The notes under the pieces: model-generated | What the model saw: the letters and a program-made list of their open reading frames with translations, nothing else | Told to the model about the DNA's origin: nothing | Databases searched by the model: none | Assembly: GCA_964590885.1 (NCBI GenBank) | Contig: CAZPWW010000014.1 | Coordinates: 23,400-55,399, forward strand | Direction of reading: 5' to 3' | From: an uncultured Phycisphaeraceae bacterium | Lineage (GTDB): Bacteria; Planctomycetota; Phycisphaerae; Phycisphaerales; UBA1924 | DNA: 32,000 bases | Made by a program: the position numbers and the translations under genes | Shown here: piece after piece, positions 1 through 32,000 of the stretch | Layout of the letters: every line of letters begins with the position of its first letter | Position numbering within the stretch: position 1 is the first letter of the stretch

Positions 1-668
1 ACGCCCACGCCGCGGGCGCCGCGCAGGTCGGCCAAACGCGTGGCGAGGGTGAGGCCCGGGTTGAAGTCCGCGGCGGACTTCTGGCGGGCGGAGGTGTCGC
101 CGATGGCCGTACCGGGGCCGAGCGTGACTGGAAGGGCATCGCCCAGACCCAGATCAGTGATGAGGCCCGCGCCGCGGGCCGAGTAGCGGAACGCCCCGTT
201 CACCTCCGCGACCGGATTGGCCCCCGGGGTCGAGCCGCCGAAGACATGCACGCCCGCGAAGTCGCGGTTCGCGAGGTTCATGATGGAGCGAAGCGTTTCC
301 TGAATGACGCTCGCCTGCTGGGCCCGCTCGCCCGCGCTCGAGGTGAGGCCGATCTGCCCGCTGGCGATGCTTTGGGCCTGCTGCACCAGTTCGCCGATCT
401 CCACCAGGGTCTGGTCGAGTGTGCCCAGGACGCTGTCGGCGTGCTGCAGGTTGAGGGCGCGTTGGTTGTTGAGGCGCTCGCGCTCCTGCAGCACGCTGAT
501 GGCCGCGGCTCGTGTCGGGTCGTCGCTGGTGCGGTTCACCTGCTTGCCCGTGGCCAGCTGGGTCTGCAGGTTGAGCAGGCCGACGTTGGTGCGGTTGAGG
601 TTGCCCAGCGACAACTGCGACCGGAGCAGGAACGGAGCACGCGACAGGTTGGCGGGAAGAACGGCCAT
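1..668 (-). CDS. flgL: flagellar hook-filament junction protein FlgL (HAP3); 3' end runs off the window start
   Basis: My own minus-strand translation from the ATG at 668-666 gives MAVLPANLSRAPFLLRSQLSLGNLNRTNVGLLNLQTQLATGKQVNRTSDDPTRAAAISVLQERERL... This is a flagellin-N type helical domain with the TGK..(N)..SDDP motif. It lies directly downstream of flgK. It is missing from the ORF track because it is open to the window edge. Confidence 0.8.
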   Translation of the reverse strand, partial: MAVLPANLSRAPFLLRSQLSLGNLNRTNVGLLNLQTQLATGKQVNRTSDDPTRAAAISVLQERERLNNQRALNLQHADSVLGTLDQTLVEIGELVQQAQSIASGQIGLTSSAGERAQQASVIQETLRSIMNLANRDFAGVHVFGGSTPGANPVAEVNGAFRYSARGAGLITDLGLGDALPVTLGPGTAIGDTSARQKSAADFNPGLTLATRLADLRGARGVG

Positions 669-719
669 GCGAGGAGGTGCCGGGAGACAGGTGCGAGGAG
701 ACAGCCGAGCGGGGAAGGG

Positions 720-2471
720 CTATCGCGCGATCGACAGCAGGGTTTGGGTGAGTTCCTGAACGACGGAGATGAACCGGGCCGAGGCCTGGTACTGGCTCTG
801 GTAGTTGAGAAGGTTGATCGCCTCTTCATCGATGCTCACGCCCGACACCACCTGACGCTGGGCGTCAAGGTTCTGGCGCACGACTTCCGCCGCCTGCGCG
901 GCGGTCTTGGCCGACCCTGCGGCCACGCCCACGGCTTGCGTGGCGTCGTCCCACGCGGCGGCGAACGTGGAGCCGTTGAGCCCGGCGACGGCCTTGGTGC
1001 GGAGTTGGGCCACGGCCAGTGCCGCGCCGTTCTCCACGGGCAGGCCGCCCACCACCCGGCCAAAGTTGAGCAGCGACGAATCGGCCACCAGTTCGTCGCG
1101 CACGGCGATGTCGGCCGCGTTCGTGCCCCGGAAGTAGGTGTTGACGCCCAGCGCGCTGAGCACGCCGCTGGAGTCCTCGGCGAAGGAGACGGTGTTTCCC
1201 GTGGCGGCGGTGATGGTGAGGCGTCCATCAACACCGACCGTGGCCGAGGCGGATACGCCGAGCGCCGTGTTGATGCTCGCGGCGAGCGTGGCGAGGCTGG
1301 TGTCGTCGGCAAAGCCCGCTGCGCCGGCGCTCGTGATGCCGTCGAGGTCGATCGTGATGCGCCGGGTCTGGGCCGCGCCCGTGGCGGTGTTGGTGACGGT
1401 GATGAGGAACGAGCCGCTGCGCGGCTTGAACGGGAGATCGGTGAAGGTGGCGTTGGCCGTGTCGTTGAGCGCGAGCGCGGTGTCCGCCGGCGGCACGGTG
1501 AGGCTCGAGACGAATGCGGCCTGGGCCTTGCCGCCGTAGCCGGAGGCGTGCAGCAGGTTGACCTCGTGGATCAGGTTCTGGGCCAGCGTGTCGAGGTTGG
1601 CGAGCGTGCTGTCGATGGCCGCGCTGCGATTGGCGAGCAGCGAGCCGACCGAGCCCGACGTGATGCCGAGTTCCTCCTGCTTGTCCTTGGCCACCACCCG
1701 CACCTCGATCTCGCCGCCCGACGCTTCCTGCACGAGTTCGACGCCGCGCGAGGTGCCCGCGAGCACGATGGGCGTGGAGCCGACGAGGATGTCGAGGTTG
1801 CCGTTGGGCTGCTCCACGGTGGTGATGTCGAGCAGCCTGGCCAGTTCGGTAACAAGGGCGTCGCGCTGGTCGCGGAGGCCGCTGGCCGATCCCTGGCCGT
1901 TCTCTGCGCTGACGATCTCCGCGTTGAGGCCGGCGATCTGCGCCAGCACGTCGTCGGCCCGAGCCACCTGGGCCCGCAGGTCGCGGTCGAGTTGCGTGCG
2001 CTGGTCGATCAGGGCCGACCGTGTGGCCTTGAGCGAGCCCGCCAGCGCCCGCCCCTGTTGCACCACGAGCGACCGTGTCCCCGTGTTGGTGGGGTTGTCC
2101 GAGAGGGTGGACCAGGCGTTGAAGAACGTGGAGAGGTCGGTGGCGAGGTTGTCGTCGCCCAGCGCGTTCAGGGTGGCTTCCACCTGGGCCAGCAGGGTCG
2201 CGTCGGTGCTCGCCGCGCTCTCGCTGCTGGTGCCCTTGAGCAGGCGTGCCTGCAGGGCGTTGTCCACCTGTCGGCGGATGGCCGCGACTTCGACCCCGCG
2301 CCCGAGAAAGAGGCTGCCCACCTGCGTGTCGCGCGAGGGGGCCAGCGTGGCGATCTGGCGCGAGTAACCGGGCGTGGCGGCGTTGGCCACGTTGTTGCCC
2401 GTGGTCTGGATGCCCAGTTGGGCCGCGGCCAAGCCCGAGCGACCGATCTGGAATGCGCCGGTGAGAGACAT
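720..2471 (-). CDS. flgK: flagellar hook-associated protein 1 FlgK
   Basis: 583 aa. The N-terminus MSLTGAFQIGRSGLAAAQLGIQTTGNNVANAATPGYSRQ carries the rod/hook/HAP signature. The C-terminus INLLNYQSQYQASARFISVVQELTQTLLSI is the conserved HAP1 C-terminal helix. It sits in flgK-flgL order. Confidence 0.93.
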   Translation of the reverse strand: MSLTGAFQIGRSGLAAAQLGIQTTGNNVANAATPGYSRQIATLAPSRDTQVGSLFLGRGVEVAAIRRQVDNALQARLLKGTSSESAASTDATLLAQVEATLNALGDDNLATDLSTFFNAWSTLSDNPTNTGTRSLVVQQGRALAGSLKATRSALIDQRTQLDRDLRAQVARADDVLAQIAGLNAEIVSAENGQGSASGLRDQRDALVTELARLLDITTVEQPNGNLDILVGSTPIVLAGTSRGVELVQEASGGEIEVRVVAKDKQEELGITSGSVGSLLANRSAAIDSTLANLDTLAQNLIHEVNLLHASGYGGKAQAAFVSSLTVPPADTALALNDTANATFTDLPFKPRSGSFLITVTNTATGAAQTRRITIDLDGITSAGAAGFADDTSLATLAASINTALGVSASATVGVDGRLTITAATGNTVSFAEDSSGVLSALGVNTYFRGTNAADIAVRDELVADSSLLNFGRVVGGLPVENGAALAVAQLRTKAVAGLNGSTFAAAWDDATQAVGVAAGSAKTAAQAAEVVRQNLDAQRQVVSGVSIDEEAINLLNYQSQYQASARFISVVQELTQTLLSIAR

Positions 2472-2498
2472 GCGTGTGCGGGTGAGCGTGCCTGCGGG

Positions 2499-3062
2499 TC
2501 AGGAGCGGAGATCGAGCGACGACACCACCTGCTGCGTGGTGTGGGTGTTGGGGCGTGCGTAGACACCGGTGTGCGAGAGGGTGCGTGCCACCTGGGCCAT
2601 CATGCCCTTCATGTGCGCGAGCAGGGCCTCGCTGGCCATGCGGATGGTGCGGTTCTGCTCCTGCACGGCCTCGCCCACCTCACGCAGCCGCGCGGCCGCC
2701 TGCAGCACTCGCCCGCGTGCGGGCTCGGCAGCCGCGGCGACCAGGGCTGAGAGCGGAGCGGTGGGGGGCAGGTTCTGGGGCGCGGCCACGCGAGCGGCCC
2801 ACGCACCGCGGCGTGCATCGAGCGGGGCCAGCCGCGCCGCCGCCTCGCGCTGCGCATCGGCACAGCGCTCAACCGCGGCGCGGTCGGCGCTGCTGAGGGC
2901 GGCCCGGTGGGCGCGGGCGATGCGCGCCAGGCCGTCGTACTCGCTCTGCAACGTGCTCAGAATCGCCTCGATCTCGGCGAGGTCGGCGGGCGTGGGAGCC
3001 AGCGCCGCGGGTTTGCGCTGGGCTGCGGGCCGGGGCGCAGGTTGGAGAGCGGGTGCGGGCAT
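2499..3062 (-). CDS. FlgN-like flagellar export chaperone (putative)
   Basis: 187 aa, helical and Ala/Arg/Leu/Glu-rich (LSTLQSEYDGLARIARAHRAALSSADRAAVERCADAQREAAARL). It sits immediately upstream of flgK, where flgN usually lies. The call rests on position and composition, not a strict motif. Confidence 0.5.
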   Translation of the reverse strand: MPAPALQPAPRPAAQRKPAALAPTPADLAEIEAILSTLQSEYDGLARIARAHRAALSSADRAAVERCADAQREAAARLAPLDARRGAWAARVAAPQNLPPTAPLSALVAAAAEPARGRVLQAAARLREVGEAVQEQNRTIRMASEALLAHMKGMMAQVARTLSHTGVYARPNTHTTQQVVSSLDLRS

Positions 3063-3067
3063 GATTG

Positions 3068-3574
3068 CTAGCGGGCCACGGGTGCGGCAAGTGCGGGCGG
3101 GATAAGCGGGCTCTGCGGGGCGACCGGGGCGACACGCTCGCGCGTGCGCAGCAGGTCGCGTGCCACCCTGTCTACCAGCGGGAAGTCGCCGGCCCGCGCG
3201 ATCTGGCGGGCCACGTGCTGATCCATGAGCGTGCCAAACTGCTTCTCGGCCGGGCCGGGGGCAAAGGGCGGAGCGGCTCGGTTGCCGTCGCGGAGCAACT
3301 TGAGCACGGGGGCGACGAACGCGACCGACACGAAGTCTTCGGCGGCGCGGCGCGCGGCCTCGGCGCGGCCGCCGACATCGGCCCTTGTGCCGATCTCGCT
3401 CCGGTTGCCGGATGCCCCCGCCAGCACATCGCTGAAGCTCCCTTGCCGCTCTTGCAGAACCGTGGCCGTCCCGGTGCGGTGGTCGGCCAGCCGCTCCGCG
3501 GCGGCGTGGAAGACGCCCGTGCCGCGCTCGGCGGCGGGTCGGGCATGGGTGGGGATGAAGCCGGTGGAGGTCAT
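3068..3574 (-). CDS. flgJ: flagellar rod-binding protein (FlgJ N-terminal-type, no muramidase domain)
   Basis: 168 aa. It contains AAEDFVSVAFVAPVLKLLRD...KQFGTLMDQHVARQIARAGDFPLVDRVARDL, which matches the Rod_binding pattern (AA.FE..f...mlk.m....f..m.d...a..ia..g.gl). It follows flgI. No glycoside-hydrolase domain is present. Confidence 0.7.
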   Translation of the reverse strand: MTSTGFIPTHARPAAERGTGVFHAAAERLADHRTGTATVLQERQGSFSDVLAGASGNRSEIGTRADVGGRAEAARRAAEDFVSVAFVAPVLKLLRDGNRAAPPFAPGPAEKQFGTLMDQHVARQIARAGDFPLVDRVARDLLRTRERVAPVAPQSPLIPPALAAPVAR

Positions 3575-3575
3575 G

Positions 3576-4739
3576 TCATTCCACGATCAGGCGGGCGTGC
3601 AGGCGTCCGGCGCGGTGCAGTTGGGTGAGGATGGCGATCTGGTCGTCGATGGCCACGTCGAGTTGGCGCATGGCGGCGAGCAGGTCCTGGATGCGGCCGC
3701 GCTCGCTGGAGCGGCCGGTGGTCTGCAGCGCGACGGCTTTGGAGACGGTGGTGCGAGGGTTCTGGGGGCTGGGTTCCACGGGGGGACGGGTGGTGGAGAC
3801 GATCAGGTCCTTGTGCGATACGGCGGCGGGGGAGATCTCGACATTGCCTGTAACGACGATGCTGCCGGTGCGGCTGTTGACGATGACCTGGGCGGGCAGG
3901 CGGAGCAGGCTGGGGCTGAAACTGGCCGAGAGCACGCGCGAGAGGAACTTGGCCCTGTTGGCCCGCTCGATCGGCGGCACGAGCACGCGCACGCTGGCAT
4001 CGTCGATGGCGGTGGCGATGACGCCCGTGGCCCCCTGTGGCTCGAGATCCGATGGGTCGGCTTCCGGGGCGAGGCTGTTGATGGTGTCAGCGATCTGGTC
4101 GGTGACGGTCCAGGCCCGGAAGTGGGGGTGCACGATGAGCGTGAAGGCGTCGCCCGTAAGGGGCATGAGCACGTCTTTCACCATGCGGGCGCCGGCCCGC
4201 ACGCGCCCGACGGTGGGCGTGGACGGGTCTTCGAGCACGATCGGGCCCGAGGCCATGGCGTAGAGCGTGTCGTCGCCGGAGAAGGGGCCGGTGAGCGGGG
4301 CCAGCAGCAGGCGGCCCCCCGCCAGGCTGCTCGCGGAGTGGGAGACGGAGACGAAAACATCGAGTTCGTCGTCGCGCCGCGCCCCCTCGCGGGGAATGAT
4401 GCACTCGATCATCACCAGGGCCGCGCTCTTGGCCTTGGCGAGTTCGCGGGGGTCGGCCAGTTCGTTGCCGTTGTTCTTGTAGACCTGCGCGAGCGGGCGG
4501 GCCAGCACCAGGTCTTGCCCGCTGTCTCCGGTGCCCTTGAGGCCGATGACCAGGCCGAAGCCGCGCAGGACCGATTCGCCCTGCCCTTCGATGCGGACCA
4601 TGTCTTGCAGGCTGGTGATGCCCCCGCCGGCGGCCGGCGCGGCCTCTTGAGCCCCGGCCGTCGCGGCGAGCGCAACAAACGCCGCCAACCCGGCGACGAG
4701 CGGCGCGAGCCTTGCGCGACATGAACGGCGCGGCGACAT
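3576..4739 (-). CDS. flgI: flagellar P-ring protein FlgI
   Basis: 387 aa. It has a signal peptide (LAPLVAGLAAFVALAATAGAQE) followed by ITSLQDMVRIEGQGESVLRGFGLVIGLKGTGDS, the classic FlgI N-terminal block. The C-terminus reads LLAAMRQLDVAIDDQIAILTQLHRAGRLHARLIVE. Confidence 0.93.
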   Translation of the reverse strand: MSPRRSCRARLAPLVAGLAAFVALAATAGAQEAAPAAGGGITSLQDMVRIEGQGESVLRGFGLVIGLKGTGDSGQDLVLARPLAQVYKNNGNELADPRELAKAKSAALVMIECIIPREGARRDDELDVFVSVSHSASSLAGGRLLLAPLTGPFSGDDTLYAMASGPIVLEDPSTPTVGRVRAGARMVKDVLMPLTGDAFTLIVHPHFRAWTVTDQIADTINSLAPEADPSDLEPQGATGVIATAIDDASVRVLVPPIERANRAKFLSRVLSASFSPSLLRLPAQVIVNSRTGSIVVTGNVEISPAAVSHKDLIVSTTRPPVEPSPQNPRTTVSKAVALQTTGRSSERGRIQDLLAAMRQLDVAIDDQIAILTQLHRAGRLHARLIVE

Positions 4740-4753
4740 CCGGCGAACTGCCC

Positions 4754-4768
4754 GCGAAGCGTGTGCCA
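4754..4768 (-). promoter_or_regulatory. candidate sigma-54 (-24/-12) promoter in the flgH-flgI spacer
   Basis: The minus strand reads TGGCAC-ACGCT-TCGC. GG-N10-GC is intact with exact spacing. The -12 element is TCGC rather than TTGC. The flgI ATG (4739) lies 15 nt after the GC, so the transcript would be nearly leaderless. Confidence 0.3.
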
Positions 4769-4796
4769 GCGGCCGGGCCGCGTGCGCCCGCGCCGG

Positions 4797-5579
4797 TCAG
4801 AAGTTGAAGATGGCTTCGAGTACCTGCGGGATAAAGCCCTTCTCGCTGGCATCGCGCACCTGCCCGGTGTTCTCGACGCGGATGACCAGGTTGGCCAACT
4901 GGTTGGACAGCACGGTGCCCTGCACGGTCACGTCTTTGGGATCGCACAGGCCCGCCACCACCAGGGTCTTGCTCTCGGAATCCTGCTGGATGGTCTCCTT
5001 GGCTTCGACCACGAGGTGCCCGTTGGGCTTCACGTCGATCACCAGGCCGGAGATGCGGGCGGTGAGCCGGTCCTTGCGCTCGAGTTTGCCGTCGCCTTTG
5101 TAGTCTTGATTGGCCGTGAGACCCAGGTTGGGGGCGTCGCCGGTCACGCCGTCGCGGAGCGTGGCGTTGTAAAGCAGTTGCTTCAGGCTGGGGAACTGGG
5201 CAAGTTCGGCCTTGGTATCGTACTTGGTCTTGGTCTCCAGTTTCGATTCTGCCGAACTGAGCGAGGTTTCGTTGATGATGATCTCGATCTTGTCGTGCTT
5301 CTTGTACACCGTCGGAGGGGGCGGCTTCACGCCCGCCAGAGCGACGGCCGAGAAGCCCGGGCCGCCACCAGCGGCACCCGGCGGCGGCGAGGCGAACGCG
5401 GCCCCCGGGTCGCCGGCGGACGCGGACGGCGGGTTGACGGGCGCGCCGGGAGCGGGCGGAAGCGCCGCGGCCGGCACGGCCTGGGCGGGTCTTTGAAACA
5501 GGCTTTGGGACCGGGCCGGAAGCGCGGCCAGCAGGACCACCGCACAGGCGAACGCTGCGAGCGTGCGAACGCGGATCAT
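4797..5579 (-). CDS. flgH: flagellar L-ring protein FlgH
   Basis: The track ORF is 4797..5666. I trimmed it to the internal ATG (5579) that starts the signal peptide MIRVRTLAAFACAVVLLAAL and forms an ATGA overlap with the flgA stop. The conserved FlgH core is KKHDKIEIIINETS...NQDYKGDGKLERKDRLTARISGLVIDVKPNGHLVVEAKETIQ...LVVAGLCDPKDV. Confidence 0.88.
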   Translation of the reverse strand: MIRVRTLAAFACAVVLLAALPARSQSLFQRPAQAVPAAALPPAPGAPVNPPSASAGDPGAAFASPPPGAAGGGPGFSAVALAGVKPPPPTVYKKHDKIEIIINETSLSSAESKLETKTKYDTKAELAQFPSLKQLLYNATLRDGVTGDAPNLGLTANQDYKGDGKLERKDRLTARISGLVIDVKPNGHLVVEAKETIQQDSESKTLVVAGLCDPKDVTVQGTVLSNQLANLVIRVENTGQVRDASEKGFIPQVLEAIFNF

Positions 5580-6706
5580 CGCGGAACCCTCCGGGTGGCG
5601 GGAGTACGGTGCGAGCCGGCGGCGGCCTGCGGGGCGGGTCCGGCATCGAACCCGGCGTGGTGGCACTCGAGGACGGCGGTGCCGCGCCCGCTCAGTCGGG
5701 CTTTGAATGTCTTACGCGACCCTTCGAGTTGCAGGGCCACCTCGTCGCCGTCGCGTCCGGCTTCCAGCGCCCGGGCCTTGGCCTTCATGGCGACGGTGCC
5801 CGAGAGCACGTGCACCCAGACGCTCTCGCCCCGCTTCACCACCACGGGCGAGCGTGTGTCGTCGTGATCGATGGCCCGGGCCGGGTCGAGCGCGTGCCGG
5901 GCCGTTTGCCCTGCCAACTGCCCGGGGGCGGGCGGGACCGTCGCGGCGGGCGACATCCAGACCTCTTCGGTGCTCAGGTTGGCGGCGTCCAGTTCGGACC
6001 CCGCGGCGACCGGCGCAGCCACCCGCGCGGCGGCGCGGCGCACCAGCACGTCGACGGTTATGGTGCGTGCCGCGGCCACGCGTGCACCCTCGTAAATGTC
6101 CACGCGGATGGCCACGCGTCCGGAGACGCTGGCGGAGCCGGGAGACGCTTCCACGCGCTCGCCGGCGGCGAGGGGGCGGTCGAGGAAGGCCGTGTCGTCG
6201 CGCCCGCCGCGGAAGCAGATCCGCACGTCGGCGGGCGGCAGAGCGTACAGGTCTGCGAGGCGGGCGGCCACGAGAGCACGCATGGACCCGGGTGGCAGCG
6301 CATCCACTGGTACAAACGCGCGCCGGTCACCCGCCGGGCCCGCGTGCCGCGGTGCCATTATCGGGTCGGGAGCGCTCAGGTCGCAACGGGTTCCGCTCAC
6401 CGCCACGCGGCCCCAGTTCACGCCGGCAGCTTCGAGCGCGCCGCGTACCTGGGGCAGGTCGATCGATGCACGCCCGGCGCCGTGTCCCGGCGTGGCGGTG
6501 TCCAGCAAGCGCACGGCGCCAAGCCGCTCGCTGTCGGGGCCGGTGAGGGTGGCCACGTCTTGCAGGAGCACCGGCAAGCCCGGGGCGATGGTCGCCTGCG
6601 GGCGCAGCGCCACCGTGGTCTGGGCGCGGGCCGGGCCGGCTGCCAGCGCGAGTGCAAGGCCCAGCATGGCGAACGCGATACGCATGATCTGCCCTGCCAA
6701 GAGCAC
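5576..6706 (-). CDS. flgA: flagellar basal-body P-ring formation chaperone FlgA (long form)
   Basis: It has a signal peptide (MRIAFAMLGLALALAAGPARAQ; the true start may be the ATG at 6685). The C-terminal FlgA chaperone block is VVVKRGESVWVHVLSGTVAMKAKARALEAGRDGDEVALQLEGSRKTFKARLSGRGTAV. It lies between flgG and flgH. Confidence 0.8.
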   Translation of the reverse strand: MLLAGQIMRIAFAMLGLALALAAGPARAQTTVALRPQATIAPGLPVLLQDVATLTGPDSERLGAVRLLDTATPGHGAGRASIDLPQVRGALEAAGVNWGRVAVSGTRCDLSAPDPIMAPRHAGPAGDRRAFVPVDALPPGSMRALVAARLADLYALPPADVRICFRGGRDDTAFLDRPLAAGERVEASPGSASVSGRVAIRVDIYEGARVAAARTITVDVLVRRAAARVAAPVAAGSELDAANLSTEEVWMSPAATVPPAPGQLAGQTARHALDPARAIDHDDTRSPVVVKRGESVWVHVLSGTVAMKAKARALEAGRDGDEVALQLEGSRKTFKARLSGRGTAVLECHHAGFDAGPAPQAAAGSHRTPATRRVPR

Positions 6707-6708
6707 GC

Positions 6709-7521
6709 TTACCGCGTGCGGAGGTTGGCGACGTTCTGCAGCGTCTGGTCGGCGGCCCGGATGGTGTTGGAGTTCATCTCGAAGGCCCGCTGGGTCTTGA
6801 TGAGGTCGATGAGTTCGCGGGTGGGATCAACGTTGGAACTCTCGAGGAAACTGCCCACGAGTGTGCCGCGCGTGTCGGTGCCGGGGTTGCCGATGAGTGG
6901 GGGGCCGCTGGCCGCGCTCTCGACGTACAGGTTTTCTCCGACCTGCTTGAGGCCGCTCGGGTTGATGAATGCGGCGGTCTGGATCTGGCCGATCTCGACC
7001 GGCTCGACCTGGCCGGGCTGGTTGACGAACACGCGGCCGTCGGGCCGGATGGATACGGGGCGGATGGCATCGGCGGGCACGGTGATGTTCGGGTCGAGGC
7101 GGCGGCCCTGGTCGTTGGCGAGCACGATCTCGCCGTCAGAGTTGAGTGCGAAGGCGCCGGCACGGGTGTAGGCGAAACCCCCGCCCAGGGCGTCTTCGGT
7201 CTGCACGCGGAAGAAGCCGGTGCCCTCGATCGCCACATCCAGATCGCGTCCGGTGCTGATGGGCGAGCCCTGGGCGAAATCGAGGTGGGTGCCGCTGACA
7301 CGCACGCCCAGGCCAACGTACAGACCGATGGGCCGCTGGTCGCTGTTCACGTTCTCGGTGCCGGGCTGAGCCCGCTCAATGTAGAGCAGGTCCTGAAAGT
7401 TCGCGCGGCTGGCCTTGAAGCCGGGCGTGTTCACGTTGGCAAGGTTGTTGGCGGTTACGTCGAGGGCCGTGTTCAGGGCCGAGAGGCCGGAGGCGGCCGA
7501 TTGCAGTGCGATGATCGCCAT
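6709..7521 (-). CDS. flgG: flagellar distal rod protein FlgG
   Basis: 270 aa. MAIIALQSAASGLSALNTALDVTANNLANVNTPGFKASRANFQDLLY is the canonical rod N-terminus. The C-terminus is GSFLESSNVDPTRELIDLIKTQRAFEMNSNTIRAADQTLQ. Confidence 0.94.
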   Translation of the reverse strand: MAIIALQSAASGLSALNTALDVTANNLANVNTPGFKASRANFQDLLYIERAQPGTENVNSDQRPIGLYVGLGVRVSGTHLDFAQGSPISTGRDLDVAIEGTGFFRVQTEDALGGGFAYTRAGAFALNSDGEIVLANDQGRRLDPNITVPADAIRPVSIRPDGRVFVNQPGQVEPVEIGQIQTAAFINPSGLKQVGENLYVESAASGPPLIGNPGTDTRGTLVGSFLESSNVDPTRELIDLIKTQRAFEMNSNTIRAADQTLQNVANLRTR

Positions 7522-7548
7522 GGTGCTCCACCTCGGTTTCGTATCCGA

Positions 7549-8325
7549 TCAGGCCACGCGCCCCATGGCCACGGCCCGCTCCATCAGTTGGTCGTACAGC
7601 GACACCATCCGCAGGTTGGACTGCACGGCCCGTTCGGCGCTCGAGAGATCGAGCATGGTGCGGACGGCGTCCACCGCCGAGCGTTCGACGCTGCCTTGGG
7701 CGACGGCCGCCGCGGCCGGGCGCCGGGCCGCCATGATTCTCGCGTCGGCCCGATACAGCCCCGAGCCCTCCGGGCGGAGGCGGGCGGGCTCGGCCACGGC
7801 GGCCACCTGCAGGGTCGCCACCGCCGCACCGTTCTGGCGGATGGTGCCCGAACCGTCGATGCGGACCTGCGCGCCCGGGTCCAGGGTGATCGGCTTGTTG
7901 GCGGTGTCGAGCACGGGCAGGCCGCTGCCGGCGTGCACCAGGCGCCCGCGAGAATCTGTGGTGAGACGGCCGTCGCGAGTCAGGCGCAGGGACTCGGAGT
8001 CGGCCCCCTGTCCCGACTGCAGCACGAGAAAACCCTGCCCCTGCAGCGCGACGTCGAGGGGCCGGCCGGTGGTTTCGAGGGCGCCCTGCGGCAAAGAGAG
8101 CCGGTTGGGCATGAGCATGGCGCCCGAGCCCAGCCGTTCCATCATGGTGCTGGAGGGGAGGGAAAAGAGGCCGTCTTCGATGCGGGCCGCGCTGCGTTCG
8201 CGCGTTGCCGGTGTCATGGGTTTGTAGCCCGTGGTTTCCGCATTGGCCAGGTTGCCCGCCAGCGCGTCCATGCGGTGGAGGTTCGTGAGGGCGCCCGACG
8301 CGGAGAGGTACAGGCCGTAGTTCAC
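7549..8325 (-). CDS. flgF: flagellar proximal rod protein FlgF
   Basis: 258 aa with a GTG start preceded by GGAGG. The N-terminus is MNYGLYLSASGALTNLHRMDALAGNLANAETTGYKP. The C-terminus is QGSVERSAVDAVRTMLDLSSAERAVQSNLRMVSLYDQLM. It lies immediately upstream of flgG. Confidence 0.9.
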   Translation of the reverse strand: MNYGLYLSASGALTNLHRMDALAGNLANAETTGYKPMTPATRERSAARIEDGLFSLPSSTMMERLGSGAMLMPNRLSLPQGALETTGRPLDVALQGQGFLVLQSGQGADSESLRLTRDGRLTTDSRGRLVHAGSGLPVLDTANKPITLDPGAQVRIDGSGTIRQNGAAVATLQVAAVAEPARLRPEGSGLYRADARIMAARRPAAAAVAQGSVERSAVDAVRTMLDLSSAERAVQSNLRMVSLYDQLMERAVAMGRVA

Positions 8326-8558
8326 GCGCGCCTCCTGCCAGCGCTGTGGCGCGCGTGTCGGGCGTTGGCCGGGGTGCCGCCGCCTCCGGCCAGCATGGCG
8401 TGCAGGGCCACGGCGAGATAGGCCCGGCGCACCACCAGCCGGCCGACGTCGGCGTAGGGCGCTCGGGCGGCCTCACCGGCGGGTGCACGATCTGCGCGGC
8501 ATGAAGCCGGCGGTGAAAGGACCATGCGTGGCGGTATCAACCCGCGTGCCAGCCACAC
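8322..8558 (-). CDS. candidate small basic protein upstream of flgF (may be non-coding)
   Basis: This is a track ORF. Its last ~45 codons have almost uniformly G/C third positions (CCC TAC GCC GAC GTC GGC CGG CTG GTG GTG CGC ...). Its TGA overlaps the flgF GTG (GTGA, 8322-8325). No recognisable domain. An internal ATG at 8525 is a plausible start. Confidence 0.25.
   Translation of the reverse strand: MWLARGLIPPRMVLSPPASCRADRAPAGEAARAPYADVGRLVVRRAYLAVALHAMLAGGGGTPANARHARHSAGRRRA
8535..8552 (-). promoter_or_regulatory. sigma-54-like -24/-12 element upstream of the flgF operon (imperfect -12)
   Basis: The minus strand reads CTGGCACG-CGGG-TTGATA. The -24 element TGGCACG is perfect and the spacing is correct. 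The -12 element is TTGA instead of TTGC, so the conserved GC is GA. Confidence 0.3.
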
Positions 8559-8722
8559 GGGTGCGGCGGGCGAGCGGGGTTCGCTGCGTGGCTTTCGACG
8601 TCTCCGCGCGATGCAGGCTTGAGTCGGCGGGCGGGCCGATGCCGCCGGCCGCGCAACAGCCGCGCTCAGCGCTCAGAGGATGCGCACGAACCACCCGGGG
8701 TGTCACCCTGCCGTGAGGCAGG

Positions 8723-8971
8723 TCAGTTGTTCCGGCTGGAGCAGGCCCCGGCACCCTTCCCGCACGGGCAGCAACCGCCGCCCCCTCCGCCCCCCCAGGC
8801 CCCGGCGCCGGCCGCTGCGCCGGCTGAGCCCTTGGCGGCGAAGGCTGAAAGACGGCGCGTAAAGGTACGTCCCTTGCCGTCGGGGTCGGGCACGGGCTTG
8901 TCCGCGTCAGCCATCGGGCGCAGGAGTTCGATGACGGCGCCGTCGGGTGCTTCGTATTCGTAGATCGGCAT
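8723..8971 (-). CDS. FmdB-family-like small protein with the zinc-ribbon cysteines lost and a Gly-run/Cys-rich tail
   Basis: 82 aa. The MPIYEYEAPDGAVIELLRPM....PDPDGKGRTFTRRLS region aligns position-for-position with the canonical paralog at 23205 (MPTYEYRCKACKHEFELFQSM....CPSCGKKRVERLI). All four ribbon Cys are replaced. The tail is AWGGGGGGGCCPCGKGAGACSSRNN. Codon third positions are consistent with coding. Confidence 0.6.
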   Translation of the reverse strand: MPIYEYEAPDGAVIELLRPMADADKPVPDPDGKGRTFTRRLSAFAAKGSAGAAAGAGAWGGGGGGGCCPCGKGAGACSSRNN

Positions 8972-9043
8972 GTGCGAGGGTAGCCGAGGGTGATGCGCCC
9001 GAGCGGGCGGGCGCGATGCCGGCCCCGGGTAGCGGGCAGCGGA

Positions 9044-9541
9044 TCAGGCACCGATGGCCCGGCGGGCCAGCATCTCAAAGGCCTGCTCCACCCCGTCGCC
9101 GCTCTTGGCCGAGCCCTCGTACACGCTCCAGCCGCGGGCCTTCATGGCCTCGATGTCGGCGGCCGTGATCTCCCACTGGGCCTTCAGGTCGGTCTTGTTC
9201 ACCACGGCGATGAAGGGCAGCCCGCCGATCTCGGCCTTCACGCGCTCCTCGATGCCGATGGCGACATCGAGCGTGGCCCGGCGGGTCCCGTCGAGCACGA
9301 GCATGAAGCCCGCAGCGCCCTTGATGTGCACCGTCTGCATCCACTGGAACTCGTCCTCACCCATCTGGTCCCAGATGACGAGGGTGACATCCTGGTCGCC
9401 AACCTTGAGTTGGCGTTTCTTGATCGTGACGCCCACCGTGGTCTGGTACTTGTCGGAGAAGATGCTGGAGACGTAGCGCTGCACCAGGCTGGTCTTGCCC
9501 ACGGCGAAGGCGCCCAGCATGTTCACTTTCTTCTGGATCAT
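9044..9541 (-). CDS. Ras/Rab-like small GTPase (prokaryotic Ras superfamily)
   Basis: 165 aa. G1 is GAFAVGKT. The switch I region is YQTTVGV. G3 is WDQMGEDEF. G4 is NKTD. G5 is SAK. It aligns along its whole length with Rab-type GTPases (compare ..YISTIGVDFK...IWDTAGQERF...NKCD...SAK). Its ATG overlaps the stop of the upstream OmpA-domain gene (ATGA, 9538-9541). Confidence 0.88.
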   Translation of the reverse strand: MIQKKVNMLGAFAVGKTSLVQRYVSSIFSDKYQTTVGVTIKKRQLKVGDQDVTLVIWDQMGEDEFQWMQTVHIKGAAGFMLVLDGTRRATLDVAIGIEERVKAEIGGLPFIAVVNKTDLKAQWEITAADIEAMKARGWSVYEGSAKSGDGVEQAFEMLARRAIGA

Positions 9542-11355
9542 GGTTTGGCCCTCCCGGGATCAAGGAACAGCGGCTGGTCGAAGAACAGCACACGCAGCGA
9601 CACGCGCCGGTTCTGCTCGCGGTCTTTGTCGGTGGCTTCCTTGGCGACCTTGGGCTGGGCGGGGCCCACGCCCACCGCGGCCAGTTCGCGCGTGGCCACA
9701 CCGCGGGCCACCAGCAGGGAGATCACCCGGTCGGCCCGGTCGCGCGAGAGGCGCACGTTGCGCTCCTCCTGCCCGGAGGAATCGGTATGGCCGATGACCT
9801 GGACCTGGAAGTCGATACCCGCGGACCGGGCGGCCTCGGTGAGTCGGAGCACCGCGACGGCCATGTCGCCCACCACCGCCACCTGCGACTCGGCCAGGTC
9901 GCTGGAGGCGAAGGGGAAGCGGGCCGAGAGCGACTCCACGCGGTCGCGCAGCGCGGCAAGTTGCCGCTGGTCCGTGTCGATCAGGCCGCGGTCGTCATAG
10001 GCGCTCACGCCGGGGACGGTCGTCGCGAGCCTGCGGGCGGCGGCGACCCAGGCGTGGTCGGCGGTTCCGGTGGCGGTGAGCGTTGCGCCGTTCAGAGCGA
10101 GCGCAACGCTCCCCTTGGCCGAGGCGGGCCGCAGAGTTTGCACGGCGCGGCGTTCGACCAAGCGGGCATCGAGCGAGAAGTAGGGCTCGAGTTGGGTGGC
10201 GATGCGGGCCCGGTCGCGCTCGGGCTTGGTCTGAAAGAACGACTCCGGCGTGGGGGCCAGAGCATCTCGCAAGCCGATCACGAGCGGGCGGCCGTCGGGG
10301 TCGGTGCCCACGCGGGTGACCACGTACCCGGGCACGCCCTTGCTCCAATCGAGAAACTCGTTCAGCAGGGCCCGCAGCGACCACGCCCGCACGGCCCACC
10401 ACGCCAGCAGCGGCAGCAGAATCAGCAGGGCGAGCCAGAAGAAGGGGAAGGAGCGCTTGCGGGGTGCACGCTGCGTCTCTTCACGCAGGCAGGCTTCAAG
10501 GATGGGCCGCGTGGTGATGAACGGCGCGGCGTCGCCCTGAAACTCGGCGAGGTGGGCGGCGTGCTCGGTGCTGATCCGCTCGAAGGCCTCTTGCAGCGTG
10601 GCCCGAAAGGCGTGCGCCGGCGTGCCGCGGATGGCGGCGGCGAGGATGGCGGCGGGGCCCTGCTCGACCCAGCAGTTCAGGTCCCCGATGCGGAAAGAGT
10701 CGAGGCCGGAGCCTTCCTGCACGCCGAACGAGTCTTTGGCGAAGTCGCGGATGGCCGTGAGCATGCCGCTCACCATGTCGGCGTCCTGGGCCTGAATGTG
10801 GTCGGCCGCCACGTGCTGCAGCACCAGGCCTGCTTCACGATGGACGAGGAAGACCTGCTCCACCCGGTACACCAGCGAGCGCTTGAGACGCACGGCACCG
10901 AAACTCTGCCCGCTGCGCCACGACTCGATCAGGCAACTCAGGCCCTCGCGCGAGAAGGGGCTGGCGAGCGTCTCGTTGAAGCGCTGCACGAAGCCCTGCA
11001 GCGCATCGCTGATGCTCTTGCGGATCGCAGGGCCCATCACGGGGCTGATGGCATCCACCAGCGGCTTCGGATTCTTCTGCACGCTGGTGCGGATGCTCGA
11101 CTCGATGGTGGGGGCCAGGGCCCGCGCGATGCGGTCGTCTTTGCTCGTGCGCAGGGTGATCGCGTCGGGCAGCGTCGCGGCCACGTTCTGCACGTGCCAT
11201 GCCGTGTCGGCGAGTTTCTTGTCCAGCGTGTTGAGGCGGGCGGTTTCGGGCCCCACCAGCACGGTGCGGACGGCCGCGAGGTCCGCCGCGTGGTCGCGCG
11301 CCGGTTCCGGGGTGTCGGGGTCGAGTGAGCCGGGGTGGGGAGCGGGTCTGTCCAT
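9538..11355 (-). CDS. bitopic membrane protein: cytoplasmic Roadblock/LC7-like region, one TM helix, periplasmic BON-like segments and a C-terminal OmpA/MotB peptidoglycan-binding domain
   Basis: The track ORF is 9538..12477 (979 aa). It was trimmed to the in-frame ATG at 11355 (MDRPAPHPGS...), because the upstream part overlaps the convincing GAF-PP2C gene on the other strand. 605 aa. The TM helix is RKRSFPFFWLALLILLPLLAWWAVRAW (aa ~300-325). The OmpA motif is VIGHTDSSGQEERNVRLSRDRADRVISLLVARGV...NRRVSLRV. Confidence 0.8.
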   Translation of the reverse strand: MDRPAPHPGSLDPDTPEPARDHAADLAAVRTVLVGPETARLNTLDKKLADTAWHVQNVAATLPDAITLRTSKDDRIARALAPTIESSIRTSVQKNPKPLVDAISPVMGPAIRKSISDALQGFVQRFNETLASPFSREGLSCLIESWRSGQSFGAVRLKRSLVYRVEQVFLVHREAGLVLQHVAADHIQAQDADMVSGMLTAIRDFAKDSFGVQEGSGLDSFRIGDLNCWVEQGPAAILAAAIRGTPAHAFRATLQEAFERISTEHAAHLAEFQGDAAPFITTRPILEACLREETQRAPRKRSFPFFWLALLILLPLLAWWAVRAWSLRALLNEFLDWSKGVPGYVVTRVGTDPDGRPLVIGLRDALAPTPESFFQTKPERDRARIATQLEPYFSLDARLVERRAVQTLRPASAKGSVALALNGATLTATGTADHAWVAAARRLATTVPGVSAYDDRGLIDTDQRQLAALRDRVESLSARFPFASSDLAESQVAVVGDMAVAVLRLTEAARSAGIDFQVQVIGHTDSSGQEERNVRLSRDRADRVISLLVARGVATRELAAVGVGPAQPKVAKEATDKDREQNRRVSLRVLFFDQPLFLDPGRAKP

Positions 11356-11376
11356 GCCGTAGGCGGAGTGTAAGGG

Positions 11377-12780
11377 ATGGGGCCAGCCCGCTGTGCGCGC
11401 GGCCCGCCTGTGTGTATGCTGGCGCGGATGGCCGACCCCACTCCGCTCCCGTCGCCTCCGGACCCCGTGAACGCCCCGGCGAGCACGTTGGTTGACCCCG
11501 CCGCGCTGCTGCGGGTGCTGGCGGTGCTGGAGAAGTTGAACGCGAGCAACGACCTGCGGGTGGTGCTGGGGTTGATCATCGATTCGATGCGCGACTGCCT
11601 GCACGCGGAGCGGGCCAGCGTGTTTCAGTTCGACCCCAAGAGCCAGGAGTTGTTCATCACCACGGCCCACGGCGCGACGAACATCCGGTTCCCGATCACG
11701 CGCGGCATCGCGGGCGAGGCGGGCCGCACACGTCAGATCATCAACGTCAAGGACGCCTGGGAGGACCCGCGCTTCAACCCGGAGTTTGACAAGAAGAGCG
11801 GGTTCCGCACGCGGGGCATGCTGACCATTCCGCTGATTTCGGCGGATGGCACACTCGAGGGGGTGGCCCAGGCATTGAACAAGAACCCCCAACTCGGCGC
11901 GCACTTTGACGCCAGCGACGAGGTGCTGGCCAAGGCCCTGGCAAGCCAGGCAGCGATTGCGCTGCGGCGGGCCACGCTGATCGAGGCCGAGATCCGCAAG
12001 AAGAAGATCGAGGGCGACCTGGCCCTCGCCAAGACGATTCAGAGCGCGGCCCTGCCCAAGAGCATCCCTGAGGTGCCGGGCTACTCGCTGGCGGCACAGA
12101 CCATCCCTGCCGAGGAGACGGGGGGCGACACGTTTGACCTGATCAACCTCGCCGACCTGCCCGCGGTGCCGGCCGATGCGGGGCAGGCGCGGGCCATGAA
12201 GAACGGCCTTGTGTTCATGCTGGCCGATGCCACCGGCCACGGCATCGGCCCGGCGATCAGCGTGACGCAGGCCCGCAGCATGTTGCGGATGGGGGCCCGA
12301 TTGGGCGGAGATTTGAGCCGCGTGGTGGCCCACCTGAACGCCCAGTTGTGCGAAGACCTGCCCGCGGGCCGGTTCATCACCGCGTTCATCGGCGTGCTCG
12401 ACTCGCAGGCCCACACCGTCACCTACGAGGCGCCAGGCCAGGCGCCGCTGCTGATCGTGCGGGCCGACGGCAAGCACGAGGAGTACGACGCCAACGCCAT
12501 GCCCATGGGCATCGACGCGGAGATGCAGCCGGATGCCGTGAAGCCCTTCGCGCTCGGGCCGGGCGACGTGTTCGTGCTCGCCAGCGACGGCTACATCGAG
12601 GCCATGGACCCCGACAACGGCCAGTTCGGCACCGAGGCGACGGTGAACGCCGTGCGCGAGAAACTCGCGGGCACCGCAGGCGAGATGCTGGCCAACCTGA
12701 ACCGGCGCGTGGGCGAATTTGCGCGTGGCCGACCCTTCGGCGACGATCAGACGGCGATCATCATCAAGCGAAACCCGTAA
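11377..12780 (+). CDS. GAF domain-containing PP2C-type (SpoIIE/RsbU family) serine phosphatase
   Basis: The N-terminal GAF domain is LEKLNASNDLRVVLGLIIDSMRDCLHAERASVFQFD...RGIAGEAGRTRQIINVKDAWEDPRFNPEFDKKSGFRTRGMLTIPL. The SpoIIE/PP2C core is AKTIQSAALP...GGDTFDLI...FMLADATGHGIGPAISV...FITAFIGVLD...VFVLASDGYIEA...FGDDQTAIIIKR. The start is uncertain, with in-frame ATGs at 11377, 11416 and 11428. Confidence 0.88.
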   Translation: MGPARCARGPPVCMLARMADPTPLPSPPDPVNAPASTLVDPAALLRVLAVLEKLNASNDLRVVLGLIIDSMRDCLHAERASVFQFDPKSQELFITTAHGATNIRFPITRGIAGEAGRTRQIINVKDAWEDPRFNPEFDKKSGFRTRGMLTIPLISADGTLEGVAQALNKNPQLGAHFDASDEVLAKALASQAAIALRRATLIEAEIRKKKIEGDLALAKTIQSAALPKSIPEVPGYSLAAQTIPAEETGGDTFDLINLADLPAVPADAGQARAMKNGLVFMLADATGHGIGPAISVTQARSMLRMGARLGGDLSRVVAHLNAQLCEDLPAGRFITAFIGVLDSQAHTVTYEAPGQAPLLIVRADGKHEEYDANAMPMGIDAEMQPDAVKPFALGPGDVFVLASDGYIEAMDPDNGQFGTEATVNAVREKLAGTAGEMLANLNRRVGEFARGRPFGDDQTAIIIKRNP

Positions 12781-12828
12781 GCTCGTGCCGGGTTCGCCCC
12801 GCCCGCACGACGCGCGCCGTCCGCTCGC

Positions 12829-14049
12829 TCAGCGAGCCCCGCCCTTGGCCTTGAGCGCCCGGATCCGCTCGCCCAGCGAGAGCAACTTGATGAACCCGCC
12901 CGCGTCCTTCTGGCTGTAGATCTCCTCCCCCTCGAAGGAGACCATCTTCTCGGCGTACAACGAGTGAGGGCTGGTGCGCTGGATGGCCGTAGCCACGCCC
13001 TTGTAGAGGCGCACGGTGATCTCGCCGGTGAGCGGGCGGGCGATCGACTCGGCCGCGGCCCACAGGGCCTCGCGCAGGGGTGTGAACCAGCGGCCGTCGT
13101 AAACCAGTTCGGCAAACAGCAGGCCCAGATGCTCGCGGTAGTGGCGGGTCTCGCGGTCAAGGACGAGTTCTTCCAGCGCCCGCAGGGCCTCGACGATCAC
13201 GGTGCCGCCGGGTGTTTCGTAGAGGCCGCGGGACTTCATGCCTACGCGCCGGTTCTCGACCAGATCCACCCGCCCCACGCCGTGGGCGCCCGCGATCCCA
13301 TTCAGTTGCAGGATCAGTTCGTGCCCCGGTAGGGCCTTCCCGTTCAGCGTCCGGGGCCGGCCCTTCTCGAAGCCCACCCGCACGGTCTCGGCCTTGTCCG
13401 CAGCCTTGGCCGGATCGGTGGTCAGCATCCACGCATCATCGGGCGGGGCGTTGGCCGGGTCTTCGATCGTGCCGCCCTCGTGCGAGATGTGCCAGAGGTT
13501 CCGGTCGCGCGAGTAGATCTTGGTCGCGCTGGCCGACGTGGGAATGTCCCGCTGCTTCAGGTAATCAAGCATCGCCAGCCGGCCCGAGAGTTTCCAGTTG
13601 TCCATCCGCCACGGCGCGATGATCTCCAGTTCCGGGGCCAGCGCGGCGTATGCGCTCTCGAAGCGCACCTGGTCGTTGCCCTTGCCCGTGCAGCCGTGGG
13701 CCAGGGCCGTGCAGCCGGTCTTGAGGGCCACCTCCACCTGCCCGCGGGCCAGCACGGGGCGGGCCATGGCCGTGCCCAGCAAGTAACGTCCCTCGTACAT
13801 GGCCCCGGCGATGATCGTGGGGAAGACAAACTCCTCGGCGAAGGCGTGCTTCAGGTCCACCACGTGGCACGATGCCGCGCCCGAGTCTTTGGCCTTCTTC
13901 TCGACGCCCGTGAGTTCGTCGACACCCTGGCCGACGTCGCCCACAACGCACACGACCTCGCAGTGCAGGTTCTCGCGCAGCCAGGGCACGATGCACGACG
14001 TGTCGAGTCCTCCTGAGTAGGCGAGCGCGACTTTCTTGGTTGTGGGCAT
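12829..14049 (-). CDS. argG: argininosuccinate synthase
   Basis: The track ORF 12829..14493 was trimmed to the ATG at 14049. MPTTKKVALAYSGGLDTSCIVPWL carries the AYSGGLDTS ATP-binding signature. Other blocks are ...ALAHGCTGKGNDQVRFE... and ...SRDRNLWHISHEGG. 406 aa, the typical length. Confidence 0.95.
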   Translation of the reverse strand: MPTTKKVALAYSGGLDTSCIVPWLRENLHCEVVCVVGDVGQGVDELTGVEKKAKDSGAASCHVVDLKHAFAEEFVFPTIIAGAMYEGRYLLGTAMARPVLARGQVEVALKTGCTALAHGCTGKGNDQVRFESAYAALAPELEIIAPWRMDNWKLSGRLAMLDYLKQRDIPTSASATKIYSRDRNLWHISHEGGTIEDPANAPPDDAWMLTTDPAKAADKAETVRVGFEKGRPRTLNGKALPGHELILQLNGIAGAHGVGRVDLVENRRVGMKSRGLYETPGGTVIVEALRALEELVLDRETRHYREHLGLLFAELVYDGRWFTPLREALWAAAESIARPLTGEITVRLYKGVATAIQRTSPHSLYAEKMVSFEGEEIYSQKDAGGFIKLLSLGERIRALKAKGGAR

Positions 14050-14155
14050 GGGGCTCGGTCCTTTGCGGCGGAGCGGACTCGGTCGAACGGTGGGCGGGCG
14101 GAGAGCGTGCCGGCGCGGCCCGGCCCGGCATGGTTGGTCGGCCGAGGTCTGTGTT

Positions 14156-15217
14156 CTACACGGCGCGGCGTGCGCCCGCACCGGGCGGAGGGGCCGGGGT
14201 TCGGGCCGCTGGCGAGGCGGCGGGGGTCGGCTGGAGGCAGCCGGTGTCGGTGGGGCGGGCGCCCTGGGCAGCCCGGGCCGCCACGGTGTGCACAAGCAGT
14301 GCGTTCTGCGCGTGCAGGCGGTTCTCAGCCTGCTCGTACACGAGCGAGGCCGATGAGTCGATGACCTCGTCGGCCACCTCTTCGCCGCGGTGGGCGGGCA
14401 GGCAGTGCATGAAGACCGCATCGGGCGCTGCCCGGGCCATGAGGGCGGCATCCACGCGATAGGGTACGAAGGCACGCTCTCGGGCCTCGGCATCGTCCTT
14501 CTGGTGCATGGAGACCCACGTGTCGGTGTAGACGGCGCGGCAGCCGGCCACGTCGGCCGGTTCGTGTGAGAGCGTGAGGGAGCCCCCGCTGTCCTCGGCG
14601 AAGCCCGCGGCGATGCGGGCCTGGGCCGCGTCGGGTCTGTACCCCTTGGGGGTGATCACACGCACGTGAGCCCCTGCGCGGCAAGCGACGTGCATAAGCG
14701 AAACGCAGACGTTGTTGCCGTCGCCCACATAGGCGATGGGCAGGCCGGCGACACCGCCGAAGTGCTCGACCAGCGTGAGCACGTCGGCCAGTGCTTGACA
14801 GGGGTGGTGGGCATCGGAGAGTGCGTTGATCACCGGCACGCGGGCGTGCTCGGCGAGCGCTTCAATGGTCCGCTGGCTGTAGGTGCGGCAGACGATGCCG
14901 TGCACCCAGCGTTCGAGGTTGCGGGCGTAGTCCTTGATCGATTCGCGCTGGCCGATGCGTTCGGCAGAGTGGTCGTAGTAGATGGCCTGGCCGCCCAGAC
15001 GGTGAACGCCCACCTCAAAGGTGAGGCGCGTGCGCAGGGAGGGCTTCTCGAAGAGCAGAACCACCGACAGGCCGCGCAGCGTATCGGCGTACGCGCCGGG
15101 GTTGGCCTTCACATCGGCGGCCGTGCGCAGCAGCGTGGCCACGTCGCCCCCGGTGGGGGTGGCGGCCGAGACCAGGTCTTTGACGGTGAGCGGGCCCGGG
15201 GGGGCGGGGAAGATCAT
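14156..15217 (-). CDS. argF: ornithine carbamoyltransferase-family transcarbamylase (motif variants, C-terminal low-complexity extension)
   Basis: The track ORF was trimmed to the ATG at 15217 (MIFPAPPGPLTVKDL). Motifs present are FEKPSLRTRLTFE (canonical STRTR), HPCQALADVLT, DTWVSMHQ (canonical SMG) and HCLPAHRGEEV. It lies between argR and argG. Confidence 0.82.
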   Translation of the reverse strand: MIFPAPPGPLTVKDLVSAATPTGGDVATLLRTAADVKANPGAYADTLRGLSVVLLFEKPSLRTRLTFEVGVHRLGGQAIYYDHSAERIGQRESIKDYARNLERWVHGIVCRTYSQRTIEALAEHARVPVINALSDAHHPCQALADVLTLVEHFGGVAGLPIAYVGDGNNVCVSLMHVACRAGAHVRVITPKGYRPDAAQARIAAGFAEDSGGSLTLSHEPADVAGCRAVYTDTWVSMHQKDDAEARERAFVPYRVDAALMARAAPDAVFMHCLPAHRGEEVADEVIDSSASLVYEQAENRLHAQNALLVHTVAARAAQGARPTDTGCLQPTPAASPAARTPAPPPGAGARRAV

Positions 15218-15321
15218 GGTGGGTTCCGGTGCGGGAGCGGGCAGTGAGTGCGGGGGTGTGTCAGCGAGCGTGCACAGGCCGGGCGCGCCGATGGCCGCCC
15301 CGGGCAAAGGCGACGTGCGGC

Positions 15322-15774
15322 TCAGGGGCGCTGCACGAGTTGGCGGCACAGGCGCACCAACGAGCGGGCCCGCGCGGGGGAGTTCACGGCCACGAAGATC
15401 GTGTCGTCGCCCGCGATCGTGCCCGTCACCCCGGTGATGCCGGAGCGATCGAACTCGCTGGCGAGCGGAGAGGCGTGGCCAGGGCGGGTACGGAAGACCA
15501 CCAGGCTGCCCGCCGCGGCGGCCGAGAGCATGTAGAGTTTCACGGCCATCTCGATCTGCGCGTTCCCCGTGCCCAGGTCGCCGCCGCCCTGATTCAGCAC
15601 GTAGCCCGAGGGTCCCTTGAAGACGCTGAGGTCTCGCAGGTCGCGCGAGAGCGTGGCCTGCGTCACGGCCACTCCCCGGGCTTCGAGCAGCGCGGCCAGA
15701 CGTTCCTGATTTGGCACGGTCTGCTGCTGCAGCACATCGAGGATCAGTTGGCGGCGGCGGGCCTTCGCGCTCAT
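15322..15774 (-). CDS. argR: arginine repressor ArgR
   Basis: MSAKARRRQLILDVLQQQTVPNQERLAALLEARGVAVTQATLSRDLRDLSVFKGP is the winged-helix N-domain (compare AhrC ...VTQATVSRDIKEL). The C-terminal oligomerisation domain is ...GTIAGDDTIFVAV. The start was set at the second ATG (15774) by alignment logic. Confidence 0.88.
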   Translation of the reverse strand: MSAKARRRQLILDVLQQQTVPNQERLAALLEARGVAVTQATLSRDLRDLSVFKGPSGYVLNQGGGDLGTGNAQIEMAVKLYMLSAAAAGSLVVFRTRPGHASPLASEFDRSGITGVTGTIAGDDTIFVAVNSPARARSLVRLCRQLVQRP

Positions 15775-15779
15775 GTATA

Positions 15780-15808
15780 AGTATGCACACTCGGAATACA
15801 CACGTCAA
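15780..15808 (-). promoter_or_regulatory. putative sigma-70-type promoter of argR-argF-argG (leaderless) with an overlapping ARG-box-like palindrome
   Basis: The minus strand reads TTGACG-N17-CATACT, then 5 nt, then the ATG. This places the transcription start at or next to the start codon. The AT-rich imperfect palindrome TGTATA-AG-TATGCA (15774-15787) overlaps the -10 element and the ATG. It is one of the few AT-rich islands in the window. Confidence 0.4.
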
Positions 15809-16099
15809 GCACGGCCGGTTGGATTCGCCGTTACGGGGAGGCGGCACCGGGTCGCCGGACGGCCGGGCGACGGGGCCGGCGTCCACACGGGGCGGCCGCT
15901 TCCTGGTGCTCCGGTGCCCGCCGACGTGCTTCCACACCCCTACGTGCGAGGATCGGCCCTGCCAATCAGGCAGGCGGACGGGGGCATCAGTTGGGTGCTG
16001 ACAGGCCTGCGGACCGCCGCGCACGCTCCGGATGGGGTTTGCCCTTGATTGGGCCGGGCCCGGTGCCTCGTGCACGCACACGGCAGCCGGTTCCGGTCG

Positions 16100-16114
16100 T
16101 GGCACTTGGGTTGC
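16100..16114 (+). promoter_or_regulatory. sigma-54 (RpoN) -24/-12 promoter upstream of groEL1
   Basis: TGGCAC-TTGGG-TTGC is an exact match to the TGGCAC-N5-TTGC core (GG-N10-GC). It lies ~105 nt upstream of the groEL1 ATG, in a 445-bp non-coding gap. Confidence 0.55.
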
Positions 16115-16219
16115 CCTGCGATGGGCGGCGGTGGTTCCGCCGGCTTACCGAACAAACCGCGTCCGGCTCAGGGCCGGGCCGGCTCGCTTCCTTGGTCTTG
16201 CGAAACGGAGACGATCCCG

Positions 16220-17977
<1,758 letters not shown>

Positions 17978-18036
17978 TCGTTCTGTCCGTGCCCCGTCGC
18001 CCGACGGGCAGCATTCGCTCGACCAAGGAGCCTCGC

Positions 18037-18279
18037 ATGGCCAACGCACGCGATCTGTTCAACAAGATGGGCTCCGGGTCCATGCCGCGCCTGACCCCTC
18101 CCAAGCCCGTCATCGGCCCGGCCCACGCCCCCGACGGCGAGGGCGAGCACAAGGCCAACACCTTCGAGCCCGGCAAGAAGGGCGGGGCCGGGGCGGCCAA
18201 GTACCGCACCGCCGGCGGCCCCTCAGGTGCCGGTGGTGCCGGCGGAAGCGTGCCCACCAGCGTTCGTCCCAAAGTCTGA
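18037..18279 (+). CDS. hypothetical small Gly/Pro-rich (probably disordered) protein
   Basis: 80 aa from the ATG at 18037, preceded by AAGGAG with a 7-nt spacer. Nearly all third positions are G/C in this frame. The sequence is MANARDLFNKMGSGSMPRLTPPKPVIGPAHAPDGEGEHKANTFEPGKKGGAGAAKYRTAGGPSGAGGAGG... No recognisable domain. Confidence 0.55.
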   Translation: MANARDLFNKMGSGSMPRLTPPKPVIGPAHAPDGEGEHKANTFEPGKKGGAGAAKYRTAGGPSGAGGAGGSVPTSVRPKV

Positions 18280-18315
18280 TCCTCCCTCTCCGGTGCGCCC
18301 CCACGGCCCTTGCTC

Positions 18316-19044
18316 ATGCAGCCACTCTTCGACAGCCTGAAGCAGCTCTTCACCGACATCCCCGGGTTCCTCACGGCCTTCGTGGGGGATCACGGCCCCT
18401 GGGTGTACGGCCTGCTCTTCGCCATCATCTTCGCGGAGACGGGCCTGGTGCTGCTGCCCTTCCTGCCGGGGGACTCGCTGCTCTTCACAGTCGGCGCGCT
18501 CAGCGTGCCCGACAAGGAGACCGGCAAGGCGGCGTTCAACCTGTGGCTGGTGTCGGGGGTGCTCATCCTGGCGGCCATCATCGGCGACGCGGTGAACTAC
18601 CACATAGGCAAGTACGTCGGGCCGCGCGTGTTCAACAAGAACCCGACGCCGGACCACACCCCCACGTTCATCGAGCGGGCTCTGAACCGGCAGCACCTGG
18701 ACCGGGCCCACGCCTTCTTCGAGAAGTACGGGGGCAAGGCGGTCATCCTGGGCCGCTTCGTGCCGATCGTGCGCACGTTCGTGCCCTTCGTGGCCGGTGC
18801 CGGGGCCATGAACTACACGCGCTTCGCGGTCTACAACGTGGCGGGCGCGTTCCTGTGGGTGGGCGTCTGCTGCGGGGCGGGCGTGCTGTTCGGGAACATC
18901 CCGTTTGTCAAGAAGCACTTCGAGTTGGTCGTCATCGGCATCATCGTCGTGTCGGTGCTTCCGGTCGTCTACGAGGTCCTGGTCGCGCGGGCCGAGGCCA
19001 GGCGCCTGGCCGCAGCGGCGGCCGTGGCGGCCGGGAAGTCGTGA
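18316..19044 (+). CDS. dedA: DedA family inner-membrane protein
   Basis: FAETGLVLLPFLPGDSLLFTVGAL and GKAVILGRFVPIVRTFVPFVAGAGAMNYTRFAVYNVAGAFLWV are the DedA/SNARE-associated signature blocks. ATG at 18316 (the track starts at TTG 18310). Confidence 0.9.
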   Translation: MQPLFDSLKQLFTDIPGFLTAFVGDHGPWVYGLLFAIIFAETGLVLLPFLPGDSLLFTVGALSVPDKETGKAAFNLWLVSGVLILAAIIGDAVNYHIGKYVGPRVFNKNPTPDHTPTFIERALNRQHLDRAHAFFEKYGGKAVILGRFVPIVRTFVPFVAGAGAMNYTRFAVYNVAGAFLWVGVCCGAGVLFGNIPFVKKHFELVVIGIIVVSVLPVVYEVLVARAEARRLAAAAAVAAGKS

Positions 19045-19052
19045 GCATTCAC

Positions 19053-19096
19053 GCGCGGCTCGACGTGCCGCGCTTCGGTCGGGTTGGTTGGTTTTT
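19053..19096 (+). terminator. hairpin plus T-rich tract after dedA (possible intrinsic terminator)
   Basis: GCGCGGC-tcgacgt-GCCGCGC is a perfect 7-bp stem. It is followed by ttcggtcgggttggttggttttt. Confidence 0.4.
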
Positions 19097-19111
19097 AGCG
19101 GAGTATCAGTC

Positions 19112-19402
19112 ATGGCCATCAAACCGTTGGAAGATCGCGTCCTTGTCAAGCCCATCGAAGCCGAGACCAAGACCGCCTCGGGCATCTACCTGCCCGAATC
19201 GGCCAAGGAGAAGCCCGTGCGCGGCAAGGTGGTCGCCGTCGGCCCCGGCAAGCGCCTGGACAACGGCAAGCGGGCCGAGATGAGCGTGAAGGTCGGCGCC
19301 ACCGTGGTCTACGGCAAATACGCCGGCAGCGAGGTCGAGATCAAGGGCGACAAGCACCTGATCATCAAGGAGAGCGAGTTGCTGGGCGTGCTGGAGGGCT
19401 GA
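19112..19402 (+). CDS. groES: co-chaperonin GroES
   Basis: The track ORF was trimmed to the ATG at 19112. MAIKPLEDRVLVKPIEAETKTASGIYLPESAKEKPVRGKVVAVGPGKRLDNGKR...VVYGKYAGSEVEIKGDKHLIIKESELLGVLE is canonical GroES. 96 aa. Confidence 0.96.
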   Translation: MAIKPLEDRVLVKPIEAETKTASGIYLPESAKEKPVRGKVVAVGPGKRLDNGKRAEMSVKVGATVVYGKYAGSEVEIKGDKHLIIKESELLGVLEG

Positions 19403-19411
19403 CCGCTGCGC

Positions 19412-19569
19412 GGTCAAAGGGCCAAACGGTCGAATCACCACATGGCCAAATGATGCCGGTGCCAGTCATGTCCTCGGGTTCGGTCGGCCGGCGTGTGCCG
19501 GCCTAGAAGTGCGGTGTTGTCCAGTTCCGATTTGGCCATTTGGCCATTTCACCCTTTGGCGATTTGGAT
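19412..19569 (+). repeat. 158-nt imperfect palindrome: two inverted arrays of five tandem 8-nt units (GGCCAAAT / ATTTGGCC type) flanking a GC hairpin, in the groES-groEL2 spacer
   Basis: The left arm at 19412-19451 is GGTCAAAG GGCCAAAC GGTCGAAT CACCACAT GGCCAAAT. The central hairpin at 19486-19503 is GGCCGGC-gtgt-GCCGGCC. The right arm at 19530-19569 is ATTTGGCC ATTTGGCC ATTTCACC CTTTGGCG ATTTGGAT. The right arm ends 6 nt before the groEL2 ATG. Confidence 0.85.
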
Positions 19570-19575
19570 CCTCCC

Positions 19576-21189
19576 ATGGCAACCAAGCAGATCATGTTCG
19601 GCGATGCGGCTCTCCAGGAAATGAAGAGGGGTGTGGTGCGCCTGGCCCGGGCGGTGAAGGTCACAATGGGTCCTACCGCGCGGCACGTGCTCCTCCAGAA
19701 GTCGTACGGCGGCCCCAGTGTCTCCAACGACGGTGTCTCGGTGGCGCGTGAGATCACGCTCCCCGAGCCCTTCGAGAGCATGGGCGCCAAAATGGTCAAC
19801 GAGGTCGCCAAGAAGACCAACGACCAGGCCGGTGACGGCACCACCGCCGCCACCGTGCTCGCTGAGGCGATCTTCCTCGAGGGCCTGCGCCACGTCGCCG
19901 CGGGGGCCAATCCCGTGCTCATCCAGCGCGGCATCAACGGCGCGGCCCAGGCCGCGGCCGACGCCATCGACGCGATGGCCATCAAGTGCAAGGGCAAGGC
20001 AGATTACGTGAAGGTTGCCACCGTCTCCGCCAGCCACGATGCCAAGATCGGCGAACTCATCGCCGAGGCCATCAACAAGGTTGGGCCCGAGGGCGTGGTG
20101 GAAGTGGAGGAGGGCAAGGGTGCCGAGACCACCCTCGAGTACGTTGAGGGCATGGCCTTCGACAAGGGCTACATCTCGCCCTACTTCATGACCGATCCCA
20201 AGACCGCCGAGTGCGTGCTCGAGGACTGCTACATCCTCATCTACGAGAAGAAGATCGCCAACATGGCCGACTTCCTCCCGTTCCTGAACAAGGTGGCCGT
20301 CACGGGCAAGCCCGTGCTGGTGATCGCCGAAGAGGTGGAGAGCGAGGCCCTCGCGGCGCTCGTCGTGAACCGTCTCCGCGGCACGCTCAAGATCTGCGCA
20401 GTGAAGGCCCCCGGCTTCGGCGACCGCCGCAAGGCCATGCTGGGCGATATCGCCATCCTCACCGGCGGCACGTTCATCGCCGAAGATCTGGGCCGCAGCC
20501 TGGAGTCGGTGGAACTCGCCGAACTCGGCCGCGCCAAGAAGGTCATCATCACCAAGGACGAGACCACGATCATCGAGGGCGCGGGCAAGAAAGCCGACAT
20601 CGAGCAGCGTGCGGCGCAGATCAAGGCGCAGCACGACAAGAGCACAAGCGACTACGACAAAGAGAAGTTCATGGAGCGGCTCGCCAAACTCACTGGCGGC
20701 GTGGCCATCATCAACGTCGGCGGCACCACCGAGATCGCGATGAAGGAGAAGAAGGACGCGGTCGACGACGCCCTCCACTCCACGCGGCACGCGGCCAAGG
20801 CCGGCTATGTGCCCGGCGGCGGCGTCGCCCTCATCCGCACCCAGGACGCCATCGAGAGGGCCAAGGCCAAAGCCAAGGGCGACGAGAAGATCGGTTACGA
20901 CATCGTGGCCGTCGCGGTCGAGTCCTGCGCCAAGCAGATCGCCATCAACGCCGGTGTCGATGGCGACATCGTCGTCGAGAAGATCAAGGAGGGCTCCGGC
21001 GGCTTCGGCTACAACGCCCAGACCGGCGACTACACCGACCTCGTCAAGGCCGGCATCATCGACGCGGCCACCGTGCCCAAGACCAGCCTGGTGAACGCGG
21101 CCAGCGTCGCCGGCCTGATGCTCACCACCAACGTCATGATCACCGAGCTCAAGGACAAGGCCGAGCCGGTCGTCGGCGCGGTGTCGTAA
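19576..21189 (+). CDS. groEL: chaperonin GroEL (groES-linked copy, no GGM tail)
   Basis: The track ORF was trimmed to the ATG at 19576. MATKQIMFGDAALQEMKRGVVRLARAVKVTMGPTARHVLLQKSYGGPSVSNDGVSVAREITL is followed by NDQAGDGTTAATVLA. It ends ...MITELKDKAEPVVGAVS with no Gly-Met repeats. Confidence 0.96.
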   Translation: MATKQIMFGDAALQEMKRGVVRLARAVKVTMGPTARHVLLQKSYGGPSVSNDGVSVAREITLPEPFESMGAKMVNEVAKKTNDQAGDGTTAATVLAEAIFLEGLRHVAAGANPVLIQRGINGAAQAAADAIDAMAIKCKGKADYVKVATVSASHDAKIGELIAEAINKVGPEGVVEVEEGKGAETTLEYVEGMAFDKGYISPYFMTDPKTAECVLEDCYILIYEKKIANMADFLPFLNKVAVTGKPVLVIAEEVESEALAALVVNRLRGTLKICAVKAPGFGDRRKAMLGDIAILTGGTFIAEDLGRSLESVELAELGRAKKVIITKDETTIIEGAGKKADIEQRAAQIKAQHDKSTSDYDKEKFMERLAKLTGGVAIINVGGTTEIAMKEKKDAVDDALHSTRHAAKAGYVPGGGVALIRTQDAIERAKAKAKGDEKIGYDIVAVAVESCAKQIAINAGVDGDIVVEKIKEGSGGFGYNAQTGDYTDLVKAGIIDAATVPKTSLVNAASVAGLMLTTNVMITELKDKAEPVVGAVS

Positions 21190-21197
21190 GGCGTGAC

Positions 21198-21277
21198 GGG
21201 ACTGGGCATTGGGCACTGGGCACTGGTGTCAATGCACGTGGTATTCACCAGTGCCTGATGCCCGGTGCCAGGTGCCT
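21198..21277 (+). repeat. 80-nt imperfect palindrome built from inverted arrays of tandem 7-nt units (GGGCACT type), in the groEL2-dnaJ spacer
   Basis: The left arm is GGGACT GGGCATT GGGCACT GGGCACT GG.. The right arm is ..AGTGCCT GATGCCC GGTGCCA GGTGCCT. The perfect 10-bp core stem is GGCACTGGTG (21219-21228) with CACCAGTGCC (21246-21255), with a 17-nt loop. The right arm ends 9 nt before the dnaJ ATG. Confidence 0.8.
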
Positions 21278-21286
21278 GCGATTCCC

Positions 21287-22516
21287 ATGCCCTCCACCCA
21301 GCGCGACTACTACGAAGTGCTTGGCGTCGAGAAGAAGGCCGACGCGGAGGAGATCAAGCGCGCCTATCGCCGCCTGGCGATGAAGCACCACCCGGATCGC
21401 AACCCCGGCGATGCCGCCGCGGAGGCCAAGTTCAAGGAGGCCGCCGCGGCCTACGAAGTCCTCTCCGACGAGCAGAAGCGCAAGGTCTACGACGTTCACG
21501 GGCACGACGGCCTGCGCTCCTCCGGGGGGCCCGCCCCGCACGACTTCAGCCGCATGAACGTCGACGACATCTTCTCGATGTTCAACGACATCCTTGGCGG
21601 CGGGGGGGGCGGCTTCGGCGGCATGGGCGGAGCAGGCCGGCGCGGGCAGGCCCGCGGCTACGACCTCGAGCACGAGGCCGTCATCTCCCTCGAAGACGCC
21701 TTTCGTGGCGTGGAGCGCTCCGTCGATTTCACGCGCCTCGACGTCTGCGAGAAGTGCACGGGCTCGGGCGCCAAGGCCGGCTCCAAGCCCATCACGTGCG
21801 CCACCTGTGGCGGCCAGGGGCGCGTGCAGCAATCCGGCTTGGGCGGCATGTTTCGCATGGTGGTCGCCTGCCCGGCGTGCGGCGGGCGGGGCCAGGTCAT
21901 CAAGGACTTCTGCCCCGACTGCCGCGGAAAGGGTCGCACGCCGCGCAGGCGCTCCCTCTCCGTGCGCATCCCGCCCGGCATCGCCGACGGCCAGGTGGTG
22001 CGCGTGCGCGGCGAGGGGGAGCCGCCCCCTCCCGAAGAGTCGCGCGACGGCTCCGGCGTGCGCGGCGACCTGCACGTGGTGGTGCGCGTGCGCAAGCACG
22101 ACTACTTCGAGCGCGAGGGCGAGCACCTTGTGCTGCATATGCCCGTTTCGTTCGTCAAGGCCACGCTCGGTGCGGACGTGGACGTGCCCACGATCGAGGG
22201 CAGCGCCCAGCCGGCCGGTGGCGAGAGCAGGCCCATGGGCGGGTCGACCAACGGCTCGCCGGCCCAGGGACGCGAGCGGCTCACCATCCCGCGCGGCACC
22301 CAGCACGGGGCGATGTTCCGCGTGCCCGGCAAGGGCATGCCCGACCTCCGCACAGGCCGGCGCGGCGACATGGTGGTGATCGTCAACCTCGAGATACCCA
22401 AGAAACTCTCGGCCGCGCAGGAGAAACTCCTGCGTGAGTACGCCGCCAGCGAGAACGAGAACGTGCTGCCTGAGACTCAGGGATTCTGGAAGAAGATCAA
22501 GGATGCCCTCGGCTGA
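21287..22516 (+). CDS. dnaJ: molecular chaperone DnaJ (type I)
   Basis: The track ORF was trimmed to the ATG at 21287. The J-domain is DYYEVLGVEKKADAEEIKRAYRRLAMKHHPDRNPGD. A G/F-like stretch follows. Four CxxCxGxG zinc motifs are present (CEKCTGSG, CATCGGQG, CPACGGRG, CPDCRGKG). Confidence 0.95.
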   Translation: MPSTQRDYYEVLGVEKKADAEEIKRAYRRLAMKHHPDRNPGDAAAEAKFKEAAAAYEVLSDEQKRKVYDVHGHDGLRSSGGPAPHDFSRMNVDDIFSMFNDILGGGGGGFGGMGGAGRRGQARGYDLEHEAVISLEDAFRGVERSVDFTRLDVCEKCTGSGAKAGSKPITCATCGGQGRVQQSGLGGMFRMVVACPACGGRGQVIKDFCPDCRGKGRTPRRRSLSVRIPPGIADGQVVRVRGEGEPPPPEESRDGSGVRGDLHVVVRVRKHDYFEREGEHLVLHMPVSFVKATLGADVDVPTIEGSAQPAGGESRPMGGSTNGSPAQGRERLTIPRGTQHGAMFRVPGKGMPDLRTGRRGDMVVIVNLEIPKKLSAAQEKLLREYAASENENVLPETQGFWKKIKDALG

Positions 22517-22556
22517 TGTGCCCGCCCCGTGCGGGCGTGCCGCTATGGAATGACGG

Positions 22557-23201
22557 ATGCGCATGAACCCGTTCAAGAAGGACAAGTCCGATCCCGGCGC
22601 ACCCTCGCCCGAGGCGGGGGTGCCGTCGGTCGACCCCGCGGCGGCCGATGCGGCGGCGGCGCTCGATCCGGCGGGGCCTGACGAGACCGCCGCACTGATC
22701 GACGACCTTTCCGCGAAGGTGGACGAACTCACGCGTGAGCGTGATCTGGCCCGTGACGAGCACACCCGTGCCCTGGCCGAATTCCAGAACTACCAGCGCC
22801 GCTCGTTGCAGAACGAGCAACAGGCCCGCGAGTTCGGCGTGCGGGGCGTGCTGCAGTCGGTGATGCCGGTGATCGACCACTTCGACATGGCCCTGGGCCT
22901 GGATGCGGACAAGAGCACCGCCCGTCAGGTGATCGATGGCGTGACGATGATCAAGGATGAGTTGCTGCGAGTGCTCGGGCAGCACGGTGTGGCGCTGCTG
23001 CGCCCCGGCGCGGGCGAGGCCTTCGATCCGCAGAGCCACGAAGCCCTGATGCGGGTCCCAGCCCCCGGCATCGAGCCGGGGCGCATCGTCGCCACGCTGC
23101 GGCCGGGTTACGCCATGCACGGCCGGGTGGTGCGGCCCGCGCAGGTGTCGGTGGCCGCCGAGGCTCCCGGCGCGGTCGCCGACCAGGGCGCGGAGGGCTG
23201 A
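22557..23201 (+). CDS. grpE: nucleotide exchange factor GrpE
   Basis: LTRERDLARDEHTRALAEFQNYQRRSLQNEQQAREFGVRGVLQSVMPVIDHFDMAL and ...GEAFDPQSHEALMRVP...YAMHGRVVRPAQVSV are canonical GrpE blocks. It lies downstream of dnaJ. Confidence 0.92.
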   Translation: MRMNPFKKDKSDPGAPSPEAGVPSVDPAAADAAAALDPAGPDETAALIDDLSAKVDELTRERDLARDEHTRALAEFQNYQRRSLQNEQQAREFGVRGVLQSVMPVIDHFDMALGLDADKSTARQVIDGVTMIKDELLRVLGQHGVALLRPGAGEAFDPQSHEALMRVPAPGIEPGRIVATLRPGYAMHGRVVRPAQVSVAAEAPGAVADQGAEG

Positions 23202-23204
23202 CCC

Positions 23205-23573
23205 ATGCCCACCTACGAGTATCGCTGCAAGGCGTGCAAGCACGAGTTCGAACTCTTCCAGAGCATGACCGCCAAACCGGTTTCCCTGTGCCCGTCCTGC
23301 GGCAAGAAAAGGGTCGAGCGGCTTATCGGCACCGGGGCCGCGCTGCTGTTCAAAGGTTCGGGCTTCTACCAGACCGACTACCGCACCGACTCCTACAAGA
23401 AGGGCTCAGACGCCGAGAAGAACGCGGCCGAAACCAAGTCCGACAGCAAGTCCGATGCGACGCCCGGCGCGAAGGCCGATCTCAAGCCGTCCGCGGGCGA
23501 GAAGCCCGCGCCCAAGGTCGAAGCACCCGCGGCGAAGCCCGCGCCGGCGAAGACACGCAGGGGCAAGCCGTGA
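23205..23573 (+). CDS. FmdB family zinc-ribbon protein (CxxC_CxxC_SSSS type)
   Basis: MPTYEYRCKACKHEFELFQSMTAKPVSLCPSCGKKRVERLIGTGAALLFKGSGFYQTDYR carries both CxxC pairs and the GSGFY.TDY block. It has a Lys/Ala/Pro-rich tail. Confidence 0.88.
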   Translation: MPTYEYRCKACKHEFELFQSMTAKPVSLCPSCGKKRVERLIGTGAALLFKGSGFYQTDYRTDSYKKGSDAEKNAAETKSDSKSDATPGAKADLKPSAGEKPAPKVEAPAAKPAPAKTRRGKP

Positions 23574-23959
23574 GCAACGCCATCGCCCACGGTGTGGACG
23601 TGGTCTGGGTGCCGCGCATCGCCGAGATGCTCCGCGATCACGGGCAGAAGTTCCTCGACCGCTGCTACACGCCGGCCGAGCAGTCCTTCTGCGAGGCCAG
23701 CGCGAAGCGGCAAGCCGAGCACCTGGCCGCGCGCTTCGCGGCCAAGGAGGCGGTGCTCAAGGCACTGGGCACGGGGCTGTCCGACGGCATCAGCTGGACG
23801 GACGTGGAAGTGGCCCGCCACGCGAGCGGACGCCCCGAGGTGTTGCTTCACGGGCGCGCGGCGAAGGCCGCGGCACGCCTCACCATCCGCCGCTGGCTCG
23901 TGTCGCTCAGCCACACCGACCAGGTGGCGATGGCCTCGGTGATCGCGCTGGCCGACTGA
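23570..23959 (+). CDS. acpS: holo-[acyl-carrier-protein] synthase
   Basis: The GTG start overlaps the previous stop (GTGA at 23570-23573). Matching blocks are ..GVDVVWVPRIAEML.., ..HLAARFAAKEAVLKALGTG.., ..GRPEVLLHG.. and ..VSLSHTDQVAMASVIA. 129 aa, typical for AcpS. Confidence 0.85.
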   Translation: MSNAIAHGVDVVWVPRIAEMLRDHGQKFLDRCYTPAEQSFCEASAKRQAEHLAARFAAKEAVLKALGTGLSDGISWTDVEVARHASGRPEVLLHGRAAKAAARLTIRRWLVSLSHTDQVAMASVIALAD

Positions 23960-23980
23960 GCATCCGCCATCCCCCCCGGC

Positions 23981-26122
23981 CTACTTGCGGGCCGCCTGCG
24001 TCTTGGCGGCCGAGATCACGGCGTCGAGCGTGAAGCCGAACTTCTTCTGGAGTTCCTTGAGCGGGGCCGAAGCGCCGAAGGTCTTCATGCCCACCATGGC
24101 GCCGCCCGTGCCCACGTAGCGCTCCCAGCCGAAGGTGCCCGCCTGCTCGATGGCGACGCGCCCCTTGGTCGTTGGCGGCAGCACGTCGTCGCGGTACTTC
24201 TGGTCCTGGTGCTCGAAGAGTTCCCAACTGGGCATGCTCACCACGCGGGCCCGCACGCCCTCGGCCTTGAGTTTCTCGTAGGCCTCGACGGCCAGTTGCA
24301 CCTCGGTGCCCGTCGCCATCACGATGACATCGGGCTTGCCGTCGGGGGCGTTGCAGGCCAGGATGTATGCCCCCTTGGCCACGCCGCTCGCCGGAGCGTA
24401 CTTGGTGCGGTCGAGCGTGGCCATGGCCTGGCGGCTCAGGATCATGCAGACCGGCTCGTGGCGCATCTGCATCACCGTGCGCCACGCCTCGCTCACCTCG
24501 TTGGCATCGCCCGGGCGCATGGTGACTAGGCCGGGAATGGCCCGCAGCGCGATCAGATGTTCGATGGGCTGATGCGTGGGGCCGTCTTCACCTACGCCGA
24601 TCGAGTCGTGTGTGAAACAGTAGATCACCGGGATTTCCATGATCGCGGCGAGGCGGATCGCGGGGCGAGAGAAGTCGCTGAACACAAAGAAACCCGCCCC
24701 GAAGGGCCGCACCTTGCTGAGCGAGAGGCCGTTGAGGATGGAGCCCATCGCCAGTTCGCGGATGCCGAAGTGGAAGTTGCGCCCGCCCCAGCCCAGCGGG
24801 CTCTTGGGCGCGTGGTGGTCAAACGCCTCGCGGGGCGGGGAGAAGTCGCCCGCCCCGTCGAAGGTGAGGCGGGTCTTCGTGCTCGGGGCGAGGTCCGCGG
24901 CACCGCCGAGCAGCCAGGGCACGTTCTTGGCGATGGCGTTGAGGACCTTGCCGTTGGCGTCGCGCCCGGCCATGCCCTTGGGATCGGCCGGGAAGAGCGG
25001 AATGTCCTTGTCCCAGCCCTTGGGCAACTGCCGCTTCTGGATGTTGACGGTCTGCTCGGCCAGGTCCGGATGCTTGGCCTTGTACTGGTTGAACAGGTTC
25101 AGCCACTCGGCGTGGGCCGCGGCCCCGCGCCTGCCCATGCCGTCTTTGAAACTCTGGACGGCCTCGGGTGGCACCAGGAACTTCGCGTCCTCCGGCCAAC
25201 CGTAGAACTTCTTGGTCTTCTTGATCTCCTCTTCGCCCAGCGGCTCGCCGTGGGCGGTGTGCGTGTCCTGCTTGGTGGAGCCGTAGCCGATGTGCGAGTC
25301 GACGATGATGAGCGTGGGCCTGCCGCGCGTCTCCTTGAAGTTGCGGAACGCGCGCCGGAGCATGTCCAGATCGTTGGCATCGCCCACACGCGTCACGTTC
25401 CAGCCATACGCGATGAACCGCGTCGCCACGTCCTCGCTGAAGGCCCACTCCGTGTGCCCCTCGATCGTGATCTTGTTGTTGTCGTAGATCCAGCACAGGT
25501 TGTCGAGCTTCAGGTGCCCGGCGAGGCTGGCGGCTTCGCTGGCGGCACCCTCCATCATGCAGCCGTCGCCGCCGAGCGCGTAGACGTCATAGCCGAAGAG
25601 GTCGAAGCCGGGCCGGTTGTAGGTCGCCCCCATCCACTTGCTGGCGATGGCCATGCCCACGCTGGTGGCATAGCCCTGGCCGAGCGGGCCGGTGGTGGTC
25701 TCGATGCCGCTGGTCCACCGGTACTCCGGGTGGCCGGCGCAGCGGCTGTCCATCTGGCGGAACCGCTTGATGTCATCCAGCGGGACGCTGAGTTTGCCGA
25801 CCTGCTCGTACTCCTTGTTCACCGCCTTCACCTGGGCAAGGTGCAGCAGCGAGTAGATGAGCATGCTGGCGTGCCCCATGCTCAGCACAAACCGATCGCG
25901 GTTCGGCCAGATCGGGTTCTCGGGGTCGAAGCGCAGGAACTCGTTCCAGAGCGTGTAGCAGACCGGTGCCATGGCCATCGGCGTGCCGGGGTGCCCGCTG
26001 TTGGCTGCCTGCACCGCATCCATGCTCAGGGTGCGGATCGTGTTGATGGCCAGCTGTTCGATCTTCCTCTGGGCGTCGGTCCTGGGGGCGGGGGCAGGGT
26101 GGGCGGCTTCAATGTGAGACAT
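23981..26122 (-). CDS. tkt: transketolase
   Basis: The track ORF was trimmed to the ATG at 26122. Matching blocks are MSHIEAAH...INTIRTLSMDAVQAANSGHPGTPMAMAP, ..RDRFVLSMGHASMLIYSLLHL.., ..GPLGQGYATSVGMA.., ..ALGGDGCMMEG.. and ..HDSIGVGEDGPTHQPIEHL.. Confidence 0.95.
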   Translation of the reverse strand: MSHIEAAHPAPAPRTDAQRKIEQLAINTIRTLSMDAVQAANSGHPGTPMAMAPVCYTLWNEFLRFDPENPIWPNRDRFVLSMGHASMLIYSLLHLAQVKAVNKEYEQVGKLSVPLDDIKRFRQMDSRCAGHPEYRWTSGIETTTGPLGQGYATSVGMAIASKWMGATYNRPGFDLFGYDVYALGGDGCMMEGAASEAASLAGHLKLDNLCWIYDNNKITIEGHTEWAFSEDVATRFIAYGWNVTRVGDANDLDMLRRAFRNFKETRGRPTLIIVDSHIGYGSTKQDTHTAHGEPLGEEEIKKTKKFYGWPEDAKFLVPPEAVQSFKDGMGRRGAAAHAEWLNLFNQYKAKHPDLAEQTVNIQKRQLPKGWDKDIPLFPADPKGMAGRDANGKVLNAIAKNVPWLLGGAADLAPSTKTRLTFDGAGDFSPPREAFDHHAPKSPLGWGGRNFHFGIRELAMGSILNGLSLSKVRPFGAGFFVFSDFSRPAIRLAAIMEIPVIYCFTHDSIGVGEDGPTHQPIEHLIALRAIPGLVTMRPGDANEVSEAWRTVMQMRHEPVCMILSRQAMATLDRTKYAPASGVAKGAYILACNAPDGKPDVIVMATGTEVQLAVEAYEKLKAEGVRARVVSMPSWELFEHQDQKYRDDVLPPTTKGRVAIEQAGTFGWERYVGTGGAMVGMKTFGASAPLKELQKKFGFTLDAVISAAKTQAARK

Positions 26123-26297
26123 GTTCGGGGCTCCGTTTGGGCGCGGCGGGCGCGATGGGCACGTGCTGGCGTGGGGGGCGGCCACCCCGGCGGCCCCGCA
26201 GTGTGCCCGAAGACCCGCCTCCCGTCAAATGGGCACCGCCGCCCACACGGGTATGGCCGTTGGCGATGTGTTTGAGCCGGCCTTTGTTCTCCGGGGC

Positions 26298-26327
26298 TTG
26301 CCGCGGGTGCCGCCCTCCGGATAGGAT
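26298..26327 (+). promoter_or_regulatory. possible sigma-70-type promoter for the LuxR-family gene
   Basis: TTGCCG-N18-TAGGAT lies ~40 nt upstream of the ATG at 26369. This is a pattern match only. Confidence 0.25.
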
Positions 26328-26368
26328 GGACGCCGCGGCACGGATTCGCCCGCGGAAGGCGATCGAGC

Positions 26369-27184
26369 ATGACCATGACCACGACCCTTTCGGCTCAGCC
26401 GCCCGTTGTGCTTGCGGCCCCACCGGCTCCGTCCTCACCGGTCCGCGGCGGCGAGCCGGCCCGCCACTTTTTGTCGCACGCGGGCGTCGCCGCGCTGCTC
26501 GAGGCCCTCGTCGCCGATTCCGGGAGCGACGTGGCCCTGCTCGATCAGGACGGCCGATTTCTCTTTGTGTCGCCGGTGGTGCGGTGGTGGAAGTACCCTT
26601 CGGCAAAGTCCCCGGTGGCCGGAAAGACGCTGCACGAACTCCTGCCCGCCGATGCGGCCGCGGAGCGTCTGGCCCTGCTGCTGCGCTGCGCGCGCGAGAA
26701 GCGGGCGCTGTCGCTCCTGGGCATGTGGAGCGGCGTGCAGGTACGCACGACGCTGCGGCCGATCGAGACCCCCGACCGGGGAACGCTGGTGCTGGCCGTG
26801 TGCCGCCCCTTCGGCAGCGAGCAGGAGACTGTCGCAGGCGCATCGGCGGCCGAGGGCGGCAACGCGGGCGAGGGCGGGACGCTGGTGCAGGCCCGGTGGA
26901 CGGACCGCGGGCAGCTTGAGAGCCTCACGCCGCGCGAGATCGAGGTGCTCACGCTGATCGGTCAGGGCCTGACCACCGCCGACATCGCCAAGACGCTCTA
27001 CCGCAGCCACAAGACGGTGGAGGCGCACCGCCTGAGCCTGGGCCTGAAACTCAAGGCCAAGAACCGTGTGGAGTTGGCCCGCATCGCCTTCCGGGCGGGG
27101 CTCACGCAGCACCGTCCCACGAAGCCGACGATCGCGGCGCGTCTGGCCGCCATGCGCAGCGCGCCTGGCGACGCGGCGGCGTAA
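26369..27184 (+). CDS. LuxR/FixJ-family transcriptional regulator with an N-terminal PAS-like sensor region (no receiver domain)
   Basis: The C-terminal HTH is LTPREIEVLTLIGQGLTTADIAKTLYRSHKTVEAHRLSLGLKLKAKNRVELARIA. The N-terminal part (DVALLDQDGRFLFVSPVV...GKTLHELLP...RTTLRPIE..GTLVLAVCRP) has a PAS-like pattern. Confidence 0.8.
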   Translation: MTMTTTLSAQPPVVLAAPPAPSSPVRGGEPARHFLSHAGVAALLEALVADSGSDVALLDQDGRFLFVSPVVRWWKYPSAKSPVAGKTLHELLPADAAAERLALLLRCAREKRALSLLGMWSGVQVRTTLRPIETPDRGTLVLAVCRPFGSEQETVAGASAAEGGNAGEGGTLVQARWTDRGQLESLTPREIEVLTLIGQGLTTADIAKTLYRSHKTVEAHRLSLGLKLKAKNRVELARIAFRAGLTQHRPTKPTIAARLAAMRSAPGDAAA

Positions 27185-27254
27185 AGGTTCTCAATCACCT
27201 TCAAGCGGCGCGGGTTCGGCGAAAGCCCTGTCGGCACGGTGTTTCGCGTGTAGA

Positions 27255-29537
27255 TCAGCGGCGGTCGCGCCCGCCACCGCGATCGCCACGATCGCCCCCT
27301 CGGTGCCCGCCACGATCACCGCGGTCGCCGCGGTAACCGCCGCCGCCCCCCCCGCCTTCGCCGCCGCCATGGGCTCCGGCCGCAGCCATTGCCGCCTCGA
27401 GTTCGGCGGGGTCCATGGCCTGCTTGGCGCTGAGTTTGATGCGGCCCTGGTCGTCAACCAGGATGACCTTGACTTTGATGGTGTCGCCGACCTTCACGAC
27501 ATCGCCCACGCTCTTGACATAGCCGGCCGCGAGTTCGGAGATGTGGCACATGCCGTCGGTGCCCGGGGCGAGTTCGACGAAGGCACCGAAGTCCTTGGTG
27601 CTCACCACCTTGCCGTGGTAGATGGCGCCCACCTTGATGTCCTCGGTGAGGGCCTCGATCTCGGCCTTGCACTGGTTGATCGTCTCTCCGTTCGGGCTGG
27701 CGAGCATGACGGTGCCGTCGTCCTCCACCTCGATGGTGACGCCGTACTTGTCCTGCAGACCGCGGATCATCTTGCCGCCGGGCCCGATGAGTTTCCCGAT
27801 CTTCTCCGGGTTGATCATGATGGTGACCAGCCGCGGGGCGTGGGGGCTGATCTCGGCGCGGGGGCGGGGGATGATCTTCTCCATCGTATCGATGATCTCG
27901 AGGCGGCCCTTCCGGGCCTGTTCGAGGATCACCTCGCACTGGGCCAGCGAGAGGCCGCGGGCCTTGAGATCGAGTTGGATGCCGGTGATCCCCTCGCGAG
28001 TGCCGGCCACCTTGAAGTCCATGTCGCCGAAGAAGTCCTCTTCGCCGATGATGTCGGTGACGAAGAGTTCGTTGCCGCCGTGCTCATCGGTGAAGCGGCC
28101 GACGCTGATGCCGGCGCAGGTGTTCTTGATGGGCACGCCCGCGTCCATCATGGCCAGGCAGCCGCCGCACACGCTCGCCATGCTCGACGAGCCGTTGCTC
28201 TCGGTGATGTCGCTCACCACGCGCACGGTGTACGGGAAGTCCTCCGGGCTGGGCAGGATGCCCAGGAGCGACCGCTCGGCGAGCGCGCCGTGGCCGATCT
28301 CTCGCCGACCCGGGCCGGTGATGCGCTTCACCTCGCCCGTCGAGAACGGGGGGAAGTTGTAGTGCAGCATGAACTTCTTGGAGTACTCGGGCAGCAGGCC
28401 GTCGACGATCTGCTCGTCTTTGCCGGTGCCCAGCGTGCACGACACCAGGCTCTGGGTCTCGCCGCGCTGGAAGAACGCGGAGCCGTGCGTGCGGGCGAAG
28501 ACACCGACCTCTCCGGTGATCTCGCGGATCTGCAGCGGCCCGCGCCCATCGGCCCGCGTCTTCTGCTCCACGATGAGCTTGCGGGTGATCTTCTCTTCGA
28601 GTCGCTTGAAGGCGTCTTTGGCCTGCATGCGGCGCTTCACGCTCTCCTGGTGCACGGCCACGGTGCTCGTGGCGTTCTCGGCGAAGTGCGTATCGAGCAG
28701 TTCCTTCCGGAGCGCATCCACGGCGTCGTTGCGGGCCTTCTTCCCGTTGATCTTGCGGGCCGCGATCATGCGTGCCTCGCACGTCTTGGCGACAAAGGCC
28801 GTGATCTCGTCGGAGGGAAGGAAGATGTCGCCGAGCACCTTGGCCTTGCCGGCCTGCCGCGCCAGGTCATCGATGAGGGCGATGATCTGCTTGATGCCGT
28901 CGTAGCCGAAGGCCATGGAGGCGTGCACATCCTTCTCGCCCACCTCGGCGGCGCCCACCTCGATCATGTTCAGGCCGTCTTTGTGGCCGCTGAGCACGAG
29001 GTCAAGGTCGCTGAACTCCATCTGGCTCACCGTGGGGTTGAGGGCGAACTTCGGGCCCTCGTCGGTGTGAATGCGGGCCACGCGCACCGTCGCGATCGGC
29101 CCCTCGAAGGGCACGTCGCTCAGGGCCAGCGCGGCCGAGGCGGCGGTGCCGGCCAGCACGTCCGAGTCGTTCTCGCCGTCGTGGCTCATCACGAAGCACT
29201 GCACCAGCACCTCGTCAAAGTACCCGTCGGGGAAGAGCGGGCGGATGGGCCGGTCGATCAGCCGCATCGTGAGGATTTCCTTCTCGTTGGGCGCGCCCTC
29301 GCGTTTGCGGAAGCCGCCGGGGAACTTGCCCGCGGCGCTGGTCTTCTCGCGGTAGTCGACCGTGAGGCCGAGGAAGTCGGTGCCGGGGCGGGGGGAGCCA
29401 CGCGTGACGGTGGCGAGCACGGTGGTGCCGCCGAACGTGGCCAGCACCGCGGCGTTGCACAGTTTGGCGACCTTGCCGGTCTCCAGCGTGAGCGTGCGGC
29501 CGCCGATCTCTGCCGAGACGCGGATGGGGGTGGTCAT
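27255..29537 (-). CDS. pnp: polyribonucleotide nucleotidyltransferase (PNPase) with an Arg/Gly-rich C-terminal tail
   Basis: The track ORF was trimmed to the ATG at 29537 (MTTPIRVSAEIGGRTLTLETGKVAKLCNAAVLATFGGTTVLATV). Two RNase PH domains are present. The KH domain includes PEKIGKLIGPGGKMIRGLQ. The S1 domain includes GAIYHGKVVSTKDFGAFVEL. The tail is GGGEGGGGGGGYRGDRGDRGGHRGGDRGDRGGGRDRR. Confidence 0.95.
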   Translation of the reverse strand: MTTPIRVSAEIGGRTLTLETGKVAKLCNAAVLATFGGTTVLATVTRGSPRPGTDFLGLTVDYREKTSAAGKFPGGFRKREGAPNEKEILTMRLIDRPIRPLFPDGYFDEVLVQCFVMSHDGENDSDVLAGTAASAALALSDVPFEGPIATVRVARIHTDEGPKFALNPTVSQMEFSDLDLVLSGHKDGLNMIEVGAAEVGEKDVHASMAFGYDGIKQIIALIDDLARQAGKAKVLGDIFLPSDEITAFVAKTCEARMIAARKINGKKARNDAVDALRKELLDTHFAENATSTVAVHQESVKRRMQAKDAFKRLEEKITRKLIVEQKTRADGRGPLQIREITGEVGVFARTHGSAFFQRGETQSLVSCTLGTGKDEQIVDGLLPEYSKKFMLHYNFPPFSTGEVKRITGPGRREIGHGALAERSLLGILPSPEDFPYTVRVVSDITESNGSSSMASVCGGCLAMMDAGVPIKNTCAGISVGRFTDEHGGNELFVTDIIGEEDFFGDMDFKVAGTREGITGIQLDLKARGLSLAQCEVILEQARKGRLEIIDTMEKIIPRPRAEISPHAPRLVTIMINPEKIGKLIGPGGKMIRGLQDKYGVTIEVEDDGTVMLASPNGETINQCKAEIEALTEDIKVGAIYHGKVVSTKDFGAFVELAPGTDGMCHISELAAGYVKSVGDVVKVGDTIKVKVILVDDQGRIKLSAKQAMDPAELEAAMAAAGAHGGGEGGGGGGGYRGDRGDRGGHRGGDRGDRGGGRDRR

Positions 29538-29699
29538 GTTGCTCGTTCCTTTCGCGTGCCGCCAGCTTCTTGCGCCGGGGGCGGGGTGGATGTACGCGAC
29601 CGCCGCGGCCCGCGTGCGCCCCGCCTCAAGGCGAGCGCCACACGGCCGTCTGTCGATCGCCGGGCCACCAGATTCGGTACGGGAGGGCGGGGTTGCACC

Positions 29700-29792
29700 T
29701 GCCAAACGCCCAAAATGCCAGGAGGTCGGGTGCGGTGCGGCGGGCAGACTTGCCCGCATCGTCCGGCCGCCTGGCCATTTGGGTCTTTGGGG
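29700..29792 (-). repeat. inverted CCAAA/TTTGG octamer arrays flanking a GC hairpin in the rpsO-pnp leader (same unit type as the groES-groEL2 element)
   Basis: The plus strand reads TGCCAAAC GCCCAAAA TGCCAGGA, then ... GCGGGCA-gact-TGCCCGC (29740-29757), then ... CCTGGCC ATTTGGGT CTTTGGGG. It lies 160-255 nt upstream of the pnp ATG. Confidence 0.7.
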
Positions 29793-29832
29793 GTGGTTGC
29801 CCCGCCGCCGATCGCTCCGGGCGGCCCCTTGT

Positions 29833-29877
29833 CGAAACCCGAAACAAACAGGCCCGCAGACATTCGTCCGCGGGCCT
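29833..29877 (-). terminator. rpsO terminator/attenuator hairpin
   Basis: The minus-strand RNA reads AGGCCCGCGGAC-GAAU-GUCUGCGGGCCU, a 12-bp stem including one G-U pair. It begins 13 nt after the rpsO TAA and is followed by GUUUGUUUCGGGUUUCG. Confidence 0.6.
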
Positions 29878-29889
29878 GAGATTGGTCGC

Positions 29890-30159
29890 TTACTTCCGCA
29901 GGCCCAGTCGGCCGATCAGGCCCGTGTACCGCTCGCGGTCCGTTCGCGAGAGGTAGCGGAGCAGCCGGTTGCGGCGGGCCGCCATCATCACCAGCCCGCG
30001 CCGGGAGTGGGCGTCTTTGAGGTGAATCTTGAGGTGCTCGGAGAGGTCGTTGATCCGCTCGGTGAGCAGCGCGACCTGCACCTCGGGCGAGCCCGTGTCG
30101 CCGGGCTTGGTGGCGTAGTTCTTCACGAGCGTGGCGCGGGCCTCTTGAGCGGTGGTCAT
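29890..30159 (-). CDS. rpsO: 30S ribosomal protein S15
   Basis: The track ORF was trimmed to the ATG at 30159. The product is [89 protein letters not shown]. 89 aa, canonical S15. Confidence 0.96.
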
Positions 30160-30213
30160 GGTTCGGTGCGTCCTCGCACGGCCTGCCAATGCGCGGCAGC
30201 CCGTAATGAGGGC

Positions 30214-30243
30214 GATACTAGGCAAGCCGGGGGGGGTGATCAA
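30214..30243 (-). promoter_or_regulatory. possible sigma-70-type promoter for rpsO
   Basis: The minus strand reads TTGATC-N18-TAGTAT. The spacer contains a C8 run. The predicted leader is ~48 nt. This is a pattern match only. Confidence 0.3.
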
Positions 30244-30310
30244 CGGCCCGAGGCACACAGATAGGGTGCGTGGGAGGGCCGGTCGGCGTGTGTTCGCTAC
30301 ATTTGTGGTC

Positions 30311-31561
30311 ATGAACCTCTCCCGCCGCGTCAGCGGTCTCAAGCCCTCCAGCACCGTAGCCGTGATGAACAAGGCCAAGGCCCTCATCGCCCAGGGCGTG
30401 CCCGTCCTCAACTTCTCCGCCGGCGAGCCCGACTTCAACTCACCCCAGAAGGCCAAGGACGCGGCCATCGCCGCCCTGCAGGGCAACCAGACCAAGTACA
30501 TCCCCGCCGCGGGCGATCAACCCACCCGCGAACTCCTCGCGCGCCTGATTTCCGAGCGCAACGCCATCCCCAACTGCACCGCCGACCACGTCGTCATCAC
30601 CACCGGCGTGAAGATGGCCCTCTACCTCAGCTACCAGGCCTTGTTTGATGTTGCGACCGCCGGCGGTGCCCCCATGGAGATGCTCCTGCCTGTCCCCGCG
30701 TGGGTGAGTTTCGCGCCCATGGCCGAACTCGCCGGTGCGAAGGTGGTCGAAATCGACACCCGCGCGGAAACGGGCTTCAAGATCACGCCCGCGCAACTCA
30801 AGGCCGCCATCACGCCCCGCAGCCGCGTGCTCATGCTCAACAGCCCGAGCAACCCGTGCAGCACCATGTACACGCGGGCGGAACTCGAAGCACTGGCCGC
30901 CGTGGTCGCCGAGGCCGCACGCACCATCGCACCCGAACTCGTCATCGTCAGCGACGAGTTGTACCAGCACATCGTTTTCGGCGACACGCCCTTTGTCTCG
31001 ATCGGCAGCATCGCCAGCGTGGCGGAGCGCACGATCACCATCAACGGCCCGGGCAAGAGTTTCGCCATGACGGGCTGGCGCCTGGGCTGGCTGAGCGGCA
31101 GCGGCGACTTCGGCAAGGCCTTCGCCGCCGCGCTCATCAAACTCGCCGGCCAGACCACTACCTGCGTGCCGCCCTTCGAGTTGGCAGGCATGCGTGTCGC
31201 CCTCACCGAGTGCGCCGATGAACTCGAAGCCATGCGGCGGGCGTTCGCGGCCCGGGCGAAGGTCATCTACGACCTGCTCGCCGCCATCCCGAACGTGAAG
31301 GTGGCCCGCCCTATCGGCGCGTTTTACGCCTTCCCCGACTTGGCCGCGTACCTCGGCAAGACCACCCCGGCTGGAAAACGCCTCGCCACGCCCGCCGAGC
31401 TCGCCGCGGCACTGCTGGACGAGAAGCAGATGGCCGTGGTGCCGGGCGAGGACTTCGGCGGCGTTGGCCGCACCAGCATCCGCATCAGTTTCGCCTGCTC
31501 TGAAGATCAGATCCGCGAGGGAATGAAGCGCCTGAGTGAGTTCCTGCTGGTCCTTCGGTAG
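30311..31561 (+). CDS. pyridoxal-phosphate-dependent aminotransferase, class I (aspartate aminotransferase-like)
   Basis: The track ORF was trimmed to the ATG at 30311. Matching blocks are [42 protein letters not shown].., ..[18 protein letters not shown].. and ..[16 protein letters not shown] (PLP-lysine block). The C-terminus reads [17 protein letters not shown]. Confidence 0.9.
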
Positions 31562-31601
31562 CGCGGGGCCCGCGGCCTATGCTCGGCGCGTCGCCCCGCG
31601 C
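31561..31601 (+). terminator. GC hairpin after the aminotransferase stop (weak terminator candidate, no U-tract)
   Basis: GCGCGGGGC (31561-31569) pairs with GCCCCGCGC (31593-31601). This is a 9-bp stem with a 23-nt loop. Confidence 0.25.
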
Positions 31602-31648
31602 GCTGGGGCGTGGTTCTGCCCGCCCTCGCAGCAAAGCCGGAGACCGCC

Positions 31649-32000
31649 CATGGCCAAGAAACGCCGCCCCCCGACCACCGCCCGTTCGTCTCGTGCCCCC
31701 CGCTCCTCGCGCACAGCGGTGCGCAAGCAATCGGGCCCGGCCAAGAAGGCCGCACCCTCCAGACATCGCCGCAAGAAAAGCGCCTCGCGCCCCACCGCAG
31801 CCCGTGGCACAGCGCCCGCTGCGCTCAGCAAGGCCGAGGCCATTGCGCTGCTCGAGTGGGTGCACGCCTTCACCACCAAGATGGCCGACGGCTGGCCCGC
31901 CGACCGGGTCGCCTTTCAGACCGCGCCCACCGACAACCACCTGCTCTGGACGCTCGGCCACCTGGCCACGACCTACGCCTGGTTCACGGGCCTGCTCACC
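31649..32000 (+). CDS. DinB-family-like protein with a highly basic N-terminal tail (3' end runs off the window)
   Basis: My own translation from the ATG at 31649 gives MAKKRRPPTTARSSRAPRSSRTAVRKQSGPAKKAAPSRHRRKKSASRPTAARGTAPAALSKAEAIALLEWVHAFTTKMADGWPADRVAFQTAPTDNHLLWTLGHLATTYAWFTGLL. The ..NHLLWTLGHLA.. block resembles the first helix and metal-binding His of DinB/DinB_2 proteins. It is absent from the track because it is open to the window edge. Confidence 0.55.

Follow-up and report, generated by a model that had tools for sequence, protein, structure and literature searches.

The question raised by this locus is whether a bacterial Ras-like GTPase that carries Phe, Ala and Glu at the positions equivalent to Ras G12, G13 and Q61 is a crippled switch, as the sequence-only reading suspected when it singled these residues out as unusual substitutions, or whether they belong to the normal make-up of its family. 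The gene that encodes it (rup, 9044..9541, reverse strand) lies in a window of 32,000 nucleotides from an uncultured Phycisphaeraceae bacterium and is the only Rup gene of the source genome. It is a real gene by three measures: the Pfam Ras model covers residues 5-162 of its 165-aa product, P0001 (E 4.7e-30), with the Roc and Arf models also matching; its third-position GC is 0.93; and a word-index search returned 5531 homologues at E<=1e-3. A Shine-Dalgarno sequence, GGGAGGG (9549-9555, reverse strand), is located seven bases upstream of its start.

The residues are as first described. The P-loop reads G10-A11-F12-A13-V14-G15-K16-T17 (9491..9514, reverse strand; F12 codon TTC, 9506-9508), its numbering coinciding with that of Ras, and switch II reads W57-D58-Q-M-G61-E62-D63-E64 (D58-E64 at 9350..9370, reverse strand), with E62 (codon GAG, 9356-9358) at the position of Ras Q61; in switch I, T35 is preceded by another Thr. 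The best solved relative found by phmmer against the PDB is Rab23 (8yim, E 5e-26), together with a Thorarchaeota Rab, Rab21 and Rab7, and the essentially ungapped alignment with Rab23, which runs without gaps through both the P-loop and switch II, pairs GAFAVGKT with GNGAVGKS and WDQMGEDEF with WDTAGQEEF. Translation and this alignment together confirm Phe, Ala and Glu at the three positions, and no shift of register that would restore the canonical Gly and Gln, an outcome allowed for beforehand, was found, as the GxxxxGK[ST] and DxxG anchors and the Rab23 alignment fix the register. The same alignment takes the Ala off the list of suspected defects: Rab23 has Ala there too, and the residue is an ordinary one. 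The G4 motif of guanine specificity, N115-K-T-D118 (9188..9199, reverse strand), and the G5 motif, S144-A-K146 (9104..9112, reverse strand), are both present in the translation.

Of all bacterial proteins, those of Group 1 Rup stand nearest to the eukaryotic Ras, Rab and Rho GTPases, and they are widespread. We consider that P0001 is, judging from its sequence, an ordinary member of this known family, which was defined by Wuichet and Søgaard-Andersen (Genome Biol Evol 2014/15; PMC4316618). At 165 aa and with motifs G1-G5, it falls among single-domain Ras-superfamily proteins (150-240 aa), and like the Group 1 Rup it is a single-domain Ras-like protein with a G3 Asp and no Gln, an OmpA neighbour and the same taxonomic spread. 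The published work is a genomic description that reports no experiments, and it already contains the missing G3 Gln, the OmpA-domain neighbour and the hypothesis of a GAP that supplies a Gln in trans (PMC4316618); a literature search for experimental work on any Rup, or for a link between bacterial longin and OmpA domains, found this genomic paper only. What is new with respect to its text are the longin and PAS-like folds of two domains described there as unknown, and the near-invariance of Phe12. Two neighbouring classes were considered and rejected. An MglA-type protein is ruled out by the G3 Asp, D58, by the Thr rather than Arg before T35 and by the lack of a Robl_LC7 neighbour: MglA has a G3 motif without Asp and an intrinsic Arg finger beside the switch I Thr (PMC4316618), together with a cis-Gln, another feature that P0001 does not share. 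A true Rab is ruled out by E62 in place of Gln and by the absence of a Cys for prenylation, Rabs carrying such a residue at the C-terminus, where P0001 ends in RRAIGA and has no Cys along its entire length; archaeal Rab-like proteins, too, are told apart from Rabs by the absence of a prenylatable Cys (PMC4915359).

We aligned the family in 144 rows, 120 of them the best of the 5531 homologues and 24 the Rup genes of as many genome loci. The homologues in this alignment span at least 10 phyla, and loci bearing the signature come from Cyanobacteria, Acidobacteriota, Desulfobacterota, Bacteroidota, Gammaproteobacteria, Verrucomicrobiota, Latescibacterota, Deinococcota and Planctomycetota. Phe occupies position 12 in 138 of the 144 rows, with Tyr in four more; Ala occupies position 13 in 128; and position 62 holds Glu in 132 rows, Asp in nine more and Gln in a single one, with D63 alongside it in 141. 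G10, G15 and K16 are invariant (144/144), as are Y32, T35, W57, D58 and G61. The same holds for N115, K116, D118, S144 and A145, K146 being retained in 130 rows, and the earlier expectation that intact NKTD and SAK motifs preserve guanine binding looks right. Gln66, which is fairly conserved (106/144), is a further candidate catalytic residue.

The F12/A13/E62 pattern is far above chance expectation. The suggestion that these three residues might mark a subfamily is borne out by their counts, and on this alignment they present themselves as a conserved family signature of Group 1 Rup that is not peculiar to one protein. Since the GTP- and Mg-binding residues are invariant and the unusual residues nearly so, selection and not decay appears to have shaped the site; and because the signature seems to be under purifying selection along with all nucleotide- and Mg-binding residues, we predict that P0001 is a working GTP/GDP switch rather than a decayed one. 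The near-invariant acidic residue at position 62 likewise argues for function over decay. The "oncogenic-looking" residues of P0001 are the family norm, so that the supposed substitutions need no special explanation.

A family-wide signature might also belong to a switch that is locked, which was the first of the alternatives raised from the sequence. In Ras, G12/Q61-type changes block GAP action, and Rnd, RhoH and kappaB-Ras are constitutively GTP-bound with negligible hydrolysis; a Rup of this kind, with a bulky side chain where Ras has G12 and something other than Gln where Ras has Q61, would remain loaded with GTP and be controlled through its expression, through sequestration by the membrane protein or through degradation. 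We regard this as quite improbable. Hardly any variation is seen in the acidic pair E62-D63, and a residue without function would be expected to drift; T35, D58 and G61 are invariant, and a partner with a GTPase-platform fold, described below, is conserved alongside. Nor does it follow that a Glu at the Q61 position is crippling, as had been proposed, because Ras Q61E is hyperactive: its intrinsic GTP hydrolysis is faster than that of the wild type, and it is the one substitution for which this is reported (PMC2987813, PMC10515638). A bulky residue at the G12 position, taken earlier as a bar to hydrolysis, does not in fact stop a GAP from stimulating hydrolysis in Rheb, where Arg15 occupies that place and TSC2 nevertheless switches the protein off, the cycle being kept (PMC2265111).

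If P0001 is a working switch, its regulators should be sought in the neighbourhood that Rup genes share. In the published description, Group 1 Rup genes keep company with three others: one for a coiled-coil protein, one whose product joins an unknown domain to a TM helix and an OmpA domain, and one for an output protein, either GGDEF/EAL or histidine kinase, with an invariant Gln in its N-terminal region (PMC4316618). We compared 24 genome loci by ORF clustering, profile searches and Pfam, and in most of them the order is coiled-coil, OmpA/longin, Rup, output, the first three proteins measuring about 200 aa (with the motif DKIRDILFGxQMR), 600 aa and 165 aa, and the outputs being histidine kinases and hybrid kinases. 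Among the closest homologues of P0001 are Nostocales, Nitrospira and Acidobacteria proteins located in this canonical cassette. The source genome departs from the published system in that only the OmpA/longin and Rup genes are linked, the coiled-coil protein, the PAS-like protein and the kinase being unlinked. The window and its near relatives L001 and L002 (91-94% identical) hold the OmpA-Rup pair only; no coiled-coil gene is adjacent in any of the three, and no output protein with the invariant Gln is adjacent in the window. A coiled-coil homologue is found on another contig (G000:C21:8901-9440, E 2e-49), and the output domains on two more. This scattering of the cassette over three other contigs is the only real peculiarity of the copy in the source genome.

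The linked partner (9538..11355, reverse strand) is a 605-aa protein made up of a helical N-terminal region, a longin domain, one TM helix, a periplasmic linker and an OmpA domain; its start was set from a profile search, in which residues 375-971 of the extended ORF matched. The stop/start overlap with this frame that had been noticed earlier is present in the sequence as ATGA (9538..9541, reverse strand), an arrangement for translational coupling of the partner gene and rup. The 4-nt overlap between the OmpA gene and rup is seen again in nine or more loci belonging to several phyla (L001, L004, L007, L010, L013, L015, L018, L022 and L023), and an OmpA/longin gene neighbours rup in 21 of the 24 loci. 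The remaining three (L016, L017 and L019) have Rup alone or with an output gene and no longin/OmpA gene within the fetched stretch, which indicates that the pairing is not obligatory in cis. The partner is the only component that stays translationally coupled to Rup. Over its first 330 aa, identity between phyla is 45-52% (2880 matches).

At its C-terminal end, residues 480-583 (9607..9918, reverse strand) form an OmpA-like peptidoglycan-binding domain (Pfam PF00691, E 4.5e-12), to which OmpA, Pal and MotB-type NCBIfam models also match in part. A single TM helix at residues ~304-329 (10369..10446, reverse strand), a helix in the model and a hydrophobic stretch in the translation, is preceded by the basic stretch RAPRKRS, and by the positive-inside rule the protein would be oriented N-in, C-out. 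We folded residues 1-330 with AF2 on a 41-row alignment (mean pLDDT 76; model m4d19da0e8cb8). Between residues ~160 and 296 (10468..10878, reverse strand), in what is predicted to be the cytoplasmic part, the pLDDT of ten-residue blocks is mostly 87-96, with values of 72-78 and 58 around residues 180-220, and the modelled topology is strand-strand-helix-strand-strand-strand-helix-helix. The top structural matches of this domain, from Foldseek and from a Foldseek-independent search, are all longin or roadblock proteins; VIA-align superposes it on the longin domain of Sec22b with Z 13.1 and an rmsd of 2.8 A over 123 residues, and further matches include VAMP7, CPLANE, AP sigma, TRAPP, Mon1-Ccz1 (Z ~10), Rag/Ragulator roadblocks and MglB (Z 9.1). 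No Pfam longin match and no sequence match in the PDB was obtained for the domain, and the assignment is one at the level of fold. On the model, then, the cytoplasmic part of the partner is a longin fold of the sort found in eukaryotic Rab GEF/GAP platforms. The longin domain is a classic small-GTPase platform and serves as the catalytic platform in the Rab GEFs Mon1-Ccz1, TRAPP and CPLANE, and other domains of the longin/roadblock kind are GAPs (MglB, FLCN, GATOR1) or scaffolds that play no active part. The view that the protein encoded upstream is a dedicated partner of the GTPase is in this respect likely to hold, given the linkage, the overlap conserved in many phyla and the longin fold.

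The genes on the other side of rup might suggest another role. The OmpA/longin gene, rup and a Zn-ribbon gene are followed on the same strand by the rod/ring genes flgF-G-A-H-I-K, and the partner matches the MotB and MotD C-terminal domains weakly in NCBIfam, so that Rup could be imagined to control flagellar assembly or stator function in the source lineage. We think there is little chance of this. The same cassette occurs without flagellar genes elsewhere, for example in Nostocales cyanobacteria, and the present arrangement is shared only with the near-identical relatives L001 and L002; the MotB similarity, for its part, is limited to the generic OmpA domain and lies far under the family cut-offs. 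A gap of about 400 nt with a sigma-54-like site precedes the flagellar genes, which suggests a separate promoter for them; a promoter and terminator scan of 8200-11600 gave nothing usable.

The output side of the system is represented in this genome by two proteins. P0242, a stand-alone protein encoded on contig C24, was found by a profile search of the genome (E 5e-23, later 2.8e-47), and its gene has an M1 peptidase gene on one side and cell-wall amidase and PBP4-type genes on the other. P0393, a 385-aa histidine kinase encoded on contig C7, carries a second type of output N-domain (E 1e-19); a REC-Hpt protein and an ECF-type sigma factor are encoded alongside it. Whole-genome profile searches with both domain types matched these two contigs only. 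The divergent GAF-PP2C phosphatase gene beside the partner (11377-12780) was considered as an output module and set aside, as its product has no PAS-like Rup-associated domain and the genome matches fall on C24 and C7. P0242, folded with a 55-row alignment (pLDDT 96), is modelled as a five-stranded PAS-like core, a D-x-T junction and then a 40-residue C-terminal helix. Its best structural match is the PAS domain of ThkA (Z 10.7, rmsd 1.9 A, 82 residues), and all 50 of the structural matches listed are PAS domains; there was no Pfam PAS match, and a sequence search of the PDB gave nothing meaningful. The published "invariant-Gln" domain of the output proteins is, by this model, PAS-like, with the Gln in its C-terminal helix: Q116 of P0242 is placed 13 residues, or about three turns, past the D-x-T junction.

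RabGAP and RapGAP-type proteins provide catalytic residues in trans, and the conserved Gln of the output domain might do the same for Rup. This is the published proposal (PMC4316618), in which the Gln of the output N-domain, here that of P0242 or of the kinase P0393, would be inserted into the Rup active site. Alignments of 10, 11 and 55 sequences show Gln116 as invariant or at least 90% conserved, the second domain type has an equivalent Gln that does not vary, and the PAS-like family is a large one (at least 1000 representatives at 50% identity), its members nearly always standing N-terminal to outputs of many lengths, or alone. The position of the Gln in the model fits the proposal poorly, as it lies inside a long helix after the PAS core, in the place of a coiled-coil signalling helix, rather than on a finger that projects from the domain. 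In the linker helices of PAS kinases, polar residues are often conserved for structural reasons. The gene for P0242 is, moreover, unlinked from rup in the source genome, and a pure trans mechanism would not call for the conservation that Glu62 itself shows. We hold donation of this Gln to be possible, yet unlikely. In one respect the idea of the upstream protein as the dedicated partner did not stand, since the published candidate for a trans-acting Gln is a different protein, encoded on other contigs.

The best explanation as a whole, to which we would give a probability of roughly 60%, is that Group 1 Rup is a working switch with a longin membrane regulator, PAS-like outputs and probable hydrolysis through Glu62 in cis. 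The membrane protein, anchored to peptidoglycan on the outside and presenting its longin platform on the inside, would recruit Rup to the inner membrane, and the platform would set the nucleotide state of Rup upon an envelope or cell-wall cue. By analogy with Rabs, the longin partner would most likely be an exchange factor or a platform/recruiter, exchange or recruitment being favoured because Rab GEFs use longin domains as their catalytic platforms; GAP action, on the example of MglB, FLCN and GATOR1, would be equally possible. Once loaded with GTP, Rup would bind the outputs at their PAS-like N-domains and modulate the kinase through the signalling helix. The longin fold as regulator and the PAS-like receiver as effector thereby give testable roles to a system known from its gene neighbourhoods.

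Any side chain at the Ras G12 position blocks the Ras-GAP arginine finger. With Phe12 at this position, the Ras-GAP mechanism should be excluded for Group 1 Rup as a whole, and with Phe12 occupying the finger entry the Ras-type route of an Arg finger plus a cis-Gln would be closed. Hydrolysis would have to proceed otherwise, and the carboxylate of Glu62 may act in cis, since Glu is the position-61 substitution reported to raise hydrolysis in Ras. Phe12 and the invariant Tyr32, placed by homology, may constitute a gate that is opened by the partner; there is a precedent in EF-Tu, where Val20 of the P-loop acts as a hydrophobic gate and bars the catalytic His from entering before activation (PMC2666028), and alignment of the GxxxxGK motifs would put Val20 at the Phe12 position of Rup. 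In its strongest form, the proposal would be that Phe12 and Glu62 represent a distinct catalytic solution, with a cis-carboxylate as general base and an aromatic Phe12/Tyr32 gate opened by the membrane-anchored longin, and that the longin-Rup pair is related to the eukaryotic longin-GEF/Rab pair and predates eukaryotes; this we put forward very tentatively, as doubtful in its entirety. With its near-invariant Phe12 and Glu62, the Rup family in any event tests how far the catalytic centre of Ras can be rebuilt.

Several known systems resemble this one in part. The likeness to Rabs and their longin GEFs (Rab7/Mon1-Ccz1, Rab1/TRAPP, Rab23/CPLANE) lies in the partner domain, which in structural superposition matches the longin domains found in those GEFs. 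The differences are that Rabs have Ser/Gly and Gln where Rup has Phe and Glu, and that the longin domain of the Rup partner, unlike those of Rab GEFs, sits in a bitopic peptidoglycan-anchored protein, its pairing with Rup being predicted. MglA/MglB also combine a bacterial small GTPase with a regulator of the roadblock/longin superfamily, and the actinobacterial conservons (CvnA-D) show the same pairing along with a histidine-kinase-like protein; MglB, however, is a Robl_LC7 protein, whereas the partner of P0001 matches no Robl_LC7 Pfam model and has the topology of a longin, not of a roadblock. Comparable in the state of the active site are Rap (Thr61) with RapGAP and Rheb (Arg15) with TSC2, where a usable cis-Gln is lacking or a bulky residue replaces Gly12 and the GAP works without an Arg finger, RapGAP supplying an Asn to Rap, which has no Gln61 (PMC2265111). 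Rup differs from both in having a conserved acidic residue rather than Thr or Gln, and no RapGAP or TSC2-like domain is found here.

Whether the scattered parts still belong together can be judged from their distribution. Among 121 sampled genomes of the class, just two, the source genome and a second one (G102), have Rup, and these are also the two in which the longin N-domain and the PAS-like domain turned up; the coiled-coil protein occurs in both as well, with one weaker match besides. With two lineages only, this co-occurrence fits one system that is kept together though unlinked. In G102 the canonical cassette is linked, and its output protein is an adenylate/guanylate cyclase.

The canonical linked Rup cassette recurs in a genome of the same order (L034, G102:C35:118000-137900), where its output is an adenylate/guanylate cyclase and its OmpA/longin protein is longer, because a periplasmic segment of about 65 residues is repeated several times within it. 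A further OmpA/longin homologue, of 915 aa, bears a BON-domain Pfam annotation. At three other loci (L016, L017 and L019), the Rup genes carry the family signature, and the retrieved flanks, which reach 3.7 to 10 kb upstream, contain no longin/OmpA or coiled-coil gene. The two partner proteins have similar short N-terminal motifs, ELRxLLLGPE in the OmpA/longin proteins (alignment A1) and DKIRDILFGxQMR in the coiled-coil proteins (alignment A3), a likeness that hints that they may share a common binding site or interact with each other.

We also note a Rup-type histidine kinase, P0393, on contig C7 of the genome that holds the window (G000; L035:566-3414). Its gene overlaps that of an upstream REC-Hpt protein by 4 nt and is followed by a gene for an ECF-type sigma factor. 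In acidobacterial cassettes (L010), by comparison, the output is a hybrid kinase-REC-Hpt protein, and the REC-Hpt and P0393 arrangement looks like a split form of it.

Divergent from the OmpA/longin gene lies a GAF-PP2C (SpoIIE-type) phosphatase gene (window 11377-12780, plus strand), whose product is without the PAS-like Rup-associated domain. The predicted starts of the two genes are only 21 nt apart, so that one start codon or promoter must lie inside a gene, if we accept the predicted phosphatase start, which is a longest-ORF call, i.e. the first start codon after a stop. Beyond it are ORFs on the minus strand (12829-15801) that we take, from their translations alone, to be argininosuccinate synthase-, ornithine carbamoyltransferase- and ArgR-like. 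On the other side, 72 nt 3' of rup and on the same minus strand, an 82-aa Zn-ribbon ORF (8723-8971) with a weak PF09723 match has a tail rich in Gly and Cys.

On the minus strand, the genes flgF-G-A-H-I-K for the flagellar rod and ring (720-8325) begin with flgF (7549-8325), downstream of a non-coding gap of about 400 nt. This gap contains a sigma-54-like site with one mismatch (8537-8551, minus strand), which makes it probable that these genes are driven by their own promoter, distinct from that of the OmpA/longin-rup pair. At 16100-16114 (plus strand) the sequence fits the sigma-54 -24/-12 consensus TGGCAC-N5-TTGC without a mismatch, about 30 nt 5' of a Cpn60/GroEL-family gene (16145-17977); a VTT/DedA-domain gene (18280-19044) sits between this and a second Cpn60 paralogue (19507-21189).

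Follow-up and report, generated by a model that had tools for sequence, protein, structure and literature searches.

The locus described here raises the question of what a Ras-like GTPase does when its gene overlaps that of a membrane protein with an OmpA-like domain, and whether the flagellar genes that follow have any part in it. We analysed a window of 32,000 nucleotides from an uncultured Phycisphaeraceae bacterium. The original prediction regarded the two genes as a GTPase switch recruited to a wall-anchored protein at the head of a late flagellar operon. The features of the locus are collected in Table 1.

Table 1. Features of the GTPase locus; positions are counted from the first nucleotide of the window.
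Feature	Position	Strand	Basis or remark
Bitopic membrane protein gene (DUFX:OmpA), 605 aa	9538..11355	(-)	ORF and translation; syntenic at 80 species loci
N-terminal helical region, residues 1-148, predicted cytoplasmic	10912..11355	(-)	AF2 helices 22-148
Predicted Roadblock/longin-fold domain, residues ~150-295	10471..10908	(-)	AF2 and Foldseek
Single TM helix, residues about 303-325 (hydrophobic FPFFWLALLILLPLLAWWAV at about 303-322)	10381..10449	(-)	Read from sequence
Two predicted periplasmic BON-like domains, residues 325-475	9931..10383	(-)	AF2 and Foldseek
OmpA-like peptidoglycan-binding domain, residues 480-583	9607..9918	(-)	Pfam PF00691
ATGA stop/start overlap of the DUFX:OmpA and GTPase genes	9538..9541	(-)	Sequence ...AAACCATGATCCAG...
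Ras/Rab-like GTPase gene (Group 1 Rup type), 165 aa	9044..9541	(-)	Pfam Ras
FmdB-type zinc-ribbon ORF, 82 aa	8723-8971		Between GTPase and flgF
GAF and PP2C (SpoIIE-type) phosphatase gene, divergent	11377..12780	(+)	Pfam GAF and SpoIIE; true start probably near 11428

The gene pair and its family

More than 2,500 full-length homologues of the membrane protein were found at about 40-76% identity, and the N-domain of DUFX alone was matched by 4,167 cluster representatives, so that the reading frame is a real gene. Its relatives were confirmed in at least 590 candidate stretches from a collection of species-representative genomes. The 605-aa translation carries the segments on which the original prediction had relied, with LVYRVEQ beginning at residue 161, RAPRKRS at 296, VPGYVV at 341 and TTVPGV at 445, and the claimed stop/start overlap with the GTPase gene is present as ATGA. 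Of the 68 loci where a GTPase adjoins, 18 have a GTPase match that starts 3 nt short of the point where the membrane-protein ORF ends, which is the offset that an ATGA-type overlap would give.

The pairing itself has already been published. In a computational study, Wuichet and Søgaard-Andersen (2015, Genome Biol Evol, PMC4316618) described a neighbourhood of the Group 1 Rup GTPases in the order DUFY, DUFX:OmpA, Rup and signalling output, and reported that, among bacterial proteins, these GTPases are the closest to eukaryotic Rab, Ras and Rho. The architecture given in their Table S2 matches the DUFX:OmpA protein of our window. Planctomycetota were outside their set, which did contain carriers from Bacteroidetes and Chloroflexi; DUFX was left as 'unknown', and Rup was stated not to be coupled to MglB homologues (PMC4316618). 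A literature search for later work, covering Rup, the published locus tags and Roadblock together with OmpA, found no experimental study. The earlier opinion that this is not a characterised system is thus right with regard to experiments, as the family has been described by computation only, and wrong with regard to the pairing.

We compared the neighbourhood across 80 species loci from many phyla. Rup lies directly downstream of DUFX in 68 of the 76 evaluable loci, in agreement with the predicted co-conservation of the GTPase and the membrane protein. In 79 of the 80 loci the DUFY coiled-coil gene lies upstream, and 73 of the 80 encode the OmpA part. In most loci the gene after Rup encodes a signalling protein; the domains identified among 61 such genes were PAS (20), HATPase_c (12), HisKA (10), receiver (9), Hpt (7), HD (5) and sigma-54 activator (4). 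The N-terminal residues of this output protein, about 130 in number, are conserved across phyla. In the Dehalococcoidia of our analysis the OmpA/BON part is dispensable and the cytoplasmic domain is constant, and the same part was also dispensable in Bacteroidetes and Chloroflexi (PMC4316618).

The locus in our window is reduced in comparison. A DUFY profile search of all ORFs in the window gave no match better than E 1.3, and DUFY is likewise absent from the loci of three close relatives (L005, L085 and L086); it may sit elsewhere in the genome. A tblastn search of the window for the output protein gave no match, and the ORF downstream of the GTPase gene encodes a zinc ribbon of the FmdB type. 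With DUFY and the output protein absent, the module in the window may be only a partial one, or one with another mode of action. However, the pair has been retained with its overlap, and identity among close relatives is 86-93% in the GTPase, compared to 61-65% in the periplasmic half of DUFX:OmpA. The constant partner of Rup is therefore DUFX, and this two-gene form points to DUFX and Rup as the core of the system.

In the window and in the three relatives closest to it, a divergent gene for a GAF-PP2C phosphatase is present, and both DUFY and the output gene are missing. The divergent arrangement is kept in 3 of 3 of these relatives at 86-89% identity. The phosphatase is the only conserved neighbour that we propose as a partner in this clade. 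It could be a clade-specific partner or output, possibly substituting for the missing output gene. However, groEL-argR-argF-argG is conserved in the close relatives as well, so the adjacency of the PP2C gene may only mirror general synteny.

Domains of the membrane protein and the GTPase

The basic stretch RAPRKRS (residues 296-302) stands directly before the TM helix, and by the positive-inside rule the N-region of DUFX is predicted to be cytoplasmic. The first part of this region is modelled as helices with lower AF2 confidence (pLDDT ~54-85 for helices 22-148), and a Pfam search of residues 1-148 returned no match. It bears a PxxGPAIR motif at residues 105-112, in which the columns P105, G108, P109, A110, I111 and R112 are invariant in the homologue alignment. 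When the DUFX N-terminus was compared with DUFY by hhalign, a shared short motif was aligned, though not significantly.

In the second part of the N-region, the AF2 model has the topology alpha-beta-beta-alpha-beta-beta-beta-alpha-alpha (H152-160, E164-172, E178-183, H192-210, E220-223, E226-232, E236-243 and H248-264), with a pLDDT of ~85-96 over most of the domain and ~67-72 between residues 181 and 220. A Foldseek search with this domain against the PDB gave longin or Roadblock proteins as all of the top 50 matches. The best were Mon1-Ccz1 (5ldd_B, E 2.5e-5) and TRAPP (2j3t_C, E 3.9e-5), and the top longin matches had TM-scores of 0.53-0.61 on the target. Further matches included AP sigma subunits, MglB (3t12, 1j3w and 3t1r), LAMTOR, the C-terminal domains of Rag proteins, Sec22b and dynein-associated Roadblock chains. 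The presence of a Roadblock/longin-type fold in the DUFX N-region is supported by these models, and its assignment to DUFX may be new.

The sequence profiles gave a different picture. Pfam and NCBIfam searches of the whole protein found the OmpA domain only, and Pfam at E<=10 returned nothing for residues 148-295, including no match to PF03259. An hhalign comparison of the Roadblock-like region (52 sequences) with an MglB alignment gave a probability of 1%, a negative result that is weak because the MglB profile was shallow and of low diversity. The MglB query for this profile matched an annotated MglB at 95% identity. The Roadblock/LC7-like N-region that had been predicted is thus upheld at the level of the fold and not at that of the sequence profile. 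As no homology to the Roadblock/LC7 or longin families was found in the sequence, the fold match could also reflect convergence, or a generic alpha/beta sandwich with another purpose.

Beyond the TM helix, the claimed BON-like segments gave matches at the level of the fold, and the claimed OmpA domain was recovered. The AF2 model of the BON-like part had a mean pLDDT of 94.4 and a pTM of 0.83, and its top Foldseek matches were the dual-BON proteins OsmY (8rjx), BonA (6v4v) and DolP (7a2d), at E 4e-4 to 8e-4. The TM-scores were low (0.30-0.35), as the two domains are oriented differently relative to each other. Pfam BON (PF04972) did not match this protein, even at E<=10 on residues 325-475, and matched 2 of 30 homologues. 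The C-terminal OmpA/MotB-type domain was identified by PF00691 with E 4.5e-12 and 46.6 bits against a gathering cut-off of 27.2; it keeps the conserved motif columns G-H-T-D...G...N..LS..RA, and its PDB matches were YiaD, Rv0899/ArfA and YfiB.

We also considered a MotB-like stator and rejected it. The TM helix follows a cytoplasmic region of 300 aa and contains no Asp, there is no MotA gene in the window, and the NCBIfam scores were 27.7 bits for MotB (cut-off 250) and 44 for MotD (cut-off 283). No defence role is suggested, since the PADLOC matches were only generic ones to the OmpA domain (ZorB/MotB).

The GTPase, a single-domain protein within the 150-240 aa range of Group 1 Rup, matches Pfam Ras with E 4.7e-30, and its motifs are intact (P-loop GxxxxGKT, DxxG, NKxD and SAK). 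Its G3 motif reads DQMGE, with Glu62 at the position of Ras Gln61, so that the catalytic glutamine is absent; Phe12 occupies the position of Ras Gly12. Among 69 orthologues the Gln61 position is held by Glu in 40, Ala in 9, Gln in 7 and Asp in 5, and the G3 glutamine was also reported as missing in Group 1 Rup (PMC4316618). Without this glutamine, and with a bulky side chain in place of Gly12, Rup should need partners for GTP hydrolysis. The best PDB sequence matches of the GTPase were Rab23 (E 5e-26), a Thorarchaeota Rab, Rab21 and Rab7/Ypt7, and a homologue at 91% identity carries the NCBI name 'Rab family GTPase'. The Asp in DxxG and the Rabs as best PDB matches argue for placing the protein with Rup rather than with MglA. 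The exchange factors of Rab23 and Rab7/Ypt7 are longin-domain complexes, and the entry 5LDD is at the same time the top fold match of the N-domain and a strong sequence match of the GTPase.

Flagellar neighbours and the proposed mechanism

On the same strand, the pair is followed by flgF, flgG, flgA, flgH, flgI, a weak FlgJ-like ORF, flgK and a flgL-like ORF with a Flagellin_N match. The pair was said to be co-oriented with flgF-to-flgL and immediately upstream of it; it is co-oriented and upstream, but not immediately so, as the FmdB-type ORF and a non-coding gap of 397 bp lie between the pair and flgF. From this arrangement one might suppose that the pair is a flagellum-specific regulator of placement, assembly or a swim-to-sessile switch, co-transcribed with flgF-flgL. 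The order of the genes upstream of rod, ring and hook-associated genes would fit, as would the well-known anchoring of flagellar stators by OmpA-like domains. In a scan of 8200-11700, moreover, no convincing terminator was found between the GTPase gene and flgF; the scan showed no sigma-70-like site there. The gap between the FmdB-type ORF and flgF contains one near-consensus sigma-54-type motif with 1 mismatch, near 8536-8551, which is not significant alone, the count of such motifs across the window being that expected by chance.

The comparison of genomes argues against a flagellar role. Within 8-10 kb, flgF, flgG, flgI and flgK were found at 0 of 86 related loci. In three relatives (69-76% identity) the upstream synteny is kept and breaks right after the GTPase gene, where unrelated genes follow. 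To our knowledge, cyanobacteria, Dehalococcoidia, Bacteroidetes and Chloroflexi have no flagella, and the family occurs in all of them. The first two were found in our analysis and the last two are on record from 2015 (PMC4316618). The membrane protein also differs from a stator in its TM helix, in its missing motA and in its MotB and MotD scores, and the ORF and the gap with its sigma-54-type motif in front of flgF speak against the idea as well. The claimed flagellar link is therefore unsupported, and we consider a flagellum-specific function highly improbable. The adjacency looks accidental, a local rearrangement outside the system.

We propose instead that DUFX:OmpA would reside in the inner membrane, with its OmpA-like domain fixed to peptidoglycan and its two BON-like domains in the periplasm. 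Its Roadblock/longin domain would probably be homodimeric, by analogy with MglB, Ragulator, Mon1-Ccz1 and TRAPP, and could serve as a membrane platform that binds the co-translated Rup and, as either GEF or GAP, determines which nucleotide it carries. The condition of the envelope may be the input to this step, and Rup in its GTP form would go on to engage a signalling effector. In most genomes this effector would be the product of the directly downstream gene, which is a PAS protein, a histidine kinase, a response regulator, an HD-type enzyme or a sigma-54 activator. On balance, we favour this mechanism and read the locus as the form, reduced to two genes, that the Group 1 Rup signalling module takes in this clade. 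A further reading, in which the cytoplasmic domain of DUFX shares a true common ancestry with longin/Roadblock platforms and is the exchange factor (or GAP) of Rup, seems doubtful at present.

It is possible that the Roadblock-like domain is only a module for dimerisation or ligand sensing, and that control of Rup falls to the output protein, through its N-terminal domain, to DUFY or to both. The output N-terminal domain has an invariant Gln and was proposed in 2015 to supply the glutamine in trans (PMC4316618). The conservation of this domain across phyla and the lack of sequence homology between DUFX and MglB are consistent with such an arrangement. However, DUFY and the output protein are missing from the locus in this clade while the DUFX-Rup pair and its overlap are kept, and we know of no well-studied Roadblock/longin platform that fails to bind the small GTPase beside it. 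We consider regulation by the output protein or DUFY unlikely. The pair might also be mainly structural, a GTPase-controlled tether or polarity landmark connecting the inner membrane, peptidoglycan and outer-membrane lipids. Envelope-integrity proteins such as Rv0899/ArfA are built in the order TM-BON-OmpA, DolP and OsmY belong to the BON proteins, DUFY forms a long coiled coil, and MglA-type GTPases are well known to organise polarity. A structural role is quite improbable in our opinion, because a classical signalling enzyme or regulator lies downstream in most loci and because it is the OmpA/BON part, and not the cytoplasmic domain, that Dehalococcoidia, Bacteroidetes and Chloroflexi can dispense with.

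If the constant partner of Rup has a Roadblock/longin fold, the signalling module obtains a concrete mechanism, with a membrane platform that sets the nucleotide state of the GTPase, and Rup, MglA and eukaryotic Rabs would all be regulated through one type of fold. If the domain were a true platform, the combination of a Rab-type GTPase with a longin regulator, as in eukaryotes and Asgard archaea, would have a widespread bacterial counterpart, with BON and OmpA domains as its connection to the cell envelope. Roadblock partners could then no longer be regarded as exclusive to the MglA branch of prokaryotic small GTPases, and the question of how Rab regulation arose could be studied in a tractable bacterial model. 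The flagellar link, tempting as it was, has been taken away by the comparative analysis.

Comparison with known systems

Among envelope proteins, Rv0899/ArfA has the same order of TM, BON-like and OmpA-like segments as DUFX:OmpA, whereas neither it nor OsmY, DolP or BonA has a large cytoplasmic domain or a GTPase partner. The actinobacterial conservons (CvnA-D / Mfp) resemble our locus in that a membrane sensor, a Roadblock protein and a small GTPase are encoded together, an analogy to Group 1 Rup that was drawn in 2015 (PMC4316618). They consist of a sensor kinase, a separate soluble Roadblock protein, DUF742 and an MglA group 2 GTPase, whereas our locus has Rup, an OmpA/BON anchor and no DUF742.

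The longin exchange factors of Rabs, namely Mon1-Ccz1 for Rab7/Ypt7, TRAPP, and Fuzzy-Inturned for Rab23, gave the best structural matches (5ldd_B, 2j3t_C, 7b6d_C and 7q3e_C), and Rab23 and Rab7/Ypt7 are the best sequence matches of the GTPase; the identity in the N-domain is only 8-21%. In these eukaryotic factors, two different longin subunits form a heterodimer. In our window there is one such gene, with no second DUFX-like ORF found, so that a homodimer would be needed. In MglA-MglB of Myxococcus and Thermus, the gene of a small GTPase also lies beside that of a Roadblock-fold protein. However, DUFX has no sequence similarity to MglB and no PF03259 match, and its GTPase is Rab/Ras-like with an Asp in DxxG. 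MglB is a soluble dimer, whereas the predicted Roadblock domain here is part of a membrane-anchored, wall-bound protein.

The closest system is Group 1 Rup itself. Both have a small GTPase without the G3 glutamine that is preceded by a DUFX-TM-OmpA protein, in the same gene order and with tight coupling, and homologues occur in the same phyla. Compared to the description of 2015, DUFX can now be given a predicted Roadblock/longin fold and two predicted BON-like domains.

The tandem genes and their surroundings

The 605-aa membrane protein (DUFX:OmpA) and the 165-aa Rup GTPase are encoded by genes that overlap at an ATGA. We set the start of the membrane protein at 11355 because the N-termini of its homologues support this position; a 979-aa ORF raised by ORF calling was discarded as a high-GC artefact. 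The elements noted in the original prediction lie where it placed them, with the LVYRVEQ... segment from residue 161, RAPRKRS at residues 296-302, a hydrophobic helix at about 303-325, VPGYVV at 341 and TTVPGV at 445. The observation was thus confirmed, and the domain reading was largely right.

Downstream of the GTPase gene come an FmdB-type ORF, a 397-bp gap and, on the same strand, flgF, flgG, flgA, flgH, flgI, a weak FlgJ-like ORF, flgK and a flgL-like ORF with a Flagellin_N match. The FmdB-type ORF, one of two with CxxC zinc ribbons in the window, is weak and below the Pfam cut-off, and its Gly-rich tail ends in CCPCG. Elsewhere the window carries housekeeping genes (argG, argR, two groEL copies, dnaJ, grpE, transketolase and PNPase). 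Between the groEL paralogues is a DedA/VTT-domain gene; dnaJ and grpE come next, so that the genes make up a heat-shock cluster. The distant locus L003 likewise has a VTT-domain gene close to DUFX, probably by coincidence.

Features of the window around the DUFX and Rup genes
Feature	Position	Strand	Remark
605-aa protein gene (DUFX:OmpA)	9538-11355	-	ORF
DUFX residues 16-40	11236-11310	-	short motif shared with DUFY
165-aa GTPase gene	9044-9541	-	ORF
GTPase codon 12	9506-9508	-	Phe
FmdB-type zinc-ribbon ORF, 82 aa	8723-8971	-	downstream of GTPase, same strand
Second FmdB-type ORF	23202-23573	+	
Sigma-54-type motif, one mismatch	8536-8551	-	in gap upstream of flgF
Sigma-54-type motif, one mismatch	3150-3165	-	inside FlgJ-like ORF, upstream of flgK
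FlgJ-like ORF, 172 aa	3068-3586	-	between flgI and flgK; PF10135 rod-binding domain, E 0.005, below cut-off
GAF + PP2C (SpoIIE-type) phosphatase	11377-12780	+	Pfam; upstream of DUFX gene, divergent
groEL paralogue	16049-17977	+	
groEL paralogue	19507-21189	+	

Domain folds of the two proteins

Pfam found nothing in the 605-aa protein besides OmpA (residues 480-583, E 4.5e-12). Residues 1-305 were modelled with AlphaFold2 from an alignment of 30 sequences. The N-terminal part was helical with moderate confidence, and the core at about 150-295 was well predicted (pLDDT about 85-96 across most of it), with the element order alpha-beta-beta-alpha-beta-beta-beta-alpha-alpha. The top 50 Foldseek matches in the PDB were exclusively longin or Roadblock proteins, led by Mon1-Ccz1 (5ldd_B, E 2.5e-5) and including TRAPP subunits of the Bet5/Trs23 type, AP and COPI small subunits, MglB (3t12, 1j3w), Sec22b, an Asgard Roadblock, LAMTOR/Ragulator and Rag C-terminal domains. 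Therefore, the earlier suggestion of a Roadblock domain is supported at the level of the fold, but not at that of sequence: Pfam gave no match to the N-domain even at E<=10, and hhalign did not match it to an MglB profile, a weak negative because that profile is shallow. Residues 325-475 were predicted as two alpha-beta-beta-alpha-beta modules (mean pLDDT 94.4), which structurally best matched the dual-BON proteins OsmY, BonA and DolP; Pfam detected BON in two of 30 homologues, both with more repeats. The protein is bitopic and anchored to the wall, and its domain of predicted Roadblock/longin fold is on the cytoplasmic side. It did not pass the tests for a stator of the MotB type.

In the GTPase, which is Rab/Ras-like, Pfam recognized Ras (E 4.7e-30) as well as Roc and Arf, and all G motifs are intact. 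Its best relatives in the PDB are Rab23, a Thorarchaeota Rab, Rab21 and Rab7/Ypt7, and a 91% identical homologue is named 'Rab family GTPase' at NCBI. The position of the catalytic Gln61 of Ras is occupied by Glu, as in 40 of 69 orthologues (Ala in 9, Gln in 7, Asp in 5), and that of Gly12 by a bulky Phe, as in 55 of the 69. A large side chain at Gly12 in Ras blocks arginine-finger GAPs, and the Phe hints that hydrolysis might follow a non-canonical mechanism.

Conservation of the pair and the flagellar genes

Full-length homologues of the 605-aa protein number more than 2,500 and share about 40% identity across phyla, and its N-domain alone matched 4,167 representatives of 50% identity clusters. 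When one genome of each species was scanned, at least 590 matching stretches were confirmed, from which we retrieved 80 loci for counting gene order (Acidobacteriota, Nitrospirota, cyanobacteria, Planctomycetota, Verrucomicrobiota, Desulfobacterota, Gemmatimonadota, Dehalococcoidia and others). A coiled-coil gene of about 200 aa was directly upstream of DUFX in 79 of them, and the GTPase was tightly coupled, following DUFX directly in 68 of the 76 loci that could be evaluated; in 18 of these 68 the membrane-protein ORF ends 3 nt after the start of the GTPase match, like the ATGA of the window. The gene after the GTPase varies and is mostly of signalling type (PAS, histidine kinase, receiver, Hpt, HD, sigma-54 activator or cyclase). 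The OmpA part was present in 73 of 80 loci and missing in Dehalococcoidia, where the homologues in L045, L048 and L051 have about 336-340 aa, without the BON/OmpA half and with the GTPase still adjacent. The conserved core of DUFX is therefore its cytoplasmic domain.

In five loci (L003, L036, L057, L064 and L079) Rup is not downstream of DUFX and lies a few kb off, or upstream on the other strand; that of L003 (2835-3356 and nearby) adjoins a histidine kinase and a receiver/metallo-beta-lactamase-fold protein. The contig of L008 carries a full DUFY-DUFX-Rup module of environmental type under the label 'MAG: Klebsiella pneumoniae', probably an error of binning or labelling.

The original prediction had tied the pair to the flagellar genes, and this was not supported. 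None of flgF, flgG, flgI and flgK was found within 8-10 kb in any of 86 related loci, and the family occurs in phyla that are not known to have flagella. Three close relatives (L005, L085 and L086; 69-76% identity) keep the upstream block of groEL-argR-argF-argG, divergent GAF-PP2C and DUFX-Rup, with the 4-nt DUFX-Rup overlap also in the gene calls of L085 and L086. The genes after their GTPase are unrelated, and these relatives lack the FmdB-type ORF; the synteny therefore breaks right behind the GTPase. Two one-mismatch motifs of the sigma-54 type (consensus TGGCACG-N4-TTGCW) are on the strand of the flagellar genes, and the window-wide count of such matches (<=2 mismatches) equals chance. 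We conclude that the flagellar adjacency is incidental; read-through transcription from the pair into the flagellar genes could still take place in this organism.

Within the sequence available, neither DUFY nor the usual output gene was found in the window or the three relatives, whereas other Planctomycetota (L046 and L060) do have DUFY. The divergent GAF-PP2C gene is the only conserved neighbour in this clade (86-89% identity in all three relatives), and PP2C-like genes occur in six of the 80 other loci (L027, L029, L033, L036, L038 and L073). It is possible that the PP2C is the output of the Rup pair in this clade, and an equally good explanation is that close relatives merely share synteny here. 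The phosphatase probably starts near 11428, about 17 codons after the annotated start; the divergent promoter region would then span about 72 bp.

Possible mechanism and relation to Group 1 Rup

The Roadblock/longin domain, probably dimeric, may recruit Rup to the membrane and set its nucleotide state, perhaps in answer to the state of the envelope, for which the BON and OmpA domains would be the sensors; Rup-GTP would then act on an effector. We infer this because, to our knowledge, all characterised Roadblock/longin platforms act on GTPases in this way, and because DUFX-Rup stays constant when other components are lost. If the domain is a true regulator of Rup, the finding would be of greater interest. 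One PDB entry, 5LDD (Mon1-Ccz1-Ypt7), matches both proteins: it is the best hit of the N-domain by fold and a strong hit of the GTPase by sequence. This is suggestive, not proof of homology. The C-terminal half shares the TM-BON-OmpA order of Rv0899/ArfA. The starts of DUFX and DUFY carry a similar short motif, h-x-x-h-R-x-h-L-h-G (for example LAAVRTVLVG and IDKIREILFG, respectively), followed by helices; hhalign of the DUFX N-terminus with DUFY (genes of L001-L084) aligned exactly this stretch (DUFX residues 16-40), non-significantly (P 0.045).

A novelty of the pairing is not supported: it coincides exactly with the 'Group 1 Rup' neighbourhood that Wuichet and Søgaard-Andersen described (2015; PMC4316618), which comprises the coiled-coil protein DUFY, DUFX:OmpA (a conserved unknown domain, a TM helix and OmpA), a Rup GTPase without the G3 glutamine and a signalling output module. 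According to that paper, DUFX is unknown and Rup proteins are not coupled to MglB homologues (PMC4316618). Our search for later literature on Rup or the published locus tags found none; therefore, the pairing is known by computation and uncharacterised experimentally. The window locus is a reduced variant of this known, unstudied system, without DUFY and the usual output gene, and the predicted fold of DUFX is possibly the new element that our analysis adds to it.

Follow-up and report, generated by a model that had tools for sequence, protein, structure and literature searches.

A hairpin with tandem-repeat arms between groES and groEL2 of an uncultured Phycisphaeraceae bacterium, a likely intervening-sequence-like cassette

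The spacer between groES and groEL2 in the DNA studied here, a window of 32,000 nucleotides from an uncultured Phycisphaeraceae bacterium (the whole stretch that was analysed), holds a palindrome of inverted octamer arrays that exceeds chance expectation. Elements of this build form a family of dispersed intergenic hairpin cassettes, the arms of which are inverted arrays of 7–8-nt tandem units. We consider it probable that the groES-groEL2 element is an ORF-less, intervening-sequence-like cassette with repeat arms, co-transcribed with its operon and a putative substrate of RNase III. The features of the window are:

16220–17977, + strand: groEL1
between groEL1 and groES as listed, + strand: VTT-domain gene
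19112–19402, + strand: groES (Cpn10), upstream cistron (Pfam PF00166, E 2.5e-34)
19403–19575, + strand: groES-groEL2 spacer, 173 nt, holding the palindrome
19412–19451, + strand: 5' arm, five octamers of GGCCAAAT type, purine-rich and weakly periodic
19452–19529, + strand: loop region, 78 nt, without ORF, unalignable to the closest relatives
19486–19503, + strand: inner perfect hairpin GGCCGGC-GTGT-GCCGGCC, an insertion private to the window
19530–19569, + strand: 3' arm, five octamers of ATTTGGCC type, the best-conserved part of the element
19576–21189, + strand: groEL2 (Cpn60), downstream cistron (Pfam PF00118, E 3e-69)
21198–21276, + strand: second hairpin, in the groEL2-dnaJ spacer, arms 21198–21228 and 21246–21276, heptamers GGGCACT and AGTGCCC
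21287, + strand: ATG of dnaJ, separated from groEL2 by a spacer of 97 nt
29702–29790, − strand: third hairpin, in the rpsO-pnp leader, with a CCAAA/TTTGG unit common to the groES-groEL2 element

Sequence and gene calls agree with the anatomy given in a preliminary description of this DNA: the two arms delimit a palindrome of 158 nt, which leaves about 9–10 nt to the groES stop on one side and 6 nt (CCTCCC) to the groEL2 ATG on the other. The spacer is also, as had been claimed, richer in A/T than its context, with a GC content of 0.58 compared to 0.63–0.72 in the surroundings. Its description as five by five octamers holds for the inverted arrays and for the 3' arm, in which Tandem Repeats Finder revealed a period of 8 (19530–19567, 4.8 copies, score 48, consensus ATTTGGCC), whereas the 5' arm, reading GGTCAAAG GGCCAAAC GGTCGAAT CACCACAT GGCCAAAT in order, is more degenerate, weakly periodic and has three of its five units near the consensus. 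The best register of the arms shows 29 Watson-Crick pairs in 40 positions plus one G-U pair and one A-C mismatch, in line with the earlier estimate of about 30 paired positions; as a single G-U pair is present, the contribution of G-U pairs, which had been thought to supplement the pairing, is small. An inverted-repeat search paired 19415–19451 with 19530–19566 (37 nt, 78% complementary), and these arms constitute the longest inverted repeat across the 32-kb window. With up to three mismatches, ATTTGGCCATTTGG was matched 10 times compared to 1.18 expected, and with up to one mismatch TTTGGNNNTTTGG was matched six times compared to 0.63 expected, all six lying within this element or the one at 29702–29790.

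The two other hairpins of the window display the same build. The groEL2-dnaJ hairpin, which is the second-longest inverted repeat of the window and stops 10 nt short of the dnaJ ATG, has a predicted minimum free energy of −60.8 kcal/mol (z −3.98) and an arm duplex with z −5.8. The hairpin of the rpsO-pnp leader is composed of a 5' arm CCAAAGACCCAAATGGCCAGG, an inner hairpin GCGGGCA-AGTC-TGCCCGC and a 3' arm CCTGGCATTTTGGGCGTTTGG, reaches −55.3 kcal/mol (z −4.28) and lies upstream of pnp, its end being 165 nt from the ATG. Copies with the common CCAAA/TTTGG unit thus number two in 32 kb. Within the flanks of the related loci described below, no rpsO-pnp region was found.

For comparison, 80 loci were retrieved via GroEL2 (71–91% GroEL2 identity), all of them from Phycisphaerales/Phycisphaeraceae metagenome-assembled genomes. 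Where groES and groEL are adjacent, their spacer measures between 23 and 505 nt, and in many relatives the groES stop is followed at once by tandem units, with their complements immediately preceding the groEL Shine-Dalgarno (SD) sequence or ATG. When the first 60 nt of each spacer were folded against its last 60 nt, with a cut-off of z <= −2.5, complementary flanks with a period of 7 or 8 emerged for about 21 of the 47 spacers between adjacent groES and groEL genes. The unit varies by lineage and includes GGCCAAAT, AAGTGGCA, CGCAGAGG, CGCGGAGA, GGCACTAG, GGCATCA and others, with the arms remaining complementary. In an alignment of the window with its two closest relatives (L001 and L002), the 3' arm is nearly invariant, the 5' arm is moderately conserved and the centre cannot be aligned; with these three sequences, the repetitive units leave the alignment ambiguous. 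The central GGCCGGC-GTGT-GCCGGCC hairpin, to which attention had been drawn earlier, does exist, but it is missing from both of these relatives.

Three states occur at the groES|groEL site among the relatives, namely a spacer of 23–25 nt, an empty repeat-armed stem, or a stem carrying an ORF. These are interspersed on the GroEL tree, a patchy spread that points to gain or loss having happened repeatedly at one site. The inserts lie downstream of the groES stop and upstream of the CCGAAGGAG SD region, and no target-site duplications were evident by eye when filled and empty groES|groEL sites were compared. All 10 groES-groEL spacers of 450–505 nt enclose an ORF of about 125 aa on the same strand; the one representative that was scanned (L039) matched PF05635, “23S rRNA-intervening sequence protein” (IVP), and TIGR02436, “four helix bundle protein”, with E 8e-37. 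Similarly, 10 groEL-dnaJ spacers enclose a same-strand ORF between octamers of the CGCAGAGG and CCTCTGCG types, for which one scanned representative (L002) matched PF13366/PDDEXK_3 and also TIGR04256, “GxxExxY protein”, with E 2e-40. A tblastn search over 1.36 Mb yielded 22 matches to both cargo families together, 21 of which are located at these two sites on the strand of the host genes. In Phycisphaerales, the cassettes follow immediately on the stop codon of the upstream gene, and a few to about 25 nt separate their end from the start of the downstream gene. The copy of the window has an 8-nt unit and is of the empty form; neither the window nor the closest relative with full flanks revealed a gene for IVP or GxxExxY.

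The known elements that come closest are the intervening sequences of 23S rRNA, stem-loops that are removed by RNase III and some of which encode an ORF of the PF05635 family. The helix-45 intervening sequence of Coxiella burnetii has a 28-bp terminal stem, contains the S23p ORF of this family with tandem GACAGAT heptamers of variable copy number upstream of it, and undergoes RNase III cleavage within the stem, at the first of these repeats (PMC4990558). The cassettes share with such sequences inverted termini that pair into a long stem, an optional PF05635 cargo in the loop, the existence of both ORF-less and ORF-bearing forms, purine-rich tandem heptamers of variable copy number upstream of the ORF, and a sporadic phylogenetic distribution. 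The window itself shows a stem with complementary termini, and loops with an ORF are present in the 10 relatives, of which one was scanned, as well as at the metagenomic locus L084. Unlike them, the cassettes are not placed within a helix of 23S or 16S rRNA, the element of the window lying between protein-coding genes and the hosts being sites in protein-coding operons (groES|groEL, groEL|dnaJ, dcd|nrdJ and the rpsO-pnp leader); furthermore, both arms are built of tandem units, and GxxExxY occurs as a second cargo family.

Since no sigma-70-like promoter or intrinsic terminator was found in the spacers, and counts of such signals across 15800–22700 are at the level of chance, co-transcription is plausible. 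We infer that the groES-groEL2-dnaJ mRNA would include the cassette and that the arms would pair in it, so that the insert would loop out and the groES stop would come to lie next to the groEL2 start. By analogy with the 23S rRNA intervening sequences, RNase III probably cuts the long imperfect duplex, and the groES part of the transcript would thereby be detached from the groEL2 part. The cassette would then be a tolerated insertion or a processing module rather than a heat-shock sensor. Of the three functions suggested in the preliminary description, a processing site of the RNase III type fits best, with the 23S_rRNA_IVP gene inside the stem of relatives and the Coxiella precedent speaking for it; the argument for cleavage itself runs by analogy.

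Hairpins with repeat arms are not confined to the chaperone operon. A k-mer scan, for which at least three tandem copies and at least two inverted copies of a unit were required, detected 37 elements compared to one in shuffled sequence, and an ungapped inverted-repeat scan detected 126 compared to 17. Further sites include the spacer between acyl-CoA synthetase and transaldolase genes, the region downstream of transaldolase (once with an IVP gene) and the region upstream of grpE; at locus L075, units recur at different loci within one genome. Of the 37 elements, 33 have a purine-rich 5' arm and a pyrimidine-rich 3' arm, a feature of polarity only. Purine richness of the 5' arm was rejected as a test for the strand, as a palindrome has the identical 5' arm on both strands.

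A metagenome scan with the 3'-arm motif of the window showed, among the matches listed, numerous high-GC contigs that carry (ATTTGGCC)n arrays; about half of these arrays have a (GGCCAAAT)n array upstream as their partner and about half stand alone; also among the matches listed, several contigs of single assemblies carry arrays, for example at least five of VYLH01. At L084, a paired octamer element encloses a PF05635 gene between an APS kinase gene and a gene of the inositol-monophosphatase family. Its arms consist of GCCAAA and TTTGGC units, flanking the IVP cargo, so that octamer arms of the window's kind are tied to the PF05635 family. Octamer arrays of the metagenomes were seen between putative clpP genes, too, and direct-only (ATTTGGCC)n arrays were seen upstream of ATGs. 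Gene calls based on GC3 for 19 metagenomic hairpins placed three between co-directional genes and one between convergent genes, with 15 unclassified.

The architecture of cargo plus repeats is also found in other operons and phyla, including Cyanobacteria, Bacteroidota and Gemmatimonadota. The 23S_rRNA_IVP/four-helix-bundle family comprises at least 7875 matches at E <= 1e-10. Three further IVP proteins are all encoded in a dcd-[IVP]-nrdJ arrangement with inverted heptamer arms (duplexes of −59 to −89 kcal/mol), and GGCAYYR heptamers accompany IVP at two different sites. In plasmids of cyanobacteria, the inserted IVP genes point in the same direction as their neighbours and are flanked by heptamer arrays, the sites being at cas6|cas4, at parA|parB, after a transposase gene and after an integrase gene; the arm duplex of the Geminocystis locus has z −9. 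In three other phyla, co-directional GxxExxY inserts occur at fabD|fabG in Sphingomonas, at ade|manC in Bernardetia and between radA and an FAD protein gene in Bacteroides, and six of the eight GxxExxY plasmid loci annotated on both sides are co-oriented with their neighbours. In Bacteroides, Bernardetia and Gemmatirosa, the GxxExxY genes are flanked by the CACAGAGG / CCTCTGTG unit, as in Phycisphaerales, with arm duplexes of z −14.7 in Bacteroides and z −5.8 in Bernardetia (32% GC) and with a complete 3x3 hairpin adjoining the gene in Gemmatirosa. Arrays of the CACAGAGG / CCTCTGTG type were absent at the GxxExxY genes of four other taxa examined.

Thermodynamic predictions for the groES-groEL2 element are less distinct. 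The isolated spacer is predicted to fold into the 5x5 stem with −66.9 kcal/mol, at a z of only −1.05, and together with its coding flanks it is no more stable than shuffled sequences (z −0.37). In this wider context competing local folds win, and the minimum free energy fold can drop the stem between the arms; the arm-arm duplex of the element as such has z −2.7. Due to this weak signal, the structural case depends on comparative evidence rather than on energy. An Rfam search of the whole window revealed nothing at gathering score; at E <= 10, matches were of the generic-hairpin kind only, all of them below gathering. The z values of the predicted groES-groEL2 fold (−0.37 and −1.05), the hairpin between convergent genes, the lone arrays in both orientations and the lack of a cargo gene in the window all count against the reading as a co-transcribed cassette.

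Among the alternatives, a selfish or neutral repeat acting purely at the DNA level, REP/REPIN- or MITE-like and without any role in mRNA beyond being tolerated, deserves the most attention, even if we regard it as rather improbable. Its arrays would be spread or homogenised by slippage together with intrastrand template switching, or by a nuclease or a transposase. Counted on the sense strand, G-U and A-C mismatches in the arms are nearly balanced (32 vs 30); with no excess of G-U, selection at the RNA level is not demonstrated, and a DNA-level process could maintain the complementarity of the arms. The same bias-free count, the hairpin with a window-type unit between convergent genes (L110) and the direct-only (ATTTGGCC)n arrays, four of which are sense and four antisense relative to start codons, weaken a role at the RNA level. 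This even split does not favour the idea that the 3' array enhances translation in one orientation. The arrays are found at many unrelated intergenic sites and on many metagenomic contigs among the matches listed, gain and loss at one site are patchy, and all units within an array change in concert between genomes, each of which a DNA repeat would account for. Against it stands the orientation of the cargo, which follows the host genes in 21 of 22 cases of the Phycisphaerales census, in the three dcd-nrdJ cassettes, in the four cyanobacterial cases and at the majority of the GxxExxY plasmid loci. Neither is the purine-then-pyrimidine polarity seen in most elements predicted by a strand-blind DNA process, and the conservation of the 3' arm exceeds what pairing alone needs. 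Moreover, the homologous element of Coxiella is processed as RNA (PMC4990558).

A further explanation regards the units as candidate repeated sites at which a sequence-specific nucleic-acid-binding protein, such as IVP or GxxExxY, would bind in cis or in trans, with the hairpin being secondary; we judge it unlikely. The type of unit does track the cargo, as the CACAGAGG type accompanies GxxExxY in Planctomycetota, Bacteroidota and Gemmatimonadota and GGCAYYR heptamers accompany IVP at two sites, though common descent at one site could explain part of this link. Units are common to several loci of one genome, and a weak bAvd match suggests a distant relation of IVP to Avd, a protein of diversity-generating retroelements (DGR). 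The missing cargo gene in the window and in its closest relative with full flanks does not fit such sites, nor does the constant complementarity of the arms, which single-strand binding sites would not need.

Translational control of groEL2 is less probable still. It would require that the SD sequence and AUG are occluded and are set free by heat, or by ribosomes terminating on groES in a coupling mechanism. The close placement of the arms next to the groES stop and the groEL2 start, a geometry from stop to start that relatives keep, is compatible with this, as are the full stem predicted for the isolated spacer and the last unit of the 3' arm, ATTTGGAT, which provides the only SD-like GGA of the spacer. 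The thermolabile occlusion proposed in the preliminary description was not borne out by folding at several temperatures: the predicted pairing probability of 19562–19578, from the SD-like GGAT to the AUG, stays at 0.52–0.54 at 15, 25, 30, 37, 42 and 50 °C, hence without any opening of this stretch. Most relatives have their SD (AAGGAG) outside the stem, on its 3' side, and on these two grounds membership among the RNA thermometers was rejected. In addition, the copy of the pnp leader ends far upstream of its ATG, and the same elements are found at genes unrelated to stress.

We regard it as very improbable that the element serves a heat-shock transcription factor as an operator array, or that it acts as a promoter or terminator inside the operon. 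It does sit in a chaperone operon, and iterated motifs are formally compatible with cooperative binding, but CIRCE (TTAGCACTC-N9-GAGTGCTAA) had no match in the window with up to three mismatches, promoter-like and terminator-like signals do not exceed chance between 15800 and 22700, and an element common to groEL2 and pnp, its identical motif recurring in the rpsO-pnp leader and in numerous contexts without chaperone genes, does not sit easily with an operator specific for heat shock. The idea of iterated sites for a heat-shock regulator is therefore not supported, and the statement that classical heat-shock operators are lacking is upheld for CIRCE; membership in the CIRCE/HrcA operators was rejected accordingly. 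With RNA thermometers (ROSE, fourU) and CIRCE/HrcA, the element shares the location in a heat-shock operon and, for CIRCE, the inverted repeat, but it shows no predicted thermal opening and no CIRCE consensus, and the cassettes are not confined to stress genes.

Other known repeats resemble the cassettes in part. REP, BIME and REPIN elements of Proteobacteria are dispersed, genome-specific, imperfect intergenic palindromes that also occur in operons near stop codons and can affect mRNA stability. The cassettes are likewise dispersed imperfect palindromes between genes, including inside operons and close to stop codons, but arms of the window type are tandem arrays of 7–8 nt in contrast to the single REP unit of about 35 nt; cassettes can also carry ORFs, and their position is conserved across genera. 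Intercistronic RNase III sites in long imperfect hairpins are known from the early mRNA of phage T7 and from the rpsO-pnp leader of E. coli. Long imperfect hairpins between cistrons are common to both, with one copy of the window located exactly in the rpsO-pnp leader, yet there is no sequence relation, the arms of T7 and E. coli are not repeats, and cleavage of the cassettes is proposed by analogy. Short tandem heptamer repeats (STRR) are present in intergenic DNA of cyanobacteria. The TAACTGA repeats of Beggiatoaceae, tandem 7-nt intergenic units as well, often end a few nucleotides before start codons (PMC4679880). Both are described as direct arrays, with one inverted case in 170 sets (PMC4679880), whereas inverted pairing is the rule in the cassettes, and they are not known to be linked to IVP or GxxExxY genes. 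With an 8-nt unit of a different sequence in inverted arrays, the element of the window bears a general resemblance to them only.

We tentatively raise the possibility that the hairpin cassettes with repeat arms make up a distinct class across phyla, which might be called “intervening sequences of mRNA operons”. In such a class, small promoterless genes for IVP or for GxxExxY, which has a nuclease fold, would ride in the loop of a stem with arms of 7–8-nt tandem repeats specific to the cargo, and the cassette would insert between the cistrons of expressed operons, where RNase III may remove or neutralise it at the RNA level. Loss of the cargo would leave ORF-less stems like that of the window. 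The repeats would be candidate recognition or mobility sites of the cargo proteins, and part of the cyanobacterial short tandem repeats could be accounted for in the same way.

To our knowledge, no function has been established for the 23S_rRNA_IVP/four-helix-bundle and GxxExxY/PDDEXK_3 families, both very large, nor has their unusual position in genomes been explained. Our search of the literature for a link between IVP or GxxExxY genes and repeat hairpins found none except the heptamers of the Coxiella intervening sequence (PMC4990558), and the class appears to be undescribed for protein-coding operons. The findings tie both families to one nucleic-acid architecture, inverted tandem-repeat arms inside operons; they would extend the idea of the intervening sequence from rRNA to mRNA and connect it with the as yet unexplained short tandem repeats seen in several phyla. 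For annotation, the cassettes account for unusually long spacers in conserved operons such as groESL-dnaJ and call for caution against reading such spacers as stress-specific riboregulators. If processing by RNase III holds true, they would represent a general way for insertions to occupy essential operons without breaking them.

Besides the 158-nt palindrome of the groES-groEL2 spacer, whose arms are inverted tandem octamers, two further hairpins were located in the window:
21198-21276, forward strand: second repeat-armed hairpin, in the groEL2-dnaJ spacer, built from the heptamer GGGCACT / AGTGCCC
29702-29790, reverse strand: third hairpin, in the rpsO-pnp leader, built from a CCAAA/TTTGG unit around an inner GC hairpin

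Folding of the groEL2-dnaJ hairpin, which stops 10 nt short of the dnaJ ATG, gave an MFE of -60.8 kcal/mol and a z of -3.98, and it is predicted to be far more stable than the groES-groEL2 element. The rpsO-pnp leader hairpin (z -4.28 on folding) is separated by 165 nt from the downstream pnp ATG (29537) and has its CCAAA/TTTGG unit in common with the groES-groEL2 element. The rpsO-pnp leader of E. coli is a textbook example of an RNase III site. Immediately 3' of the rpsO stop, a terminator-like hairpin, CAGGCCCGCGGAC...GTCTGCGGGCCTG, is followed by a T-run (29840-29877, reverse strand).

Arrays of (ATTTGGCC)n occur without an inverted partner in metagenome loci (L085, L087, L115, L134/L191, L155, L167 and others), stopping 7-30 nt upstream of start codons, with four in sense and four in antisense orientation relative to them; the final unit is frequently altered to TTTGGAG or TTTGGA, creating an SD-like core. 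As for the gene families that repeat-armed hairpins can carry as cargo, a GGTGACA / GGGAACA heptamer array of at least 200 nt precedes the four-helix-bundle IVP (23S rRNA intervening-sequence protein) gene of Anabaena sp. 90 plasmid pANA02 (L212), which lies between cas6 and cas4. The GxxExxY (PDDEXK_3 family) gene is flanked in a Fusobacteria plasmid (L220) by a 22-nt repeat, CAGATTTAATCCGTGTACCTAT, that is direct, not inverted, and in Treponema (L221) by a short inverted repeat, CACGGATTCG / CGAATCCGTG.

Distinct from the repeat-armed type, a recurrent family of GTGGCACAGGCGTCCCGCCTGTGC-like hairpins was found in related loci, often immediately 3' of the groEL stop, with others elsewhere:
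L056, 11619-11758
L059, 2048-2172
L073, 11621-11691
L077, 4616-4685
L078, 11626-11696
An additional family, GGGTTGTAGCCACGGGTGGAGC, is present in L053, L065 and L067, and both look like REP-type repeats.

Within the groEL CDS, GGCGACATCGCCGTCCTCACCGGCGG and its partner about 480 nt downstream form an inverted repeat (20442-20468 / 20948-20974) that recurs in the orthologues of L006, L028 and L029 and is probably a by-product of codon conservation. The 3' end of groEL1 (17903-17970) encodes a GGM-type repeat tail, a period-9 GGCGGCATG array, which groEL2 lacks.

In seven relatives (L056, L065, L068, L073, L077, L078 and L079), a mini-palindrome, ACTCC-GAA-GGAGT, is conserved in the final ~25 nt before the groEL ATG. 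Its pairing would put the groEL SD (GGAG) against CUCC. If the SD is sequestered by a structure, this one is a likelier candidate than the large groES-groEL stem.
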